Below are positions 1 through 64,000 of a DNA stretch of 64,000 nucleotides, one piece after another (the stretch's first letter is position 1; each line of letters begins with the position of its first letter). The DNA comes from Candidatus Poribacteria bacterium (GTDB lineage: Bacteria; Poribacteria; WGA-4E; WGA-3G): NCBI GenBank assembly GCA_965205015.1, contig OZ242029.1, forward strand, positions 768,001 to 832,000. Direction: 5' to 3'. The notes beneath the pieces were generated by a model. It was not told the DNA's origin, made no database searches, and was given only the letters and a program-made list of their open reading frames with translations. Both the position numbers and the translations under genes were made by a program.

Positions 1-101
1 GGGGCTTACCTTGGGGTTGACAGCATTTCTATACACATTTCGCCTCGCTGGGGCTAAAACATAGGGTTTCTGACCTATAAATATATCACCTTGTATCCGT
101 T

Positions 102-3100
102 TTATCCGTCTTTCTTAAGTTTTTCCCATTCCTTTTCAAGATTGCACCGGGATTTCTTGCCGCCATGGATACTCGGTTCGGCACACAACAATTCTCGGAG
201 GCGATGCATGGCGTTGTGTGCATCTTCAGTTGTGATGCCCAACACCTCGCTTAGCAAAAGATGATCAAGTTCGTGACGCACTGGATCGTGATTTATCTCA
301 TTGAAGGGCAACATTCGTTGATGCTTCAAATCGTGAAAGATGCGTTCAGCGTTCGCCAATGCTCCATCTGACAGACAGCGTACATCCAGTGTGGGCATTT
401 GCAGTAAGGCAGTTCTCGAACTTACACCTCTTCCGGGATACTGTTTGCAGCTATACGCCCATTGGATCAAAAAACCTAATGTTGAATTGCCCCAGAGCGT
501 CCAGATATAATCGTAAATCCGCTTTTTTAACACAACATTGGGCAACGAATTTATCCCAAGAGCCGGCTTTTCCGTGAAGAGGACGCCAAGAGAGTTGGCA
601 TTGAAGCCTATCATAACGTTAAAGTGAATACGTCCGTTACGAGTGAGGATAGCTTGTGCTTTATCATGCCGGTTGGGACGTTTGATGAGATGACAATCTG
701 GTTCAACTATCATTGCCCTTTGTGTCGGGGCATTTACATGCCACAATCCCGGATGTAAGTCGGTATTAGTGTAACTTTTTTCCACATCAAACGCGCCTCG
801 TTCTCCTGCCTCATGGATATCCCGATGATGTGCGCTCACCTTTGCAATATCCCCTACGCTGCACATTCGAATTTCTAACGGGTTTACTTGTGTTGGCAGC
901 CACATCTCACCTTTTGCTAAACGATATGCGGATTGAATTAACGCCATTTCCTTTATACGAACCGCATCCCATGCCCTATCTATCTGTAATGGACAGTTGA
1001 GAACATGTCCAACGGAACTGTCTCCAACTTTAAGTAAATCACCTCCACTTGGCTCATCTTCTAATCGTCGCAAGTTGTCAAGTCTATGTGTGGTATTAGC
1101 TATTTCAAATGACTCTATTACGCTCTGAGGTCGGTGATTCAGGGATATAAATATTCCTCGTCCAGTGTTATTAACCTTCTGCCCCTTAGTTGCTACCACC
1201 ATACACTCTGCTATAGTTGTATCTGCTGAGAACGCGCAGTTTTCACCTTTGGCATCCGCTATAGTAATCACGACTACGTCGTGGTATTCAGTTGCCCACA
1301 TGTTCCGTACCTTTTTCCAATGTGGAGAAACAAGACAGGCAATAGGTAAGATAAAACCCATTTTACTATGCCCATTGTTCTTCAGCATCTTGTCTGCGAG
1401 GTCAACAAAGTCAGAAGCAAGTCCAGCGTTCCCATCCCCAATCCGCCAGTCTTTTTGCACTCGTGCCTTCCGCATTTTCTGTTCTTCTTCTTTCTCCCTG
1501 CCGCTTCCTTTGAATACGGCTTTAGGTGTACCACTGCTTGCATCGGAATCTGGTCTCGTAAACGGTGGATTTAGGACAACAATATCAAATTCATTATGGC
1601 GGAATTCATGTTGTGTAATTACCTCTGCATCCCCTTCTCCGCCGACTTGTTGGATTTCGATACCCATCATTGGAAGAGGAGGCGTTTCTTCAGGGGCATC
1701 AACAAGATCCAGTGCGCCGAGGGCGTAACTCCCATCTCTCTGTTTGCCATAGGGCATCGTGTGGATTCGGGTGTTACCGATTTTCAAGTCAGGGTAAATG
1801 CTCGTCAGAAGGGAGGCGGTGAGGTGACTGGCGTTCGGCATAACATCGCAGCCAACGAGATTCTTCTCCACCATCTGGGTGTGAATGCGGCTACCTTTGC
1901 CACCAGCTTGCTCGTGCAGTTCGAGGATACGCTGGTAAACACCGTTGAGAAGCGAACCCGTCCCGCATGCAAAATCCGCCACCTTCAATTCGCTCACATT
2001 CTCTTGCGTTTTGGGAAGGACTAAGGCAGACAACAACGCAACAGATTCAAGGCGTGTGTAGTTCGCTTTAACATACTTTCTATCAACGATAAGGCGTTGG
2101 AAAACGGTTCCGGCGAGTTCATGAACCTGTGTGAGTCGCTGGTCAACCAACTCCTTCGCGGTATCACAGAGGGTTGCCAGTACCCTATCAACGAGCTCAT
2201 CATCAGTTGCAATTGCCGCTATGAGCCGTTTGGCAACATGGAAAATTGGACGGTAATTTACCTTAAGAATGATGTCCCACCCCGCGATGACCTGTTCGTA
2301 GCGCAGCCGTTTCGCATTGTCAGATAGCATCCGTTTGAGGGACATAACCTTTTTCATTTCAGGTTTACCCGCGAGAACACTTTGGAATACAAATGCGTTG
2401 GTGATGATAAGCATCGCCATTCGTGAGGTTTGTTCACCAGTTTTCTGAAAAAGGATCGTCTCAATTTCTGTTCCGATGCCGGGACGTTCTTTAATCGCGG
2501 TTTCAAGCTGCTGCGCGGCGATTTCTATCCGTTTTTCCAACAAATCGGCGGCGGCATCTATTTTAGAAATGGGAGTTGCTCTGACGCGGATAGCCGTTGC
2601 AATGTCGGCGACACTACCTTTCAACCAACCGCTTTGCGGGAAAGATTCGGGTTCTACTTCGTTATCAGGTTCTGGTTCGGCGATGAATAGAACCTGATCG
2701 GCTTCCGGTTCGCGCTCTGGTTCCGATTTATTGAGAAGTATGTAGGCGATGTCCTCTGCCCTCTGCATCTCCGACTCAATTTTATCTTGGGGCATCGTTC
2801 TAAATCGGGCAGGCATGCGGACGCGCAGAACGTTCTCAATGGTATTGTAGGTGAGTTCCGCAAAGATACTCGGATCGAGAAGCATTCCGAAATGTGCTTC
2901 TGCCTGTATTTCACCTGAAAGATTTGGCGTGTCTCCATCAATTTTCACCTCAATGACGATAGGATTTCGCCCCGATTCGGTGACAATTGCGTCAGGCTTT
3001 TTTGCAGCATTGAGAAATGGTCTTGTAATTTGCTCGTTGATACTCCACGCATCCCGCATGTGACGGAGTATATTTACAAACACCGTTGTAATGGTATTTT

Positions 3101-3113
3101 CACTGTTTGCCAT
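102..3113 (-). CDS. Type IIG-like restriction-modification enzyme (PD-(D/E)xK nuclease + N6-adenine methyltransferase + probable target recognition region)
   Basis: 1003 aa; N-terminal KPD...IEVK nuclease-like motif; MTase motif I DFACGTGSLL and motif IV NPPF in gamma-class order. Confidence 0.8.
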   Translation of the reverse strand: MANSENTITTVFVNILRHMRDAWSINEQITRPFLNAAKKPDAIVTESGRNPIVIEVKIDGDTPNLSGEIQAEAHFGMLLDPSIFAELTYNTIENVLRVRMPARFRTMPQDKIESEMQRAEDIAYILLNKSEPEREPEADQVLFIAEPEPDNEVEPESFPQSGWLKGSVADIATAIRVRATPISKIDAAADLLEKRIEIAAQQLETAIKERPGIGTEIETILFQKTGEQTSRMAMLIITNAFVFQSVLAGKPEMKKVMSLKRMLSDNAKRLRYEQVIAGWDIILKVNYRPIFHVAKRLIAAIATDDELVDRVLATLCDTAKELVDQRLTQVHELAGTVFQRLIVDRKYVKANYTRLESVALLSALVLPKTQENVSELKVADFACGTGSLLNGVYQRILELHEQAGGKGSRIHTQMVEKNLVGCDVMPNASHLTASLLTSIYPDLKIGNTRIHTMPYGKQRDGSYALGALDLVDAPEETPPLPMMGIEIQQVGGEGDAEVITQHEFRHNEFDIVVLNPPFTRPDSDASSGTPKAVFKGSGREKEEEQKMRKARVQKDWRIGDGNAGLASDFVDLADKMLKNNGHSKMGFILPIACLVSPHWKKVRNMWATEYHDVVVITIADAKGENCAFSADTTIAECMVVATKGQKVNNTGRGIFISLNHRPQSVIESFEIANTTHRLDNLRRLEDEPSGGDLLKVGDSSVGHVLNCPLQIDRAWDAVRIKEMALIQSAYRLAKGEMWLPTQVNPLEIRMCSVGDIAKVSAHHRDIHEAGERGAFDVEKSYTNTDLHPGLWHVNAPTQRAMIVEPDCHLIKRPNRHDKAQAILTRNGRIHFNVMIGFNANSLGVLFTEKPALGINSLPNVVLKKRIYDYIWTLWGNSTLGFLIQWAYSCKQYPGRGVSSRTALLQMPTLDVRCLSDGALANAERIFHDLKHQRMLPFNEINHDPVRHELDHLLLSEVLGITTEDAHNAMHRLRELLCAEPSIHGGKKSRCNLEKEWEKLKKDG

Positions 3114-3513
3114 AAGTTAGAGTTGTCAGTCACTGAACTGGTTTTCAGAAAAATCCATGCTTCTTACGCAGAACTGAAGCCTGATAAGTCCTTGTAGGAG
3201 GGTTTGATAAACCAGACCTTTCTATTCGCGATTAATAACCCTTCGCACAAAAGGGACACACTTCAAACAATAACGATAATACACAAGCACAACCTAATAA
3301 CGTGAGATCGGCTAAACTTTAATCTATAACCCAATCGGTGCTGTAAACACTTCTACCCGCCTTTATCCCCCGCAAGCGCGGATAGGAAATGCGCACGCAT
3401 ATATGCACAATGTAAAAGATCATACTACAAAGGTGGCAACTTAAGGTTATAAATAGAACTACTAGGAACCTATCCTAAAATTCAAACAAGTCGAAGTACG
3501 AGTGCTTGTCCTT

Positions 3514-3945
3514 TTAAAGTTGCATTGTTTTGTACACTGCTTCAAGAACAGCATTCCACTTTGAATACTCGAAAACAGGTTGTATGGCAAAATTCTTGTA
3601 ATCCTCAGTTGTCGGTTTTCTTTTCAATTTCTCAGTCAGCATTTCCAATAGATACGCGCCGGGATTTCCGGTCGACTTAATTACGACAGCTGTCAGACGT
3701 GGTATCCTTTCTCCCCAATCTTTTTCTATCTGATAAATCGTCTTTGATATACTACCGCATACTGCTCCCATCTTGCGTGGACTACCATATTTTATTGCGT
3801 CAGCCAAATCACCAAAATTTATAGTTCGCTTCTCAATTGCTGCCTTCACAACGATTGGCAAAGCCTTACGGGCATACGGTTGATACCAGTGTGCTTCACC
3901 ATACATATTCTCATATTTCGCTTCTTTGTTATTTAACATGCTCAT
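3514..3945 (-). CDS. Hypothetical protein in an AT-rich segment, possibly a winged-helix-like or defence-associated domain
   Basis: 143 aa ORF with AGGA SD upstream; no family recognised with confidence. Confidence 0.6.
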   Translation of the reverse strand: MSMLNNKEAKYENMYGEAHWYQPYARKALPIVVKAAIEKRTINFGDLADAIKYGSPRKMGAVCGSISKTIYQIEKDWGERIPRLTAVVIKSTGNPGAYLLEMLTEKLKRKPTTEDYKNFAIQPVFEYSKWNAVLEAVYKTMQL

Positions 3946-4005
3946 GTATTATCCTACTTTCTAAATTGGTTCGATTAATAATACAATCCTTAGGTTGCTT
4001 TGTAT

Positions 4006-4111
4006 AGCATTAAGGAAGGGTTGTGTTTTGTTCGTTGACACCTCACGACTCTCGCATGTGACGGAGTATACTTACAAACACCGTTGTAATGGTATTTTCA
4101 CTGTTTGCCAT
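4006..4111 (-). pseudogene. Decayed duplicate of the 5' end of the R-M gene at 102..3113
   Basis: Reads MANSENTITTVFVSILRHMRES*GVNEQ versus MANSENTITTVFVNILRHMRDAWSINEQ; about 60 bp near-identical to 3055-3113; TGG to TGA change then a frameshift; TAGGAG SD retained. Confidence 0.85.
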
Positions 4112-4280
4112 AATCTCCTACGTTCGCTTTATTATTGAATTTCCAAGATTAGGCGCGGTAAATGAACGCTTCGTAACCCAAACCGACTAAAATCCGCGTC
4201 ATCCGATAAATCCGTGAAAATCCGCGATTCAGACAATAAACGCACACGCACAACCTAACAGGTTATGCTACAACAAGAAT

Positions 4281-5123
4281 CTACTCAAATAATCCGGCGT
4301 CGGGTTCGCCGCGATAGAGGACAACGCGATACCGCAGATTCAAGGTTTCATCGGATGCAAGATGGAGCGGCTCATAGTAAACGAGTGAGGGGTGGATTAA
4401 ACAGTAATTTTCTCGGTTGCGCACCCACCACGTCGTCGGATACCGAGGATTATCGGGGTGATCGACAATGGCAACCCCGTAGGTTTTGTCGTCAGTGGGA
4501 TGTTGCGAAGTGAAACTGCACCACCGGCTCTGCTTGCCAAAGATGTCCATCGGTTCAGTGCGTCCATCGGCATCCAACAGGTGCCCCGGTGTGATGATAT
4601 TGTCAAATCGGATCGCCATGCCGCTGTAGAATCTGCCGTCTGCCCCGGGTTCACCGCGCCGCAGATCCAAGACGACATCGCGCTTGTTCGGCTGCAACGT
4701 CAATGACACGGAAATCTGCATCGCATCCGCTGTCGGTCGATGAACGACTATCTCCCGTTGCTCGGTTAGATGCGTCGTGCCTTGCCAATCTATCCATGCG
4801 TTCTCTGTCGTTAAATTTGCGCTGTCGGCATCCGCACTTTGCGCGACAACCCGCTGATGGACGATTTTGCCGAAACCTGTTGGGTCGCTACCGGGTGCCG
4901 GTTGTTCCCAGAAATTGACGTCGTTGACCTTCTTCCATGCGACCCATAGACCTTGATGGTGGACGTGGTCCCCAGGTTCGTTCATCGTGAGTGGCGGGGC
5001 ACCGGGCAAATTTAACGGGTGGCAAAAGGGACGGTTGCCGTCTTCTGGAAAATGGTAACCTAAGACCTGTTGTCCGCCCCAAGTGATCGTTAAATTGTCT
5101 TGTGTTTGTGAGAGTGAAAACAT
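4281..5123 (-). CDS. DUF6807 / PmoA-like (PF14100-type) protein; not a true methane monooxygenase subunit
   Basis: RPFCHPL...PGDHVHHQGLW...NFW and DHPDNPRYPTTWWVR motifs; start moved to MFSLSQ at 5123 to avoid overlap with the upstream gene. Confidence 0.7.
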   Translation of the reverse strand: MFSLSQTQDNLTITWGGQQVLGYHFPEDGNRPFCHPLNLPGAPPLTMNEPGDHVHHQGLWVAWKKVNDVNFWEQPAPGSDPTGFGKIVHQRVVAQSADADSANLTTENAWIDWQGTTHLTEQREIVVHRPTADAMQISVSLTLQPNKRDVVLDLRRGEPGADGRFYSGMAIRFDNIITPGHLLDADGRTEPMDIFGKQSRWCSFTSQHPTDDKTYGVAIVDHPDNPRYPTTWWVRNRENYCLIHPSLVYYEPLHLASDETLNLRYRVVLYRGEPDAGLFE

Positions 5124-5127
5124 ATTT

Positions 5128-5913
5128 TTATCCGTAATCTTGCTCTGCCTGATAACCCTGTTGTGCGAGCGCAGTAGATACAGATGTCCAGACAGTGCGT
5201 GCTTGTTCAACAGCCTTGGAGGCCTCTGCTTTGGTGGCTTCTCGCATCTTCTCTGGGTAGCGGGCTTCAACTGCCCATGTGTTTAGGTCATCCAAGTTTG
5301 GCAGTGCGGTTTTGAGTTGCCAGCTATCAGGCAACAGATCTCGTAGAATATTTAAGTCATGTGTTCTCCGAAAATCGATCTGTAAGAAAATTAATGCTGC
5401 TTTTAAAGCCTTTTCAGCAGCTTGTTGCGCGTGCCAACAGATTTGGCGAGGTGGAACATTTGGATGCCCTAAAAAGGTTTCAGCTGTTGTTAAGTCTTCC
5501 TCTGCATAGCGGAGCCAGCGGGCGGTATCTTCGAGCCTATCAGCTGTTTGCATAGCGGACTGTACCCCCTTGTCGGGCATACGGAAACGTGCGGTTGCGT
5601 CCCAATTCTTCCAAAGGACTTTACCCTCTTGTTGGGCATACCGCAGCACTGATCCGATTCGTGTGCGACTGCGTTCCAGCTCTTCCGGTGTTGATACAAT
5701 GATGTCCTTTGCCACAGGCACATCAGATAGTGCGCGCCCAATGTCAATCGCAGTTCTCCGTTTATCCGTGAGTTCCTCGAAAACCACAAGCAGATCTATA
5801 TCGCTATGCCGATCTGCCTCTCCACGCGCCTGTGAACCGAAGAGGATAATCTGTAGCGGGTCAAACTCACGCACAATGCGGTCTGTCATGATTGAGATGA
5901 ATTCGTTATTCAT
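5128..5913 (-). CDS. Minimal nucleotidyltransferase (MNT)-HEPN fusion protein
   Basis: LFGSQARG...SDIDLLVV (MNT) followed in frame by HAQQAAEKALKA...RTHDL...ARYP (HEPN); start taken at MNNEF. Confidence 0.85.
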   Translation of the reverse strand: MNNEFISIMTDRIVREFDPLQIILFGSQARGEADRHSDIDLLVVFEELTDKRRTAIDIGRALSDVPVAKDIIVSTPEELERSRTRIGSVLRYAQQEGKVLWKNWDATARFRMPDKGVQSAMQTADRLEDTARWLRYAEEDLTTAETFLGHPNVPPRQICWHAQQAAEKALKAALIFLQIDFRRTHDLNILRDLLPDSWQLKTALPNLDDLNTWAVEARYPEKMREATKAEASKAVEQARTVWTSVSTALAQQGYQAEQDYG

Positions 5914-6019
5914 TTTATCTGTACTCTCCAATTTCCTACCTCGGTGCTTTTCCACGAACAAGTGATTCGCTGAGGTTATAGGAGTGTAACACCATCAAGC
6001 ACACACAAAAACGCCGCCT

Positions 6020-6844
6020 CTAATTGAGATAAGGGTTCACGACTTCGCGTTCAATCGCCAAGCCTTCCCATTCGTCATCCCCGGGTCCGTCGTAGATGAG
6101 GGTATGGGGTCCAGCGAAACCGGCTTTTTGGGCAAGATCAAGGCATTGCACGTAATCTTCCTTGTCCATTTCACGCGGTGCCGCGAAATGTGCTTTGGTA
6201 TGACACGATTCTGCCCACGAGGCAATCGCGGCGAGATCTTCATATTTTGTATCGCCACGCCAGTTCCCGAAGTCGAGACAGAGTCCCACCTTACCGTCTA
6301 AGCCACTTAAAATGGTGTTGACGTTTTCAGGTGTAGAGAAGATAGAAAACCAGTTCTCACTCATCAAACGGATACCTGCGGTGTCAGCCCGTTCGGTGAG
6401 TTGCGAGAGGACATCGCGACTCTGCGCTACGGTTTCCGCGGACGGATCGGCTTTACCGCCAATGACGCGCGCACACGTCGCGCCGAGTTCACCAGCGATG
6501 TCGATCCACTTTTCAATCCATGCGATGTCGCGTGCTGCATCAGAGGGATGGGTAATGTCGCCATCGTCAATCAGTAAAGAGAAAAGTTCAACGTCTGCAG
6601 CTGCGAGTGCAGCACGAAGTTCAGCGAGATACGTTTTCTCGACAGAGGGCAGATGGAAATGACAAATTTCTAAGGTGTTAATGCCGAATTCGGCGACGCG
6701 TGCGGGTAATTCCACAAGCGGAATAGGTCCCTTGTTATGGGTTTCGACTGGAATTTGCATGTCATGTGCGGGTCCGGTGAATCCCGGTTTCCCGAGTTGT
6801 CGATGCAGACTCCATGTTGAGACTGAAAGACGCGGTGCTGCCAT
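6020..6844 (-). CDS. Sugar phosphate isomerase/epimerase (xylose isomerase-like TIM barrel)
   Basis: SEN, CLDFGN and CHTK metal-binding pattern; GGAGG SD. Confidence 0.8.
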   Translation of the reverse strand: MAAPRLSVSTWSLHRQLGKPGFTGPAHDMQIPVETHNKGPIPLVELPARVAEFGINTLEICHFHLPSVEKTYLAELRAALAAADVELFSLLIDDGDITHPSDAARDIAWIEKWIDIAGELGATCARVIGGKADPSAETVAQSRDVLSQLTERADTAGIRLMSENWFSIFSTPENVNTILSGLDGKVGLCLDFGNWRGDTKYEDLAAIASWAESCHTKAHFAAPREMDKEDYVQCLDLAQKAGFAGPHTLIYDGPGDDEWEGLAIEREVVNPYLN

Positions 6845-6886
6845 AATTTTTGTTCCTCCAAAGTTTGCGGTAAAGTCTTGAAATTT

Positions 6887-8032
6887 TCAACTTCTTTTCA
6901 AAATAACAATTCGATTGCTGTTTGTGCCTCTCTTGTTATTGGAGACCCCCCAGCAATTCGCCGTTTTCGTGAACTGCTGGGCGTTAATCATGAGCATTTC
7001 AGGCACAAGTCCGACATCAAGTGCTGCCTTGACGACGGCATTTTCTAAAAAGACTGTTCCATTCCGAACCTCTCCAACTTCAAACGCTATCCGCCCTCCA
7101 TGTTTTAAAACCCTATGGAGTTCTGCCAAAACATCTGTCATCCGAGCGGCCCAATCCTCCAGCGATTTCAGTTGCCAAATTTTGCCCTGTTCGATCTCTA
7201 TACCGCAAAACCACATCCGTAACCAGTTGTCTTGCATATAGTCAATCGTATCAAGGAAGGGCGGTGAAGTGACAACCAAGTCAACCGATTCGTCTGCAAT
7301 TTGGGGGGTACTATCAGCGGACTCGGTCAGCAGTATAGCGTCATCCCTCTGAAAACAGTCTGGCAGGCTATGCCGTAATAATTGCTTAGATTTTCGAAGT
7401 ATGAGTTCCTTGGTGTTCCGATATTCGGGGATCTGATTCCGTTTCTCATTGATTTTCTGTTGTGCCACAATTGAGGTCGCTAAATTCGGCGGAAGGGTGA
7501 AAACCGAAAAAAAACCGGTAGAATGCCCCGTCAAACGGCTACACGCCACCATTTGCAACCACGCATCCACAGGGTCAGAGCGTTCCTGTTGGAAGTATGT
7601 CCGCCAGCCGTAAATCTCTCGGAGCGTATCCTCATGAAAAAATACGAGTAGTGCTGTGTCGACCTCCGCATCAGTAGAGAGATGAATTTTCTGTAATCGC
7701 GTTTCGATCTGCTCTAATGTGGGTGGGTTCAAACGCGGTGCGGTGAGAATTTTCGCCAACGGATTGATATCATTGCCGATGACCCGATGTCCGTGCAGCT
7801 GCGCTTCTATCAGCGTTGTCCCGCGTCCCATAAACGGATCGTAGACGACAGCCTCTGTTTTGCAGAACTTCTTGATGAAATACTCGGGTAACTGCGGTTT
7901 GTAACACGCCCGATACGATACTTCGTGCAGGGAATGTCCAGTGCGCTGTTTCGATGTCCAAAATTCGTCTACACGGGTAGGGAGGTAAACCGTATAATCG
8001 TTGGGTCTATTGAAATCAACAGCCAATTGCAT
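6887..8032 (-). CDS. Orphan amino-DNA methyltransferase (N4-C/N6-A type)
   Basis: Motif I YDPFMGRGTT precedes motif IV DLVVTSPPF (alpha order); no adjacent endonuclease gene. Confidence 0.85.
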   Translation of the reverse strand: MQLAVDFNRPNDYTVYLPTRVDEFWTSKQRTGHSLHEVSYRACYKPQLPEYFIKKFCKTEAVVYDPFMGRGTTLIEAQLHGHRVIGNDINPLAKILTAPRLNPPTLEQIETRLQKIHLSTDAEVDTALLVFFHEDTLREIYGWRTYFQQERSDPVDAWLQMVACSRLTGHSTGFFSVFTLPPNLATSIVAQQKINEKRNQIPEYRNTKELILRKSKQLLRHSLPDCFQRDDAILLTESADSTPQIADESVDLVVTSPPFLDTIDYMQDNWLRMWFCGIEIEQGKIWQLKSLEDWAARMTDVLAELHRVLKHGGRIAFEVGEVRNGTVFLENAVVKAALDVGLVPEMLMINAQQFTKTANCWGVSNNKRGTNSNRIVILKRS

Positions 8033-8113
8033 TGCCCTGAAGATACTCCCTACTTGGTATTTCTCAACGCCAGTCCTTACTCCTTATCGCGGTGGGAGGA
8101 TCAAAAAAGTCAA

Positions 8114-8830
8114 TTACAGATTTTGATTAATCCATGCGACGACTTTTTCGACCATCACAGGCGTGCCATCCCCAGAAAAGACGTGATCCACGCCCGGCAG
8201 TTCGAGAAGCTCTGTATCTTCGTTCGCGTACTGTAGGATATCATGGCTATCTTCAGGTGGAACGATATCGTCCTCAGTGCCGTGAACCAAAAGCCACGGA
8301 ACCGCAAATTGACTCGCGCGTCTTGCGACACTGTCTATTGTCGTCACGTCATCTACATAAGCCTGTGAGAGCGGGCAATCGGGTTCACCCCACATAAAGC
8401 CCGCATCGGGTGTAGCATCTCCGAATTCACGTTCTGCAAACGCTTTCGTGTGCACCATCCCCGCGAGCGAGACGAGTGCTTGGATACGTTCATCGACAGC
8501 AGCACGCAGGACACCCACCGCACCCCCCATACTATGCCCGACATAGCAGACGTTATATCCATCCAGCGCGTCAATGACACTGCCGAGGTCTGCCACCTCT
8601 TTTGTGATAGTCGAATCTGTAAACGCCCCCTCTGATTCACCGTTGCCGGAGAAGGAGAAGCGCAACGCAGAGATACCAGCCCCAGCGAGTCCTTCTGCCA
8701 AAGCGACGAGGGCAGGTCTGTCCTTGTTGCCTGTAACGCCGTGTCCGATCACCACAATTCTGTCGCCTTCGCCTTCATGAAAAGAGTAATCGAGGCGTTC
8801 ACCGTGTCCGTTTCTAATTTCACCAAACAT
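8114..8830 (-). CDS. Alpha/beta hydrolase
   Basis: GHSMGG nucleophile elbow; HGTEDDIV; DHVF catalytic His. Confidence 0.9.
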   Translation of the reverse strand: MFGEIRNGHGERLDYSFHEGEGDRIVVIGHGVTGNKDRPALVALAEGLAGAGISALRFSFSGNGESEGAFTDSTITKEVADLGSVIDALDGYNVCYVGHSMGGAVGVLRAAVDERIQALVSLAGMVHTKAFAEREFGDATPDAGFMWGEPDCPLSQAYVDDVTTIDSVARRASQFAVPWLLVHGTEDDIVPPEDSHDILQYANEDTELLELPGVDHVFSGDGTPVMVEKVVAWINQNL

Positions 8831-8953
8831 ATTTTAATTTCCGGCTCCTGGGCTGCCTTCCTTGCGCAGATCTTCTATAGAGGAAACCTGCGGGACAATG
8901 CTTCAGGCAGGTTTTTGGTTAAGTAGGGACAGGTTGCCAGTGAGGTATTTGTA

Positions 8954-9283
8954 CTAATCTGCTGAAACAACCTTCTCTAAGACCTCTTGAAGGTAGACAT
9001 CTATTTCTAATTGACGACGCGCTGCATTCACTGCAATCCGACTGTACAACTCAGGGGTTGTTTCGATTGTGAGTGTACCTGAGAAAGGTTTATCCGGTAT
9101 TTTTCCTTGTTCTTCGCAGACTTCAAAGTACACCTCAAGTGACTTCTGCATCTCTGCCCGAAGTTCGGTTACGGATGCCCCGTAGAATGTAATTACATCT
9201 TGCGTATTGATCACAGTTCCATGAAAGAGGTCTATTTCCGGATCAAAATCAACAACTCCGATATAACCTTTGTACTCCATCAT
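8954..9283 (-). CDS. hicB: HicB family antitoxin
   Basis: MEYKGYIG...FHGTV...DVITFYG...PDKPFSG pattern; ATGA overlap with hicA. Confidence 0.9.
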   Translation of the reverse strand: MMEYKGYIGVVDFDPEIDLFHGTVINTQDVITFYGASVTELRAEMQKSLEVYFEVCEEQGKIPDKPFSGTLTIETTPELYSRIAVNAARRQLEIDVYLQEVLEKVVSAD

Positions 9284-9537
9284 AGCGTAATCCCCGCCCT
9301 TTGGAGAAACTTTCGTAGATCTCTGATTGCCCCTTTATCCATGTTTGGACTTGGGTGTGGCCGATGAAATACGATAACGTGATTATTAAGCGATACGGAG
9401 ACCCTTGAACCCGCACGTTCTGTCAGGACAGCACCTAAGGTTTTTAACAACGACTCTACATCTCTCCATTTGATGTTGCCTGAGATTGGTTGTGCAAAAA
9501 TCGCTTCTAATGTTCTTCTGCGTCGCTTGTTCATCAA
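9280..9537 (-). CDS. hicA: HicA family toxin
   Basis: TLEAIFAQP...IKWRDVESLL...GSRV...FHRPHP pattern. Confidence 0.9.
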   Translation of the reverse strand: MMNKRRRRTLEAIFAQPISGNIKWRDVESLLKTLGAVLTERAGSRVSVSLNNHVIVFHRPHPSPNMDKGAIRDLRKFLQRAGITL

Positions 9538-9632
9538 TGTTATGTATCATGGCATTATTTCAAATACATTAGCAGCAGCGCGAGAAGCTACGCTACTGCT
9601 AATGTTCGTCACCTTACAAAACGGATATCGGA

Positions 9633-11930
9633 TTAGTGTCCATTGCTTCTCAACGCTTGGACAACCTTCTCCGGTTTGATCGGCAATTCGGTAACCCGCA
9701 CACCGATAGCATCTTTGACAGCGTTCGCCATCGTTGCCAATGTTGGCGTGATAGGCGGTTCACCCACACCTTTGGCACCGTAAGGACCGTTGGGGGCAGG
9801 CACTTCAACAATGACAGACTCGACCGTTGGGAGATCCGCCGAGGTTGGAACGCGGTAATCGACAAAGCCCGGATTGACGTTCCCGTTTTCGCCGTACTGC
9901 ATCTCCTCCATCATTGCCCAGGCATAACCTTGCACTGTACCACCTTCGATCTGCCCTTCAACTGCCATCGGGTTGATAGCATAGCCGACATCTTGCGAAG
10001 CGATCAGTTTGAGGACTCTCGTTCTACCTGTGCCTGGATCCACTTCGACTTTCGCAATCTGCGCTGCGAGTGCCGGTGTGCTGGGTTGTCGGGCAAAGGA
10101 CCCTTTTCCAACGATAGGACCACCGGTTGTAGACAGGCTGTAAGCTGCAAGTTCACCCAACGAAATGGATTTCGGCGGATCTGCGGAAATAACATGGACC
10201 CCTCCATCTTTGAGTTCGAGGTTGTCCACATTCATATTGAGACGCTCCGAGGCGAGCTCAAGAATCCGGCGGTGTGCATCTTCAGCCGCCAATTTTGCGG
10301 TGTTGCCCATCGTGAAGGTAACAACACTGCCACCTGAACCGGTAGAGTACGGGGCAGAATCCGTATCGCCACGTCGAATTGTGACGCTTTCATACGGCAC
10401 TGTCAGGATTTCGGCAATAATCTGCGAAATCGCGGTATCCGTTCCAGTGATGTCCATAGATCCATGGAAGATACGGGCACTCCCGTCTTCATGGACAGAA
10501 ACATAAACACCCCCCGGTCCACAACCGTTTGTCCAATCACCAACAGCGACACCCCATCCTTGGTTCTCACCCGCTTCCCGATCCCACCATCCGGCGGCAT
10601 CCGCAACGGCTTCCAAAGTCTCTTTGTAACCGACTTTGGGTTCCGCAGCACCTGCGGGGACGGGGTCCCCTTCTTCGCGCATGTTCATCAGGCGGAATTT
10701 AACCGGATCCATGCCGATACGTTCAGCAATTTCGTCGAGTTGGGATTCACCGGCGAAAATCGCTTGCGGGGCACCGGGTGCCCTATAAGCGGCAGTCCCA
10801 GATTTATTGGTGTGAACACCATAAGCGTCTACCTTGAGATTCGGAATTTTGTAGACACCGCGGACCCGAATCGTGCTGCCGATCGATGCGCCAGAGACGG
10901 AACCGGAATCCCAAAAAGCGAGCGCTTCCCGCGCAAGGATGTGCCCCTCGTTCGTAGCACCCGTCTTGATTTTAATAACACATCCGGGTGCCGGTCTACC
11001 ATCAATAAATTCCTCTTCACGCGTCATTTGAACCCGGACGGGACGTCCCGTTTTCTGCGAAAGCAGCACGGCAGGCACGTGCGTAATAATAACACCAAAA
11101 CGTCCACCAAAACCACCGCCCATTGTTGTGCCGATGACATTAATTTGCGTCAACGGAATCCCGAGCGTCCCAGCGATACCCGAACGGATAGCGAACGGAC
11201 CTTGCGTGGATGCCCAAACCGTGATTTTGCCGGAGGAGTCTGCGCTGGCGACAGAAACGTGCGGTTCCATGTAAGTCTGGTGGACCCGTGGAATCACATA
11301 GGTATCTTCAACAACGACATCAGATTCAGCAAATCCTTTTTCAACGTCTCCCGCATCGGAGTGGCTTTCGGCAGAGATGTTATAGTAAACTTCATCAGGG
11401 TATTCCTCTAAGGCTGCCTCAAGTTTGCTGATTTCGTCGCTGTGATCGTTCTCCTTATCACGAGAGAGTCTCCGGATCCGTGTGCTGATCTCCCGCCGAT
11501 TGGGACCATCCTTTGTTGCATCACCGTGCAAGCGTGGTGCTGACGGTTTAATCGCTTCCATAACATCTTGCACAACCGGCAGCACTTCGTATTCAATCTT
11601 AACGAGTTCAGCGGCTTCCTCGGCAATATCGGGATCGGTTGCCGCAACAGCAGCAAGCGGTTCGCCTAAGTAAAGCACTTTGTCCGTCGCAAAAACCCTT
11701 CTGCCGCTCGGCACATCGTCCTGCGTAATAATCGCCCTGACACCGGGAAGTTTTTCGGCTTCGCTGGTGTCAATGCTGAGTATATTGGCGTGGGCTTGTT
11801 TACTGCGGACGATTTTGCCATAAAGCATACCGGGTGGATGAACATCTGCCCCGTATTGCGCGGCACCGGTTACTTTTTCAACAGCATCAACGCGTGCAAC
11901 CTTTTGTCCGACGACAGTATATTCTGACAT
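9633..11930 (-). CDS. Xanthine dehydrogenase/CoxL-like molybdopterin-binding subunit
   Basis: YMEPH, MGGGFGGR, AYRAPG, GQIEGG and GAKGVGEP motifs. Confidence 0.92.
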   Translation of the reverse strand: MSEYTVVGQKVARVDAVEKVTGAAQYGADVHPPGMLYGKIVRSKQAHANILSIDTSEAEKLPGVRAIITQDDVPSGRRVFATDKVLYLGEPLAAVAATDPDIAEEAAELVKIEYEVLPVVQDVMEAIKPSAPRLHGDATKDGPNRREISTRIRRLSRDKENDHSDEISKLEAALEEYPDEVYYNISAESHSDAGDVEKGFAESDVVVEDTYVIPRVHQTYMEPHVSVASADSSGKITVWASTQGPFAIRSGIAGTLGIPLTQINVIGTTMGGGFGGRFGVIITHVPAVLLSQKTGRPVRVQMTREEEFIDGRPAPGCVIKIKTGATNEGHILAREALAFWDSGSVSGASIGSTIRVRGVYKIPNLKVDAYGVHTNKSGTAAYRAPGAPQAIFAGESQLDEIAERIGMDPVKFRLMNMREEGDPVPAGAAEPKVGYKETLEAVADAAGWWDREAGENQGWGVAVGDWTNGCGPGGVYVSVHEDGSARIFHGSMDITGTDTAISQIIAEILTVPYESVTIRRGDTDSAPYSTGSGGSVVTFTMGNTAKLAAEDAHRRILELASERLNMNVDNLELKDGGVHVISADPPKSISLGELAAYSLSTTGGPIVGKGSFARQPSTPALAAQIAKVEVDPGTGRTRVLKLIASQDVGYAINPMAVEGQIEGGTVQGYAWAMMEEMQYGENGNVNPGFVDYRVPTSADLPTVESVIVEVPAPNGPYGAKGVGEPPITPTLATMANAVKDAIGVRVTELPIKPEKVVQALRSNGH

Positions 11931-12053
11931 TTAATTCTCCTTTTTTTATGGCTGTCGGCTGTCAGCATTTGAAGGGAAGATTAGAAGGGTGGAAGAGTGG
12001 GTCCCCATCCTTCCCTTCTTCCAACCGTCCAGTCCCTTGCTGACCGCTGATAA

Positions 12054-12287
12054 CTATGATACGTTTGCAATGAGTTGCTGGAGTTTACCGCGTCCGATAG
12101 CAGTATTGCATCTTTTACAGACTTTCACGGTATCCTCTCCGACCTCTCGATCATAAAGGACTTTCACGCCGGTCCGTCCACAAGTCGGACAGGTTCCACG
12201 ACCATTATTATATTCGCCGTTGTGTACGTTCCCGTTTGGATCCACGTAAAGGTGCCTTATGCCTGTTCCACGATGAGTCTTTGCCAT
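12054..12287 (-). CDS. Small basic zinc-ribbon protein (CxxC...CxxC)
   Basis: 77 aa; CPTC and CKRC; AGGAG SD; co-oriented between the 2Fe-2S and Mo subunit genes. Confidence 0.75.
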   Translation of the reverse strand: MAKTHRGTGIRHLYVDPNGNVHNGEYNNGRGTCPTCGRTGVKVLYDREVGEDTVKVCKRCNTAIGRGKLQQLIANVS

Positions 12288-12412
12288 GTTTGCTCCTATT
12301 AATTGGGTTCCCAGTTTTCGGTTCTCGGTCTTCGGTTAGAGAGAGGCTTTTTGGCAGACAAGGCGTTTGTAACTGCTACACGTCTTAACCGACAACTGAC
12401 AACTGATAACTT

Positions 12413-12892
12413 TTATGCCGATGTTTGGACCTCTTCCGCTGCTTTCAGGACTGCTTCAAGAATCTTTGTGTATCCGGTGCAACGGCAGATATTCCCGCCG
12501 AGTGCATGCCTGAATTCTTCTTCGGTCCTCTCCGGATTTTCGTCTAAAAGTGCCTTCGCTGCCATGATGAAACCTGGGGTACAGAAACCACACTGATAGC
12601 CGCCTGTGTTAATAAACGCCTGTTGGACAGGATGAAGTTCACCGTCGCTGGCTAAACCTTCAATGGTGGTAATCTCTTTTTCAGAAGCGGTGACACCAAG
12701 CACCATGCAGGATGTAACGGCTTTGCCATCAACAATAACAGTGCAAGCACCGCAGTCGCCTGTACTACATCCCTCTTTGGTTCCCGTCAAACCGATCGTA
12801 TCGCGAAGTACTGCTAACAGGGTTTTGCGCGGTTCAATGAGTAAATCGTAGTCGTCCCCGTTTACCTTTAGACTGACAGGGTGTTTTTCCAT
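12413..12892 (-). CDS. (2Fe-2S)-binding CoxS-like subunit
   Basis: GCSTGDCGAC, QCGFCTPG and GNICRCTGY motifs. Confidence 0.95.
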   Translation of the reverse strand: MEKHPVSLKVNGDDYDLLIEPRKTLLAVLRDTIGLTGTKEGCSTGDCGACTVIVDGKAVTSCMVLGVTASEKEITTIEGLASDGELHPVQQAFINTGGYQCGFCTPGFIMAAKALLDENPERTEEEFRHALGGNICRCTGYTKILEAVLKAAEEVQTSA

Positions 12893-12934
12893 ATTTTTGC
12901 TCCTTTTTTAATTTTACCTTGCGGTTAATAGGAT

Positions 12935-13780
12935 TTATGCCCGCGCGACTGCCTCTTGTAAGGTTCGTCTCGTAAGAACATCGACCATTTCTTTGCGATG
13001 TTCCGCGGAGCATCGTAAATCCGATATCGGACTGGCGGCGGCTGCCGCGGCTTCACCGGCTTGTTGCAGAAGTTCCGCTGTCAGCTCGTTTCCTCTTAAA
13101 AGATTCTCTGCCTCCGTTGCACGAATCGGCGTAGGGGCAACGGCTGCGAGTCCGATTCGAGCATCCGTGATGGTTCCATTGTCGAGATTGACGGCAGTAG
13201 CGACACCAATGAACGCCAGATCCATCACTTCACGGATTTTATGCTTAACATAGTGGGAACCAGACGCTGGGCTCGGTAAACGAAAGCGTGTGATAATCTC
13301 ACCCGGTGCTAAGACGGTCTGTCCAGGTCCCGTGAAAAGCTCGTCAATTGGTACAGTTCGCTCGCCATCCGCACTTGCGATGTCCACCTGCGCATCAGCA
13401 ACAAGTAAACCGGCGACCGTATCCGCAGCCGGGGAAGCGTGTGCTATATTTCCACCGATGGTTGCGAGGTTACGAATTTGGATGGAACCGATTTCCGAAG
13501 CACCTTCTGCCAAGGCAGTGTGGTGATTCAGAATATCCGATGATAATTCGACTTGGCGCACCTTCGTCATCGCACCGATGCTAATGCCGTCGCCCTCTGT
13601 CGTAATGCCCTCCAATCCCGGAATTTTCTGCAAACTAATTACGGACTGCGGCGTTTCGATGAGTGCCTTCATACCGATAACGAGGTCTGTTCCGCCTGCC
13701 AGGAGCTGCGCGTGCTCCTGAGCGAAGAGTCGAGATGCCTCCGCGAGGGTGGTCGGTTCAAAAAACTCAAAACCTTTCAA
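12935..13780 (-). CDS. FAD-binding CoxM-like subunit
   Basis: AGGTDL and IRNLATIGGN...ASPAAD motifs; TTG start with GGAGG SD. Confidence 0.93.
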   Translation of the reverse strand: MKGFEFFEPTTLAEASRLFAQEHAQLLAGGTDLVIGMKALIETPQSVISLQKIPGLEGITTEGDGISIGAMTKVRQVELSSDILNHHTALAEGASEIGSIQIRNLATIGGNIAHASPAADTVAGLLVADAQVDIASADGERTVPIDELFTGPGQTVLAPGEIITRFRLPSPASGSHYVKHKIREVMDLAFIGVATAVNLDNGTITDARIGLAAVAPTPIRATEAENLLRGNELTAELLQQAGEAAAAAASPISDLRCSAEHRKEMVDVLTRRTLQEAVARA

Positions 13781-14020
13781 ATTTAATCCTCCGTGTTATG
13801 TTCCTTCAAGCAAATTTTTAATTTATTGATCCTGGGCTGCGTTCCGCTACAAAAATGCCGCCCTGCTGGGACTGAATCGGTGCTGGACACCTTTTGTTAT
13901 GCGTTTCACGCAGATTTCTGGTAATCCCATACAGCATACTGCAACAGCACACCCGATACCCCTTTAAAGAATACCCGATTGCGGGGTAATTTGTCAACTT
14001 TAAATTCGCTGAACAGTCCG

Positions 14021-15265
14021 TTATGGAAGGTGCCAACCCGGTATCGGTTCCGCGCGGAGTCCTTCCAACTCATAAAGTTCCTCTACGCTGACTTCACGAC
14101 CGAGTTTCGCTGACAAGAGGGCACCGCTCATAATCTCTGTAACCTTAAGACCGACATCTCCATTACTGACAGGTTGGGCATCACTGTTACAGGCATCAAG
14201 GAAATCACGGAACTTATCGGGGAAAGACCTATCTGGCAGTTCCAACGGTGTTTCGACAAGATCGCCTTGATAGCGTCTGCGATTGCCCTGATCATCGGTA
14301 TCCCACTCACCGTTTTCAAGGAAGAGTTTGTCGTTGCTAAACGAACCTTTGGATCCAAAAATGAAGATGCCCTGCGGTTGCCCTGCCATATTGCTCGACC
14401 AACCGTTTTCATACGTGAACGACATCCCGTTGGTAAACCGGACAAACACCGATGCGTGCTCCTCAACATCATTGATTTCTTCGCCTGTGTATTCGGGAAG
14501 CATCCCACGATAAGCAATGCCACTAATTGTAGCGGGTTGTGGTGAACCGAGAAGATAGAGAGAACGATTGATAAGGTAGACGCCTGTGTCATATATCGTG
14601 CCGCCACCGCTGTAAACGGAATGGAGGAACCATCTACCGTAACCGAACATATCCACATTCGGTCTGCCACGTACACGGTAACTGGTGAGTCTGCCGTAAT
14701 AGACATCACCGAGTTTCCCAGAGGTGATATAGTCTCGAATGGCGTAACTTGTCGGATCCAGGCATGTGCCGCCGCTTTGGTATGCGAGCTTAACGCCAGC
14801 GGCTTCACAGGCATCCCGCATATTTCTCGCCTCTGTTGCTGTGCGCGCCATCGGTTTTTCGCAGAAGACGTGCTTTCCAGCCTGCGCCGCTGCGACTGTA
14901 GCGGGTTCATGGACAAATGGCGGTAGGGCAAGGCTGACGGCGTCTACATCACACTCCGTCAACATTTCGTCGTAGTCGCTAAAGATTTTGACGCCATTGT
15001 CGCTATATTCTGACCAGCGCGCGGCGTCCGCCTTCGATTGCTCGCGTGCTTCCGCCGTATCTGCGTTTTCTGCTGCTTCAGTTGCAGCTTCCGCGCGCGA
15101 GGCTGCCCCGGAAAGGACTTCCGCATGTCGCCGCTTTACATTCGCTTCTACCGTATCGCAAACAGCAACGATTTCGGCGTGCTGTGGATGGTCAAGATAC
15201 CCGTTGACATGCGAACCGGATACCATGCCGCATCCAATAATCCCGATTTTAATCCGTTTTGACAT
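14021..15265 (-). CDS. Gfo/Idh/MocA family oxidoreductase
   Basis: IGIIGCG Rossmann motif and GKHVFCEKP; AAGGAG SD before MSKRIK. Confidence 0.9.
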   Translation of the reverse strand: MSKRIKIGIIGCGMVSGSHVNGYLDHPQHAEIVAVCDTVEANVKRRHAEVLSGAASRAEAATEAAENADTAEAREQSKADAARWSEYSDNGVKIFSDYDEMLTECDVDAVSLALPPFVHEPATVAAAQAGKHVFCEKPMARTATEARNMRDACEAAGVKLAYQSGGTCLDPTSYAIRDYITSGKLGDVYYGRLTSYRVRGRPNVDMFGYGRWFLHSVYSGGGTIYDTGVYLINRSLYLLGSPQPATISGIAYRGMLPEYTGEEINDVEEHASVFVRFTNGMSFTYENGWSSNMAGQPQGIFIFGSKGSFSNDKLFLENGEWDTDDQGNRRRYQGDLVETPLELPDRSFPDKFRDFLDACNSDAQPVSNGDVGLKVTEIMSGALLSAKLGREVSVEELYELEGLRAEPIPGWHLP

Positions 15266-15351
15266 TATGGCACTCCTTCTCAGGGTAAAATTGCCCAAAG
15301 TTTATGCAATCGGGGTTGAAAACCCCTCCCATGGAGAATTAGACTCCACTT

Positions 15352-16017
15352 CTACAACCGCCCTGACGGCGTATGCCCCGCGCCGACTTTGACGTGGGTA
15401 TCCGCCAACTGCGTTTGCACATGCGCAATGCACTCTTGAAGATTCTGAAACGGGGAACTCGGATAGGATTCGATGCTAAAATTCAGGTCGTTCTCACCAA
15501 AAGTTACCATATCCACACCGGGTTTGGCGAATTTGCTGACGTTAATCACGGCATCCACGGATTCGATCTGTAAGATGAGGATGCCGGTGTTGTTCCACCA
15601 CTCGGCGTACTCAAGACGGTCCATACCGCCCTTGATACCGTAACCACTGCTGGGACCCCAACTCCGTTTTCCCATCTGAGGATAGTAGAAGAAATCAATT
15701 GCTTCGTCCACCGTTTCAACGCTCTCGACCTGTGGTACAACAATAGCACGGGGACCGAGATCCAACAGATTGCCGATGAGATACGCGTTGCGCGTATGTT
15801 TGATACGAAGTTGGACACCAACATCGAATTCGCTCGCCATCGCACAATATTCAACGAGTTTGTCTTCATTTGCGGCGCCATGCTGATGGTCAACACTGAC
15901 TAAATCGTAGTTGCCTTGACCGAGAACCGCTTCCATCTCGTCGCGGGTGCAACCGAACGGGACACCGGATGCGATGTTAATCGCTTCTTTGTTATGGATG
16001 CGTTGTTTTAAAGACAC
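15352..16017 (-). CDS. HpcH/HpaI aldolase family protein
   Basis: VDHQHG, LDLGP..IVVPQV and LQIES..AV motifs; GTG start inferred from AAGGAG SD. Confidence 0.85.
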   Translation of the reverse strand: MSLKQRIHNKEAINIASGVPFGCTRDEMEAVLGQGNYDLVSVDHQHGAANEDKLVEYCAMASEFDVGVQLRIKHTRNAYLIGNLLDLGPRAIVVPQVESVETVDEAIDFFYYPQMGKRSWGPSSGYGIKGGMDRLEYAEWWNNTGILILQIESVDAVINVSKFAKPGVDMVTFGENDLNFSIESYPSSPFQNLQECIAHVQTQLADTHVKVGAGHTPSGRL

Positions 16018-16057
16018 TGGGATGATCTCCTTGGAACTCAACTAAATTGTGATGTCT

Positions 16058-16085
16058 ATTATAGAGGCTTTGAGATTTTTGTCAA
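16058..16085 (-). promoter_or_regulatory. Housekeeping sigma70 promoter for the aldolase/oxidoreductase genes
   Basis: Minus strand TTGACA-N16-TATAAT. Confidence 0.7.
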
Positions 16086-16235
16086 GTCTTTTGAAATCAC
16101 AAATCACTCTAACTTTCCTCAAAGCGATACCAAATTCATAGAAGACCACAAATTCAATGGTTCTGCAAAATGCGAAACCTTGAAAATTTTGCCGAATTCT
16201 GCTAATCTATATTTTTAGAAATAGGAGGAACCTAT

Positions 16236-17333
16236 ATGAGATGCTTACCAACTTATGTGGTATTAGGCACAGTGTTATTGCTAAGTGGATGTTTGCTGTT
16301 CGTAAATGGTTGGGCACACGCCGCGGGAAGCGAATGGCTCTCCTTCACTTCCAACCGAGACGGAATCTTTGATATCTATGTCATGGATATCGATGGCAAG
16401 AACCTCCGCAACGTGACGAACCACCCAGATGACCATTTTGGTCCTTGGGCCACCATATCAGAACCTGCTTACACGTGGTCGCCGGATGGGCGTTTCCTGG
16501 CTTATGTGTCCAAACGAGATCGAGATTGGAGAATCTATGTTATGGACACCAAGACACAGGCGCACTGGAGACTCACAGATCACCGCGAGAGCGAATGGTC
16601 GCCAGCGTGGTCGCCGGATGGAAAATGGATCGCCTTTGTCTCTCATGATAACGAACGTAATTACCAAATCTACAAAACGGATATCAACGGAGCACATCTG
16701 GTCCAGTTGACAGACTTCGGCGGAAATGGTCCCCCCGCTTGGTCTCCCGATGGAAGTCAGATCGCGTTCGTCTCTGACTCCCACAAGAAAGGGGTTAAGA
16801 AGGACGGACTCTATGTAATGAATACCGATGGCAGAAGGTTGAGACAGGTTCTTGATAGGAACAGAGGTAGATTTGGTCCTGAATGTGCGTGGTCTCCTGA
16901 CGGAAAACAGATCGCCTTTAGTCTCGACATCCCTCACCTCCAACGCGAGCACCTCTGCGTGATTGACGTGGATGGCAAAAATTTTCGCCAACTCACCCAA
17001 GGGGGTCCCATAAAACCAATGAAAGTAGAAAAACAGAAACCTGCAAAGGGACAACACCCTCCGCCTCCACCTTTCCTTCGCCTTCCGCATGTTGGTTCCC
17101 CGGCGTGGTCGCCGGATGGCAAGCGAATTGCTTACGTCTTTTCAGATACAATATTGTGGCAAACGGCTGATATCTATATTATAGACGTGGAGGGCAACGG
17201 ACACGGCACATCGCTTGTAACGGGTACGAGGCAAGATCTATCTCCTGCGTGGGTACCAGAGGGATTTCTCTCTGTTTCCCCAAGTGCAGAGAAACAGACA
17301 ACACTCTGGGGCAGGCTTAAGCAAGCCAAGTAG
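16236..17333 (+). CDS. Secreted TolB-like PD40-repeat beta-propeller protein with a TLWGxLK C-terminal tail (copy 1)
   Basis: Signal-peptide-like N-terminus; multiple PAWSPDG repeats; ends SVSPSAEKQTTLWGRLKQAK. Confidence 0.88.
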   Translation: MRCLPTYVVLGTVLLLSGCLLFVNGWAHAAGSEWLSFTSNRDGIFDIYVMDIDGKNLRNVTNHPDDHFGPWATISEPAYTWSPDGRFLAYVSKRDRDWRIYVMDTKTQAHWRLTDHRESEWSPAWSPDGKWIAFVSHDNERNYQIYKTDINGAHLVQLTDFGGNGPPAWSPDGSQIAFVSDSHKKGVKKDGLYVMNTDGRRLRQVLDRNRGRFGPECAWSPDGKQIAFSLDIPHLQREHLCVIDVDGKNFRQLTQGGPIKPMKVEKQKPAKGQHPPPPPFLRLPHVGSPAWSPDGKRIAYVFSDTILWQTADIYIIDVEGNGHGTSLVTGTRQDLSPAWVPEGFLSVSPSAEKQTTLWGRLKQAK

Positions 17334-17362
17334 CTGCCACATTAGAGGACGGATTTGTCCAT

Positions 17363-18475
17363 ATGAAATGCATACGAAATTACGTGGTATTAGGAATGAC
17401 GTTTTTGCTAAGTGGATGTCTGCTGTTCATAGACAACTGGGCAGACGCTGCTAACAGCAAGTGGATCTCCTTCGCTTCCGATCGAACAGGGAACTTTGAT
17501 ATCTATATTACGGACATTGACGGCAAAAACCTCCGCAACTTGACAAACCACCCAGCACGTGAAGTGGAGCCGGCGTGGTCCCCTGATGGACGTTTCTTGG
17601 CTTACGTCTCCAACCGAGATGGAGATTTTAAGATCTATGTCATGGACACAAGGACAGGAGAACACCGACGACTCACAGACCACCATGAGCAAGAATGGGC
17701 ACCGGCGTGGTCGCCGGATGGAAAATGGATCGCCTTTGTTTCCCGTAGCGATGAAATTATTCCACCGGCCAAATTCAAAATAACGAGCCACATCTACAGA
17801 ATAGATGCCAACGGTGCAAATCTGGTGCAGTTGACAGACCAAGGGAAAAACCTCCGACCCGCATGGTCACCCGATAGCAAACAGATTGCGTTCGTGTCTT
17901 ATCATCGGGGTAAAGACAGGAAAGGGCTCTACATAATGGATGCCGATGGGAGAAAGCTGAGACGCGTTAATGACCAACAGGTACAAGCACTTAATGGGAT
18001 ATTTCAAAACGCGTGTGCTTGGTCCCCCGATGGTAAACAGATCGCTTTCAGTATTGTAGTTCCCAAGGATGATCGCATGCACTTGTGTGTGATTGACGCA
18101 GATGGCAAAAATTTTCACCAACTCACCCAAGGGGGTCCCATAGAAAAACCAGCAATAGAAATACAATTAAACCCAGTAATAGCAGGAAAACAACTGCTAC
18201 TGCCCTTTCCACTTCCCCAGATTGGTTCCCCAGCGTGGTCACCCGATGGCAAATGGATTGCCTACACTTTTTCAGATACAATAGCCTGGCAAACCGCTGA
18301 CATCTATATTATAGACGCCGAGGGCAACGGACGCGGAACGCCGCTTGTAAAGGATGCGGGACGAAATTTATTTCCTGCGTGGGTGCCGGAGGGATTTCTC
18401 TCTATATCACCAAGTGTGGAGAAGCAAACAACGCTTTGGGGGAAACTCAAGCAAATGGAAGGCACTTCCAAGTAG
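17363..18475 (+). CDS. Secreted TolB-like PD40-repeat protein (copy 2)
   Basis: Paralog of copy 1; ends SISPSVEKQTTLWGKLKQ. Confidence 0.88.
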   Translation: MKCIRNYVVLGMTFLLSGCLLFIDNWADAANSKWISFASDRTGNFDIYITDIDGKNLRNLTNHPAREVEPAWSPDGRFLAYVSNRDGDFKIYVMDTRTGEHRRLTDHHEQEWAPAWSPDGKWIAFVSRSDEIIPPAKFKITSHIYRIDANGANLVQLTDQGKNLRPAWSPDSKQIAFVSYHRGKDRKGLYIMDADGRKLRRVNDQQVQALNGIFQNACAWSPDGKQIAFSIVVPKDDRMHLCVIDADGKNFHQLTQGGPIEKPAIEIQLNPVIAGKQLLLPFPLPQIGSPAWSPDGKWIAYTFSDTIAWQTADIYIIDAEGNGRGTPLVKDAGRNLFPAWVPEGFLSISPSVEKQTTLWGKLKQMEGTSK

Positions 18476-18504
18476 ATGCCATATTATAGAAAGGATATGT
18501 TGAC

Positions 18505-19515
18505 ATGAAACGCATACGAACTTACGTGGTGTTAGGAATGACATTGTTGCTGTCTGTCAGTAACGGATGGACGATTGAGAGGGAGATCCTTTCTTTTCTC
18601 CCCAGAAAAGGCGGAGACCGTTCTATCTATCTCGTAAACACCGGTGGACAGCTCCTTGAAACGCCACGATTGATAGTAGGTCCGGGACGTATAGGTACTT
18701 TCAGCTGGTCTCCCAATGGACGCTCAGTTACCTACGGCTCTAATCAGGATGGAGACCCTGATATTTATGTGGCGGATGTAAGAACAAATACACAACGTCA
18801 ATTGACCTTTGACGGTAACAGAGATATTTGGCCCGCGTGGTCCCCGAATGGGAAATGGATTGCGTTCATCTCAGACCGTGTCGGGGAGATGGCTATTTAT
18901 AGAATGGACGCCGATGGCGAAAATTTGATGCGACTGACGAATCAAGGGCACTGCAGCAGACCGGTTTGGTCGCCAGATAGTCAACGGATCGCCTTCACTT
19001 CAAACAAAGTAGATAATAATTCCCTTTATGTGATGACCGCTGCGGGTAGAGGGGTAAGGCACCTCGCGAAGGCATCTTCTGGTGGATGCACATGGTCACC
19101 CGACGGTAAAGAGATTGCTTTTATTGCTCCGGGAGATGTCCGTGGAAGTGTCGCTCTTTTCAGTATTAACGTTGACAGAAAAAAACAGCGCCAACTTACC
19201 CAATTGTATAAAGATTTCACACGCATCTCCCAACCTGCGTGGTCCCCGAGCGGGAAATGGATTGCCTATACTTTGACAGAATTGCCGATAGATTTGCTCA
19301 GACAGGGGCCGGTTCCAGTGGATGTGGTTTTTGCGAAGTCGGTCATCCATCTCGCAAATACAGCAAATAATAGGGACGGGAGACCTCTCGAAGAGACAAG
19401 CGGATTGGTGAGTGCGGCTGCTCTTGAGTGGGTGCCGGAGGGGTTTCTCTCTGTATCTCCAAGTGCGGAGAAACTGATGACCCTCTGGGGGGAACTCAAG
19501 CAGAGCGAGAAGTGA
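18505..19515 (+). CDS. Secreted TolB-like PD40-repeat protein (copy 3)
   Basis: WSP(D/N)G repeats; ends SVSPSAEKLMTLWGELKQ. Confidence 0.88.
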   Translation: MKRIRTYVVLGMTLLLSVSNGWTIEREILSFLPRKGGDRSIYLVNTGGQLLETPRLIVGPGRIGTFSWSPNGRSVTYGSNQDGDPDIYVADVRTNTQRQLTFDGNRDIWPAWSPNGKWIAFISDRVGEMAIYRMDADGENLMRLTNQGHCSRPVWSPDSQRIAFTSNKVDNNSLYVMTAAGRGVRHLAKASSGGCTWSPDGKEIAFIAPGDVRGSVALFSINVDRKKQRQLTQLYKDFTRISQPAWSPSGKWIAYTLTELPIDLLRQGPVPVDVVFAKSVIHLANTANNRDGRPLEETSGLVSAAALEWVPEGFLSVSPSAEKLMTLWGELKQSEK

Positions 19516-19533
19516 AAACTGCGGAGAAAATTA

Positions 19534-20376
19534 ATGCATACCATCCATTCCACTTTGACGGCAGCGGAGAAGTGGTATTTCGATTTACACGGCTTTCTCG
19601 TCTTACGGAATGTTATCCCAAAAGACGCAATTGCAGAGATGTTAGATGTGCTTCGGTATTGGTTGACAATTGATGATGCCGACATCCCACCACCGCTGGA
19701 CCGCGGACGACAGGAGCCTTGTAAGACACACATCGGACATATCCAGTATGGGCATCGTCTTTTTGAAGACCTTGCAATGAATCCTGACATTATGCGAGTT
19801 GTGGCGGGATTGACAATGAATGCCCCACGCCTGTTTCATTGCAACTTCACGATGATGACGAAACACGATGCCCCGCAACACTTCCATCGTGACGACAGCG
19901 GTTTCAAATTCCCACCCGGGTTTCGCAACCCACACAACGATTATCAAGCCGCCGCTGGACACATCTATTGCAGCCACATTGCGACGTGGGTCGCGCTTGT
20001 AGATGTGCCACCCGGAACCGGTTTTTGTCTTGTCCCCGGCAGCCACAAATCCCTGTTTCAGACCCCAGAGAATCTGCCCGTGAAGCACGATCCTCCGACT
20101 TCAATCACACTTCCGATGGCAGCAGGCGACGTGGCGATCTTCTCCACAAATCTGCTCCACGATGCGAGTCCATGGACAGAGGATTACCCACGGATGAATA
20201 TCTTCCAACGCTACCAACTGAGTGCCTATTTCAATGAGACCGGAAAGGGTGGATACCCACTCGATGAACATCGTGATAAAATTTCAGATGCACAATATGA
20301 ATTAGAATCGTTATCAAAAGAGGTGAAAGCGGCAGTGAAACCCGTTTTACCCAATGGAGGAAAAGAATGCGTTTAG
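19534..20376 (+). CDS. Phytanoyl-CoA dioxygenase (PhyH) family protein
   Basis: FDLHGFLVL, HRD, LVPGSHK and LLH (HxD...H triad). Confidence 0.9.
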   Translation: MHTIHSTLTAAEKWYFDLHGFLVLRNVIPKDAIAEMLDVLRYWLTIDDADIPPPLDRGRQEPCKTHIGHIQYGHRLFEDLAMNPDIMRVVAGLTMNAPRLFHCNFTMMTKHDAPQHFHRDDSGFKFPPGFRNPHNDYQAAAGHIYCSHIATWVALVDVPPGTGFCLVPGSHKSLFQTPENLPVKHDPPTSITLPMAAGDVAIFSTNLLHDASPWTEDYPRMNIFQRYQLSAYFNETGKGGYPLDEHRDKISDAQYELESLSKEVKAAVKPVLPNGGKECV

Positions 20377-21128
20377 AAGGAAATGTCTGTATTATTACGG
20401 GGGGTGGCAGCGGTATAGGGCGCGGAGCCGCCCTTTCAATGGCACAAGAAGGCGCCACGGTCGTCCTTATCGGTAGAACAGCATCGAAGTTAGAATCCGT
20501 TAAAGCTGAAGTGGCAGCAGTGGGTGGGACAGCGGTGCGTTACGCACTGGATGTCGCTGACTACGATGGTGTCGAACAGATGGCTGCGGATGTGCTTGAG
20601 AAGTTCGGGCGGATCGATGTGCTTGTAAACAACGCCGGACACAGTTCGCATCACCGGCGACTCCTCAATACGCCCCCTGAGGAGATGCGTTCGGTGATCG
20701 ATTCCAATCTGATCGGCACATTTTTCTGCACGAAAGCGGTCGTACCAGCGATGCTCGAAGCGAAATCGGGAACGATTATCAATATCTCGTCGCTCGCGGC
20801 GGTCACCCCGGGTCCGTTTAGCGGTTTTGCTTACGGCGCAGCGAAGGCAGCGGTTATCAATTTCACGGAATTCCTCAACGCCGATCTACGGAACACAGGT
20901 ATCCGAGCAAGCGTCGTTGTCCCGGGTGAGGTGGCAACACCGATTCTGGACAAACGTCCGGTTCCGCCGGACGCTGCCGCCCGCGCCACGATGGTGGATG
21001 TCGATGAGACGTCAGCGGCGATCCTGCTGATTGCGACGCTACCACAGCGGAGTAACATCCCGGAATTAGTCATCCGTCCGACGATGCACCGCAATATGAC
21101 AGGTGAAATCGTCGAACTGGACGATTGA
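20367..21128 (+). CDS. SDR family oxidoreductase
   Basis: TGGGSGIG, NNAG and YGAAK motifs. Confidence 0.95.
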   Translation: MRLEGNVCIITGGGSGIGRGAALSMAQEGATVVLIGRTASKLESVKAEVAAVGGTAVRYALDVADYDGVEQMAADVLEKFGRIDVLVNNAGHSSHHRRLLNTPPEEMRSVIDSNLIGTFFCTKAVVPAMLEAKSGTIINISSLAAVTPGPFSGFAYGAAKAAVINFTEFLNADLRNTGIRASVVVPGEVATPILDKRPVPPDAAARATMVDVDETSAAILLIATLPQRSNIPELVIRPTMHRNMTGEIVELDD

Positions 21129-21152
21129 TATTTCTGTACTTGCTGAGTTCGG

Positions 21153-22181
21153 TTAGCGGTAGATTGAGGTCTCAGGATAGTAGCGCGCCCACGCGAACCA
21201 ATAGATATTGACAGCAGGTAGTCGTTCTAAACGGGTTCCCTCATCTTTACCCGATATCGCTGCACCTGTAACGAGATTCCAACGCGCCCCTGTGTTGTCC
21301 TCTACAAAGTATCGATCTTGTGGCGTAAAGGTTCGTGCGTCCGCTGCGACATTTCGTTTGAAGACTGCCGTTGCGAACGACGTTTTATCGTGAAAGATGA
21401 GCAGCGGGACCCCGCCAAGTGTATCGTTGATAACGGCAGTTTCCGTAAAGTGTGTCAACGGATACGCCCGAAACTGCGTGTTCCCATCCTTTTTCTGTAC
21501 CTGAACGCCGATGACGAGGGATTTATTCGGTAACCTGTCATCGGTGTAGTCCATTCCGCTGACACCTGCGCGCTGGCTGGCGTGATAATCGGCGTAGACA
21601 TCCTGACTGCGATTCTCGCGCATCCCGCCTCTGGTCGGCACGGACAACACGCGCGTGTTCGGATAATTCAGCTGCCATGCTTTCCAAGCGATCTGTGGCA
21701 TAGAGGCGAGTGGTTTCAATCGCTTACCCGTGAGGGGTCCCTTTATCGCCTCCCCGGTGATATGTGACCAAAGGGAACGGGTCTGATGGTCATACATCAA
21801 CAGTGCATCCCGCCACAATTTACCGCTAACACCAAACGTATAGGTCTTCCCGTCAAGTTCCCGACTATACACGATAGCCGTTTTACAGAGCGGTCACCAC
21901 GTCGTGGCGATGTTCATTCCACCGACAACGTCGTTAACGATCTCGTGTCCGTTCAGCAGATAGAGCGAATAGGCATGGCTTTCGTCGTTGAAGGTTACGC
22001 CAATGACGGGGGCATCCGCGTCTAATTTTGCGTCGTTAGCCGATACGAATTGCGGATCGGTGATAGCCGGAATGGCATCGAAAGGCAATAGCGTTCGGAT
22101 TGCGTCGTCCGTATAATCTGCAGCGGTCGCACAGAGCGTAACGAAAAGTAGTAGTATGAAAATGGGGGTATAGTGTTTCAT
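21153..22181 (-). CDS. DUF3179 family protein, probable selenoprotein (in-frame UGA at 21894-21896 giving UPLC)
   Basis: The two called ORFs are in the same frame, joined by ATTW-TGA-PLCKTAIVYSRE; family motifs DAIPAITDP, HEIVND, FGVSGKL and AVNIYWFAW; hairpin downstream of the UGA. Confidence 0.85.
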
Positions 22182-22237
22182 GACCTTGCTTTAGTGTAGC
22201 CTCGGTGGGTATGTTAGGGAATTAAATTGAACATCGG

Positions 22238-22942
22238 TCATTTGTCAAGGGTGCTTTCATGTGCATCATCAAGGGCCAGATTAAGTTCACGTAGTTTCAC
22301 AGCTACGGAGGTTATCAAGCCATCAGGATCAGATTTATTCCACTTTAGATAGACTAAGAGGGTTTCAAGGCATATTTGCGTCAATTGATATCCCAAGTTC
22401 GGATTGGGTTTATCAAGCCTCAAGTCAGGTACGTAAGAGTCGCCCCTTTGGATGAGATAAGATGAATGAATATCCTCCCAGTTTCTATAAACACAATCCG
22501 ACACATGCTTTTTCGCTTTGTCTTGCAATTCGCGAAACGTCTTTAGCTCAGACAGATGTAAAGTTGAAACGGAGTTGTGGTGGGCCTGCTTGCTTGCCAT
22601 GATAAGGGCCTCTATGTTTCTCGTAACTTCAAGGATAGGAGGGAAAAAGAGGCGAGTGAGTTCTGGTTGAGCCCCACAAATCTGGATGAGTGCGCCTTCG
22701 TATAATTTTGTGAGTTGAACCATGTACCCCACAATTATTGCCTTAGACTTGGCATACCCTCTGTTAGCTGTTTCTGCGTCCGGTGCCGAGGCGATGCCTA
22801 CCCTGAGCAGGTACAAACACCGATTCATAACCTCAGCAGCGAATCTCATGCGCTCAGCATTCGTCTTGAATTCAGCGGGCGGCGGCAAATTGAAGTCAAT
22901 CCACGCTTTCATATTTGTAAGTTTCTGAATGATCTTATCCAT
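22238..22942 (-). CDS. Hypothetical helical protein (possibly DUF5677-like, degenerate)
   Basis: 234 aa ORF with GAGG SD; the family resemblance is weak. Confidence 0.55.
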   Translation of the reverse strand: MDKIIQKLTNMKAWIDFNLPPPAEFKTNAERMRFAAEVMNRCLYLLRVGIASAPDAETANRGYAKSKAIIVGYMVQLTKLYEGALIQICGAQPELTRLFFPPILEVTRNIEALIMASKQAHHNSVSTLHLSELKTFRELQDKAKKHVSDCVYRNWEDIHSSYLIQRGDSYVPDLRLDKPNPNLGYQLTQICLETLLVYLKWNKSDPDGLITSVAVKLRELNLALDDAHESTLDK

Positions 22943-22999
22943 ACAATCCTCTACAGTGGATGGTTTCCATCCGGGTGAGGCGTTGACTATGTCAAGCAG

Positions 23000-23323
23000 T
23001 CAATCCACAGTAAGTTGTCCAGAGATAGAGTCAACCTCCGTCTGCATTGGTTCGTGGTGAAGCACCATGAGTTGAGAGGCACGTAAACTCAGAAATTGGT
23101 ATGCCTGTCCATTGCGGTCGCTGAATTCGACCTCAAACGCGTCATCATTTGAAAAGACATGAACCACCGTACCCACTTCTCCACGCCTTAAATTGTGTTC
23201 AGGGAAGTCTTGCGTGATAGCGACGATGTCAAGAAGTTCAATCTTTCCAACTGCTTCAGACCGTGGATTGTGTTCAGGCAAATCATCTATTTGTGTAACA
23301 AGATCAAAGAATTTTATTTTCAC
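23000..23323 (-). CDS. DUF4926 domain protein (putative TA partner)
   Basis: LLDIVAITQDFPEHNLRRGEVGTVV...FEVEFSDRNG pattern. Confidence 0.8.
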   Translation of the reverse strand: MKIKFFDLVTQIDDLPEHNPRSEAVGKIELLDIVAITQDFPEHNLRRGEVGTVVHVFSNDDAFEVEFSDRNGQAYQFLSLRASQLMVLHHEPMQTEVDSISGQLTVD

Positions 23324-23343
23324 AGTTTATACTCCGCTGAATT

Positions 23344-23676
23344 TTATAGTGGATAGGCAGTTACCAATCTCGGAATTTCAGATCCCCGATCAATGATCCA
23401 ACCACTCCGAATTGTCGCTTGTCTGCCATGCCACTTGAGCGTAAAATCAACAGTATAGCGTTGTCCATAAACATCATTTTTTCCCAATTGTGCGTTGTCT
23501 GTCTGGACTGCTTGCAGCAATGCCTCACGTAATTCTTCCGCGTTATCAACCCTCATACCGATTTTAACGTAAAATTGGTGTGCTTTGTGTTTTCCCTCCT
23601 CATTTTGAGGATTGAGACAATACTCCCGCAGTTTGCGAATATCCACGATAGCCCGTTCTGCATTCGGTATTTTCAT
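23344..23676 (-). CDS. DUF6883 domain protein (putative toxin)
   Basis: PNAERAIVDIRKLREYCLNP...GKHKA...YGQRY...PRLVTAY pattern; typical pairing with DUF4926. Confidence 0.8.
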   Translation of the reverse strand: MKIPNAERAIVDIRKLREYCLNPQNEEGKHKAHQFYVKIGMRVDNAEELREALLQAVQTDNAQLGKNDVYGQRYTVDFTLKWHGRQATIRSGWIIDRGSEIPRLVTAYPL

Positions 23677-23850
23677 GAAATTTGTTATACAATGCCTACC
23701 AATCTCACATGGATATCAAAGTTTCCTATATTTACTTCCTTTGTGTAAAGCATTAACAGGGCGATTAGAAATCTGTTGGATCTGTCCAATTTGGTATATT
23801 ATACCAGATTTACCGAGTATTATCCAGTTATTTTTTGATTCCTTTAAAAG

Positions 23851-23879
23851 TTGGCGTAAAATCGGAGACGTGCTATAAT
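23851..23879 (+). promoter_or_regulatory. Sigma70 promoter with extended -10 for the M42 peptidase gene
   Basis: TTGGCG-N17-TATAAT with TG just upstream of the -10. Confidence 0.6.
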
Positions 23880-23918
23880 ACTTCTAAATAATAGAACAAT
23901 CACCAAAGGAACGCATAG

Positions 23919-24989
23919 ATGAACGAAACATCAATTGAACTCCTCAAATCATTGACACAAGCAGATGGAATCCCCGGTTACGAAACGGAAGTCCGTGAGA
24001 TTTTTCGTGAGACTGTCTCCGGTGTGGGTCCAATCGGAACGGACAGATTAGGGAGTATCTTCTGCACACGCGCTGGAAACGCTGAACAGCCCCGTATCTT
24101 GCTGGATTCACATTTAGACGAGATCGGTTTTGTTGTGCAGAGTGTGACAGACAATGGATTCGTCAAGTTTCTGCCGCTCGGTGGATGGTGGGCACATACG
24201 CTTTTAGCACAACGCGTTACCATCACAACGAAGTTGGGGAAAGTGCCGGGCGTGGTCGGTTCTACACCGCCGCATCTGCTCTCAGGATCCCGTGATAAAG
24301 TCTTAGATATGAAAGACCTCTTTATTGACATCGGTGCGGAGAGCGAAGAACAGGCGGCTGAGGAATTTGGTGTATTACCGGGATGCCCAATTGCCCCTTA
24401 TGGTCCCTTTATGCCCTTGAAAAATAGCAAATTGTTTTCTGCCAAAGCGTTCGATAATCGTGTCGGTGTTGCGGTTGTAATTGAGGCACTCCTGAAGCTT
24501 GATGAACATCCAAATACCGTTATTGGGGCAGGGAGTGTGCAAGAAGAGGTAGGGTTGCGAGGCGCGAGGACGGTCGCGGCAAGTGTGGAACCCGATCTCG
24601 CAATTGTGCTTGAGGGACCACCCGCCGATGATACGCCAGGATTAAGCGTCGGCGCGACACAAGGGAAACTTGGCGGCGGTGTACAAATTCGGATAATCGA
24701 TTCCTCAATGATTGTCAATCCGAAGTTAGCTGACTTTGCTATTGAGACAGCAAAGAAACATGAAATACCGTACCAACTCGGTGTGCGCCAATCCGGTGGA
24801 ACGGATGGCGGCGCAATTCATCAATCCGGCAGAGGGGTGCCGTCCGTTGTGCTTGGGGTGCCGTCCCGTTATATCCACAGCCATGTCTCGATCATTAACA
24901 GTGATGACTACACCGCAGCGTTGGATTTGACGATGCACCTTGTGCGTGAGATTGATACATCTGTTCTGCAAGGATTTCTATTCGATTAG
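23919..24989 (+). CDS. M42 family (TET-like) metallo-aminopeptidase
   Basis: SHLDEIG, KAFDNR, QEEVGLRGA, GGTDGG and RYIHS motifs. Confidence 0.95.
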   Translation: MNETSIELLKSLTQADGIPGYETEVREIFRETVSGVGPIGTDRLGSIFCTRAGNAEQPRILLDSHLDEIGFVVQSVTDNGFVKFLPLGGWWAHTLLAQRVTITTKLGKVPGVVGSTPPHLLSGSRDKVLDMKDLFIDIGAESEEQAAEEFGVLPGCPIAPYGPFMPLKNSKLFSAKAFDNRVGVAVVIEALLKLDEHPNTVIGAGSVQEEVGLRGARTVAASVEPDLAIVLEGPPADDTPGLSVGATQGKLGGGVQIRIIDSSMIVNPKLADFAIETAKKHEIPYQLGVRQSGGTDGGAIHQSGRGVPSVVLGVPSRYIHSHVSIINSDDYTAALDLTMHLVREIDTSVLQGFLFD

Positions 24990-25029
24990 GCACATTTTAG
25001 CAGCGTATCTCTTGCTTGGAGGGAAAACA

Positions 25030-25869
25030 GTGGAAACCACCTTACCGAAAGTCTCTTTTTGCAATCATCAAATCAGTAAGTTGATAATCGGCGATAACCC
25101 GATTTATGGCTACTCTCACTTCAACCAACTCCTTTCGCAGCACCAAAAGGAATATCACACCCCAGAGCGTGTTGTGGCAACACTCAAACGGGCAGAAAAG
25201 GCTGGACTCAATGCGTGGCAGAATAGTTTAACGGAACGCTCGCTTTCTGACCTGCAGCGGTACCGAAATGAAGGCGGCACATTGAATTGGTTCTGCCTCA
25301 GTCCAGGTGGACTCTGGTATGAGGAACCGGACGCCGTCTTTGAAGCGGCAAAGCACGATCCATTCGGTATGGCACCGCACGGCGGCGGTGTTGGTCACAG
25401 ATGTCTACGCGAAAACAGACTCGATCACCTACAGGACATCCTCAAACGGGTGCGGGATACCGGTGCGCTCGTTGGGTTGTCTGTGCATGATCCGAGACTC
25501 CTACACATCGCTGAAGACGAAGATTGGGATATAGATTACTATATGACAGGACTTTATAACCTTCACGGCGGTGCTGACAAGTTCAGGAAGAAATTCGGTT
25601 ACGCGGCTCTGGGCGAAATCTACGCGCGGGAGGATCGCGATGAAATGTGCCAAGCGATACAACGGACTGAGAAGCCGTGCCTTATCTTCAAAGTGCTTGC
25701 CGCAGGTAGAACCATCGGAAGTCCAGATCAGATTCGGGAAGAGGTGAAATTCGCGATAGAAAATACCAAGTCGATTGATCCGCTTTTGCTCGGTATGTAT
25801 CAACAATTCGGTGATCAGATCGGTCAGAACGCACAGTTGATTACGGAACTCTGTGCGGCAGTGGAATAG
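25030..25869 (+). CDS. Aldo/keto-reductase-like TIM-barrel protein, catalytic set unclear
   Basis: ISKLIIGDNP...GLSVHDP...KPCLIFKVLAAGR; GTG start after GGAGGG SD. Confidence 0.65.
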   Translation: METTLPKVSFCNHQISKLIIGDNPIYGYSHFNQLLSQHQKEYHTPERVVATLKRAEKAGLNAWQNSLTERSLSDLQRYRNEGGTLNWFCLSPGGLWYEEPDAVFEAAKHDPFGMAPHGGGVGHRCLRENRLDHLQDILKRVRDTGALVGLSVHDPRLLHIAEDEDWDIDYYMTGLYNLHGGADKFRKKFGYAALGEIYAREDRDEMCQAIQRTEKPCLIFKVLAAGRTIGSPDQIREEVKFAIENTKSIDPLLLGMYQQFGDQIGQNAQLITELCAAVE

Positions 25870-25879
25870 ATCGTAATAT

Positions 25880-25963
25880 TAGCCATCAGCGGAATAGCAG
25901 TCAGCAGTCAACACAAGAGGGTTTTGCTAAACGAAAACCTCTTAACTGAAAGCCGAAAGCCGA
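25880..25963. repeat. Heptamer-armed palindromic intergenic element
   Basis: TCAGCAG-type left arm, AAGAGGGTTTTGCTAAACGAAAACCTCTT core, CTGAAAG/CCGAAAG right arm; core shared with 48003-48032. Confidence 0.7.
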
Positions 25964-26088
25964 CAATTATAGTAAAGTCGAAAAATATGTAGACAGTTGC
26001 TTAGCGAAACAATCCTCTCCGCCGCTGGCGAGGATTGTATCCTCGCCTCTTTAAAGTGTCTAATTAATTCTAAACTTTACTATAATTG
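25964..26088. mobile_element. MITE-like element (125 bp)
   Basis: Perfect 15-bp inverted termini CAATTATAGTAAAGT (25964-25978) / ACTTTACTATAATTG (26074-26088), imperfectly extendable inward; internal GCGAGGAT..ATCCTCGC hairpin; no ORF. Confidence 0.7.
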
Positions 26089-26111
26089 CCATACATCACG
26101 GAGGCTGAAAA

Positions 26112-27095
26112 ATGGAGATGCGGACGTGTGGAAAATCTGGAATTGAAATCTCATCGATGGGTATCGGATGCTGGTCTTATGGGGGTGGTGATTACTGGGG
26201 ACCCCAAGCACAATCAGACGTTACGGCTGTTGCCAATGCAGCATTGGACGCCGGCATCAATTTTTTTGATACAGCAGAGGGGTATAACAACGGACGCAGC
26301 GAGGAGGCACTCGCCGTCGCACTGAAGGACAGACGGCATGAGGCGGTTATCGGCACGAAGGTCAGCAGACCAGACCCCGCTACGATCCGTGAACACTGCG
26401 AGGCGAGTCTTCAACGATTGCAAACAGATTACGTTGACATCTATATGATCCACTGGCCCGACGATGAGATTGCCATTGATGAGAGTATGGCGGAATTAAC
26501 GCGCCTACAGGAAGATGGACTCATCCGTGCTATCGGCGTCAGTAACTTCGGTGTAGAGCAACTCACAGCGGCTCTTAACACAGGCGCGTCTATCGCCGTG
26601 AATCAACTCTGCTATAACCTCTTGTCCCGGGCAATCGAACCGGAATTACTTCCATTGTGTCGAGAGCATAATGTCGGTATTTTGGGATATATGCCACTGC
26701 TGCAAGGCATCTTGACGGGGCAGTACAAAAGTGCGGAGGAGATCCCACCGGTGCATTCTCGATTCCGCCATTTTCGAGATGACCGAGAACAGGCCTCACA
26801 CGGTGAAGAAGGTGCCGAGGAAGAAATGTTTCAGACCTTAGAGGCTATCCGGCACATCGCGGAGGCGGAACAGATTCCGATGAGTCGGCTTGCTATTGCT
26901 TGGGCAATGGCACGCCCCGGCATCACGTGTATGCTCGTTGGTACCCGAAATATAAATGAACTGACGCAAAACCTGCACGTTGTTGAATACACGCCGTCTG
27001 CGGATGTCATTGAGAGCCTTGACACAGTGACCGCACCTCTCTTAGAAAAAATGGGAGCAAACCCTGACTATTTCACGGGGGCACGTATTCATTAG
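26112..27095 (+). CDS. Aldo/keto reductase
   Basis: FFDTAEGY, IGTK, DIYMIHWP and IGVSNF motifs. Confidence 0.95.
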   Translation: MEMRTCGKSGIEISSMGIGCWSYGGGDYWGPQAQSDVTAVANAALDAGINFFDTAEGYNNGRSEEALAVALKDRRHEAVIGTKVSRPDPATIREHCEASLQRLQTDYVDIYMIHWPDDEIAIDESMAELTRLQEDGLIRAIGVSNFGVEQLTAALNTGASIAVNQLCYNLLSRAIEPELLPLCREHNVGILGYMPLLQGILTGQYKSAEEIPPVHSRFRHFRDDREQASHGEEGAEEEMFQTLEAIRHIAEAEQIPMSRLAIAWAMARPGITCMLVGTRNINELTQNLHVVEYTPSADVIESLDTVTAPLLEKMGANPDYFTGARIH

Positions 27096-27154
27096 TCTGG
27101 CATCCGCACACGGTATTCTGTCCCCGCAGGCAGTTAGAAACGGAGGAATTTATA

Positions 27155-28039
27155 GTGGAACAGTTAGGTAAATTTAACAAAGACTTAGGCAGTCCGTTGG
27201 AAACAGCCCCTGCCGATCTTACGCAAACAAATGCTGATGGTAAACCCGTCGTTCCTCTAACGCAGGAACAGAAATATCTGTTTGATAAGAACGGATGGCT
27301 CTTGGTTCCAGGGGTTCTGACGGAATCAGAGACCGAGGAGATGCGCGATTTCTGCTACCGCTTAAAGCATGACCCCGAAACAATTCCGCAACACCATCGT
27401 TCAACTTACGGGGGTCCTTTAGAGAAATTGACAGATCACCCGGTCATCGTGGCGTTCGGAAACGAATTTCTCGCCTCGTCCTATCTCGCATCGGACACCT
27501 GTTACGGGTTCCGTATGGAGATGAGTTTTTTGGCATTGCGTTCCACAATGGACGAAACGCCTTTCAAATTCCATGCCCACAACGGCAACGGTATGTTGCG
27601 GATGCCCGGAGATTGCCATCAGTATTCCTGTCTTCCGGGTCAGGCGTATAGCGGTCTAACGCGCGTCGTCTGGGAACTCAATCCCGTGGAGAAAGGTGAT
27701 GGCGGCACGATGTTCATCACAGGAAGCCACAAAGCCGCTTATACCGCACCAGAGGGTGCCCACACACAAGATTGGGAGTTCTGGGATACCTATTCCTGTC
27801 CGGCGGGATCTGTTATTATCTTCACAGAAGCGATTACGCATAGCGGGCAGCCGTGGCAAAACCCTAATACTGATCGGGTCGCTGTTTTCAACGCTTATAA
27901 CTCGGTAGACAAACGGTGGAGTCTTTCAAAACCACCACAGGCACAGCTTGATGAAATGCCACCCAAACGCCAGACGCTCTTCCGTGAGGCTTACGTAAAG
28001 GGCAACGTCACCGGCACGAAGTTCGACATGGCACTGTAA
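27155..28039 (+). CDS. PhyH family dioxygenase
   Basis: QKYLFDKNGWL, FITGSHK and EAITH motifs. Confidence 0.85.
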   Translation: MEQLGKFNKDLGSPLETAPADLTQTNADGKPVVPLTQEQKYLFDKNGWLLVPGVLTESETEEMRDFCYRLKHDPETIPQHHRSTYGGPLEKLTDHPVIVAFGNEFLASSYLASDTCYGFRMEMSFLALRSTMDETPFKFHAHNGNGMLRMPGDCHQYSCLPGQAYSGLTRVVWELNPVEKGDGGTMFITGSHKAAYTAPEGAHTQDWEFWDTYSCPAGSVIIFTEAITHSGQPWQNPNTDRVAVFNAYNSVDKRWSLSKPPQAQLDEMPPKRQTLFREAYVKGNVTGTKFDMAL

Positions 28040-28282
28040 CCCTACTGAAGGTGAAGGATAGTTATCAGTTTCCAATGAAGTCCCGCTACCAGCGAGCTGC
28101 GCCTCTATCCTTTGAAAAAGATGTGTTTGATAGGGTAATATAAATTGTATAGAATACAGATGTGTCACTTCAACGTAACGTTGTTAATAATCTTTTAGGA
28201 CTTACGTAATTCGCCCGTTTTTCCACACTGGATTTTTGGGTAAGTCATGAGGTTGTGAGAGTGAAAGGAGGATTTTTTGGCC

Positions 28283-28600
28283 ATGGTAGAAACAGTTGAA
28301 ACCCTCGCCCAGCGGTTAACTCAGTTAGAAGAAGCAGTAGAGAACATAACATTACAACTGTCTTGGATTGTTAATGAATTGGGGAACGATACTGACTGGA
28401 GAAAAGATGTACAACTAAAATCAGATTCCATAGGAAACAACAAGCAAGAGGCAGAAGTTGCTCGGAAAATCCTTGAGCAGATGGGAATTTCCGGGGAACC
28501 GATTCCGGCTGAAGAACTCCAAGAACGGATGGTTCGTAACGGCATTCAACCCGAAGGGAGCGAGTTCAGTAGCGCAATTATAGAAGAACGCGAGAAATAA
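28283..28600 (+). CDS. Putative antitoxin upstream of a PIN toxin
   Basis: Short acidic protein ending SSAIIEERE, typical of VapB-like partners; AAGGAGG SD. Confidence 0.65.
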   Translation: MVETVETLAQRLTQLEEAVENITLQLSWIVNELGNDTDWRKDVQLKSDSIGNNKQEAEVARKILEQMGISGEPIPAEELQERMVRNGIQPEGSEFSSAIIEEREK

Positions 28601-28602
28601 CG

Positions 28603-29106
28603 GTGTACTATTTTTATTGTGATGCCAGTGCCCGTGTAAAACGATATACACAAGAACTTGGTAGTGATAAAATCAATTTTCTTTTCGCTAACGTACCTCA
28701 TAACCGCTTGATGTGCCTCATCCTCGGTGCACTTGAGGTTATCTGGGTACTTGTGCGAAAAAGAAATGACAACCGCCTCACGAATGCTGATTTTCGTCAG
28801 GCTGGTATTAACCTTGATTATGAAGTAATTGATCATCAATCGGATTTCAGAACAATTCCTGTTCCGAATTCTCTTGTTTGGCACTCAATGGATTTGATTG
28901 AAACCTACTCTCTCAATAGCGTTGATGCAATTGTATTGCGTTCTGCCTTGGATATTGCAGCAACACGCCGTGACATGGGGGATGAACTCGTTCTTATTGC
29001 CTCCGACCAACGGTTACTGAGAGCCGCAAGTAGTGAAAACCTCCTTGTTTTCAAACCCGAAACACATCCAAAACAGACTTTAACTGACTGGCTCTCTACA
29101 CCATAA
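28603..29106 (+). CDS. vapC: VapC family PIN-domain toxin
   Basis: YCDASARVKRY..E.GS, LNSVDAIVL and IASDQRLLRAA motifs. Confidence 0.85.
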   Translation: MYYFYCDASARVKRYTQELGSDKINFLFANVPHNRLMCLILGALEVIWVLVRKRNDNRLTNADFRQAGINLDYEVIDHQSDFRTIPVPNSLVWHSMDLIETYSLNSVDAIVLRSALDIAATRRDMGDELVLIASDQRLLRAASSENLLVFKPETHPKQTLTDWLSTP

Positions 29107-29154
29107 CTGACCGGGGGACAGTTTTTCAAAACTGGCAAAGAAAGGAAATCAACT

Positions 29155-29979
29155 ATGACACCGAAACAACGCTATCTGTTTGATGTAACCGGATACCTTC
29201 ACTTGGAAAATGTTATCACCGGTGATGCGTTAGCAGAGGCTGCTGAGGCAGTCGATAGATATATCACAACACCCCCCGATGAATTACCTTCAGGATTTGA
29301 GATACAGGGGCTCCATCAGCACGGGTTCGCCTTCGATAAATCGCTCGAACGTTTAACGGTGCATAAAGCGATATGGCCGATTATCAAAGAACTAACAGAC
29401 AATCAGCCCCGATTCGGTAGGGGTTCACTGAAGCATGACAAGCACGATGTGTGGGAGGCTGGTGAACGCGCAAAAGTGAATCCGGGCGGACTGCATTGCG
29501 CGCGTGACGATTACGGGTGGTATAGCACGCGTTACGAGGTCGATAACGGACATATCTACTGCGATAACTTTGTCTGTTTTCCGTATTTTACGGATGTCTA
29601 TCCCGGCGATGGCGGACTCATTGTGATTCCGGGTTCGCATAAGAGTGAGTTCGAGCGACCGAAAGAACTCCTGACGCTCGATGAAACAGATGGCATCGAT
29701 CCAGTTGAGGATCCCGTTTTTGTCAATATTACGCCAAAGGCAGGCGATATTGTAATTATTTCGGAGTTGCTAACGCACGGTGTACTCCGCTGGAAGCCGA
29801 AGGATCGAGATCGTCGCTTCCTCGTCCTGCGATATTTCCCACAATACACGGGTAGGCATAGCTTCCCGCAACCTATCTTGGATCGGTTGTCTCCAGAGAC
29901 ATTAGAATTGGTGGAATCCGCCGGATATGGGCACATCAAGGAGATTGTGAAACAGGATGAGATAAGGCTAACAGTATGA
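29155..29979 (+). CDS. PhyH family dioxygenase
   Basis: QRYLFDVTGYL, VIPGSHKS and ELLTHG motifs. Confidence 0.88.
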   Translation: MTPKQRYLFDVTGYLHLENVITGDALAEAAEAVDRYITTPPDELPSGFEIQGLHQHGFAFDKSLERLTVHKAIWPIIKELTDNQPRFGRGSLKHDKHDVWEAGERAKVNPGGLHCARDDYGWYSTRYEVDNGHIYCDNFVCFPYFTDVYPGDGGLIVIPGSHKSEFERPKELLTLDETDGIDPVEDPVFVNITPKAGDIVIISELLTHGVLRWKPKDRDRRFLVLRYFPQYTGRHSFPQPILDRLSPETLELVESAGYGHIKEIVKQDEIRLTV

Positions 29980-29982
29980 GTT

Positions 29983-30201
29983 ATGAAGAAAGAACAAATT
30001 GTCTCCCAAGATCCACGCGTGATGCACGGCACCTTAGTTTTTGCTGGTACCCGTGTGCCAGTTGAAAGCCTGATTCAACATCTTGTCGCAGGCGACTCGC
30101 TTGATATATTCCTTGACGATTTCCCGACAGTCTCACGTGAGCAGGCAGTGGCATATTTGCAGATGACTCTGGAGTTTGCTAATGCGCGTGTTGCTTGTTG
30201 A
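29983..30201 (+). CDS. DUF433 domain antitoxin
   Basis: DPRVMHGTLVFAGTRVPV...FLDDFPTVSREQ pattern. Confidence 0.9.
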   Translation: MKKEQIVSQDPRVMHGTLVFAGTRVPVESLIQHLVAGDSLDIFLDDFPTVSREQAVAYLQMTLEFANARVAC

Positions 30202-30244
30202 AAAAATACTTCAAAATTTAGCACATATTGAAGAACTACCATGA
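30182..30244 (+). pseudogene. Probable remnant of a DUF5615 PIN-like toxin
   Basis: Overlapping 20-codon ORF MRVLLVEKILQNLAHIEELP; MRVLL(D)E is the usual start of the DUF433 partner toxin. Confidence 0.5.
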
Positions 30245-30307
30245 AACTTGAACAATCCGTGTCTTTGGAAACTGTTACTTACTAATAACCTTAATTCTAA
30301 TTCAGAC

Positions 30308-30338
30308 AAAGAAAAAGGCGCGCTTCCGAAGCGCGCCT
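30308..30338 (-). terminator. Intrinsic terminator of the atp operon
   Basis: AGGCGCGCTTC-GAAGCGCGCCT hairpin followed by a T-tract on the minus strand. Confidence 0.8.
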
Positions 30339-30362
30339 ATCAGAAAATTAAAAGAGGTGCGA

Positions 30363-30773
30363 TTACAAATTACTTGCGACTTTGATCCGGTTTTGTGCGC
30401 GGGCGAGTGCCGCTTCCGCACGCGGGCGGTTCAGGTCAGAGGCATTTGTCGTGAGTTGCGTTTGGGCGCGTTCGAGCGCGCTTTCAGCACGCGCTACATC
30501 GATCTCCGATGCCCATTCCGCTGTCTCAACTAAGACGGTGACACCAGTGCGGAGCACCTCGAAGACACCGCCGCTCGTCGCCATTAATTGCGGTGTGTCC
30601 GATGATTCACGAATACGTATCTCACCAACCTCTAACGCCGTAAGGAATGGAATGTGTCCGGCGAGAATCTGAAAATTGCCCTCAACGCCTGGGGCACTCA
30701 CGCTCGTTACATCCCCTTCATAAACCGACTGTTCCGGTGTCCGAATTTCAAGATGAAAACTTCTATTTAACAT
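30363..30773 (-). CDS. atpC: ATP synthase F1 epsilon subunit
   Basis: EIRTPE...PGVEG.FQILAGHIP...SGG..EV pattern; operon position. Confidence 0.95.
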   Translation of the reverse strand: MLNRSFHLEIRTPEQSVYEGDVTSVSAPGVEGNFQILAGHIPFLTALEVGEIRIRESSDTPQLMATSGGVFEVLRTGVTVLVETAEWASEIDVARAESALERAQTQLTTNASDLNRPRAEAALARAQNRIKVASNL

Positions 30774-30823
30774 GTCTACTCTGTTTTATCGTAGATTTTA
30801 GAATTACTTAGGCACTCCGCATC

Positions 30824-30845
30824 GGCGAGGTTAGGAAACCTCGCC
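30824..30845. repeat. REP-like palindrome
   Basis: GGCGAGGTT-AGGA-AACCTCGCC; related to the hairpin inside the MITE at about 26027-26046. Confidence 0.65.
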
Positions 30846-30878
30846 TACCGAGAGCGGGAAACCCTTAACCAATAACTA

Positions 30879-32303
<1,425 letters not shown>

Positions 32304-32407
32304 TCAGAATCGTTGACTTTTCGTTACACCCAAATTTCTGGCATTTCTGTTTTGCACGGCACTTTCAAATCATAGTTTTCTTGAACACTGCGCACTCCTA
32401 TGCAGCG

Positions 32408-32881
32408 TCATAGATTCGGACACACCTTTTGGAAGCGGGCGAGTGCCTGTGCTCGATTCACTAATGCGTATTGCCGATTTCGAGTTGGCATCAGGAGATT
32501 CACGCGTTGGACTTTCCGATTCAGGTTTTCGAGTTTTTCACTATATTGCGCCAGAGCGCGAGCCCGTTCCTGTTCAAAAGTCCGACTGATGGCTCCACGC
32601 CGATGCGGATACTGTTGGACGATAGCCGCCAACCGCTCTCGACGGGCTTTCAGGTTTATGAGGACTCTTTCAAGTTGTGCTTTTTCTTGCTTGATTTCTT
32701 TTTCTAATTCAACCCACCGTGGCGCGAATCCGTTCTCCTTCAGGAGTCGGTTTACCATTCGTGCCTGGGGAGTGAGATAAGGATTTGTGTCTAATTTGAG
32801 CGGTTTACCTCTGCCGGGCAAATTTGCGAATTCGCCACGGTCCATCGCTTCCTTGATCTGTTTGTTGACATCGATCGGCAT
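32408..32881 (-). CDS. DUF1992 domain protein (DnaJC28-related conserved domain)
   Basis: IKEAMDRGEFANLPGRGKPL...RLLKENGFAPRWVEL pattern; GAGGAGG SD. Confidence 0.85.
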   Translation of the reverse strand: MPIDVNKQIKEAMDRGEFANLPGRGKPLKLDTNPYLTPQARMVNRLLKENGFAPRWVELEKEIKQEKAQLERVLINLKARRERLAAIVQQYPHRRGAISRTFEQERARALAQYSEKLENLNRKVQRVNLLMPTRNRQYALVNRAQALARFQKVCPNL

Positions 32882-32991
32882 CTGAAACCTCCTCGCGGTT
32901 ACGGCACGACGGCGCGTGCCTACTCTCCTACAGGGCAGAACGGAATCTGCTCGCTTTTTTGCTACGGCAGAGCGGAGTCTGCCTGCTACTT

Positions 32992-33870
32992 CTAACCCTC
33001 GAGTGCGGCTGCCCCACTGACAATCTCGGAAATTTCTGTCGTGATCTGTGTTTGACGTGCCCTGTTGCGTTGGAGAATCAGTTCATCGATCAATTCTTTC
33101 GCCTTTTGTGTGGCATTCTCCATCGCTGCCATTCGCGCGGCTTGTTCCGCTGCGTTGGAATCCAGAAGCACTTTCCACATTTGCATATTCAGGTGTTTGC
33201 CGAGTAGCATTTCAAAGAGCTCCACTTGTCCCGGTTCATAGATATAATCCAGAAAGAGCTCATCACCCTCTGGTATTTCAGGTTCTAACGGAAGAAGCTG
33301 CTCAACAAGGACAGTCTGGAGAATAGCAGACCTGAAGTTATTGTAGATAACCTCGACTTTATCGATTTTTTTATCCGTATAAAGATGTTCAAATTCGTGA
33401 ACAACGTCAACAGCGGTTTGGAATTCAAGCTGACGGAAAATGTTGATGTAGGCATCGGTGATGTTGTAACCACGCCGGGTAAAATGCTCTTGCGATCGTC
33501 TGCCGATACAGATAAGCGTCACATCTGCACCACTCTCTTGATAATGCCCTATGCGTTGTGTCGTTGTCCGAATAACGTTACTATTGAAACTTCCACACAA
33601 CCCTCGATCTGCGGAGACAGAAATAATGCAGACATGCTTTATCTCACGCGTTTCAAGCAGCGGATGTGTCAGTGTCTGATTCTCAGTATCCATCTGCGAG
33701 ATTAGGTGTCCTAAGATCGTGTCGAGTTTATCGGCGTAAGGACGCGTCGCATTAATATTCTCTTGGGCACGGCGGAGCCGTGCAGCAGCCACGACACGCA
33801 TTGCATCGGTGACCTGCTCAATGTTTTGAATGCTGGCGATACGCCTTCGAATTTCTCGTAAAGTTGCCAT
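32992..33870 (-). CDS. atpG: ATP synthase F1 gamma subunit
   Basis: DRGLCGSFN, ARMAAMENAT and RQTQITTEISEI motifs. Confidence 0.98.
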   Translation of the reverse strand: MATLREIRRRIASIQNIEQVTDAMRVVAAARLRRAQENINATRPYADKLDTILGHLISQMDTENQTLTHPLLETREIKHVCIISVSADRGLCGSFNSNVIRTTTQRIGHYQESGADVTLICIGRRSQEHFTRRGYNITDAYINIFRQLEFQTAVDVVHEFEHLYTDKKIDKVEVIYNNFRSAILQTVLVEQLLPLEPEIPEGDELFLDYIYEPGQVELFEMLLGKHLNMQMWKVLLDSNAAEQAARMAAMENATQKAKELIDELILQRNRARQTQITTEISEIVSGAAALEG

Positions 33871-33970
33871 ATTTTTTTAATTATGGGAGTCCCGGTATAA
33901 TCCCAAAGCGCGCAGCTCGTAATGAAATGGAGAGTGGATATATAGAAATCAACGCGATGCATCCAACCCA

Positions 33971-34000
33971 CCTCACCGAACCGCAAGGTAAAATTAAAAA
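33971..34000 (-). repeat. End of a dispersed repeat TTTTTAATTTTACCTTGCGGTTCGGT (also at about 12905-12926 and 35509-35538)
   Basis: Three near-identical copies seen; this copy overlaps the atpA stop codon. Confidence 0.7.
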
Positions 34001-35508
34001 TTTTCCTTGAACGTTTTCACAGCAGTGTGTAAGGTCTCAAGGAGTTCATCACCCAGCAACCCCGTTTCTGCGACTTCCGCGAGAAGTTCTGCGTGATTCC
34101 GGTCAAGGTATTGTAAAAATTCGGATTCAAACCTTGCCACTTCTGTCTCTTCGACATCGTCCAGATAACCGTTGGTGCCACAGAAGATAGAAGCGACTTC
34201 GCGTGCTACAGACATCGGTTCATATTGCGGTTGTTTCAGCAATTCAACGAGTCGTGTGCCGCGGAGCAGCAAGGATTGCGTTAATGCGTCCAAATCCGAT
34301 CCAAATTGCGCAAAGGCGGCAACCTCCCGGAAACTGGCGAGATCCAATTTCAGGGTACCCGCAACCTCGTCTGATTTCATGGCTCTCACCTGCGCATCCC
34401 CACCGACTCGCGAAACAGATAGACCGACATCAATCGCGGGTCTCACGCCTTGGTTAAACAGATCCGTTGTGAGATATATCTGCCCATCGGTGATGGAAAT
34501 AACGTTTGTGGGGATATAGGTCGTCAAATCGCCTTCAAAGATCTCAATAATCGGTAGAGCAGTAAGAGAACCCCCGCCCAATTCATCGCTTAATTTTGCA
34601 GCGCGTTCTAAGAGGCGTGAGTGTAAGTAGAAGACATCCCCCGGATAGGCTTCCCTACCGGGCGGTCTCCGCGAGAGCAATGACATCTGCCGGTACGCCC
34701 ACGCGTGTTTCGTCAAGTCGTCGTAGATAATGAGGGCGTGTTTGCCGTTGTCTCTGAAGTATTCACCCATTGCAGTACCAGAATAGGGGGCAAGGTACTG
34801 AAGCGGGGACGGTGCACTGGCAGGCGCGGAGACGATCGTCGTATACTCCAGGGCGTTATGCTCACGAAGCGTCGCTGCAACTTGTGCCAAAGTTGAACCT
34901 TTTTGACCGATAGCGACATAGATACAGTAGACATCCGTATCTTTCTGACTCAAGATAGTATCCAAGGCAATAGCCGTCTTGCCGGTTCGACGGTCCCCGA
35001 TAATCAGTTCACGTTGCCCTCTGCCGATCGGAGTCAAGCTGTCAATCGCTTTTAAGCCTGTATAAAGGGGTTCGCTCACGGGTTGCCGTTGAACAATGCC
35101 GAGTCCCTTCTGTTCGACAGGAAGTCGATGTTCTGTTTCAATGTCACCCAAGCCATCAATCGGTTGACCGAGCGCATCGACGATCCGTCCGAGAAGTGCC
35201 TCGCCGACAGGGACTTCGGGAAGTCGTCCTGTGCGTTTGGCGGTATCCCCTTCGTGTATGAGCTGATCTTCGCCGAACAGGACACAACCGACGTTGTCTT
35301 CTTCGAGGTTGAAAGCGATACCGTAGACATCGTTAGGAAACTCGATCATTTCACTCGCCATAGCGTTCGCAAGCCCATGCACCCGCGCGATGCCATCGCC
35401 TACCTCCAGCACCGTGCCGGAGTCATAGACATCCACGTCCTGTTCAAACTGTTGCAGTTGTTGTTTAAGGATATTTGATATTTCGTCCGGTCGGACTTCT
35501 CTTGCCAT
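33994..35508 (-). CDS. atpA: ATP synthase F1 alpha subunit
   Basis: [18 protein letters not shown] and [21 protein letters not shown] motifs. Confidence 0.98.
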
Positions 35509-35730
35509 TTTTTAATTATTCCTTGCGGTTCGGTCAGGTGAATTAGAGGTTCAATCTCATCTCCGTATATCCGCTTGCGTGTTTTTGCTTGGGTATTTCT
35601 GCGGATTGTTGCAGGCTACAATTGTGATTCATGTTTCCAAGATACAAGAAACTCAAAATACCCAAACCCAGCCGAGACTTCATCGGAAACCACGGCGTAA
35701 CATAGTGGAGCGGTACCCAGGACCTATAGT

Positions 35731-36273
35731 TTAAGATCCTCTTGCGAGTTGCTGCTTCAGGCGTTGGAGTTGTGTTGTAACGCTTGCATCAAAAACGGTG
35801 TCTTCTAACTGCACGATGAATCCACCCTGAATGTGTGGATCCGTTACGGTTTCCAATCGCACCTGTTTTCCTGAATACGTGCTTAACTGCTGTGCGAGCC
35901 GCTCCTCTTGTTCCACTGTTATGGGTACAGCCGTCGTCACTTTTGCGATAAGCCTACCGGCAGCCTCGTCAACGATTGCTGAAAAAGCATCCATTATTGC
36001 GATAAGATAGCGTTCACGCTGCTTCAACGCGAGGAGTTTGAAAAAATTAACCGTCAGCGGTTGCATCGTATCGGTGAAAAGCTGCTGAAACGTCTCGCTT
36101 TTAAATTGCGGAGACAGAATAGGACTGTGGATTAACTGTGTGAATTCCTCAGACTGTTCAATCAACTCTCGCAGGCTATCTACATCTGCAATAACAGGTG
36201 CCAAGGCGTTCTGTTCCACGGCTGCATCGTATAGGGCGCGTGCATAAGGTTTTGCAACCCGAATGTCTCTCAT
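35731..36273 (-). CDS. atpH: ATP synthase F1 delta subunit
   Basis: VAKPYARAL...DPHIQGGFIV...DASV pattern. Confidence 0.95.
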   Translation of the reverse strand: MRDIRVAKPYARALYDAAVEQNALAPVIADVDSLRELIEQSEEFTQLIHSPILSPQFKSETFQQLFTDTMQPLTVNFFKLLALKQRERYLIAIMDAFSAIVDEAAGRLIAKVTTAVPITVEQEERLAQQLSTYSGKQVRLETVTDPHIQGGFIVQLEDTVFDASVTTQLQRLKQQLARGS

Positions 36274-36371
36274 AGTTCGTTTTCACCTCAATAGTTTTCA
36301 GTCGTTAGCCATCAATTAAGACGTTCTTGCTTATAAGCAACTTCTTGTAACTGACGACTGATAACCGATAC

Positions 36372-36977
36372 CTATTCCGTTGGCAACCTGCTAATAGATG
36401 CATCAATGATATGCTGATGTCTCTCGGCGTTGAGTTCTTCGCTTATGATTTTGCTGGCGGCATCAATGGCAAGTTCAGCGACGACCCCTCGTAGTTCCGA
36501 GATCGCTTCGTCTTTTTCACGTTGAATCTCTGCTCTGGCTCTTGTCACTTCATCATCCGCCTCTTGCCGTGCCTGCGCGAGAATTTGCTGACGCTCAGCA
36601 TTTCCTTGGTCAATCGCTGCTTGAATTCTGGCTTGTGCTTCGGTCTCAATATCGGCTAAACGTTGACGTGTCTCTGCAGTGAGCCGATCTAACTCGTCCC
36701 GATCCGTTCGCAGTTGTTCCAACTGCGTGCTAATCTCATTTCTGCGATCCTCTAAAAGTCCGCCGACCCTGCCGAAAACAAACTTCCAAAGTACCGCAAG
36801 CACAATCAAAAAACCGATGACTTGGATGGTGATCGTTTTTGGGTCAATCCCGAGCAGACTCAACAGTCCGCCGTCGCCAGCAGGCGCCTCCGCAGCGAAC
36901 ACATTCTTGACGCAGATGCCCATTAAAATTGCGGTATATAGGACGTAATGTGTAGTCCTGTACTTGGTATTTTGCAT
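36372..36977 (-). CDS. atpF: ATP synthase F0 subunit b (start uncertain)
   Basis: TM helix IQVIGFLIVLAVLWKFVF, then LEDRR and a coiled coil; operon position. Confidence 0.9.
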   Translation of the reverse strand: MQNTKYRTTHYVLYTAILMGICVKNVFAAEAPAGDGGLLSLLGIDPKTITIQVIGFLIVLAVLWKFVFGRVGGLLEDRRNEISTQLEQLRTDRDELDRLTAETRQRLADIETEAQARIQAAIDQGNAERQQILAQARQEADDEVTRARAEIQREKDEAISELRGVVAELAIDAASKIISEELNAERHQHIIDASISRLPTE

Positions 36978-37092
36978 CAGTGTGCTGTACTCTATTTTTG
37001 GAACTGAAGACGTATGCCCTCGCAAATTTTTTGTCAGGACGTTTCCGGTTCCGCTTGCAAGTCGTGCTGTACGTCCTCAGTCAGGAGTTATT

Positions 37093-37398
37093 TTAATTTC
37101 CGCTTCCGACATCTGTCGCAACTCGTTTCGCGTCTGCATCAATCATCTCTCTCAGCATTTCACCTTCAGGGAGTTTTGCTTGCAAGATAAAGAACATTAA
37201 GAGCGCATAGATAACGAGCGACTCGATGAGTGCCAAACCGATAATCATTGCCGTTTGGATACGCGGCGCGGCATCCGGTTGACGTGCAATACCTTCAAGA
37301 GCGGTACTTGTCGCACTGCCTTGTGCTCTTGAGGCGAAGATGACGGCGATTGGCAAGCCTAACGTTACGCCAAACGCCAACACAGCTAAATAAATCAT
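37093..37398 (-). CDS. atpE: ATP synthase F0 subunit c
   Basis: IARQP loop; LIESLVIY ion-binding helix. Confidence 0.95.
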   Translation of the reverse strand: MIYLAVLAFGVTLGLPIAVIFASRAQGSATSTALEGIARQPDAAPRIQTAMIIGLALIESLVIYALLMFFILQAKLPEGEMLREMIDADAKRVATDVGSGN

Positions 37399-37426
37399 GA
37401 AATGTCCTCCTTGGACGGGTAAGGGC

Positions 37427-37457
37427 TTGTAGGGGCGGGGTTACCCCGCCCCTACAA
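37427..37457. repeat. REP-like perfect palindrome between atpB and atpE
   Basis: TTGTAGGGGCGGGG-TTA-CCCCGCCCCTACAA. Confidence 0.75.
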
Positions 37458-37468
37458 ATCCCAGAGAA

Positions 37469-38299
37469 TTAATGATGCGCTTCATGCGCTTCGTCGTGGT
37501 GTTCTATGAACAGCACAATATAGATAGATGTTAAGATGGTAAAAACGAATGCCTGCAGGAAGCCAGCAAACAGTCCGAAGAACAGCATAGGCACTTGCAC
37601 CGGAATAATCGGTATGGCATCTGCAATCAGCACGATAAGTCCGAGTTTCGTCAGTTCAATCACGACCGATTTTTCGCCAAAAATGTTTCCGAAAAGACGG
37701 ACAGCGAGAGAACCCGCACGCGATAACTGCGCAATAACTTCGAGTGGGAACATTAAGACCCCCAACCACGGAGGGTCACCGGCTAAATGTTTCAGATAGC
37801 CCCCTATCCCGTTCTCTTTAATCGCGATAATTTGAACGCCTAACACAGCCGTTATGCCGAGTGCAAGCGTTGTATTCAAATCTGCTGTTGGGGGTTGAAG
37901 ACCCGGAATAACGCCAAGATAATTCAGGAAGAGAATGAAGATGAAAAAAGAGCCAACGAATGGAATATACTTTTTGCCGTGTTCGCCTAAAATACCGCCG
38001 AAGAAATCAATGATACCCTCTACAAACATCTCTAACAGGGTTTGTCCTTTCCCTTCAGGTATCCGTTTCAACTTCCGGGTGACGAAAATAAAAAACAACA
38101 CTAAAACGAGAACAGCGAAGTATGTGTTAGGAATTAGATCGGGCTGATGCCACCGAGTCGGTTCAGGGATAATTTCATCTGGTAAAATTTTTGAAATCGG
38201 ATAGAGCAGACTCCGGTGACCGTTCTCGGCTGCGAAACTCCCGGCGCCTGCTGCCAAACTGAGTCCGACAACCCAGCAGATAAATGATATTTTTTTCAT
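37469..38299 (-). CDS. atpB: ATP synthase F0 subunit a
   Basis: PTADLNTT, SLAVRLFGNI and LQAFVFTILT motifs. Confidence 0.97.
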   Translation of the reverse strand: MKKISFICWVVGLSLAAGAGSFAAENGHRSLLYPISKILPDEIIPEPTRWHQPDLIPNTYFAVLVLVLFFIFVTRKLKRIPEGKGQTLLEMFVEGIIDFFGGILGEHGKKYIPFVGSFFIFILFLNYLGVIPGLQPPTADLNTTLALGITAVLGVQIIAIKENGIGGYLKHLAGDPPWLGVLMFPLEVIAQLSRAGSLAVRLFGNIFGEKSVVIELTKLGLIVLIADAIPIIPVQVPMLFFGLFAGFLQAFVFTILTSIYIVLFIEHHDEAHEAHH

Positions 38300-38374
38300 A
38301 TTTGTTGTTATATCTTTTAAGAGCGCGGCGCGTTTCGGACACGTCCCGCTTGAAATCTACCTGTAAATTTTGCC

Positions 38375-38782
38375 TCAAGACTGATTCGGATCCTTATTTG
38401 ACAGGATCGTCACCATCAAACCGATCGCTTTGATAATGATGGCTCCCTGTACTAAAGCAATTCCTCCAGCGAACGCGTATATATTCATCCATTCCATTTT
38501 AAACAGAAGATAGAGGATTCCACCCAGTACCGTGTATTTACCGAGTGCGATGAAACCCAGCACGTATTTCGTGCGCTTCGTGCTCCCGGGTCGCACGAGT
38601 CGCCGAACCACGAATTCAATGGACCAGAAGAGACTCAGGCTGATAGCACTGCCGATCAGAAAACTGGGGAGCGCGGGGCGTTTGAATCCTAACAACACTG
38701 CCGAAATGACGACGGTGAGACAGATCGTCAAGATATAGACGTGGCGGATAAATCGGTCGCCAATTTCCAAAACCGGACCCAT
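38375..38782 (-). CDS. atpI: ATP synthase subunit I-like membrane protein
   Basis: Four hydrophobic segments; position upstream of atpB. Confidence 0.75.
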   Translation of the reverse strand: MGPVLEIGDRFIRHVYILTICLTVVISAVLLGFKRPALPSFLIGSAISLSLFWSIEFVVRRLVRPGSTKRTKYVLGFIALGKYTVLGGILYLLFKMEWMNIYAFAGGIALVQGAIIIKAIGLMVTILSNKDPNQS

Positions 38783-38856
38783 CCAGGTGACTCCTTTGTC
38801 ATAATAACGGCGAAGGATAATCGCCGAAATTTCCGGACCTCGATTGCTTTCAGATT

Positions 38857-39156
38857 TTATCCTTCTTCAGCGTCCTGTGTTTGTTCTGAAGTGGCACGAC
38901 GCTGTTTTTCCAGACGTTCGAGTTGGCGGTTCCAACGTGCTACCGAGCGAAACATCTCCATGAAGCCAGCGGCAACTCCCATTCCGAAACCGATATAGGA
39001 TCCAACTGCTGCGTTGCCTAATTTTCCACCGAGCCACTTGCCCCCGAAATACCCGATACAAATCGCGAGTGCAAGCGTTATCCCGATTGAAGCGAGGTCG
39101 AACATCCCGATGTTGTCATTTTTCAGATGTTTCAGACGTTTCTTAAATATTAACAT
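38857..39156 (-). CDS. AtpZ/AtpI family membrane protein
   Basis: IGITLALAICIGYFGGKWLG...GFGMGVAAGF pattern; first gene of the operon. Confidence 0.8.
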   Translation of the reverse strand: MLIFKKRLKHLKNDNIGMFDLASIGITLALAICIGYFGGKWLGGKLGNAAVGSYIGFGMGVAAGFMEMFRSVARWNRQLERLEKQRRATSEQTQDAEEG

Positions 39157-39221
39157 CGCTGCACCTTCAAACAACGGAACACGTTTATCAGATGGTAACC
39201 TCTTATCAAGCAACGGTATAT

Positions 39222-39250
39222 ATTATAACACGCAGATGTTGGGAATGCAA
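39222..39250 (-). promoter_or_regulatory. Sigma70 promoter of the atp operon
   Basis: Minus strand TTGCAT-N17-TATAAT with extended TG. Confidence 0.7.
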
Positions 39251-39417
39251 AAAAAAATAGAATAGCTTTAGAAGGGGGGTATTGTGTTTAGGGGTTAATA
39301 TAGTCATTGTTTATCTGAACCCAGGATGACGGTTCCTTCCCGCCTTAAAAGGTGAGATTTCCACGGCAAAGAACTTAATGATGAACTGTGTAAACTATAG
39401 TATAACTCTCTATGATT

Positions 39418-41232
39418 TCACCGGTACTTTTCCGACTGCATTCGGTAGAGTGTCGCATACCTACCCCCTTTGTTCATCAACTGCTCGTGGGTGCCTTCCT
39501 CAAGAATTTTCCCTGCGTCAATGACGAGAATCCTATCAGCCATGCGAACCGTCGAGAAGCGATGCGAGATTAATAACGTTGTCACATTCTGCGTGAGCAT
39601 TTTGAAGCGTTGAAAGAGGGCGTATTCGGATTCCGCATCGAGTGCGGCCGTCGGCTCATCGAGGATTAAGATTGCTGCGTTTCTCATAAAGGCACGCGAG
39701 ATGGCGATTTTCTGCCACTCTCCGCCGGATAAATCGGTGCCGCCGTCAAAATGCCGTCCAAGCAAGGTCTGGTACCCCTCAGAAAGTTGTGAAACGACGG
39801 TATCTGCTTGACCCTGTTCCGCTGCCTGAATCACCGCGGACTCGTTGTTGACCTGCTCCACATTCCCAACACCGATATTTTCCCCAGCGGTGAGGAAAAA
39901 GTGTGAAAAATCCTGAAAGACGGGGGCAATTTTCTGGCGTAAACTGTCAAGGCGATACTGATGTAAAGGGATGCCATCAACGAATATTTGTCCTGCTGTT
40001 GGGTCATAAAAACGGCAGAGAAGTTTTACAAGCGTCGTTTTGCCGGCACCGTTTTCGCCAACGATGGCGAGCGTCTCTCCAGCTTTTATTGAGAAGGAAA
40101 CATCACTGAATACGGTGTTCTCACATCCCGGATACCGAAAAGAGACGTTCCGGAACTCAACGTCTCGATTAATGTGAGAAAACGTCTGGGGTGCCTCGGC
40201 GGTTTTCAGGGTAGGTGTCAGCTCGAAGAAGGACGATAACGTATGAAATTCTATTGTGGAACCGGTTAGATTCCCAACTTTCAGAGTTAAGTCCCAGAAC
40301 GCCGCTTGCAAACCATTCACAATCGAAAAATACATCGCTACCTCACCGACGGTAATCCTTCCTTGAAACGCGACCAGCACAACGTAGATGTAGAGAAGTG
40401 TGAGTCCGATGCCGTGTAAAAGTGTGAAAAGCAAGGTAATTTTGGTGTGTGAGATTCTCACAGACAGGAATCGTTTGAAAAGCGTGTCAAAAAGTTCACG
40501 ATACCGGTTGGTAAAGTAGGCACCCAGGTTAAAGAGTTTTATCTCTTTTACGGACTCAATATTAAAAAGGAGTCCATGGAAGTATCCCAATTGACGGGAT
40601 TCTGGCAGCTGCTCCCAACGGGTGTCAAAGGCGTATTGGTGATGGCGATACTCTGCGAAGAGGTGGGGTAAAGCAACAAGAACCATCGCAATTGGGATGA
40701 AGGGGCTGATGGTTATCGTCAAACTTAAGAGGGAGAAGAGCGTAATGCCGTTGCTAATCGTGGATGACAGCACCCAGAGCATACCTTCAAGGAGCGTTGA
40801 GTTTTCTCTGAGGAAGCGGAGTTGATCGTAAAATTTACTTTCATCAAAGTATGCTAGTCCGGTGAGTTGCGATGCCTTTTTCATGACCTGCTCATCTATA
40901 TCGGCAATGAGCAGGTCTGAAAGCGTAGAGCGGACAACCTCTGCTGCTGGATTCATAACGAAGGGGAGGATGTTACAGAGGATACAACCGATACCCAGAA
41001 GGATCGTTGTCATCTCCAATGGGGTTCCGGTCTTTACGATCGCTACGACATCGTTGACGAGGTGATTGAGCAGCAACGCGGCAGTCGCCGGAAGGCTGCT
41101 GGAAATAATAAGAAATAGCAAAAGTAAAGAGGTGCGTTTAGCGGAAGTCTGCCAAGCGAAGGCAAGGACCTTCAGACTCATTTTCACAGTATCAACGACG
41201 AGTGTTTTCCAAGAAAGTAGTTTTTTAAACAT
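39418..41232 (-). CDS. ABC exporter, fused TMD-NBD
   Basis: GENGAGKTT, LSGGEWQK and ILDEPT motifs; start MFKKLL overlaps the upstream stop. Confidence 0.92.
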   Translation of the reverse strand: MFKKLLSWKTLVVDTVKMSLKVLAFAWQTSAKRTSLLLLFLIISSSLPATAALLLNHLVNDVVAIVKTGTPLEMTTILLGIGCILCNILPFVMNPAAEVVRSTLSDLLIADIDEQVMKKASQLTGLAYFDESKFYDQLRFLRENSTLLEGMLWVLSSTISNGITLFSLLSLTITISPFIPIAMVLVALPHLFAEYRHHQYAFDTRWEQLPESRQLGYFHGLLFNIESVKEIKLFNLGAYFTNRYRELFDTLFKRFLSVRISHTKITLLFTLLHGIGLTLLYIYVVLVAFQGRITVGEVAMYFSIVNGLQAAFWDLTLKVGNLTGSTIEFHTLSSFFELTPTLKTAEAPQTFSHINRDVEFRNVSFRYPGCENTVFSDVSFSIKAGETLAIVGENGAGKTTLVKLLCRFYDPTAGQIFVDGIPLHQYRLDSLRQKIAPVFQDFSHFFLTAGENIGVGNVEQVNNESAVIQAAEQGQADTVVSQLSEGYQTLLGRHFDGGTDLSGGEWQKIAISRAFMRNAAILILDEPTAALDAESEYALFQRFKMLTQNVTTLLISHRFSTVRMADRILVIDAGKILEEGTHEQLMNKGGRYATLYRMQSEKYR

Positions 41233-43075
41233 CGTAATGTTCCGCCTGGAGGGTGTAGAGTCGGGCATACAACCCATTGTCCTTCATCAATTCCTCGTGA
41301 CTCCCTTCTTCGATCACTTTTCCGTCATCAAGGACAAGGATTCGTTCTGCCATACGAACAGTTGACATGCGATGAGAAATCAGGACGGTTGTTTTCTCTT
41401 TTGTTAATTCCTGAAATCGGGTATAGATATCGTGCTCACTGCGGACATCAAGGGCTGCGGTGGGTTCATCAAGGATGAGGAGCTGTGCGTTTCGGGTGAG
41501 GGCGCGAGCGAGCGCGATTTTTTGCCATTGTCCACCTGAGAGTTCTGTGCCGTCTTCAAATTGACGCGAGAGGACAGTTTCATACCCGTTTGGGAGTTGG
41601 TTAATAAAATCAGCACCTGCTTTTTCAGCCGCTGCTTTGATGTCGTTTAATTCAGAAAGTCGGTCAACATTGCCGAGTCCGATATTTTCCTGTACACTGA
41701 GTTGATATTTGAGAAACCCCTGATCGACGACACTCATTTGCGAGCGTAGATCGTCCAGATCATAGTGGTGGATAGGAACATTATCGAGATGAATGTCTCC
41801 GTCACTCGGGTCATACATTCGTGTGATTAATTTGACTAAGGTTGTTTTTCCGGCACCGTTTTTTCCAACGATGGCAACGGTTTCCCCAGGGTAAATATTC
41901 AAGGAGATCCCGTCCAAAATCTTTCGGTCTGTGTTGGGGTAAGTAAAGGAGACGTTTCTCAATTCAATGCCTTTTTGAAAGGGACGGGGTGCCGGTTTGG
42001 CAAATTCTTTGGGGACCCTTTTAATGACCGGCTTTCTTTTTAAAAAGTCATAAAGGTGTGTTAAAAAGCTTCCGGTGCGGTGCATAAATGCGAAGTTGAA
42101 GAGGGAAGTGCTCATGCTCGTCCAGATGACGAGAACAGCACCCGCGTAGGCAGTGAGTTCACCGACACTTAACTCGCCGCCGATCGTCTGTCGAAAAAGG
42201 GTGCCATAAACGGCACACACAGCAGCACCGCCTAATAAAGCATAGAGGGAAAGCGTACGAAACTCACGCTTTCGGACAGACCAGAGTACGCCGAGAATCC
42301 GAGTAAAGATGCGCCGATACTTTCCGAAAAAGAAATCGCGTAGCCCAAAAATACGCACATCTTTCGCGGTATCGTGAGAGAGGAACTGATTTCTGAAGTA
42401 GTCGAGTTTTCGGGCTTCGGGTGCTTGAAATTGAAGCGCGACTCCAAAAAGGTTTGCGTATTTATAGTGCGCTAATGCATAGGGTAATGCACAAAGCATT
42501 AGAAGGAGGGGTGCCAGTGGATGAAATAAGGATAGGAAGATGGCTACGGAAATCAACGCCCAAAAATCACTTCCTGCCTGAAAAGCGTAGATAACTAAAT
42601 CGGCACTACTTCCTTCGACATGCCGAACCCGTTGGAGTTGGTCATGCAGTTTTGGATCTTCAAAATGTGCAATGCCTGGATGTTGGTTGGCAGTTTCCAT
42701 GACGAGGAGTGCCACATACCGACGCATCTTATCGCCAAGGACGCTTTTCACCAGAAGGAAAATCGGTTCCATTATTTGCATGACGACCGTGGCGAGTGCT
42801 AATCCAATCAAGAGTGGCGCCGCGTCCCAAAAACGCTGATCGTTCGTATCAGCGATAGCGATGACCATATTAATAGCATCCTTGCTTAAGTAAAGGATGA
42901 AGACCGGTAACACACCTTGGATGAGCATTAAGAAAAACAGGACTACTGTCTCAACTTTACCTGCGCGCCATATCATGCTGAAGGCGCGGAAAATCGCTGT
43001 GTATACTGGACCCCATTCTTTTACGGGAGGATTCCACTCTTCAAGTTGGATATCAGGTTCTTTGTGTTGTTCCAT
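41225..43075 (-). CDS. ABC exporter, fused TMD-NBD (likely heterodimer partner)
   Basis: GKNGAGKTT, LSGGQWQK and ILDEPT motifs. Confidence 0.92.
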   Translation of the reverse strand: MEQHKEPDIQLEEWNPPVKEWGPVYTAIFRAFSMIWRAGKVETVVLFFLMLIQGVLPVFILYLSKDAINMVIAIADTNDQRFWDAAPLLIGLALATVVMQIMEPIFLLVKSVLGDKMRRYVALLVMETANQHPGIAHFEDPKLHDQLQRVRHVEGSSADLVIYAFQAGSDFWALISVAIFLSLFHPLAPLLLMLCALPYALAHYKYANLFGVALQFQAPEARKLDYFRNQFLSHDTAKDVRIFGLRDFFFGKYRRIFTRILGVLWSVRKREFRTLSLYALLGGAAVCAVYGTLFRQTIGGELSVGELTAYAGAVLVIWTSMSTSLFNFAFMHRTGSFLTHLYDFLKRKPVIKRVPKEFAKPAPRPFQKGIELRNVSFTYPNTDRKILDGISLNIYPGETVAIVGKNGAGKTTLVKLITRMYDPSDGDIHLDNVPIHHYDLDDLRSQMSVVDQGFLKYQLSVQENIGLGNVDRLSELNDIKAAAEKAGADFINQLPNGYETVLSRQFEDGTELSGGQWQKIALARALTRNAQLLILDEPTAALDVRSEHDIYTRFQELTKEKTTVLISHRMSTVRMAERILVLDDGKVIEEGSHEELMKDNGLYARLYTLQAEHYDV

Positions 43076-43149
43076 GTTATCGTAAACCTACAATCATTTA
43101 TATCCCAGAAGATTGACAGAGTTATAGGTTTCCCATCCTTGTGTAAATG

Positions 43150-44415
43150 TTAATTCTTGGTGTGGAGCGCGTCGACGGGTGAAAGCTGAGCTGCCCGCAT
43201 CGCAGGATAGACTCCGAAACCCACGCCCATGACAATCGAGAAAATAACAGAAGTCAATATCCACGGAAGGGAGAGGACGACGGGCCATGCCTCCACAACT
43301 GGTACAATCCGCACCGCAAGCCATGCCATTCCGTGTGCTGCGCCCCAACCGCCCGCGATCCCGAGCACCCCGCCACACAAACAGAGACAGATCGATTCCG
43401 TTAAAAATTGACAAAAAATGTGAATCCGTTTCGCACCTACGGATCTCCGTAAACCTATCTCCCGTGTCTTTTCACCGACAGAGACGAGACAGATATTCAT
43501 GATGCCGACGCCGCTGACGAACAGCGAGAAACCCGCAAGACTGCCCAAGGTGATTTTTATCACTTTTTGAATGTGGAAAAGTCGGTGAGCCGTCAGTTTC
43601 GCTATCCAAACGCCGATAAACTCATCTTTCCCTCGGTGTCTTTTACGCAGGGTGTTTTTAACAGAATCAATAATACTGTCCATCTCTGCCCCTTTTCTAA
43701 AAAAGACGAGCAAGTAGTCAACGTAACGAAAGCCTTTCACCCGTTGCTGATAGGTTGTCAACGGCACAGAAATCGCATCATCTAAAGAATACGTGTCGCT
43801 GAGGCTCATGCCTTTTGTTGTCATCACCCCGATAACCCGTAACCGAATCTGCGATTGCCGCCAGTGATACCGAACCTTCACCTCTTGTCCAATGGGCGAT
43901 GTTTTCCCAAAAAGCTCACTGGCGGTATTCGCACCGAGGACACAGACCTGCTTCGCATTTTTGATATCGCTGTCGGAAAAGAATCTACCGGCGTGAACTT
44001 CCCATCCCATGCCGAGAGAGTAGTCCGCTGTGATACCTTCTAAACGCGCTTTCGCTTGATTCCCGTTTCGGCTGCTCACAAAGGTGTTGAAGTCTTCTAC
44101 TTTAGGCAAGACGTACAGCACATCGGGGCATTCTGCCTCAACTGCAGAAGCGTCCTCAAGGGTATATCGCTCTGTCGTACGTCGGGCGAGCCGCGGCCCC
44201 TTCCAAATAGTCGTCCGTGTCCAGAATGCGATCTGGTTGGCACCCCCCATCATTTCAAGGTTTTGAGCGATGATACGTTTCCCGCCATCGCCGATAGCGA
44301 TCATGCACAGCACACCCGCAATCCCGATGAAAATGCCGAGAATGGACAATCCAGCACGGAGTCTATTTTGCGCGACGGGCTTCACACCCGCGATGATAGC
44401 ATCACGAAATTTCAT
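43150..44415 (-). CDS. MacB/FtsX-type ABC permease
   Basis: RAGLSILGIFIGIA, GRFFSDSD and GIMNICLVSVGEKTREIGLRRSVGA motifs. Confidence 0.92.
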   Translation of the reverse strand: MKFRDAIIAGVKPVAQNRLRAGLSILGIFIGIAGVLCMIAIGDGGKRIIAQNLEMMGGANQIAFWTRTTIWKGPRLARRTTERYTLEDASAVEAECPDVLYVLPKVEDFNTFVSSRNGNQAKARLEGITADYSLGMGWEVHAGRFFSDSDIKNAKQVCVLGANTASELFGKTSPIGQEVKVRYHWRQSQIRLRVIGVMTTKGMSLSDTYSLDDAISVPLTTYQQRVKGFRYVDYLLVFFRKGAEMDSIIDSVKNTLRKRHRGKDEFIGVWIAKLTAHRLFHIQKVIKITLGSLAGFSLFVSGVGIMNICLVSVGEKTREIGLRRSVGAKRIHIFCQFLTESICLCLCGGVLGIAGGWGAAHGMAWLAVRIVPVVEAWPVVLSLPWILTSVIFSIVMGVGFGVYPAMRAAQLSPVDALHTKN

Positions 44416-44515
44416 TGCTGCACCTTTTCCTGTATCAGAACCCGAAAGGACTTACCGATGTGTTTGAAATCGGACAAATCTTTCGGAATTACCAATCACG
44501 AAAATAAATGTTGTC

Positions 44516-46216
44516 CTACGTCTGCCCAAGAACCTTCAGAAACGCTTCATCGTCTTTTACATCCGAAAATTCAGGGGTCTCAAGGAAAGTCGGGTAGTAT
44601 GTATCCTGATTATAAGGATCTACCACATAGTACGCCTGAGCGGACTTTAAATGATGTAAAGTTTTTTCTCTGTCCTTTTCAGAAGCCCAGATGCTTGCAG
44701 CCAGCTGGAAGTGTCCATAATGGTTGTTATCTTCCAAATCAATGGCGATTTGTAGGAAACATCTCGCCTCGTTATACTTCTTAGACCACAACAGACAACA
44801 ACCGATATCGTGTGCTAACCACATAAGGTCGTCGAGATTTACAGGTTGACCCGCATCCCGTTTCTTCAACTCTCCTTCCATATAGGCACTCACTTCCGTA
44901 AAAATTCGATCGAAACGTCCCCAATCTCCTTGTTTACCGTATATGAGAAGTCGACTTTCTTTCGCAATCAACCAGAATTGAAAATAATGCTCTGAACCGG
45001 GTTCGTTGTTAGCACGTTCCAACTTTTCTATCTCAAGGAAGGCTTCATCGAACCGGTCGTTGCATCGTAATACATCTATTCCGGCCTGCAGGAATTCACA
45101 ACGCCTGAAGTAACTCACGCCTGGGTTCTCTAAGCGTTCAGAGGCGTCATTATATAGCTGAATCCAGTCATCAATACGACCTTCCGCCGCCCAACATCCG
45201 GATCCCCCCAGATTAGCACCAGCCTCCAACACATATTTATCCGGCAAGTGCTGGCACGTCCAACAGTAAAGCCGAGAGTGTTCCTCAATAGCTGCTCGAT
45301 TTCTTCCAAGAGAAGCGAGACTATCGACTAACCTGTCATGCGCCCAGAAACGCTCCGTATCACCCAGCGCGTCCTCCATATACCTACGGAGTAGAGGTAC
45401 CCGCTTTTCCATGCCGAGTTTGCCCATATACGGGTATATCTCATCGGCAGCAAGATGCACCAATTCAGGCGTGATTTCACCCTTAAGTGCGTCTTCAATC
45501 TCGTTACAGGCTTCTGTAAGAATACCCACTCTGGATGCAGGATCAGATTTCACTTTTTCCATGAATAAATTGAACTTACTGCGAACTTCTTCTAATTGTG
45601 TCATGACATTCTCCTTCAGATTATCTGATAGTTGTAGATGACCAAAAAATTCTGGATTCAAGAGTTCTTGCTCTGTTCGCAAACGCTTTCGCGCCCGTTG
45701 GAGTCGACTCGTAATTGTGTTCACCGACACCCCCATGAATTTGCCGATCTCTTTCGTTGACATTTCGTCCAGATAGAAGAGGGTTACAACTGTGCGTTCC
45801 TTCTCCGGCAGTTTTTCTAAAAGTCTTTTCACAAGTTCATGGTAATGCTCGGTTCTCTCTGTCATTCGCTGTTCTGATATATGATGCGTATAAGAGGACT
45901 GCTCGATTTCTTCTACAGGTGTATCCTCCAGGGATTGCATCATAGACTTTTGGCTTCGCATCCAATCAATGCAAAGCCGATTTGCGATAACATGGAGCCA
46001 CCCCGCAAATTGATCGGGATTCTTGAGCGTCGGAAGTTTTCTGTATGCCCTCAGGAAGGTATCTTGCATAATCTCTTCCGCATGGTGAAAATCTTGGATC
46101 TTCCGCCATGCCAGTGCATGAACGCTTTTTTGGTACTTTTCGACCAAGATGCTAAACGCAGCGTCGTCCCCAGATAAAATTTTGCGAATCAATTGAACAT
46201 CGTCTTCTCTTTCCAC
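44516..46216 (-). CDS. ECF sigma factor with a C-terminal ~360-aa helical TPR-like domain (paralog 1)
   Basis: sigma2 (AEEIMQDTFLRAY...F.GWL..IA) and sigma4 (LPEKERTVVTLFY...EIG...TITSRLQRARKRL) followed by a helical repeat-like extension. Confidence 0.88.
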   Translation of the reverse strand: MEREDDVQLIRKILSGDDAAFSILVEKYQKSVHALAWRKIQDFHHAEEIMQDTFLRAYRKLPTLKNPDQFAGWLHVIANRLCIDWMRSQKSMMQSLEDTPVEEIEQSSYTHHISEQRMTERTEHYHELVKRLLEKLPEKERTVVTLFYLDEMSTKEIGKFMGVSVNTITSRLQRARKRLRTEQELLNPEFFGHLQLSDNLKENVMTQLEEVRSKFNLFMEKVKSDPASRVGILTEACNEIEDALKGEITPELVHLAADEIYPYMGKLGMEKRVPLLRRYMEDALGDTERFWAHDRLVDSLASLGRNRAAIEEHSRLYCWTCQHLPDKYVLEAGANLGGSGCWAAEGRIDDWIQLYNDASERLENPGVSYFRRCEFLQAGIDVLRCNDRFDEAFLEIEKLERANNEPGSEHYFQFWLIAKESRLLIYGKQGDWGRFDRIFTEVSAYMEGELKKRDAGQPVNLDDLMWLAHDIGCCLLWSKKYNEARCFLQIAIDLEDNNHYGHFQLAASIWASEKDREKTLHHLKSAQAYYVVDPYNQDTYYPTFLETPEFSDVKDDEAFLKVLGQT

Positions 46217-46330
46217 GAAACTTCCTCCTCATGAACAGATTGAATCGTGTTGCATTCGCCAAAAGATTTAATCAAACGCCAATCTTTAAAATTAAGCAAT
46301 ACAGTCCGATTTACACTCTCTATTATTAAG

Positions 46331-46357
46331 GACGAAAGTTTAATCAAAAAACGTGCA
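46331..46357 (-). promoter_or_regulatory. ECF-type promoter TGCACG-N17-CGTC upstream of ECF-TPR paralog 1
   Basis: Same motif and spacing at 51452-51478 and 53014-53040. Confidence 0.7.
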
Positions 46358-46529
46358 TTCTGCCGAAAAAACGTTCAAGTCATTGTAAATTTTATTATAA
46401 GTCAGGGTGATCGATGGATGGAACAGCGAAAAGAGCAGCACAAATGCTTTTCTGTCGTGCGGTGTCCGAAGCAAAGAACACAAGGGCACATTTGTTTCTT
46501 TGTAATATGGGAAGTTTGAAAACTATACG

Positions 46530-47936
46530 CTAAATTTCAATGCGTACAAATGCCAGGAACGCTCCGGAGAAAAAAACAACGAAAAATAGCGTTAACAACA
46601 GCAAATTCATCGCCGCTGTGTTGAAATCACGACCAAAGTTGCGTGTGTCTTCAAATTTGGGAACTGCTTCTGGATTGACGGGTTTCTGCGATACCCCCTC
46701 GCGAACACCAATGATATGAAGACTCTCCGGATCCGCTCTATCGGTATCAACAATGAATTCGCGAAATTGTTGAGCGTAGGATTGAACATTCTCTAAGAAT
46801 TGCAGGTGTCGCTCAAAACCGGTTCCAGCGAACGACTCAAGGAGATGCTCCACAATTGTGACAGGTGAAAGACGGGTGATGGTGCGCGCCCGGTTCACTT
46901 GAGAAATCCGCCGTTTTAAGTGTTCTTCGCGCAAGCGTTCCCGCTGTTCTGCGTCTTGGGTAACATACTCGCCTGACAATTGTAATTTTTTTCTTTCATC
47001 TTCGCGGACTTCATGCCAATGAGTGTCGAATTCCTCCCTACGTTCCCAAAATCCAAGACTCGTCCTGAACGATGAAGAGCGTCCCTCGGATGAAGAGTGC
47101 CCGGCGATCGAAGCAAGTGTACTGGGCATAAAAACAACAAGCGTGACCCAAGCTAACAGAAGTATCACAAGGCTTACTGCGCTCCGTTGCACACGCGCCG
47201 ATACCAATAAACCTAATGCAAGAAAAAGACAGGTGTACAGGAGCGCAATAAAGTAGATGACACCTAAACGTCCCCACGCATCTGCGCTAAGGTAAACATC
47301 ACTTGACATAGAGATTACCAACAGATTCACCAACACGGCAAGCGTAAATGGAATACTCATGCTTACCAACGCCCCTAAAAATTTGCCAATCAGCACAGTG
47401 TGCCGCGGAATCGCATTTGCCAACATTAATCGCAATGTACCCTGTTCACGTTCATTGGAGATGGAATCGAAGGTGAACAGGAGCGCGAGGAGACTTAAGA
47501 CATAGCCGATGATAAAACCCCAGTCCACTTTGGTAACCTCTGGGTCTAGGTTGTCCCGATTGGGGGTGGCAGATGGATATCCGAGTGTCCATAAGCCCTC
47601 TAAGCCACGTTCCTGCCAACTCCAGCTCTGAAAACTACTGACATGTGCGGACAAAAACGCTTCACCGCGCGCTGCGCAGAAGTGGAGGGGGGATGGTTTT
47701 TTGTGAAGATCCCCAGGTCCCTTTTGTGCGAGTGTATAGAAACTTGCGTTGGCATGAGACTTTAAACGGTTTTGATGTGCAGCGACATTCTCGCTATACT
47801 TCTGAACCCGCTCTGGATGCTCTCGGAGATGCAGAACGGCATTGGTCAGCATCAAACCCAAGAGCAGGACTGTTGCAAGCGCGAATCGGAGGCTATTGAG
47901 ATTATCATAGAGTTCGCGTTTTACGATATGCCACAT
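46530..47936 (-). CDS. ABC-2 type permease (type B of the pair)
   Basis: FDSISNEREQGTLRLMLAN...LIGKF motif; paralog of 59038..60489. Confidence 0.88.
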   Translation of the reverse strand: MWHIVKRELYDNLNSLRFALATVLLLGLMLTNAVLHLREHPERVQKYSENVAAHQNRLKSHANASFYTLAQKGPGDLHKKPSPLHFCAARGEAFLSAHVSSFQSWSWQERGLEGLWTLGYPSATPNRDNLDPEVTKVDWGFIIGYVLSLLALLFTFDSISNEREQGTLRLMLANAIPRHTVLIGKFLGALVSMSIPFTLAVLVNLLVISMSSDVYLSADAWGRLGVIYFIALLYTCLFLALGLLVSARVQRSAVSLVILLLAWVTLVVFMPSTLASIAGHSSSEGRSSSFRTSLGFWERREEFDTHWHEVREDERKKLQLSGEYVTQDAEQRERLREEHLKRRISQVNRARTITRLSPVTIVEHLLESFAGTGFERHLQFLENVQSYAQQFREFIVDTDRADPESLHIIGVREGVSQKPVNPEAVPKFEDTRNFGRDFNTAAMNLLLLTLFFVVFFSGAFLAFVRIEI

Positions 47937-47940
47937 TTTT

Positions 47941-48063
47941 GGGTTCTCGGTCTTCGGTTTTCGGAGGAAAGGGTTATCGGTATGCCTCGCAGTGAGAGTT
48001 CCAAGAGGGATTTGTTAAACGAAAACCTCTTACTGACCACCGACAACTGACCACCGATAACCA
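47941..48063. repeat. Heptamer-armed palindromic intergenic element
   Basis: TCGGTCT/TCGGTTT left arm, AAGAGG...AAACGAAAACCTCTT core, ACTGACC/ACCGACA right arm. Confidence 0.7.
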
Positions 48064-48065
48064 CT

Positions 48066-49577
48066 TTACACTTCACTTTTGACGAAAATCAGAAATATCA
48101 GGATGAAAATAACGACATTCATCATGAGCAAGATGCCTACATCCGGCAAGGCTCGCTTAGCATTTGTGTTCACATTGCCCCTTTGAAAAGCAAATTCTGG
48201 AAGAATGCTCCAATCCGCTGCGCCCTGGTCTGAGGAGAACCACTGTCGAGATCCAAATGCCTCTTTATCGTAGAGAGCGTCGATCACTTCCTGTCTGTAT
48301 CGTCTCGCTGCGTCGAAGAAATCTCTGACACCGTGCAAGTCAGTATCGGTCCATGCTTGTGTTGCAGCATCATACAGCCCCACGGGTGAAAGTTTCAAAT
48401 AGAGTCGCTTCACATTTGCCGGGTGAATGAAGATATCCTCCAGCGCAGGTTTTCGGACAAGCCAGGTCTGGTCGGCCGTACGGATAATCAGCGAACCGAG
48501 GAAACGGAAATGACTCTGGGCGTGAGGTATCTTGTGTTCCTCTTTCTCATCAAACCCTTCAAACGCCAAGATACCTTCAAAGGAGTATTTTAGCGTCCGG
48601 GGGTCACCCCAGAAGTAAGCGTAAGGGTTGGATCCACTGCCTCTTAATCCAAGATTCCAATCTATTCCTGGGAAAGCGTCGGTAGCGAGGAAATGCCTCC
48701 GTTCTCTCTCAAATTCTCCTTCCCACATCTGTTTAATTTGACTAAAAGCGGAGGCAGCACGCGCCTGCGGTGCTTCAGAGCGGGGGATCACAGCAAGAAT
48801 CGTATTCGGATAGATGAGGACTAAAAACCCCCAAACGAACATCGAGAGCATCAATGCAGTACTCGTTCGACACGTCGCCGCCGAAATCAGCAGTCCGATG
48901 AGGTAAAACACTGACAGATACGCAACGGATGCCAAAAGAATCCCGCCGATCCGTAAAAAATCATCGGTGTTTAGAGAAATGGAAGGGGTCGTCGTCAGCA
49001 AGATGACGGCGAGGAGAAGGCTTATTAGCAATGGCACGAGTAGGCAGATCATCGCACTGATGTATTTGGCAAGCAGGACATGCCCGCGACGGACGTGCGA
49101 CATCAAGACGAGACGTAATGTGCCACGCTCGTATTCTCCCGCGAGGGTATCGTAGGCGAAAATCAATGCCAATAAGCTCAGGATCACCTCAAAGATAAAA
49201 ACAATATCCATGGAAGCAAACATATCCATAAACGGATTATCCGCCCCATGCATTCCGGCATCCCACAGCGATGGAACATACGTATGTGATACCTGTACCT
49301 GGTTTCCAACCCGTTTATCGTATCCAGCATTGAAAATGCTCAATGGATTGGGGGGACGGTCGATACGCACTTCACCTGCTGAATAGGTTTTTTTCGCCTG
49401 CATCTGTCGCTGATGCGTTTTGACAGCGTCGTTGTAGTCCATCAATCGCTGTTCATAATCCTTAAGAAGCACAGCAGTATTGGCGACAACAAGCAACAAC
49501 GTAATAAAGACAGCTGCAGCGAAGCGGAACGTCATCAGGTTGTCGAGGAGTTCTCGGCGGATAAGCGTTGTTAACAT
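48066..49577 (-). CDS. ABC-2 type permease (type A of the pair)
   Basis: RPPNPLSIF and AYDTLAGEYERGTLRLVL motifs; paralog of 60639..62201. Confidence 0.88.
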   Translation of the reverse strand: MLTTLIRRELLDNLMTFRFAAAVFITLLLVVANTAVLLKDYEQRLMDYNDAVKTHQRQMQAKKTYSAGEVRIDRPPNPLSIFNAGYDKRVGNQVQVSHTYVPSLWDAGMHGADNPFMDMFASMDIVFIFEVILSLLALIFAYDTLAGEYERGTLRLVLMSHVRRGHVLLAKYISAMICLLVPLLISLLLAVILLTTTPSISLNTDDFLRIGGILLASVAYLSVFYLIGLLISAATCRTSTALMLSMFVWGFLVLIYPNTILAVIPRSEAPQARAASAFSQIKQMWEGEFERERRHFLATDAFPGIDWNLGLRGSGSNPYAYFWGDPRTLKYSFEGILAFEGFDEKEEHKIPHAQSHFRFLGSLIIRTADQTWLVRKPALEDIFIHPANVKRLYLKLSPVGLYDAATQAWTDTDLHGVRDFFDAARRYRQEVIDALYDKEAFGSRQWFSSDQGAADWSILPEFAFQRGNVNTNAKRALPDVGILLMMNVVIFILIFLIFVKSEV

Positions 49578-49614
49578 GGTTTACCCTTAAAATCAAACTG
49601 GATACAGCATTATC

Positions 49615-51333
49615 CTACTTCTGCCCGAGAACCTTCAGAAACTCTGGGTCATCCTTTACATCCGAAAATTCCGGAGTTTTAAGGAAAGACGGGTAGTAGC
49701 TATCCATATAATTGTAGGAACTAACTATATAATCGCTCTGAGCGATCTTCAAATGGTGTAAAGTCTTCTCTCGGTTTTTCTCAGATGCCCAGACGCTCAC
49801 AGCAAGCATGAAGTGATTATAATCGTTGTAATTTCCCAAATCGATGGCGAGTTGTAGCAAACGTTTCGCTTCATCATACCTCTTCGCCCATACCAGACAA
49901 CAACCGATATTATGAGCAGTACAAACAAGCTCATAGATATTTACGGGATAACCGGCACTCCGTTTTTCGACTTCTCCTTCAATAAACGTCCTTGTATCCA
50001 TCAAGACTCGATCGAAACGATCCCAATCTCCCTGTTTGCTATACACCCGAAGTCGATTCTCTCTTATCGCCAACCAGAATCGAAAATAACTCCGCCAACC
50101 CGGTTCGCCATTGGCACGTTCCAACTTTTCTATCTCAAGAAGTGCCGCATCTAACCTATCGTTCCTTATTAAGATATCTGATCCAAATTGCAGAAAATCG
50201 CAACGACTGTACTGACTCACTTCAGGGTTCTCTAAGCGTTCAGATGCCTCATTGTAAAGTTGAATCCAGTCATCAATACGGCCTTCCGCCGCCCAACATC
50301 CAGCAGTGTTCGGATTAGAAACAATCCGCAACACATATTTTTCTGAGTGCTTGCATGCCCAACGGTAAAGACGCGTCTGTTCCTCAATAGCTTCTTGATT
50401 TCTCCGAAGAAAAGCGAGGCTTTTGACTAACCTGTCATGTGCCCAGGAACGCTCCGTATCATCTGGAGTGTCATCCATATACTTCCGGAGTAGAGGGAGC
50501 CGTTTTTCCATGCCGAGACTGCCCATATACGGGTATATCTTATCAACCACAAGACGCACCAATTCAGGCGTAATTTCACCCTTAAGTGCATCTTCAATCT
50601 CGTTGGCGGCTTCCTTAAGAATATCCTCCCTTGATGCAGGGTCAGATTTCACTTTTTCCATGAATGCATCGAATTTGCTGCGAAGTTGCTCTAATTGATT
50701 CATAATATTCTCCTCCAGATTATCTGATAACGGTAAATGACCAAAGAATTCTTGATCCAAGAGTTCCGGATCTGTTTGTAAACGTTTTCGCGCCCGGTGG
50801 AGCCGACTCGCAATTGTGTTTACCGGCACGCCCAAAAATTTGCCGATCTCTTTCGTCGGCATTTCGTCAAGATAGTAGAGTGTTACGACCGTGCGTTCAT
50901 TTTCTGGCAGTTTTTCTAAAAGCTGTTGGACAAGATCACGGCAATACTCTGTTCTCTCCGTCATCCGCTGTTCTGACATGTGGTGTGTATAAGAGGATTC
51001 CTCAATTTCTTCCAAACGTGTGCCTTCCAAAGATTGCATCGCAGGCTTGTGCTTCTGTATCCTCTTTTGCTTTCGCATCCAATCAATGCAAAGCCGATTG
51101 GCGATGACATAGAGCCACCCAGCAAATTGATCGGGATTTTTAAGCGTCGAGAGTTTTTTGTATGCCTGAAGGAAGACTTCTTGCATAATATCCTCAGCGT
51201 AGTGATAATCGCCGATCTTCCGCCATACAAGGGTATGAACGCTCTTTCGGTACCTTTCGACCAAGATGCCAAACGCAGCGTCGTCCCCGGATAAAATTTT
51301 GCGAATCAGTTGAACATCGCTTTCTTTTTCCAC
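49615..51333 (-). CDS. ECF sigma factor with a C-terminal TPR-like domain (paralog 2)
   Basis: Collinear paralog of 44516..46216; GTG start MEKESDVQL after GGAGG SD. Confidence 0.88.
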   Translation of the reverse strand: MEKESDVQLIRKILSGDDAAFGILVERYRKSVHTLVWRKIGDYHYAEDIMQEVFLQAYKKLSTLKNPDQFAGWLYVIANRLCIDWMRKQKRIQKHKPAMQSLEGTRLEEIEESSYTHHMSEQRMTERTEYCRDLVQQLLEKLPENERTVVTLYYLDEMPTKEIGKFLGVPVNTIASRLHRARKRLQTDPELLDQEFFGHLPLSDNLEENIMNQLEQLRSKFDAFMEKVKSDPASREDILKEAANEIEDALKGEITPELVRLVVDKIYPYMGSLGMEKRLPLLRKYMDDTPDDTERSWAHDRLVKSLAFLRRNQEAIEEQTRLYRWACKHSEKYVLRIVSNPNTAGCWAAEGRIDDWIQLYNEASERLENPEVSQYSRCDFLQFGSDILIRNDRLDAALLEIEKLERANGEPGWRSYFRFWLAIRENRLRVYSKQGDWDRFDRVLMDTRTFIEGEVEKRSAGYPVNIYELVCTAHNIGCCLVWAKRYDEAKRLLQLAIDLGNYNDYNHFMLAVSVWASEKNREKTLHHLKIAQSDYIVSSYNYMDSYYPSFLKTPEFSDVKDDPEFLKVLGQK

Positions 51334-51451
51334 GAAATTTCCTCCGAATAAATAGATTGGACCCTGTATACCCTCGCCAAAGCGTTTAATCAAATACCAA
51401 GTTTTATGCAATTAAGCAATATGAGGTAGTTTACACCTTCTATATATTAAA

Positions 51452-51478
51452 GACGAAATTTTGGGTAGAAAACTTGCA
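51452..51478 (-). promoter_or_regulatory. ECF-type promoter TGCAAG-N17-CGTC upstream of ECF-TPR paralog 2
   Basis: Conserved motif and spacing with 46331-46357 and 53014-53040. Confidence 0.7.
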
Positions 51479-51538
51479 TTCTGGGGAAAAAATGAAAAAC
51501 TGGATTTTTTAGTAGGTGTTTTGTGAGTGTCAGGCAAC

Positions 51539-51570
51539 AAAAAAGGGAACCGGTAAAAAACCAGTTCCCT
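51539..51570 (-). terminator. Intrinsic terminator after the STAS gene
   Basis: Minus strand AGGGAACTGGT...ACCGGTTCCCT followed by a T-run. Confidence 0.75.
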
Positions 51571-51596
51571 GTGGACATTCTACTGGACCTCGGAAG

Positions 51597-51938
51597 CTAA
51601 GCCGACAATCCAGCAACAGCAGCGTCCTCACTGTCAAAATGTTCAAACAGATTAACCACACGACTCAGAACAATGAGATTTCTGATATGTTTTCCGACAT
51701 TGATGACACCCACGCGTCCCTGTTTTCGCGACGCAGCAGCGTATGCCTCCATCAAGGTGCCAAGACCTGAACTATCGATCCGATTGACCTGCTCGAAATT
51801 GATGAGGATACGTGGGGTATCAGAAGCCTCTATTTGTGGCAAGATAACTTTCCGTAAGTCTGATACGGAGCGTCCGCCCACCTTTCCAGTGGGTTTCAAA
51901 ATCGAGATACCATTTTGCTGGCGAATTTGCGTTGTCAT
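51597..51938 (-). CDS. STAS domain anti-sigma factor antagonist
   Basis: ILINFEQVNRIDSSGLGTL with the conserved phospho-Ser motif DSSG. Confidence 0.92.
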   Translation of the reverse strand: MTTQIRQQNGISILKPTGKVGGRSVSDLRKVILPQIEASDTPRILINFEQVNRIDSSGLGTLMEAYAAASRKQGRVGVINVGKHIRNLIVLSRVVNLFEHFDSEDAAVAGLSA

Positions 51939-52056
51939 TTTTTTCTCCTTTTTTTATTTGTGAAATTTGTCACTGTTAATTGTTCTTTAATACGATTCAA
52001 ACGTTCAATTTAAGGATGCGTTGACTTAACCCGAATTCTATTAAAACACCGTCTTT

Positions 52057-52251
52057 TTAACGCAAATCCAAGTCCATCTCCGTTTTGAGGCGTTTATGGA
52101 ACGTTTCAAAAGCCGCTCCCCAAGGTCCCTCCTCTGTATGAGGATCGCGCTGTTCAGCAGGCACGACAGTCTCATCAGAGCCGAAAGCAAGGTAACCGAT
52201 GCCGAAGAGTAACAAACAGACGAGGAGTAGATTAATCATTAGGAAACGCAT
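52057..52251 (-). CDS. Small exported or membrane-anchored peptide
   Basis: 64 aa; AAGGAG SD; hydrophobic signal-like N-terminus; ECF-like promoter upstream. Confidence 0.65.
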   Translation of the reverse strand: MRFLMINLLLVCLLLFGIGYLAFGSDETVVPAEQRDPHTEEGPWGAAFETFHKRLKTEMDLDLR

Positions 52252-52334
52252 TTTTTTCTCCTTATTAGCGTAGGACTTGCATTTGAATTCGGAAGTGGCA
52301 ATTTTACTGAAATTTTACATCCGTTGATTTAAGT

Positions 52335-52362
52335 GACGCATCTTAGATGTCAAAAGGTTGCA
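52335..52362 (-). promoter_or_regulatory. ECF-type promoter variant TGCAAC-N18-CGTC
   Basis: Upstream of the small peptide and STAS genes; matches the array motif with a 1-nt longer spacer. Confidence 0.5.
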
Positions 52363-52535
52363 TTATTTTCAAAAAGGGTGTTGAAACCATGAAACCAAAT
52401 GAACGCAATTTGAAAAAATGGAGAGATAGAAGATGCATTCTCCGACCCCCCTCAACCCTATGACGCGTTTTAAACGTTGCCGACAATTCGGCTATCATCG
52501 ACATCAAATATCGGAGCGGAAAAATTTCAGAAACG

Positions 52536-52811
52536 CTACCGTTCATTTTTCCGTGAGGTGATATATGCCCCTTTTATAATTAATGATACAAGCTCGCGCC
52601 GAAAGGGGTGCATAAAGCGAAAAAAATCTGGATTTTTATCGAAGAGATAGCAAAATTGTTTGAAATTGAAAAGAACCCTCACGTCTCGGGTGCCGGTGTT
52701 GTGGTGGATACTATTGTTCTGATTCTTCGGATTCTGGTTCTGGATGTGTGAGTATCCATTCGTGGAAAGTTGCTCAGTCTTGAAAAAACGAGCGCATGAG
52801 CGCGAATTCAC
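52536..52811 (-). CDS. Possible small ORF of unknown function
   Basis: GTG start 8 nt after a strong AAAGGAGGAG SD; composition atypical, so coding status is uncertain. Confidence 0.3.
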   Translation of the reverse strand: MNSRSCARFFKTEQLSTNGYSHIQNQNPKNQNNSIHHNTGTRDVRVLFNFKQFCYLFDKNPDFFRFMHPFRRELVSLIIKGAYITSRKNER

Positions 52812-53013
52812 CTGCAGTTCTCCTCCTTTTGCCTATATAGAGTTCGTTGAGGGAAAAAAGATAGTAAAAAATTTGTCAGGTGTCGTTACTACAAACGAGT
52901 TCCAAAACAGTTGCATTTTTTATCAAAACCTCCGAGTCTAAAACCGCCTTGCTTCAGCTGGGGTTACGAACGCACAGATGGTTCTTTTACTGTTCACGCT
53001 CTCTATTATTAAA

Positions 53014-53040
53014 GACGAGAACTCAATCAGAAAACGTGCA
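53014..53040 (-). promoter_or_regulatory. ECF-type promoter TGCACG-N17-CGTC with no sigma gene downstream
   Basis: Motif plus flanking AAAAAACTG.ATTTTTTAGTAGGTGTTTTG shared with about 51490-51523. Confidence 0.65.
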
Positions 53041-53197
53041 TCAGGAGAAAAATTAAAAAACTGAATTTTTTAGTAGGTGTTTTGGGAGGACAATTCCAGA
53101 TGTGCGATAAACACTCGATTGCGTAAATTTCGGAAGGATAAACTGTAGGGTTATTGCTGAAAGGCGTTTTAGGAAGATGCTCCCAAACTTTCGAGGT

Positions 53198-55270
53198 CTA
53201 AAATGCGCGGATCACCTTAGCAACGAAACGCTGTTTGAACTCCGAGGCGTTTGGATCACCCAGAATAACAAAAAAGTCAGTACCGGCATAACCTGAACGG
53301 CGCAGGGCAAAGTAGATATTAATTCCCTCGACTTGCCAGATGAGGCGACTCCCGAGGCTTAAAGCGGGACTGAAATCGTATGTGAGAGTTAGAATCTGTT
53401 GGTAACGTCTCTCAAAATGCCACTGGATTTGTGAGGAGAGTCCTGCGGTGAAACCGTAGGCGCGGAGATTCAGATTTCCACTGATGCGATGAATTGTCTC
53501 GCCTGCCTGTTCACCCCAATTGTAGGTAATCCCAACATTATTGAACCTGTCAGAAGCACGCGCGCGTAATCCAACGCTGAAAACACTGTCGCTGAATTCT
53601 TCAAATTGCCCGCCCCTCCAGCCAGCAGCAAGGGCATAGTCACTATGCGATCGGATAAGTGAAGATATGGACAAACCACGCCGAAAGACTTCACCTTCGT
53701 AAGTATTAGAGACCTCGCTTTGGATAGAAGCGGATGCGCTGCGGAAGAATCCTTCACGCCACTCGTTACGGAAATAACTCCCTAAACTTAGACCGCGATA
53801 CCCCGTAAACGGATGGTACCCAAGTCTATTGACGAAATCCGAATCGACAAAAAATACGGAAAAGTACGGTTGAACGACTCGGCCTTGATAGATTAAATTG
53901 GCATATCCATCCCTTCCAGTTGACTCGCCTGCCCAACTTTGGGTGATGACAGATCTGGCTAAAAACTTGCCACGTCTGACATCGCCTGATAAGTAACCAA
54001 CATTGTTCGCTTCGGTGTCACGGTGGTGATGCGAAAGGAGTGCCGCGCTGATATTCGATGTTGCCGTGAGTGATTGAGAGGCTTGAAGAATAACGTTCTG
54101 GTTGTTCCGGTGATAGGTACCTAAGGTGCCGACTGAGGTGTTTTTCCCGATTTTCCCAAAGAGTTTAAGCCCGCCATCCATATCCACTATCCGTCGTGAA
54201 TGGAACAGGCGACCGAGGCGATAAACATTACCGCCTTCCGAGAAGAAAGGTCTCCGATCGGGCACATAGCGTTCACCGTAGGAGAAGTCGATACCTTCGA
54301 CTGCCTGCTCAATGTTCTCGAAATCAGGGTTTGCTGTGCCGATGAGTCGCAGTTGCGGTGTAACCTCATAGCGGAGATCTGCTCCCGCGCGAGCCGTATA
54401 TTCTCTTTCCGTCTCGGAGGTTGCCCCTACAGTAGTTTCTGCTTCGCTGATGCCACCAATCAGATAGGGTAACACCTTAAGTTCACGTTTGCGAGGCGGG
54501 GGCAGCACATCAATCCAGTGTCCATCGTTTTCCCGAAATTCTTGAACGCCTAAGTTGCACCACCAAGAACGTTCTCCAGTGCGTTGTTGTAGCCTGTCAA
54601 TGTTAATGCCCATCCGAACGGGTTCGGTTGTATCGGGATAATCGAGCATCTGCCACGGGATTTCCATTTCCACAATCCATCCGTCTTCCACAATCTGTGC
54701 AGCGGTTTTCCATAGCCCAATCCACTCACTTTTCTCGGCGCGTCCCGTAGCGAGATGTGCGTATTTGGTGCCGAGTGGATTTACAATGAAGAAATTTCTG
54801 TCTGAAAACTGATGCGTATGAAACGGATCAAGACTGAAGGAGACCCAGTCCTCGCCGCGGATCCGCGTTTGGTCTTTGGTTTGGCGTGCCACAATTTTGT
54901 CGGGCATATCATCGTAGAGATGAAGTCCAACATAAATGGCTGTGTCGGTATAAACGAGGCGACCGATGGATTGGTCCTTTGCGGGTTTTTCAGTCCGTTC
55001 GTCGGTGAAACCGATGGCTTGCGGTGCCTCTTGCCAGCAGGCATCGTCGAGAACACCATCAAGAGTGGGTGGCTGATCTGTTTTGACAGCAGGGAGTTCT
55101 TTCTGAACGGTCTGTATGTTTGCAGCTGCCGAAGTCTGTAAACTTGTGATTAAGGTAAAGGATAGCGCGATGAGCAATACCATCGCGTAATTTTTCCGTT
55201 CTACCTGTTTGTTTGTGCCATACCCGTGCGCTGCACGAGTCTTTGCCGTTGTAAACTTCGGCGTTTGCAT
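53198..55270 (-). CDS. CBM9-like / DUF5916 domain protein (probable outer-membrane carbohydrate-binding protein)
   Basis: PTLDGVLDDACW, GW.VEMEIPW, NPDF..IE and D.RPFFSEG...LFHSRRI motifs; C-terminal Phe. Confidence 0.8.
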   Translation of the reverse strand: MQTPKFTTAKTRAAHGYGTNKQVERKNYAMVLLIALSFTLITSLQTSAAANIQTVQKELPAVKTDQPPTLDGVLDDACWQEAPQAIGFTDERTEKPAKDQSIGRLVYTDTAIYVGLHLYDDMPDKIVARQTKDQTRIRGEDWVSFSLDPFHTHQFSDRNFFIVNPLGTKYAHLATGRAEKSEWIGLWKTAAQIVEDGWIVEMEIPWQMLDYPDTTEPVRMGINIDRLQQRTGERSWWCNLGVQEFRENDGHWIDVLPPPRKRELKVLPYLIGGISEAETTVGATSETEREYTARAGADLRYEVTPQLRLIGTANPDFENIEQAVEGIDFSYGERYVPDRRPFFSEGGNVYRLGRLFHSRRIVDMDGGLKLFGKIGKNTSVGTLGTYHRNNQNVILQASQSLTATSNISAALLSHHHRDTEANNVGYLSGDVRRGKFLARSVITQSWAGESTGRDGYANLIYQGRVVQPYFSVFFVDSDFVNRLGYHPFTGYRGLSLGSYFRNEWREGFFRSASASIQSEVSNTYEGEVFRRGLSISSLIRSHSDYALAAGWRGGQFEEFSDSVFSVGLRARASDRFNNVGITYNWGEQAGETIHRISGNLNLRAYGFTAGLSSQIQWHFERRYQQILTLTYDFSPALSLGSRLIWQVEGINIYFALRRSGYAGTDFFVILGDPNASEFKQRFVAKVIRAF

Positions 55271-55454
55271 TAATCAACTTCCCCCGATTCAGAATATCTT
55301 TAGAACTATCTTCACAATTTGACGAGGATTAAGAACCAAATTCTTAATCCTCATCAAAGCATTTTTAGGTTAAATCTCTACACTAATTATATATTCAAAC
55401 TAACATCTAACTTGCAGCATGAAATTCCGATCAAATTTACCCTTCGTGATCCTT

Positions 55455-57665
55455 TCATGGCGATTCTGACAAATGCTCATCAAACCAAGAAAGCATCCGT
55501 TGCCAATAATCAGCCACATTCGGATAACGCCATGATGTGACTTGCGAATGTCCCTCACCTTCATAACGCGCTAAAACGGCCTTTTTTCCCAGTCTACGCA
55601 AGCCAGAGAACATTTCTCCTGCCTGTGGGACAGCAGGGACACCATCCAAGGCACCAACAACTAACAACAGCGGCGTCTCCACCTTGTCCAGAAAAAAGAT
55701 AGGGGAGTTTTCGATGTATCGGTCCTGGAACTCCCAGAGCGACCCACCCATTTTGCCCTGTCCTTTTTCTGCCCAATCGATCCACTGGCTATCTCCCTCT
55801 TCCGTCAAATGCCCATAGAAACTAATGAGATTCCCCACCGGCGCACTACTGACAGCTGCACTAAACCTTGATGTTTGTGTAATCAGAGCGTTGACGCAGT
55901 AACCTCCGTAACTGTGCCCCATTATTCCTAAACGGTTGGGATCGGCAATTCCCATATCAATTAGCGTATCTATACCAGAGAGCACCATCTCCGTCAACTC
56001 TCGGACCGGCGCGTTGGTTTCCATTGGGGTATCGGGAAGAAAGACGACGTAATCTTGCTTCGTCAGCAGAAAATTGCCCCCATAGCGATCTGTGCCGAAA
56101 TCGTTAAATTGATACGAGAGCAAAGAACCCCCGTAGACCTCCGTAATTAATGGATAGTGTTTGCCCTCTACATAGTCTGGTGGGAGCAGCAAGGCACCTC
56201 TAAGGTCTTTTCCAGAAGGTGTCTGCCAAGTGACGAGTTGAGAAGTCCCAAGTCGTTCTGTTTCAATATCTGGGTTCAGTCGAGTGAGTTGCTGTGGATT
56301 TTGAAAGTCGGTGTCCGCTACCCACACATCGGGCGCGTGATTTACGTCCTCAATGCTGTAGAAAATATCCCCCGTTTGAGGTGCAACATCCATGTTTCTA
56401 CCCATAGGATTATAATTACGCTTTTCCTGAACCAACCGTGTGATCTCGCGCGTTTTCAGATTGACGCGATGAAAACCGTGCTGTTCACTGTTTGAATGGA
56501 CGGTATGCATGTATATTGACTCGGTGCAGTCTGGCGACCAAACAGTGTCTGCTTCCGCTTGCCGAACAATTCGAACAACACGTCCATCAAATCCGTCTGT
56601 CAATTTTTCAATAGCGCGATCAGCGATCGTAATTCGCCAGAGATCCCCCCGGGCAACACAGAATAGGTGTTTACTATCAGAACTCCACAAAGGCGGATGC
56701 GAACTATTTGTTAGTTCAATATCGGTGTCTTGGGTGAGATTTAGTTGGCTACCGTCAACTGTCGAAATGAGGAAAAGCTCATCTTTTGCAGCCTTATTCT
56801 CTGTCGGAAACGCAACGTAGCGACCATCTGGCGACCAAGTAAACAAACGTCCCCATCCAGATTTCAGCGAGTCAGCAAGTAATTTCGGAGGTCCTCCATT
56901 TAGCGACGAAAGATAGAGTTCGTACAGTAGTTGAGCGTTACTTTCTAACCCTTGAAAACTCGTAAACGCCGCGGTCGCTCCATCAGGGGCAACACGGATA
57001 CCAGATGGATAGAGTCCCTGCGCTAACGTTTCGACTTCTCCTGTATCAACCCTTATCATCCCAAGGTCTGCGCGATATCGCGCGTCAAACCACGAAGTCC
57101 GCCGCGGTCGGAATTCATTTTCCGGTTGTCCAGCAATAGGACTCGCAAAGAGTGTTACCGATGCCTTTTCCTTGTCTGGAGGTGCTTCTTCATCTGTCTC
57201 CGCTTCTGAATGCAACCTAACGATAATACGTGTTCCATCAGGTGTCCAGAGCGGTGGCTGCGCCCTTGACAAAAACGGCTGAATCCTGACATCACTCGCG
57301 AGTCGTGGGACATCTTCGCCGACCTCCCATATCCACAATTGGGCTGTTTTATGCTTATCCGAATAAAAAGCCAATCTTTTTCCATCCGGAGACCAGGCAG
57401 GTCTATAACTTGTGCCCCAATTCGGCGTGAGATTTCGCGATTCGCCACTCTGAACATCGATGAGCCAAATTTCACTTCCTTCTTGCAAGCCAGCGATACC
57501 CGTTGGAAGATATGTTTTATCTCCGGCTCCTACGCGTTTTCTGAAATAACTTTGAACAGCAACAGCAAGTTGTGTTCCATCTGGTGAAACAGCAATTGGA
57601 TCAAATAGCGTGAGGAGTTCTATCGAGAGAATGTCCTCAATACCGCTAAAAAGGTCAGTGTGCAT
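55455..57665 (-). CDS. S9 family (prolyl oligopeptidase-like) peptidase with beta-propeller
   Basis: WSPDG repeats; GIMGHSYGGY; LLVVGALD; EGHS; AGGAGG SD before MHTDL. Confidence 0.92.
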   Translation of the reverse strand: MHTDLFSGIEDILSIELLTLFDPIAVSPDGTQLAVAVQSYFRKRVGAGDKTYLPTGIAGLQEGSEIWLIDVQSGESRNLTPNWGTSYRPAWSPDGKRLAFYSDKHKTAQLWIWEVGEDVPRLASDVRIQPFLSRAQPPLWTPDGTRIIVRLHSEAETDEEAPPDKEKASVTLFASPIAGQPENEFRPRRTSWFDARYRADLGMIRVDTGEVETLAQGLYPSGIRVAPDGATAAFTSFQGLESNAQLLYELYLSSLNGGPPKLLADSLKSGWGRLFTWSPDGRYVAFPTENKAAKDELFLISTVDGSQLNLTQDTDIELTNSSHPPLWSSDSKHLFCVARGDLWRITIADRAIEKLTDGFDGRVVRIVRQAEADTVWSPDCTESIYMHTVHSNSEQHGFHRVNLKTREITRLVQEKRNYNPMGRNMDVAPQTGDIFYSIEDVNHAPDVWVADTDFQNPQQLTRLNPDIETERLGTSQLVTWQTPSGKDLRGALLLPPDYVEGKHYPLITEVYGGSLLSYQFNDFGTDRYGGNFLLTKQDYVVFLPDTPMETNAPVRELTEMVLSGIDTLIDMGIADPNRLGIMGHSYGGYCVNALITQTSRFSAAVSSAPVGNLISFYGHLTEEGDSQWIDWAEKGQGKMGGSLWEFQDRYIENSPIFFLDKVETPLLLVVGALDGVPAVPQAGEMFSGLRRLGKKAVLARYEGEGHSQVTSWRYPNVADYWQRMLSWFDEHLSESP

Positions 57666-57675
57666 TATTTTCCTC

Positions 57676-58935
57676 CTATCTTGGGTCATCACACGCTTGA
57701 CTTTGTTTGCTGCCATCACCGATGCGGTTAGAACGAAATCCCGAGATGCTTCTTTCAACACTTCGGCGCAGCATCTCATCGCTGAGATGGAACGCCTCGC
57801 GTATTGTTATTGACAGTTTCTGCTGCTGCTCTATCGAATCGAGCAATTGCTGGTTTTGCACGACAACGACAGAATCAGCATTCTCTTGAATTTCCTGTAG
57901 CGAACGTTTCGCTTGTTCGGCGCGACGTTGACCCTCAAAGTTGAATGGACAGGTCACAACCCCTACAGCCAAAGCACCTTGCTCTCGGGCGAGAGAGGCG
58001 ATCAGAGGCGAAGCACCCGCTCCTGTTCCGCCCCCCATACCGGCGATAACGAAGACAATATCCGCGTCCGCAACGATGGCGTTGAGCGTTTCCCTGTCCT
58101 CCTCAGCCGCTTTTCTACCTATCTCTGGGTTCGCGCCACATCCAAGTCCTTGGGTAGTCTTAGCACCGATCTGCACCGGTGTTGCTTCAGGGTGCTTGTC
58201 AAGTGCTTGCTGGTCTGTATTCACGGCATAAAATTCAATGTCTGTCAAACCGTCTTCAATCATTCGTTTAACGGCGTTCCCGCCCGCGCTACCGACTCCA
58301 ATAACCTTGATTATAGTTTCGGTGCGTTTGGATTCTTCTCGTTTGGATGACATAGTTCTCCCTCTTTCAGGTTCGACACCGAACTCCCTGCGTAAGAGTT
58401 CACGTGTCTGTCTTAATTTGGTCTTGATTGTGCCTATCGCCAATCCGAGTTCAGTGTGGATCTCCTTGACGCTCCACAATTCCAGATAGTATAGGACCGC
58501 AACGCGGCGCACTTTATCTGGAAGGTGATGCACTGCTTCCCTTATAGCGTCGTAGTGTTCCGTTTCCCTGAAGCGTGCGACTGCATCTTGGTCGATACGA
58601 TCCGTCAGATCCGCATAACTATAAGGAATGTCGTTTCCGGAACGATCGGCAGCAGCATAGTACCGCTTGCAAGCGTTGTAAGCAATGCGATGCAGCCACC
58701 CCCCAAAACTCTCAACGCTCCGCAGTCCACTGATATTTTCCCAGACGGCTCTCCAGACATCCATGAGAATTTCTTCGGCATCGCGGGGTTGTCTCGAATG
58801 TGCGATAATCACTTTCCAGATGCGTCGACTATAACGCGACATCAGTTCTGCAAACGCTAATTCATCACCGGCTTGTGTAAGCCCAATGAGTTCTTCATCT
58901 GTTAGAATGGCGTGCGTTGATAGATCGTATCGCAT
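57676..58935 (-). CDS. ECF sigma factor fused to an FtsZ N-terminal GTPase domain
   Basis: sigma2/sigma4 (DAEEILMDVW...F.GWL.RIA; LPDKVRRVAVLYY...TIKTKLRQTR), then IKVIGVGSAGGNAV, NTDQQAL, TQGLGCGANPEIGRKAAEE, AGMGGGTGAG and PFNFEG. Confidence 0.9.
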   Translation of the reverse strand: MRYDLSTHAILTDEELIGLTQAGDELAFAELMSRYSRRIWKVIIAHSRQPRDAEEILMDVWRAVWENISGLRSVESFGGWLHRIAYNACKRYYAAADRSGNDIPYSYADLTDRIDQDAVARFRETEHYDAIREAVHHLPDKVRRVAVLYYLELWSVKEIHTELGLAIGTIKTKLRQTRELLRREFGVEPERGRTMSSKREESKRTETIIKVIGVGSAGGNAVKRMIEDGLTDIEFYAVNTDQQALDKHPEATPVQIGAKTTQGLGCGANPEIGRKAAEEDRETLNAIVADADIVFVIAGMGGGTGAGASPLIASLAREQGALAVGVVTCPFNFEGQRRAEQAKRSLQEIQENADSVVVVQNQQLLDSIEQQQKLSITIREAFHLSDEMLRRSVERSISGFRSNRIGDGSKQSQACDDPR

Positions 58936-59037
58936 AAACAGTTCCCAATTGATTTTAACCTAAAGAGTGGACTTTTTCGGAAGGTGGTTTAAAAAAAGAA
59001 AAATCGCTGTACTTTTCGCTACGCCTCTCACAGGGAC

Positions 59038-60489
59038 CTATACCTCCGAACGCAGGAAGACGAGGAAGGCTCCTGAAAGCGACACACCGAGCAGTAAAAT
59101 GAGTAACAGAATATCGACTATAGCGGGATTGAGCGTCTCCTGAAAAGACAACTTATCCTCAAACATTGGGATAGTCTCTGGTAAGACGGACCTTTCCGAC
59201 ATGCCTTTCCGGACACCCACGAAATGAAGGCTCTCTGGATCCGCCCGATCCATTTCAACGATGAAATTTCGGAAGTGTCGGATATGAAGGCGGCAGTGTT
59301 CTAAGAATTGCAAATGCCGATTAAAGCCTGTGCCTGCCATGGATTCAAGGGCATATTGGACAACCGCTGCAGGAGAGCATCGGGTTATCTGTCTTGCATG
59401 CAGGACTTGCGCACTTTGCGCAGCGAGATGCTGGCGACTCAGCCGCTCCCGAATCTCCATGTCTTTGTTAACGAACGCCTGTTGGATCTCCAATTCTGAA
59501 GTGTCTACCCCCGCAACTTCCTCCTGAGAGGTTTCTGCGGATTGACGGCGTTCTCTTAAAGTCTCCCTTTTATCCAGGAAATCGCTCCGAATTTGGTCGA
59601 AGGCGGTCCCCTTTGTCCTCTGAAATTGATGGTGCGTTTGAATCGGAGGCATCCATCTTGTGGAGAGTGTGCCGAGGGTTGACGGCATAAACACCACGAC
59701 AGTCACCCAGATGAGCAACAGGACAACCAGACTTAACCGACTTTCCCGAGTCATCGCCGAGATAATAAGCCCAATTGCGACGAAGATACCAGCATAGCAA
59801 GAAGCAATCAGCACGATCAGTCCTAAACGCCCCCAGTCTGCGCCGCTGAGCTGCGTCCAACTCTCGGTAGAAATGATGGCGAGATTGAATAACACGGCAC
59901 AATAGAAGGCAATGAGGACCGTGATGAGGGAGCCAAGGAACTTACCCATTAATAGAGTCGGGCGCGAAATCGAATTGGCAAGACACAGCCGCAGCGTCCC
60001 GCGTTCTCGTTCTCCGGAGAGCGCGTCAAAGGTAAACAGGAGCGGCATGAAAGAGAGCAGATAGGTCACAATAAAGACCCAATCGATCCCCGTGGCAGTG
60101 GGACGAAGATTGCTAATCGCCTCCATATTCAGACGTGGAACGCCCATCGACCAAATATAGGCAAGCCCGTATAACCGCCAGAAACCACCACTCACGCTTT
60201 CGTCCGGTAGTAAGGCGTCCCCGCCATCGGCGATGAAGGCGAGCGATGCGGGGCGTTTGTAAAGCTTACCGGGTCCCTTGTGTAGCAGTTCATACAACTG
60301 CGTTCGGGATTTCAATTCGGTCTGAGATGCGTTAACCTTCTCGGAATACTTTCGAACCCGTTCCGGATGGGTTCGAAGATGCACAACGGCATTGGTTACC
60401 ATTAATGCTACGAGGATGAACGTGGTTAAGGCAAAGCGGAGACTCGTGAGGTGGTCTAAAAGTTCGCGTCTGACAACATGCCAAATCAT
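59038..60489 (-). CDS. ABC-2 type permease (type B)
   Basis: FDALSGERERGTLRLCLAN motif; paralog of 46530..47936. Confidence 0.88.
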   Translation of the reverse strand: MIWHVVRRELLDHLTSLRFALTTFILVALMVTNAVVHLRTHPERVRKYSEKVNASQTELKSRTQLYELLHKGPGKLYKRPASLAFIADGGDALLPDESVSGGFWRLYGLAYIWSMGVPRLNMEAISNLRPTATGIDWVFIVTYLLSFMPLLFTFDALSGERERGTLRLCLANSISRPTLLMGKFLGSLITVLIAFYCAVLFNLAIISTESWTQLSGADWGRLGLIVLIASCYAGIFVAIGLIISAMTRESRLSLVVLLLIWVTVVVFMPSTLGTLSTRWMPPIQTHHQFQRTKGTAFDQIRSDFLDKRETLRERRQSAETSQEEVAGVDTSELEIQQAFVNKDMEIRERLSRQHLAAQSAQVLHARQITRCSPAAVVQYALESMAGTGFNRHLQFLEHCRLHIRHFRNFIVEMDRADPESLHFVGVRKGMSERSVLPETIPMFEDKLSFQETLNPAIVDILLLILLLGVSLSGAFLVFLRSEV

Positions 60490-60638
60490 TTATTAGTTCT
60501 CGATTATCAGTTTTCAGTTAAGAAGCCATCGGTTAGTTTCATATCATTTCTAAAAATAAGTATTGCATACGCGATTTTTCTGAAGGGATACACAGCGGAT
60601 TTTAACTTAAGCAAAACACCTATTAACTGACAACTATT

Positions 60639-62201
60639 CTACACTTCAACTTTGATAAAAATCAAAAATGTCGCCATGAACAGGACGATATTGGTGCATA
60701 ACAGCAAAAACAGTTCAGGTAGGGCGCGATGCGCGTTGATGCCGATTTCTGCTCGCTCGAAGTGAAAACGAGGGAGGACCGACCAGTCTATATCCGCTTG
60801 ATTTGGAGCAAACCACTGCAGGCTCGCGAACGCATCTCTCTCATGAAAGGTCCCAATGAGGGTGCGGCGGTACGCCTGCGCGGTTTGAATATAATCCACC
60901 ATGCTGTTTAAATCGGTGCCTGCCCATGCGGCGGTAGCAAACGTATAAAGGCTTGCCGGACTGAACTTCATGAGACGCTCATCCCATTGTGCTTGATGGA
61001 GGGTGGTCTGTGCTACCAACTGCTGGCCGACGAAACCGACTTCGTCGGCATTCCGGATGTGCAGGGAGGCGGCGAATGCATAATAACGGCGTAAGTGTGG
61101 CACTAAAGGGTGCGCTGTATCTTTCAGTTCAAGGTTAACCCGAGGGAAGTCCCCAAGGAAGAAATATCCTGCTCCACTAAAGAGACCTGAAAACGCTTCA
61201 GAATCTGAAAATATCGGAGACTCCCCCTTAAGCGGACTATTGGCTAAGAACCGGTGTCGTTCTCTATCCGCCGCTTCCCGAATCTGCGCTATCTGCTGCT
61301 CGGTGGATCTTTTTTTTCCACGCATGTCCGCGTCTGGATTCAAGGCAAAGCGGCTCCAATTTGGATAGACGAGCACTAAAATCACCCATAAGAACATACA
61401 GAGCATCAAGGAGGTAGCGGCACGACGGGCTATCGCGGAAACGAGCAGACCGATCAGATAGAAAACCGACAGATAGACGATTGTCATTAAAACAATGCCG
61501 CCAATTCGTAGAAAATCACTTCCACTGAATTGCAAGGAACGCGCGAAGGAACACTGAATCAGGGCAAGCAATAGACTCATCAACACGGGGAGTAGCAGGC
61601 AAACCATCGCCGCAATATATTTAGCAAACAGCACATTTCCTCGCCCGACGGGATGTGAGAGCACCAAACGCAAGGTCCCTGTCTCCCAATCTCCCGCAAT
61701 CGCGTCATAAGCGAAAAGCAGAGCGATCAGACTCAACACAACCTGAAAGATAAAGACCAGGTCTATCTGTGAAAAGAGATACAGATAGGGGTTATTTATC
61801 CCGAGCGGTGCCCCTGGACTTGAGAGGGACGGGACGCTGCCAGACACCCACTGTTCTTCCTCGGGTCTGACATCAACGATGGGATTTGAGAGGGCTGGCA
61901 CACTGTCAAACGCTATATCAAGCTCACTGCCAAAACGCGTTTCCAAGCCCGCGCTAAAGAGGCTCAGGGGGTTCGGAGGACGCTGAACCTTTAACTTTAA
62001 GACCGAATAGGTGGGGGTTGCCTCGACCTTCTCGCGATTTACCGCTTCTTTCTGACTATAGTCGGCGAGACGCTCTTCATGTGCACCGATTAAGACGAAC
62101 GTATTGGCAACGACAAGTAAGAGTGTAATGACCACCGCAGCAAAAAAACGCGCACTCATCAGATGAATCAAGAGTTCCTGGCGTATCAGGGTCCGTAACA
62201 T
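60639..62201 (-). CDS. ABC-2 type permease (type A)
   Basis: RPPNPLSLF and AYDAIAGDWETGTLRLVL motifs; start MLRTLIRQE by analogy with 48066..49577. Confidence 0.88.
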   Translation of the reverse strand: MLRTLIRQELLIHLMSARFFAAVVITLLLVVANTFVLIGAHEERLADYSQKEAVNREKVEATPTYSVLKLKVQRPPNPLSLFSAGLETRFGSELDIAFDSVPALSNPIVDVRPEEEQWVSGSVPSLSSPGAPLGINNPYLYLFSQIDLVFIFQVVLSLIALLFAYDAIAGDWETGTLRLVLSHPVGRGNVLFAKYIAAMVCLLLPVLMSLLLALIQCSFARSLQFSGSDFLRIGGIVLMTIVYLSVFYLIGLLVSAIARRAATSLMLCMFLWVILVLVYPNWSRFALNPDADMRGKKRSTEQQIAQIREAADRERHRFLANSPLKGESPIFSDSEAFSGLFSGAGYFFLGDFPRVNLELKDTAHPLVPHLRRYYAFAASLHIRNADEVGFVGQQLVAQTTLHQAQWDERLMKFSPASLYTFATAAWAGTDLNSMVDYIQTAQAYRRTLIGTFHERDAFASLQWFAPNQADIDWSVLPRFHFERAEIGINAHRALPELFLLLCTNIVLFMATFLIFIKVEV

Positions 62202-62266
62202 CGTTTTCCGTTGCCTCAATTCCACGGGTTCTACTACCGAATTAGATATTTTCCAGGGATAGGTGA

Positions 62267-64000
62267 TTAGGACTTCAAGAGCATCGGCATGATGAGGTGG
62301 ATATGTCCTTCCTCACCAACCGGCTTAACAATCACAGGATCCAACGCGCTCGAGAACTCCAATGCCAAAGACGCCGTTCCAATGTGCGTGAGCGCCTCTA
62401 TCAGCATCCGAGCATCGAGACCGACACGGATACTTCCAGTGCTGGACACCACTGCTAAGGTTTCCTGCTGCTCATCTATCTCAGAATCCCTCGGCGAAAT
62501 CCGAATCCGTTGTTCATCTATCTCTAAACAGACCGTCGGCGAAATCCGAATCTGTTGTTCATCTATCTCTAAACAGAGAGCAGGGCATTTCGGATCCGAA
62601 AATGCTGAAACCTGACGTGTTGCACGCAAAATCGGCGCTTTCTGCACAACTGTACGCATCTGAGGAGACTTTGGAAAGAGTTTCTCATACTTCGGATATT
62701 CACCGTCTACCAACTGCGCCGTCAACGTGGTTCGCTCATCCGCGAAAAGAATCTGGTTCGCAACGCGTGAAACCCGTACCTCCAAGGAATCAGCAAACGT
62801 TCGTTCAATATCTTTGACGGCTTTGAGCGGGACGATAAACCCATCGTTATCCTCAGACAACCTTAAGGGTTCACACCGTGCGATGGCAATCTGCTTGCCG
62901 TCGCATCCAACGACTTCGGTCCTGTCCTCAAGCAGGTTAAAATAGAGCCCGTTTAGAAAAGTCCGCCGGACTTTCTCCGTGGACGCAGCACATTCGGTTT
63001 TGTGGAGGATCGACCGCAGGATCTCTCCATCAATCGCAAATGCTCCCGGGTCAACAGAAGGGAGTTGTGGAAATTCCTCATCCGCAAGCCCGACGATTTT
63101 GTAAACGTCATCTCCAGAAGTGATTCTAACCCGACCGTCCGCTGTCTTTGTCACGTCTATCGGTTTCTCCGCGGGCCACGCTTTAACGATATCCCCTAAT
63201 TTTTGGGCGGGGACAGTGATCGCTCCCGCTTCTTTGACTGTCCCTTCAACCTTCATTCTGATGCCAATTTCCGTGTCCATCGCCATGCATTCAATCGTGC
63301 TTCCTTCCGCACGGATGAGAACGTTTGAGGGAATAGGTGAGGTATCCTGCCCACTCGTGACACGCTGCAGCATTTGTAAAGAAGTTAAAAGCGCATCCCT
63401 TTCAAAAGTTAATTTCATTCCAAAACCCCTATTCAAATATATTTGGGCGCGACGTTCGGGTTCAATTGTGAGGTCTAAGGCTTCCTGAATCATGAATTCA
63501 TACTGCTTTAACTGTTGTCGCGCACGTCGAAGCCGACTTTTAATCGTGTTTTCTGACACACCTAAAAAGTTACTTATTTCTGTGTAGGTCATCCCCTCAA
63601 GGTAGTGAAGCGTGATAGTTGTCCGATTGCTCTCCTTCAACCTCGCGAGCAGCTTTTCGACCACGTCGCGCCGCGCTTCAGCGAAGGTCCTCGCGTGTTC
63701 TGTCGCGATATACTGGGAATACGCCTCTGTCTCTACTTCAGAGATGTCAGTGTTTTCCAGCGGCTCAGTGTGCCGCTGGTTTTTTCGGAGCCAAGCGATA
63801 CAGAGACGATCCGCAATCACATAAACCCACCGTAGAAACCGCGTCGGATCTTCCAAGGTCTCTAATTTGTGATAGACTCGCAGGAAGGTTTCCTGCGTAA
63901 TATCTTCGGCGATATGGAAATCCCCAATTTTCCGCCATGCGAGCGCGTGAACCTGTTTCTGGTACTTTCTAACCAACCTTGAAAAGGCAGTTTCATCACC
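62267..64000 (-). CDS. ECF sigma factor fused to a full-length DNA polymerase III beta sliding clamp (DnaN-like); 5' end lies outside the window
   Basis: Frame open to the window edge (GDETAFSRLVRKY); sigma2/sigma4, then MKLTFERDALL...P.IPSNVLI...D.EIGI...ITVPAQKL...EEFP...FLNG...GEYPKY...LIMPM. Confidence 0.9.
   Translation of the reverse strand, partial: GDETAFSRLVRKYQKQVHALAWRKIGDFHIAEDITQETFLRVYHKLETLEDPTRFLRWVYVIADRLCIAWLRKNQRHTEPLENTDISEVETEAYSQYIATEHARTFAEARRDVVEKLLARLKESNRTTITLHYLEGMTYTEISNFLGVSENTIKSRLRRARQQLKQYEFMIQEALDLTIEPERRAQIYLNRGFGMKLTFERDALLTSLQMLQRVTSGQDTSPIPSNVLIRAEGSTIECMAMDTEIGIRMKVEGTVKEAGAITVPAQKLGDIVKAWPAEKPIDVTKTADGRVRITSGDDVYKIVGLADEEFPQLPSVDPGAFAIDGEILRSILHKTECAASTEKVRRTFLNGLYFNLLEDRTEVVGCDGKQIAIARCEPLRLSEDNDGFIVPLKAVKDIERTFADSLEVRVSRVANQILFADERTTLTAQLVDGEYPKYEKLFPKSPQMRTVVQKAPILRATRQVSAFSDPKCPALCLEIDEQQIRISPTVCLEIDEQRIRISPRDSEIDEQQETLAVVSSTGSIRVGLDARMLIEALTHIGTASLALEFSSALDPVIVKPVGEEGHIHLIMPMLLKS
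62491..62577. repeat. 45-bp tandem duplication inside the DnaN-like domain
   Basis: 62491-62532 and 62536-62577 differ at one base; encodes CLEIDEQ(Q/R)IRISP twice. Confidence 0.9.

Follow-up and report, generated by a model that had tools for sequence, protein, structure and literature searches.

To our knowledge, clamp-coupled transcription is known only from phages, namely T4 and, since a 2025 preprint, Mu, where the activator and the clamp are joined by non-covalent contacts. The T4 clamp gp45 encircles DNA and tethers RNA polymerase, which turns the promoter search into one-dimensional scanning (PMC7892883). T4 late transcription couples gp45 to the sigma-like gp55 and the co-activator gp33 through clamp-binding motifs at the C-termini of these two proteins. 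Late transcription in phage Mu draws on the host beta clamp through MuC, of the Mor/MuC family (PMC12867686); this activator acts together with sigma70 and contacts the housekeeping clamp via clamp-binding motifs. A second, diverged dnaN besides the housekeeping gene has been described in GriR and MypR, free-standing clamps in biosynthetic gene clusters that serve self-resistance to griselimycin and mycoplanecin (PMC10817943). At least 26 ECF groups carry regulatory extensions, in which sigma regions 2 and 4 are followed by a conserved fused C-terminal domain; the extension types described are SnoaL-like, TPR, Cys-rich, WD40-like, and ZAS plus a membrane helix (PMC8999054).

The gene analyzed here belongs to the sponge-associated Candidatus Poribacteria and is predicted, with little room for doubt, to encode a functional ECF-type sigma factor that has captured an extra beta sliding clamp as its C-terminal extension. 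The likeness to T4 is a promoter-specificity factor physically coupled to a sliding clamp, but a peptide bond between sigma region 4 and the clamp N-terminus takes the place of the non-covalent T4 contacts. The T4 clamp is the replicative trimer of two-domain subunits, whereas the Poribacteria clamp is a three-domain, beta-type paralog separate from the replicative one. In T4, the clamp loaded on DNA activates the sigma-like factor; in the Poribacteria fusion the physical coupling is observed, and we infer loading and activation. Like MuC, the fusion would recruit a bacterial beta clamp to activate transcription by host RNA polymerase; unlike MuC, it is a sigma factor fused to a dedicated clamp paralog in a cellular genome. 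It shares with GriR and MypR the second, diverged dnaN, although the Poribacteria copy is fused to sigma. The layout is that of the extension-bearing ECF groups, but a DnaN extension lies outside the domain types described in the available portion of the ECF review (PMC8999054). ECF57 is marked by two cysteines, whereas the sigma part of the fusion has one. A search of the literature on ECF sigma factors, clamps and Poribacteria, with the supplementary tables of the ECF classification outside its scope, found no paper describing the fusion.

Results

The window is the whole stretch of 64,000 nucleotides that was analyzed, and the fusion gene runs off its end with an open 5' side (Table 1). The gene is on the minus strand, a detail absent from the preliminary description. 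Relatives begin 14 residues further upstream (MRNDD..), which places only the first 14 N-terminal residues outside the window. The preliminary description of this DNA had proposed an in-frame fusion of an ECF sigma factor to an apparently complete clamp; Pfam domains and a structure model bear this out, with a clamp that is predicted to fold. The N-terminal half has regions sigma2 and sigma4 only and scores 100.2 bits with Sigma70-ECF TIGR02937 (cut-off 42.9); the Sigma70_ECF Pfam family also matches, which identifies it as an ECF group 4 sigma-70 factor. Of the 25 best NCBIfam families listed, no sigma model of narrower scope scored above its own cut-off. The C-terminal half contains all three Pfam clamp domains and has a predicted clamp fold, which identifies a three-domain DnaN clamp; of the two ends named earlier, MKLTFER starts at residue 195 and LIMPM is residues 569-573. 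It scores 193.9 bits with the NCBIfam dnaN equivalog TIGR00663 (cut-off 137.65), about 85-100 bits lower than the free Poribacteria clamps (277 and 291). The DNA_pol3_beta C match covers only profile positions 36-120 because a 15-residue tandem duplication interrupts domain III. No membrane helix is predicted in the fusion.

Table 1. Positions in the window of the sigma-DnaN fusion gene, its parts and the downstream permease genes
Feature	Position	Strand	Details
ECF sigma-DnaN fusion ORF	62267..64000	-	577 residues seen, ~14 N-terminal residues beyond window end; stop codon 62267-62269
Sigma region 2	63773..63976	-	Residues 9-76; Pfam PF04542 (Sigma70_r2) 1.1e-14
Sigma region 4	63503..63664	-	Residues 113-166; PF08281 (Sigma70_r4_2, 113-164) 3e-15; PF04545 8.4e-12
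Linker	63419..63502	-	Residues 167-194, ~28 residues; last codons N-R-G-F-G
Shine-Dalgarno-like AGGGG	63426..63430	-	7 nt before ATG of Met195; GGAGG or GGAGA in most relatives
ATG of Met195	63416..63418	-	MKLTFER start; ancestral start codon of the captured dnaN, possible internal translation start
Clamp domain I	63059..63418	-	Residues 195-314; Pfam PF00712 (DNA_pol3_beta N) 1.4e-25; structure model
Clamp domain II	62690..63034	-	Residues 323-437; DNA_pol3_beta central 3.3e-17; contains CDGKQI
CDGKQI	62888..62905	-	Residues 366-371; aligned with E. coli T172-L177 (TDGHRL)
Clamp domain III	62270..62689	-	Residues 438-577, end LIMPMLLKS; DNA_pol3_beta C residues 489-573, 2.3e-12
45-bp tandem duplication	62491..62577	-	1.9 copies; +15 residues, repeat of CLEIDEQ.IRISP strand in domain III
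ABC-2 family permease with DUF3526	60639..62225	-	Pfam PF12679 4.4e-32; 41 nt downstream of fusion
Second ABC-2 family permease of cluster	59038..60489	-	Pfam PF12679 1.5e-29

A stop codon between sigma region 4 and MKLTFER, which the preliminary description had set beforehand as evidence against a fusion, is absent from the window frame. A contig from a second study reads across the junction, differing by 3 substitutions and free of indels, and the stretch from sigma region 4 to the clamp ATG is stop-free in 21/21 related fused genes read (17 full-length, 4 truncated). The frame is open under table 11, and an alternative genetic code is needless. The same description would have counted a lack of homologous fusions elsewhere against it; they are present in all 120 of the best database clusters. 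Each cluster has matches to sigma region 4 and to the three clamp families, and 118/120 have lengths of 569-591 aa and identities of 69-94%. At least 47/150 Poribacteria genomes carry the fusion in frame. The matches listed include 48 full-length in-frame copies (59-79% identity, none with an internal stop) in 44/150 genomes and a 45% identity class of the fusion in 3 more. The architecture recurs in complete chromosomes from several MAG projects. Truncated sigma-clamp genes with domains I and II only occur in 7/150 genomes, and some genomes contain broken copies. Five genomes examined from the other Poribacteria clade have free dnaN only. The dN/dS values are 0.13 for sigma, 0.26 for the clamp and 0.53 for the linker. 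The fusion is real and conserved, and purifying selection acts on both halves.

Free dnaN paralogs were counted in relatives of the window's genome. Each of the four fusion-bearing genomes examined also has 2-3 free dnaN genes, and the fused clamp is therefore not the replicative one. The free clamps of these genomes (50-59% identity) have canonical residues and omega values of 0.06-0.13 compared with 0.26 for the fused clamp, which is thus 2 to 4 times less constrained. The gene of the fused clamp sits among ABC transporter genes. The coexistence of free dnaN genes also rejects the idea that the gene is the housekeeping dnaN behind a sigma gene that lost its stop.

The AlphaFold2 model of the clamp part has block pLDDT values mostly of 80-94. 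Foldseek matches it to solved DnaN clamps with E about 1e-30 and target-normalized TM scores of 0.81-0.89 for 34 of the 35 solved clamp chains listed; the remaining chain, a longer clamp-MutL fusion, gives 0.74. A model in which the clamp fails to fold, the last of the outcomes that the preliminary description had set against a fusion, was thus not obtained. The pLDDT falls below 50 in linker residues 170-192 and in residues 483-495 of the tandem duplication region. A search of the ESM Atlas returned sigma-factor clusters only. Prediction of a homodimer from two copies of residues 195-577, run without controls, scored 0.00 against a mark of 0.42 and is evidence neither way.

Residues were counted in an alignment of 39 fused and 18 free Poribacteria clamps, and these positions follow E. 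coli numbering. DNA contact and loading in the E. coli clamp involve R24, R73, R80, R152, Y153 and K198 (Table 1 of PMC5042465), and a D150A clamp is inviable in E. coli (PMC5042465). Fused clamps keep R152 (39/39), K198 (38/39) and Q15 (38/39), and their six pore helices have 11.6 basic residues per subunit compared with 12 in E. coli and 13-14 in free Poribacteria clamps. Changes found in the fused clade only are R24 to Q (30/39), R73 to E, Q or G (36/39), R80 to E (13/39), Y153 to R or Q (36/39) and D150 to K (30/39). The beta clamp closes its ring as a head-to-tail homodimer, and F106, I272 and L273 form the interface core in E. coli. Positions 272/273 are L-L in 18/18 free Poribacteria clamps, whereas in the 39 fused clamps the first is A (15), L (11), P (7) or S (5) and the second F (11), V (11), R (9) or L (7), in subclade-specific combinations with position 106.

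Clamp-binding motifs and the loader use a hydrophobic cleft between domains II and III together with the C-terminal tail, and this pocket is partly changed. The earlier alignment of CDGKQI with TDGHRL was reproduced with the E. coli clamp and with PDB clamps 6deg and 7rzm. The accompanying argument for altered partner binding is overstated. The only fusion-specific changes in this segment are T172C (20/39) and R176Q (37/39), to which R365 at the C-terminus, replaced by L, K, S, I and others, can be added. H175K also occurs in the free type-A clamp that these genomes carry, and in the hydrophobic cleft L155, L177, P242, V247, V360, M362-P363-M364 and L366 are kept.

The junction points to how the fusion arose. 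The start region of the free type-A dnaN reads ACGGAGATTTTGGA followed by ATGGAATTAACTTTTGAA, and the fused junction reads AACGGAG(G/A)TTTTGGA followed by ATGAAATTAACTTTT. Compared in this way, the codons N-G-G-F-G before Met195 are what was once the ribosome-binding region upstream of a free dnaN. The sigma reading frame was extended across the 5' untranslated leader of a type-A-like dnaN paralog. An SD-like 4-mer is found at -14..-5 of the junction ATG in 15/17 fused genes and of 8/145 other internal ATGs. The junction window ranks first of about 440 in synonymous-codon conservation (0.88, the mean over the gene being 0.66), but with windows elsewhere scoring 0.85-0.87 this ranking does not decide the matter by itself. 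The former Shine-Dalgarno region is still conserved, so that a free clamp may also be made, and the retained Shine-Dalgarno sequence and ATG probably do yield a free copy of the fused clamp. A ring could in that case have either a single sigma or a pair. Linker sequences differ among relatives and are always open. Another sigma module, sharing 25% identity with the first, is also fused to a clamp; this clamp groups with free type A and not with the first fused clade (SH-aLRT 99 and 100), and AAGGAGG is again kept before its ATG. A clamp has therefore been captured twice, by two different sigma modules. The two captures are a clean example of a fusion born by read-through of a neighbor's ribosome-binding site.

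The 60639..62225 permease gene is probably in the same operon as the fusion, and the same order is found in two further loci, L003 and L092. The genes beside the fusion in the window and in L003 encode ABC transporters and proteins of unknown function, and none has a DNA-related Pfam domain. The adjacent ABC transporter genes are likely the output of the sigma factor. No separate anti-sigma gene was seen beside the fusion, no biosynthetic cluster was seen adjoining it, and PADLOC defence models matched neither the fusion nor five neighbors. A sigma-FtsZ fusion is encoded 3.3 kb downstream of sigma-DnaN. DnaN-FtsZ fusions are also found in the Poribacteria phylum.

ECF promoters have an AAC-containing -35 and a CGT-containing -10 element, and such a promoter before a sigma factor's own operon indicates autoregulation. 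In 1.67 Mb of loci, the sigma strand has 57 copies of a promoter-like 10-mer, GCGTCACTAT, and the opposite strand has 2; it is accompanied by an upstream consensus, AGAATTATGCAAC, that was not selected for. The candidate promoter in relatives is AGAATTATGCA(A/C)C, about 17 nt, then CGCGTCACTATA (GCAAC, about 17 nt, CGTC). Its position is upstream of the fusion gene or of an ABC exporter preceding the fusion, and many paralogs have it upstream too. A putative ECF-type promoter common to the sigma family thus precedes the fusion gene in relatives. Allowing up to 2 mismatches, the 13-mer promoter core is absent from the window; the fusion's own upstream region lies beyond the window end.

The sigma family of the fusion is greatly expanded in Candidatus Poribacteria. 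A set of 68 paralogs was chosen by a region-4 motif from 149 proteins. A single membrane helix is predicted in 58/68, at residues 211-224 in 57 of those, and it is followed by WD40, BNR, PD40/S9, transglutaminase or redoxin domains. The position occupied by the clamp is therefore normally that of a sensor or anchor module. The closest paralogs have a soluble, HTH_20-containing extension and are likewise followed by an ABC-2 permease.

Discussion

The leading mechanism, held tentatively and at somewhat less than even chances, is a DNA-tethered sigma factor. The clamp part would still form a ring placed around DNA, the flexible linker would hold sigma there, and RNA polymerase could reach the promoters of the family by sliding. 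Whether sigma is active would then depend on clamp loading, and through it on replication or repair intermediates. Such a protein would be a covalent, cellular counterpart of the T4 clamp that tethers gp55 and RNA polymerase, and T4 gp45 (PMC7892883) and MuC (PMC12867686) are its precedents. The confident fold and the retention of R152, K198, Q15, the basic pore, the cleft hydrophobics and the MPM tail are consistent with a working ring, and two independent sigma-clamp captures argue for selection for the linkage. The tether presumes, however, that the clamp dimerizes, is loaded and contacts DNA, whereas R24, R73, R80, Y153 and D150 are changed in the fused clade only, the 272/273 pair is variable, and the fused clamp is less constrained than the free ones. 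The genes with domains I and II only could not build a beta-type ring. The neighbors in the window and L003 do not look DNA-related by Pfam, and a DNA tether leaves the parallel sigma-FtsZ fusion unexplained. A sigma factor joined to its own clamp, if it acts in this way, would be a cellular, genetically simple system for a clamp feeding RNA polymerase to promoters, in which one could ask whether transcription can be tied to replication intermediates.

The main rival, possible but rather doubtful, is that the clamp domain works off DNA as the cytoplasmic input domain of sigma, with the ABC transporters as the response. Whether sigma regions 2 and 4 can engage RNA polymerase would be decided by a small molecule or peptide that occupies the retained cleft, or by how the domain is assembled. 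The membrane helix and sensor domain that replace the clamp in most paralogs, the soluble extension and downstream permease of the closest ones, and the operon with ABC exporters and ABC-2 permeases all fit such a sensor, as do the regulatory extensions of other ECF groups. The pattern of relaxed DNA-contact and interface residues, kept cleft hydrophobics, and T172C and R176Q fixed within the clade also speaks for it. A pure ligand-binding domain would not need R152, K198, Q15 and most of the pore lysines and arginines, yet these are conserved; both ligand and partner are hypothetical, and a clamp is absent from the extensions covered by that part of the ECF review.

The conserved Shine-Dalgarno sequence and ATG would also suit two genes in effect, in which internal initiation makes a free specialized clamp, a spare or an inhibitor-resistant one as with GriR and MypR, and the read-through from sigma is a by-product of stop-codon loss that the cell tolerates. 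Second DnaN copies are self-resistance genes in griselimycin and mycoplanecin producers (PMC10817943), and Poribacteria have several dnaN paralogs. Neutral read-through would soon regain a stop, however, and the variable linker is open in 17/17 full-length relatives and 48/48 listed matches. Two sigma modules have each given rise to such a fusion, and the linker dN/dS is 0.53, not 1. These points make two independent products an unlikely account of the gene.

Equally improbable, though it takes in the neighboring sigma-FtsZ gene, is that both fusions are target-mimic sensors, copies of hub proteins wired to sigma. The clamp cleft and FtsZ are common targets of natural products and of phage proteins; binding of an inhibitor to the mimic would turn sigma on, and sigma would switch on the ABC exporters and peptidase encoded alongside. 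Such a decoy is compatible with the retained cleft, with relaxation at the DNA-contact and interface positions, with the surrounding transporter genes and with the two parallel fusions. If true, it would do in bacterial transcription what integrated decoys do in plant immune receptors, and would suit a sponge symbiont living among bioactive compounds.

Mixed rings, in which the fused subunit pairs with the housekeeping clamp and either parks sigma at replisomes or poisons clamps until release, are very unlikely. The preliminary description had proposed pairing with the real clamp, and free clamps do coexist with the fusion, but the departure of the fused interface from the invariant L-L, in subclade-specific combinations with position 106, fits insulation better than pairing. 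An assembly chimera, frameshift, sequencing error or decaying pseudogene deserves next to no credence: the window does come from a metagenome-type record and some genomes have truncated or broken copies, but complete chromosomes of several MAG projects share the architecture, independent contigs agree, both halves are under purifying selection and the fold is predicted with confidence.

Together with the sigma-FtsZ and DnaN-FtsZ fusions of this phylum, the gene hints that cell-cycle proteins have been rewired into regulation more widely than has been described. All five database names seen for the sigma-DnaN protein are DNA polymerase III subunit beta only, a label that leaves the sigma half out of sight and makes dnaN counts too high.

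Architecture and distribution of the sigma-DnaN fusion

The preliminary description had read an ECF sigma factor whose frame runs on past region 4 into an apparently complete beta clamp. This was borne out by a single open frame with two sigma and three DnaN Pfam domains. The gene starts 14 residues further upstream in relatives, so little of it is missing from the window. The clamp part scores 193.9 bits against the 137.65 cut-off of the NCBIfam dnaN equivalog, and the sigma part exceeds the NCBIfam ECF superfamily cut-off. An AlphaFold2 model (93-row alignment, mean pLDDT 74.4) predicts a folded clamp with blocks mostly at pLDDT 80-94; residues 170-192, most of the sigma-to-clamp linker, and 77-136 of the sigma part are poorly defined. 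Foldseek matched the model to solved bacterial clamps (E about 1e-30, target-normalized TM 0.81-0.89; 0.74 for a longer clamp-MutL fusion chain). A 45-bp in-frame tandem duplication doubles one beta strand of clamp domain III. Four of 121 fusion proteins (the window's, P0002, P0006 and P0079) share this 15-residue duplication without being mutual closest relatives; it may be recurrent or polymorphic.

Locations of the fusion genes and neighboring features (residues are those of the visible sigma-DnaN frame; L-handles are loci in relatives)
Feature	Location	Strand	Description
ECF sigma-DnaN fusion ORF	window 62267-64000	-	single 577-residue frame, runs off window end
Sigma70_r2	residues 9-76		Pfam
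Sigma70_r4_2	residues 113-164		Pfam
DnaN domains, three	residues 195-314, 323-437, 489-573		Pfam
Tandem duplication	window 62491-62577		45 bp
Sigma-FtsZ gene	window 57676-58935	-	419 residues
Looser motif match	window 52334-52361	-	GCAACC-N16-GCGTCA
Sigma gene	window 49615-51411	-	598 aa, long unassigned C-terminal extension
ABC-2 permeases	window 48066-49577, 46530-47936		follow 598-aa sigma gene
Sigma gene	window 44516-46216	-	566 aa, long unassigned C-terminal extension
MacB/FtsX permease, two ABC exporters	window 39418-44415		follow 566-aa sigma gene
Second-class sigma-DnaN	L099:7004-8746; L100:6985-8736
Sigma-FtsZ homolog	L003:16006-17220
DnaN-FtsZ fusion	L095:8001-10121		706 residues (P0125)
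Shortened sigma-clamp gene	L093:7851-9236	-	precedes two ABC-2 permeases

The fusion is not an artifact, the explanation dismissed most readily. All of the best 120 of 2857 matches (8000 candidates scored) have the same architecture, with identities of 69-94% and, in 118 of them, lengths of 569-591 residues; the five named proteins among them are all labeled DNA polymerase III beta. Full fusions occur at 16 loci of GTDB species genomes, all titled Candidatus Poribacteria and several on complete chromosomes. Among the matches listed for 150 Poribacteria genomes (781 others are unlisted, making these figures lower bounds), at least 44 genomes carry the full-length gene without interruption (at least 48 copies, 59-79% identity), and at least 3 further genomes carry a class at 45% identity. 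Contigs from two runs of one study are identical to the window over 62267-63920 or 62267-63932. A contig from another study (62834-63920) crosses the junction between sigma linker and clamp (Met195 of MKLTFER) with three substitutions and zero indels; of the two substitutions checked, one is synonymous and one is S216N.

Origin of the fused clamp

The fused clamp is a paralog that coexists with free dnaN genes, of which four fusion-bearing chromosomes (G001-G004) have two or three each. Types A (370 aa) and B (367 aa) share about 59% and about 54% identity, respectively, with the fused clamp. In another Poribacteria clade, five genomes lack the fusion, and their only dnaN genes are one or two free ones (type C, 41-45%). 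Maximum-likelihood analysis puts the fused clamps in a single clade (SH-aLRT 100, stem 0.18) adjoining type A and nested within Poribacteria clamps. Neither free dnaN of G001 has dnaA within roughly 8 kb per side. The two kinds of free dnaN in G001-G004 are at loci L078-L086, L090 and L091, and type B is tandemly duplicated in G003 and G004. Type B may be another specialized clamp, since its cleft positions 174-176 and 362 are variable and its dN/dS is above that of type A.

The junction DNA reveals how the fusion arose. Free type-A dnaN has ACGGAGATTTTGGA ahead of ATGGAATTAACTTTTGAA, and fused genes have AACGGAG(G/A)TTTTGGA ahead of ATGAAATTAACTTTT. The linker codons N-G-G/D-F-G are thus the old ribosome-binding region. 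Of 17 fused genes, 15 have a Shine-Dalgarno-like 4-mer ahead of the junction ATG, versus 8 of 145 other internal ATGs; the window's own site is AGGGG. Junction codons are mostly GGA-GGT, yet the four glycine codons are used about evenly, and a codon-identity scan ranked the junction first by a margin that was not wide. The internal start probably still gives free clamp. Two effectively separate products are a lesser possibility. The linker varies in sequence and is never interrupted.

Nei-Gojobori dN/dS was 0.13 for the sigma part, 0.53 for the linker and 0.26 for the fused clamp, and 0.06, 0.13 and 0.06 for free types A, B and C, respectively, from small samples. The second sigma-DnaN class is 45% identical to the window's fusion. 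Its sigma module is that of the window's sigma-FtsZ gene (25% identity to the fusion's sigma), and its clamp, which retains ATDGKRLA, branches together with free type A (SH-aLRT 99), outside the first fused clade. Its junction, AAGGAGGGTTTTGGA|ATG, retains a ribosome-binding site (AAGGAGG ahead of ATG). Two captures of a clamp argue for a usefulness of the linkage itself.

Residue changes in the fused clamp

We set 39 fused clamps (the window's, 10 from loci, and 28 obtained by taking every fourth of the 120 proteins and omitting two with no recognizable junction) against E. coli DnaN, whose numbering is used, 18 free Poribacteria clamps and 21 other bacterial clamps. DNA-contact roles follow PMC5042465 (Table 1). 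R152 (39/39), K198 (38/39) and Q15 (38/39) are retained. Changes confined to the fused clade are R24 to Q (30/39), R73 to E, Q or G (36/39), R80 to E (13/39), D150 to K (30/39) and Y153 to R or Q (36/39), next to a one-residue insertion. Equally confined to this clade is a change at the interface pair 272/273 (I272/L273 in E. coli, with a role in dimerization): invariably L-L in the free Poribacteria clamps, it varies in the fused ones, in combinations that track position 106 by subclade. Mixed rings with the housekeeping clamp, present in the same chromosomes, are a lesser possibility.

Alignment confirmed the proposal that CDGKQI is the counterpart of E. coli TDGHRL (residues 172-177). The accompanying claim of an altered pocket held in part. 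T172 to C (20/39), R176 to Q (37/39) and R365 to assorted residues are specific to the fused clade, whereas H175K also occurs in type A, and L155, L177, P242, V247, V360, M362-P363-M364 and L366 are retained. The six pore helices carry 11.6 basic residues per fused subunit, versus 12 in E. coli and 13-14 in the free clamps of Poribacteria. On the kept residues, the changed residues and the pore charge, the clamp is specialized, yet not obviously disabled.

Sigma family and gene neighborhood

The best 150 matches at 50% clustering include a single full-length fusion cluster, and the sigma part has more than 100 paralogous clusters of 210-1377 residues at 48-70% identity. Most of 50 scanned proteins have WD40 propellers; others have BNR/sortilin, PD40/S9 peptidase, transglutaminase, redoxin, Big_5 or HTH_20 domains. 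A single membrane helix is predicted in 58 of 68 paralogs selected by region-4 motif (at residues 211-224 in 57), and in none of the clamp fusions or HTH_20 forms. The clamp thus sits at the family's usual anchor and sensor position.

A bipartite motif is common to the family at loci L001-L092: AGAATTATGCA(A/C)C (or AGAATTATGCAAC(C)) followed by CGCGTCACTATA after a gap of about 17 nt. It lies upstream of the fusion gene or of the ABC exporter ahead of it, and likewise of many paralogs. In 1.67 Mb of loci, all chosen for carrying such sigma genes, the 10-mer core of the motif was counted 57 times on the sigma strand and 2 times on the opposite strand. The motif looks like an ECF promoter, presumably an active one. 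Many paralogs with differing sensors and one promoter motif would make an unusual network of many inputs and one promoter type. The window has a looser match upstream of the 598-aa sigma gene. One or more ABC exporter genes precede the fusion and two ABC-2 permease genes follow it, and the window's final 25 kb is a chain of sigma-extension and transporter cassettes.

Proposed function

The analysis establishes the fusion's architecture, origin, conservation and context; how the protein acts is our inference. Our tentative first choice is that the fused clamp would tether the sigma factor to DNA, because the fold, R152, K198, pore charge and cleft are all kept under selection. Such a sigma would be a cellular, covalent analog of T4 gp45-gp55 (PMC7892883) and of Mu MuC working with the host's clamp (PMC12867686). 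In the main rival, which we consider somewhat less likely, the clamp would work off DNA as a regulatory or sensory extension like those of other ECF factors (PMC8999054, section 13). The sigma-family logic, the transporter context and the parallel with sigma-FtsZ favor it, as does the relaxation at DNA-contact and interface positions. Fused extensions are already known from ECF sigma factors; a sliding clamp in that role was not found in the literature searched. The precedent of T4 and Mu and the fact that the fusion arose repeatedly make it notable.

Related fusions

In the product of the sigma-FtsZ gene, 3.3 kb downstream of sigma-DnaN, an FtsZ/tubulin GTPase domain (Pfam Tubulin, 1.1e-44) comes after ECF regions 2 and 4, with no Pfam match to the FtsZ C-terminal domain. 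The gene is conserved at L003. At least 34 of 61 Poribacteria genomes searched have full-length matches, which span query position 1 to about 390 or further; the short forms have about 400-450 aa, and the long ones are open frames of either about 570-670 or about 1350-1450 aa. Two Poribacteria MAGs have a DnaN-FtsZ fusion (partial at L096) with three clamp domains, Tubulin and FtsZ_C in that order and a sigma-54 activator gene after it, completing a triangle of pairwise fusions. Extra, shortened copies of sigma-clamp genes (455-469 residues; L093, L014-L016, P0122 and P0135) appear in 7 of the 150 genomes among the matches listed. They may be functional two-domain forms or decaying copies; most have clamp domains I and II only, and in P0135 the matched domains are the central and C-terminal ones.
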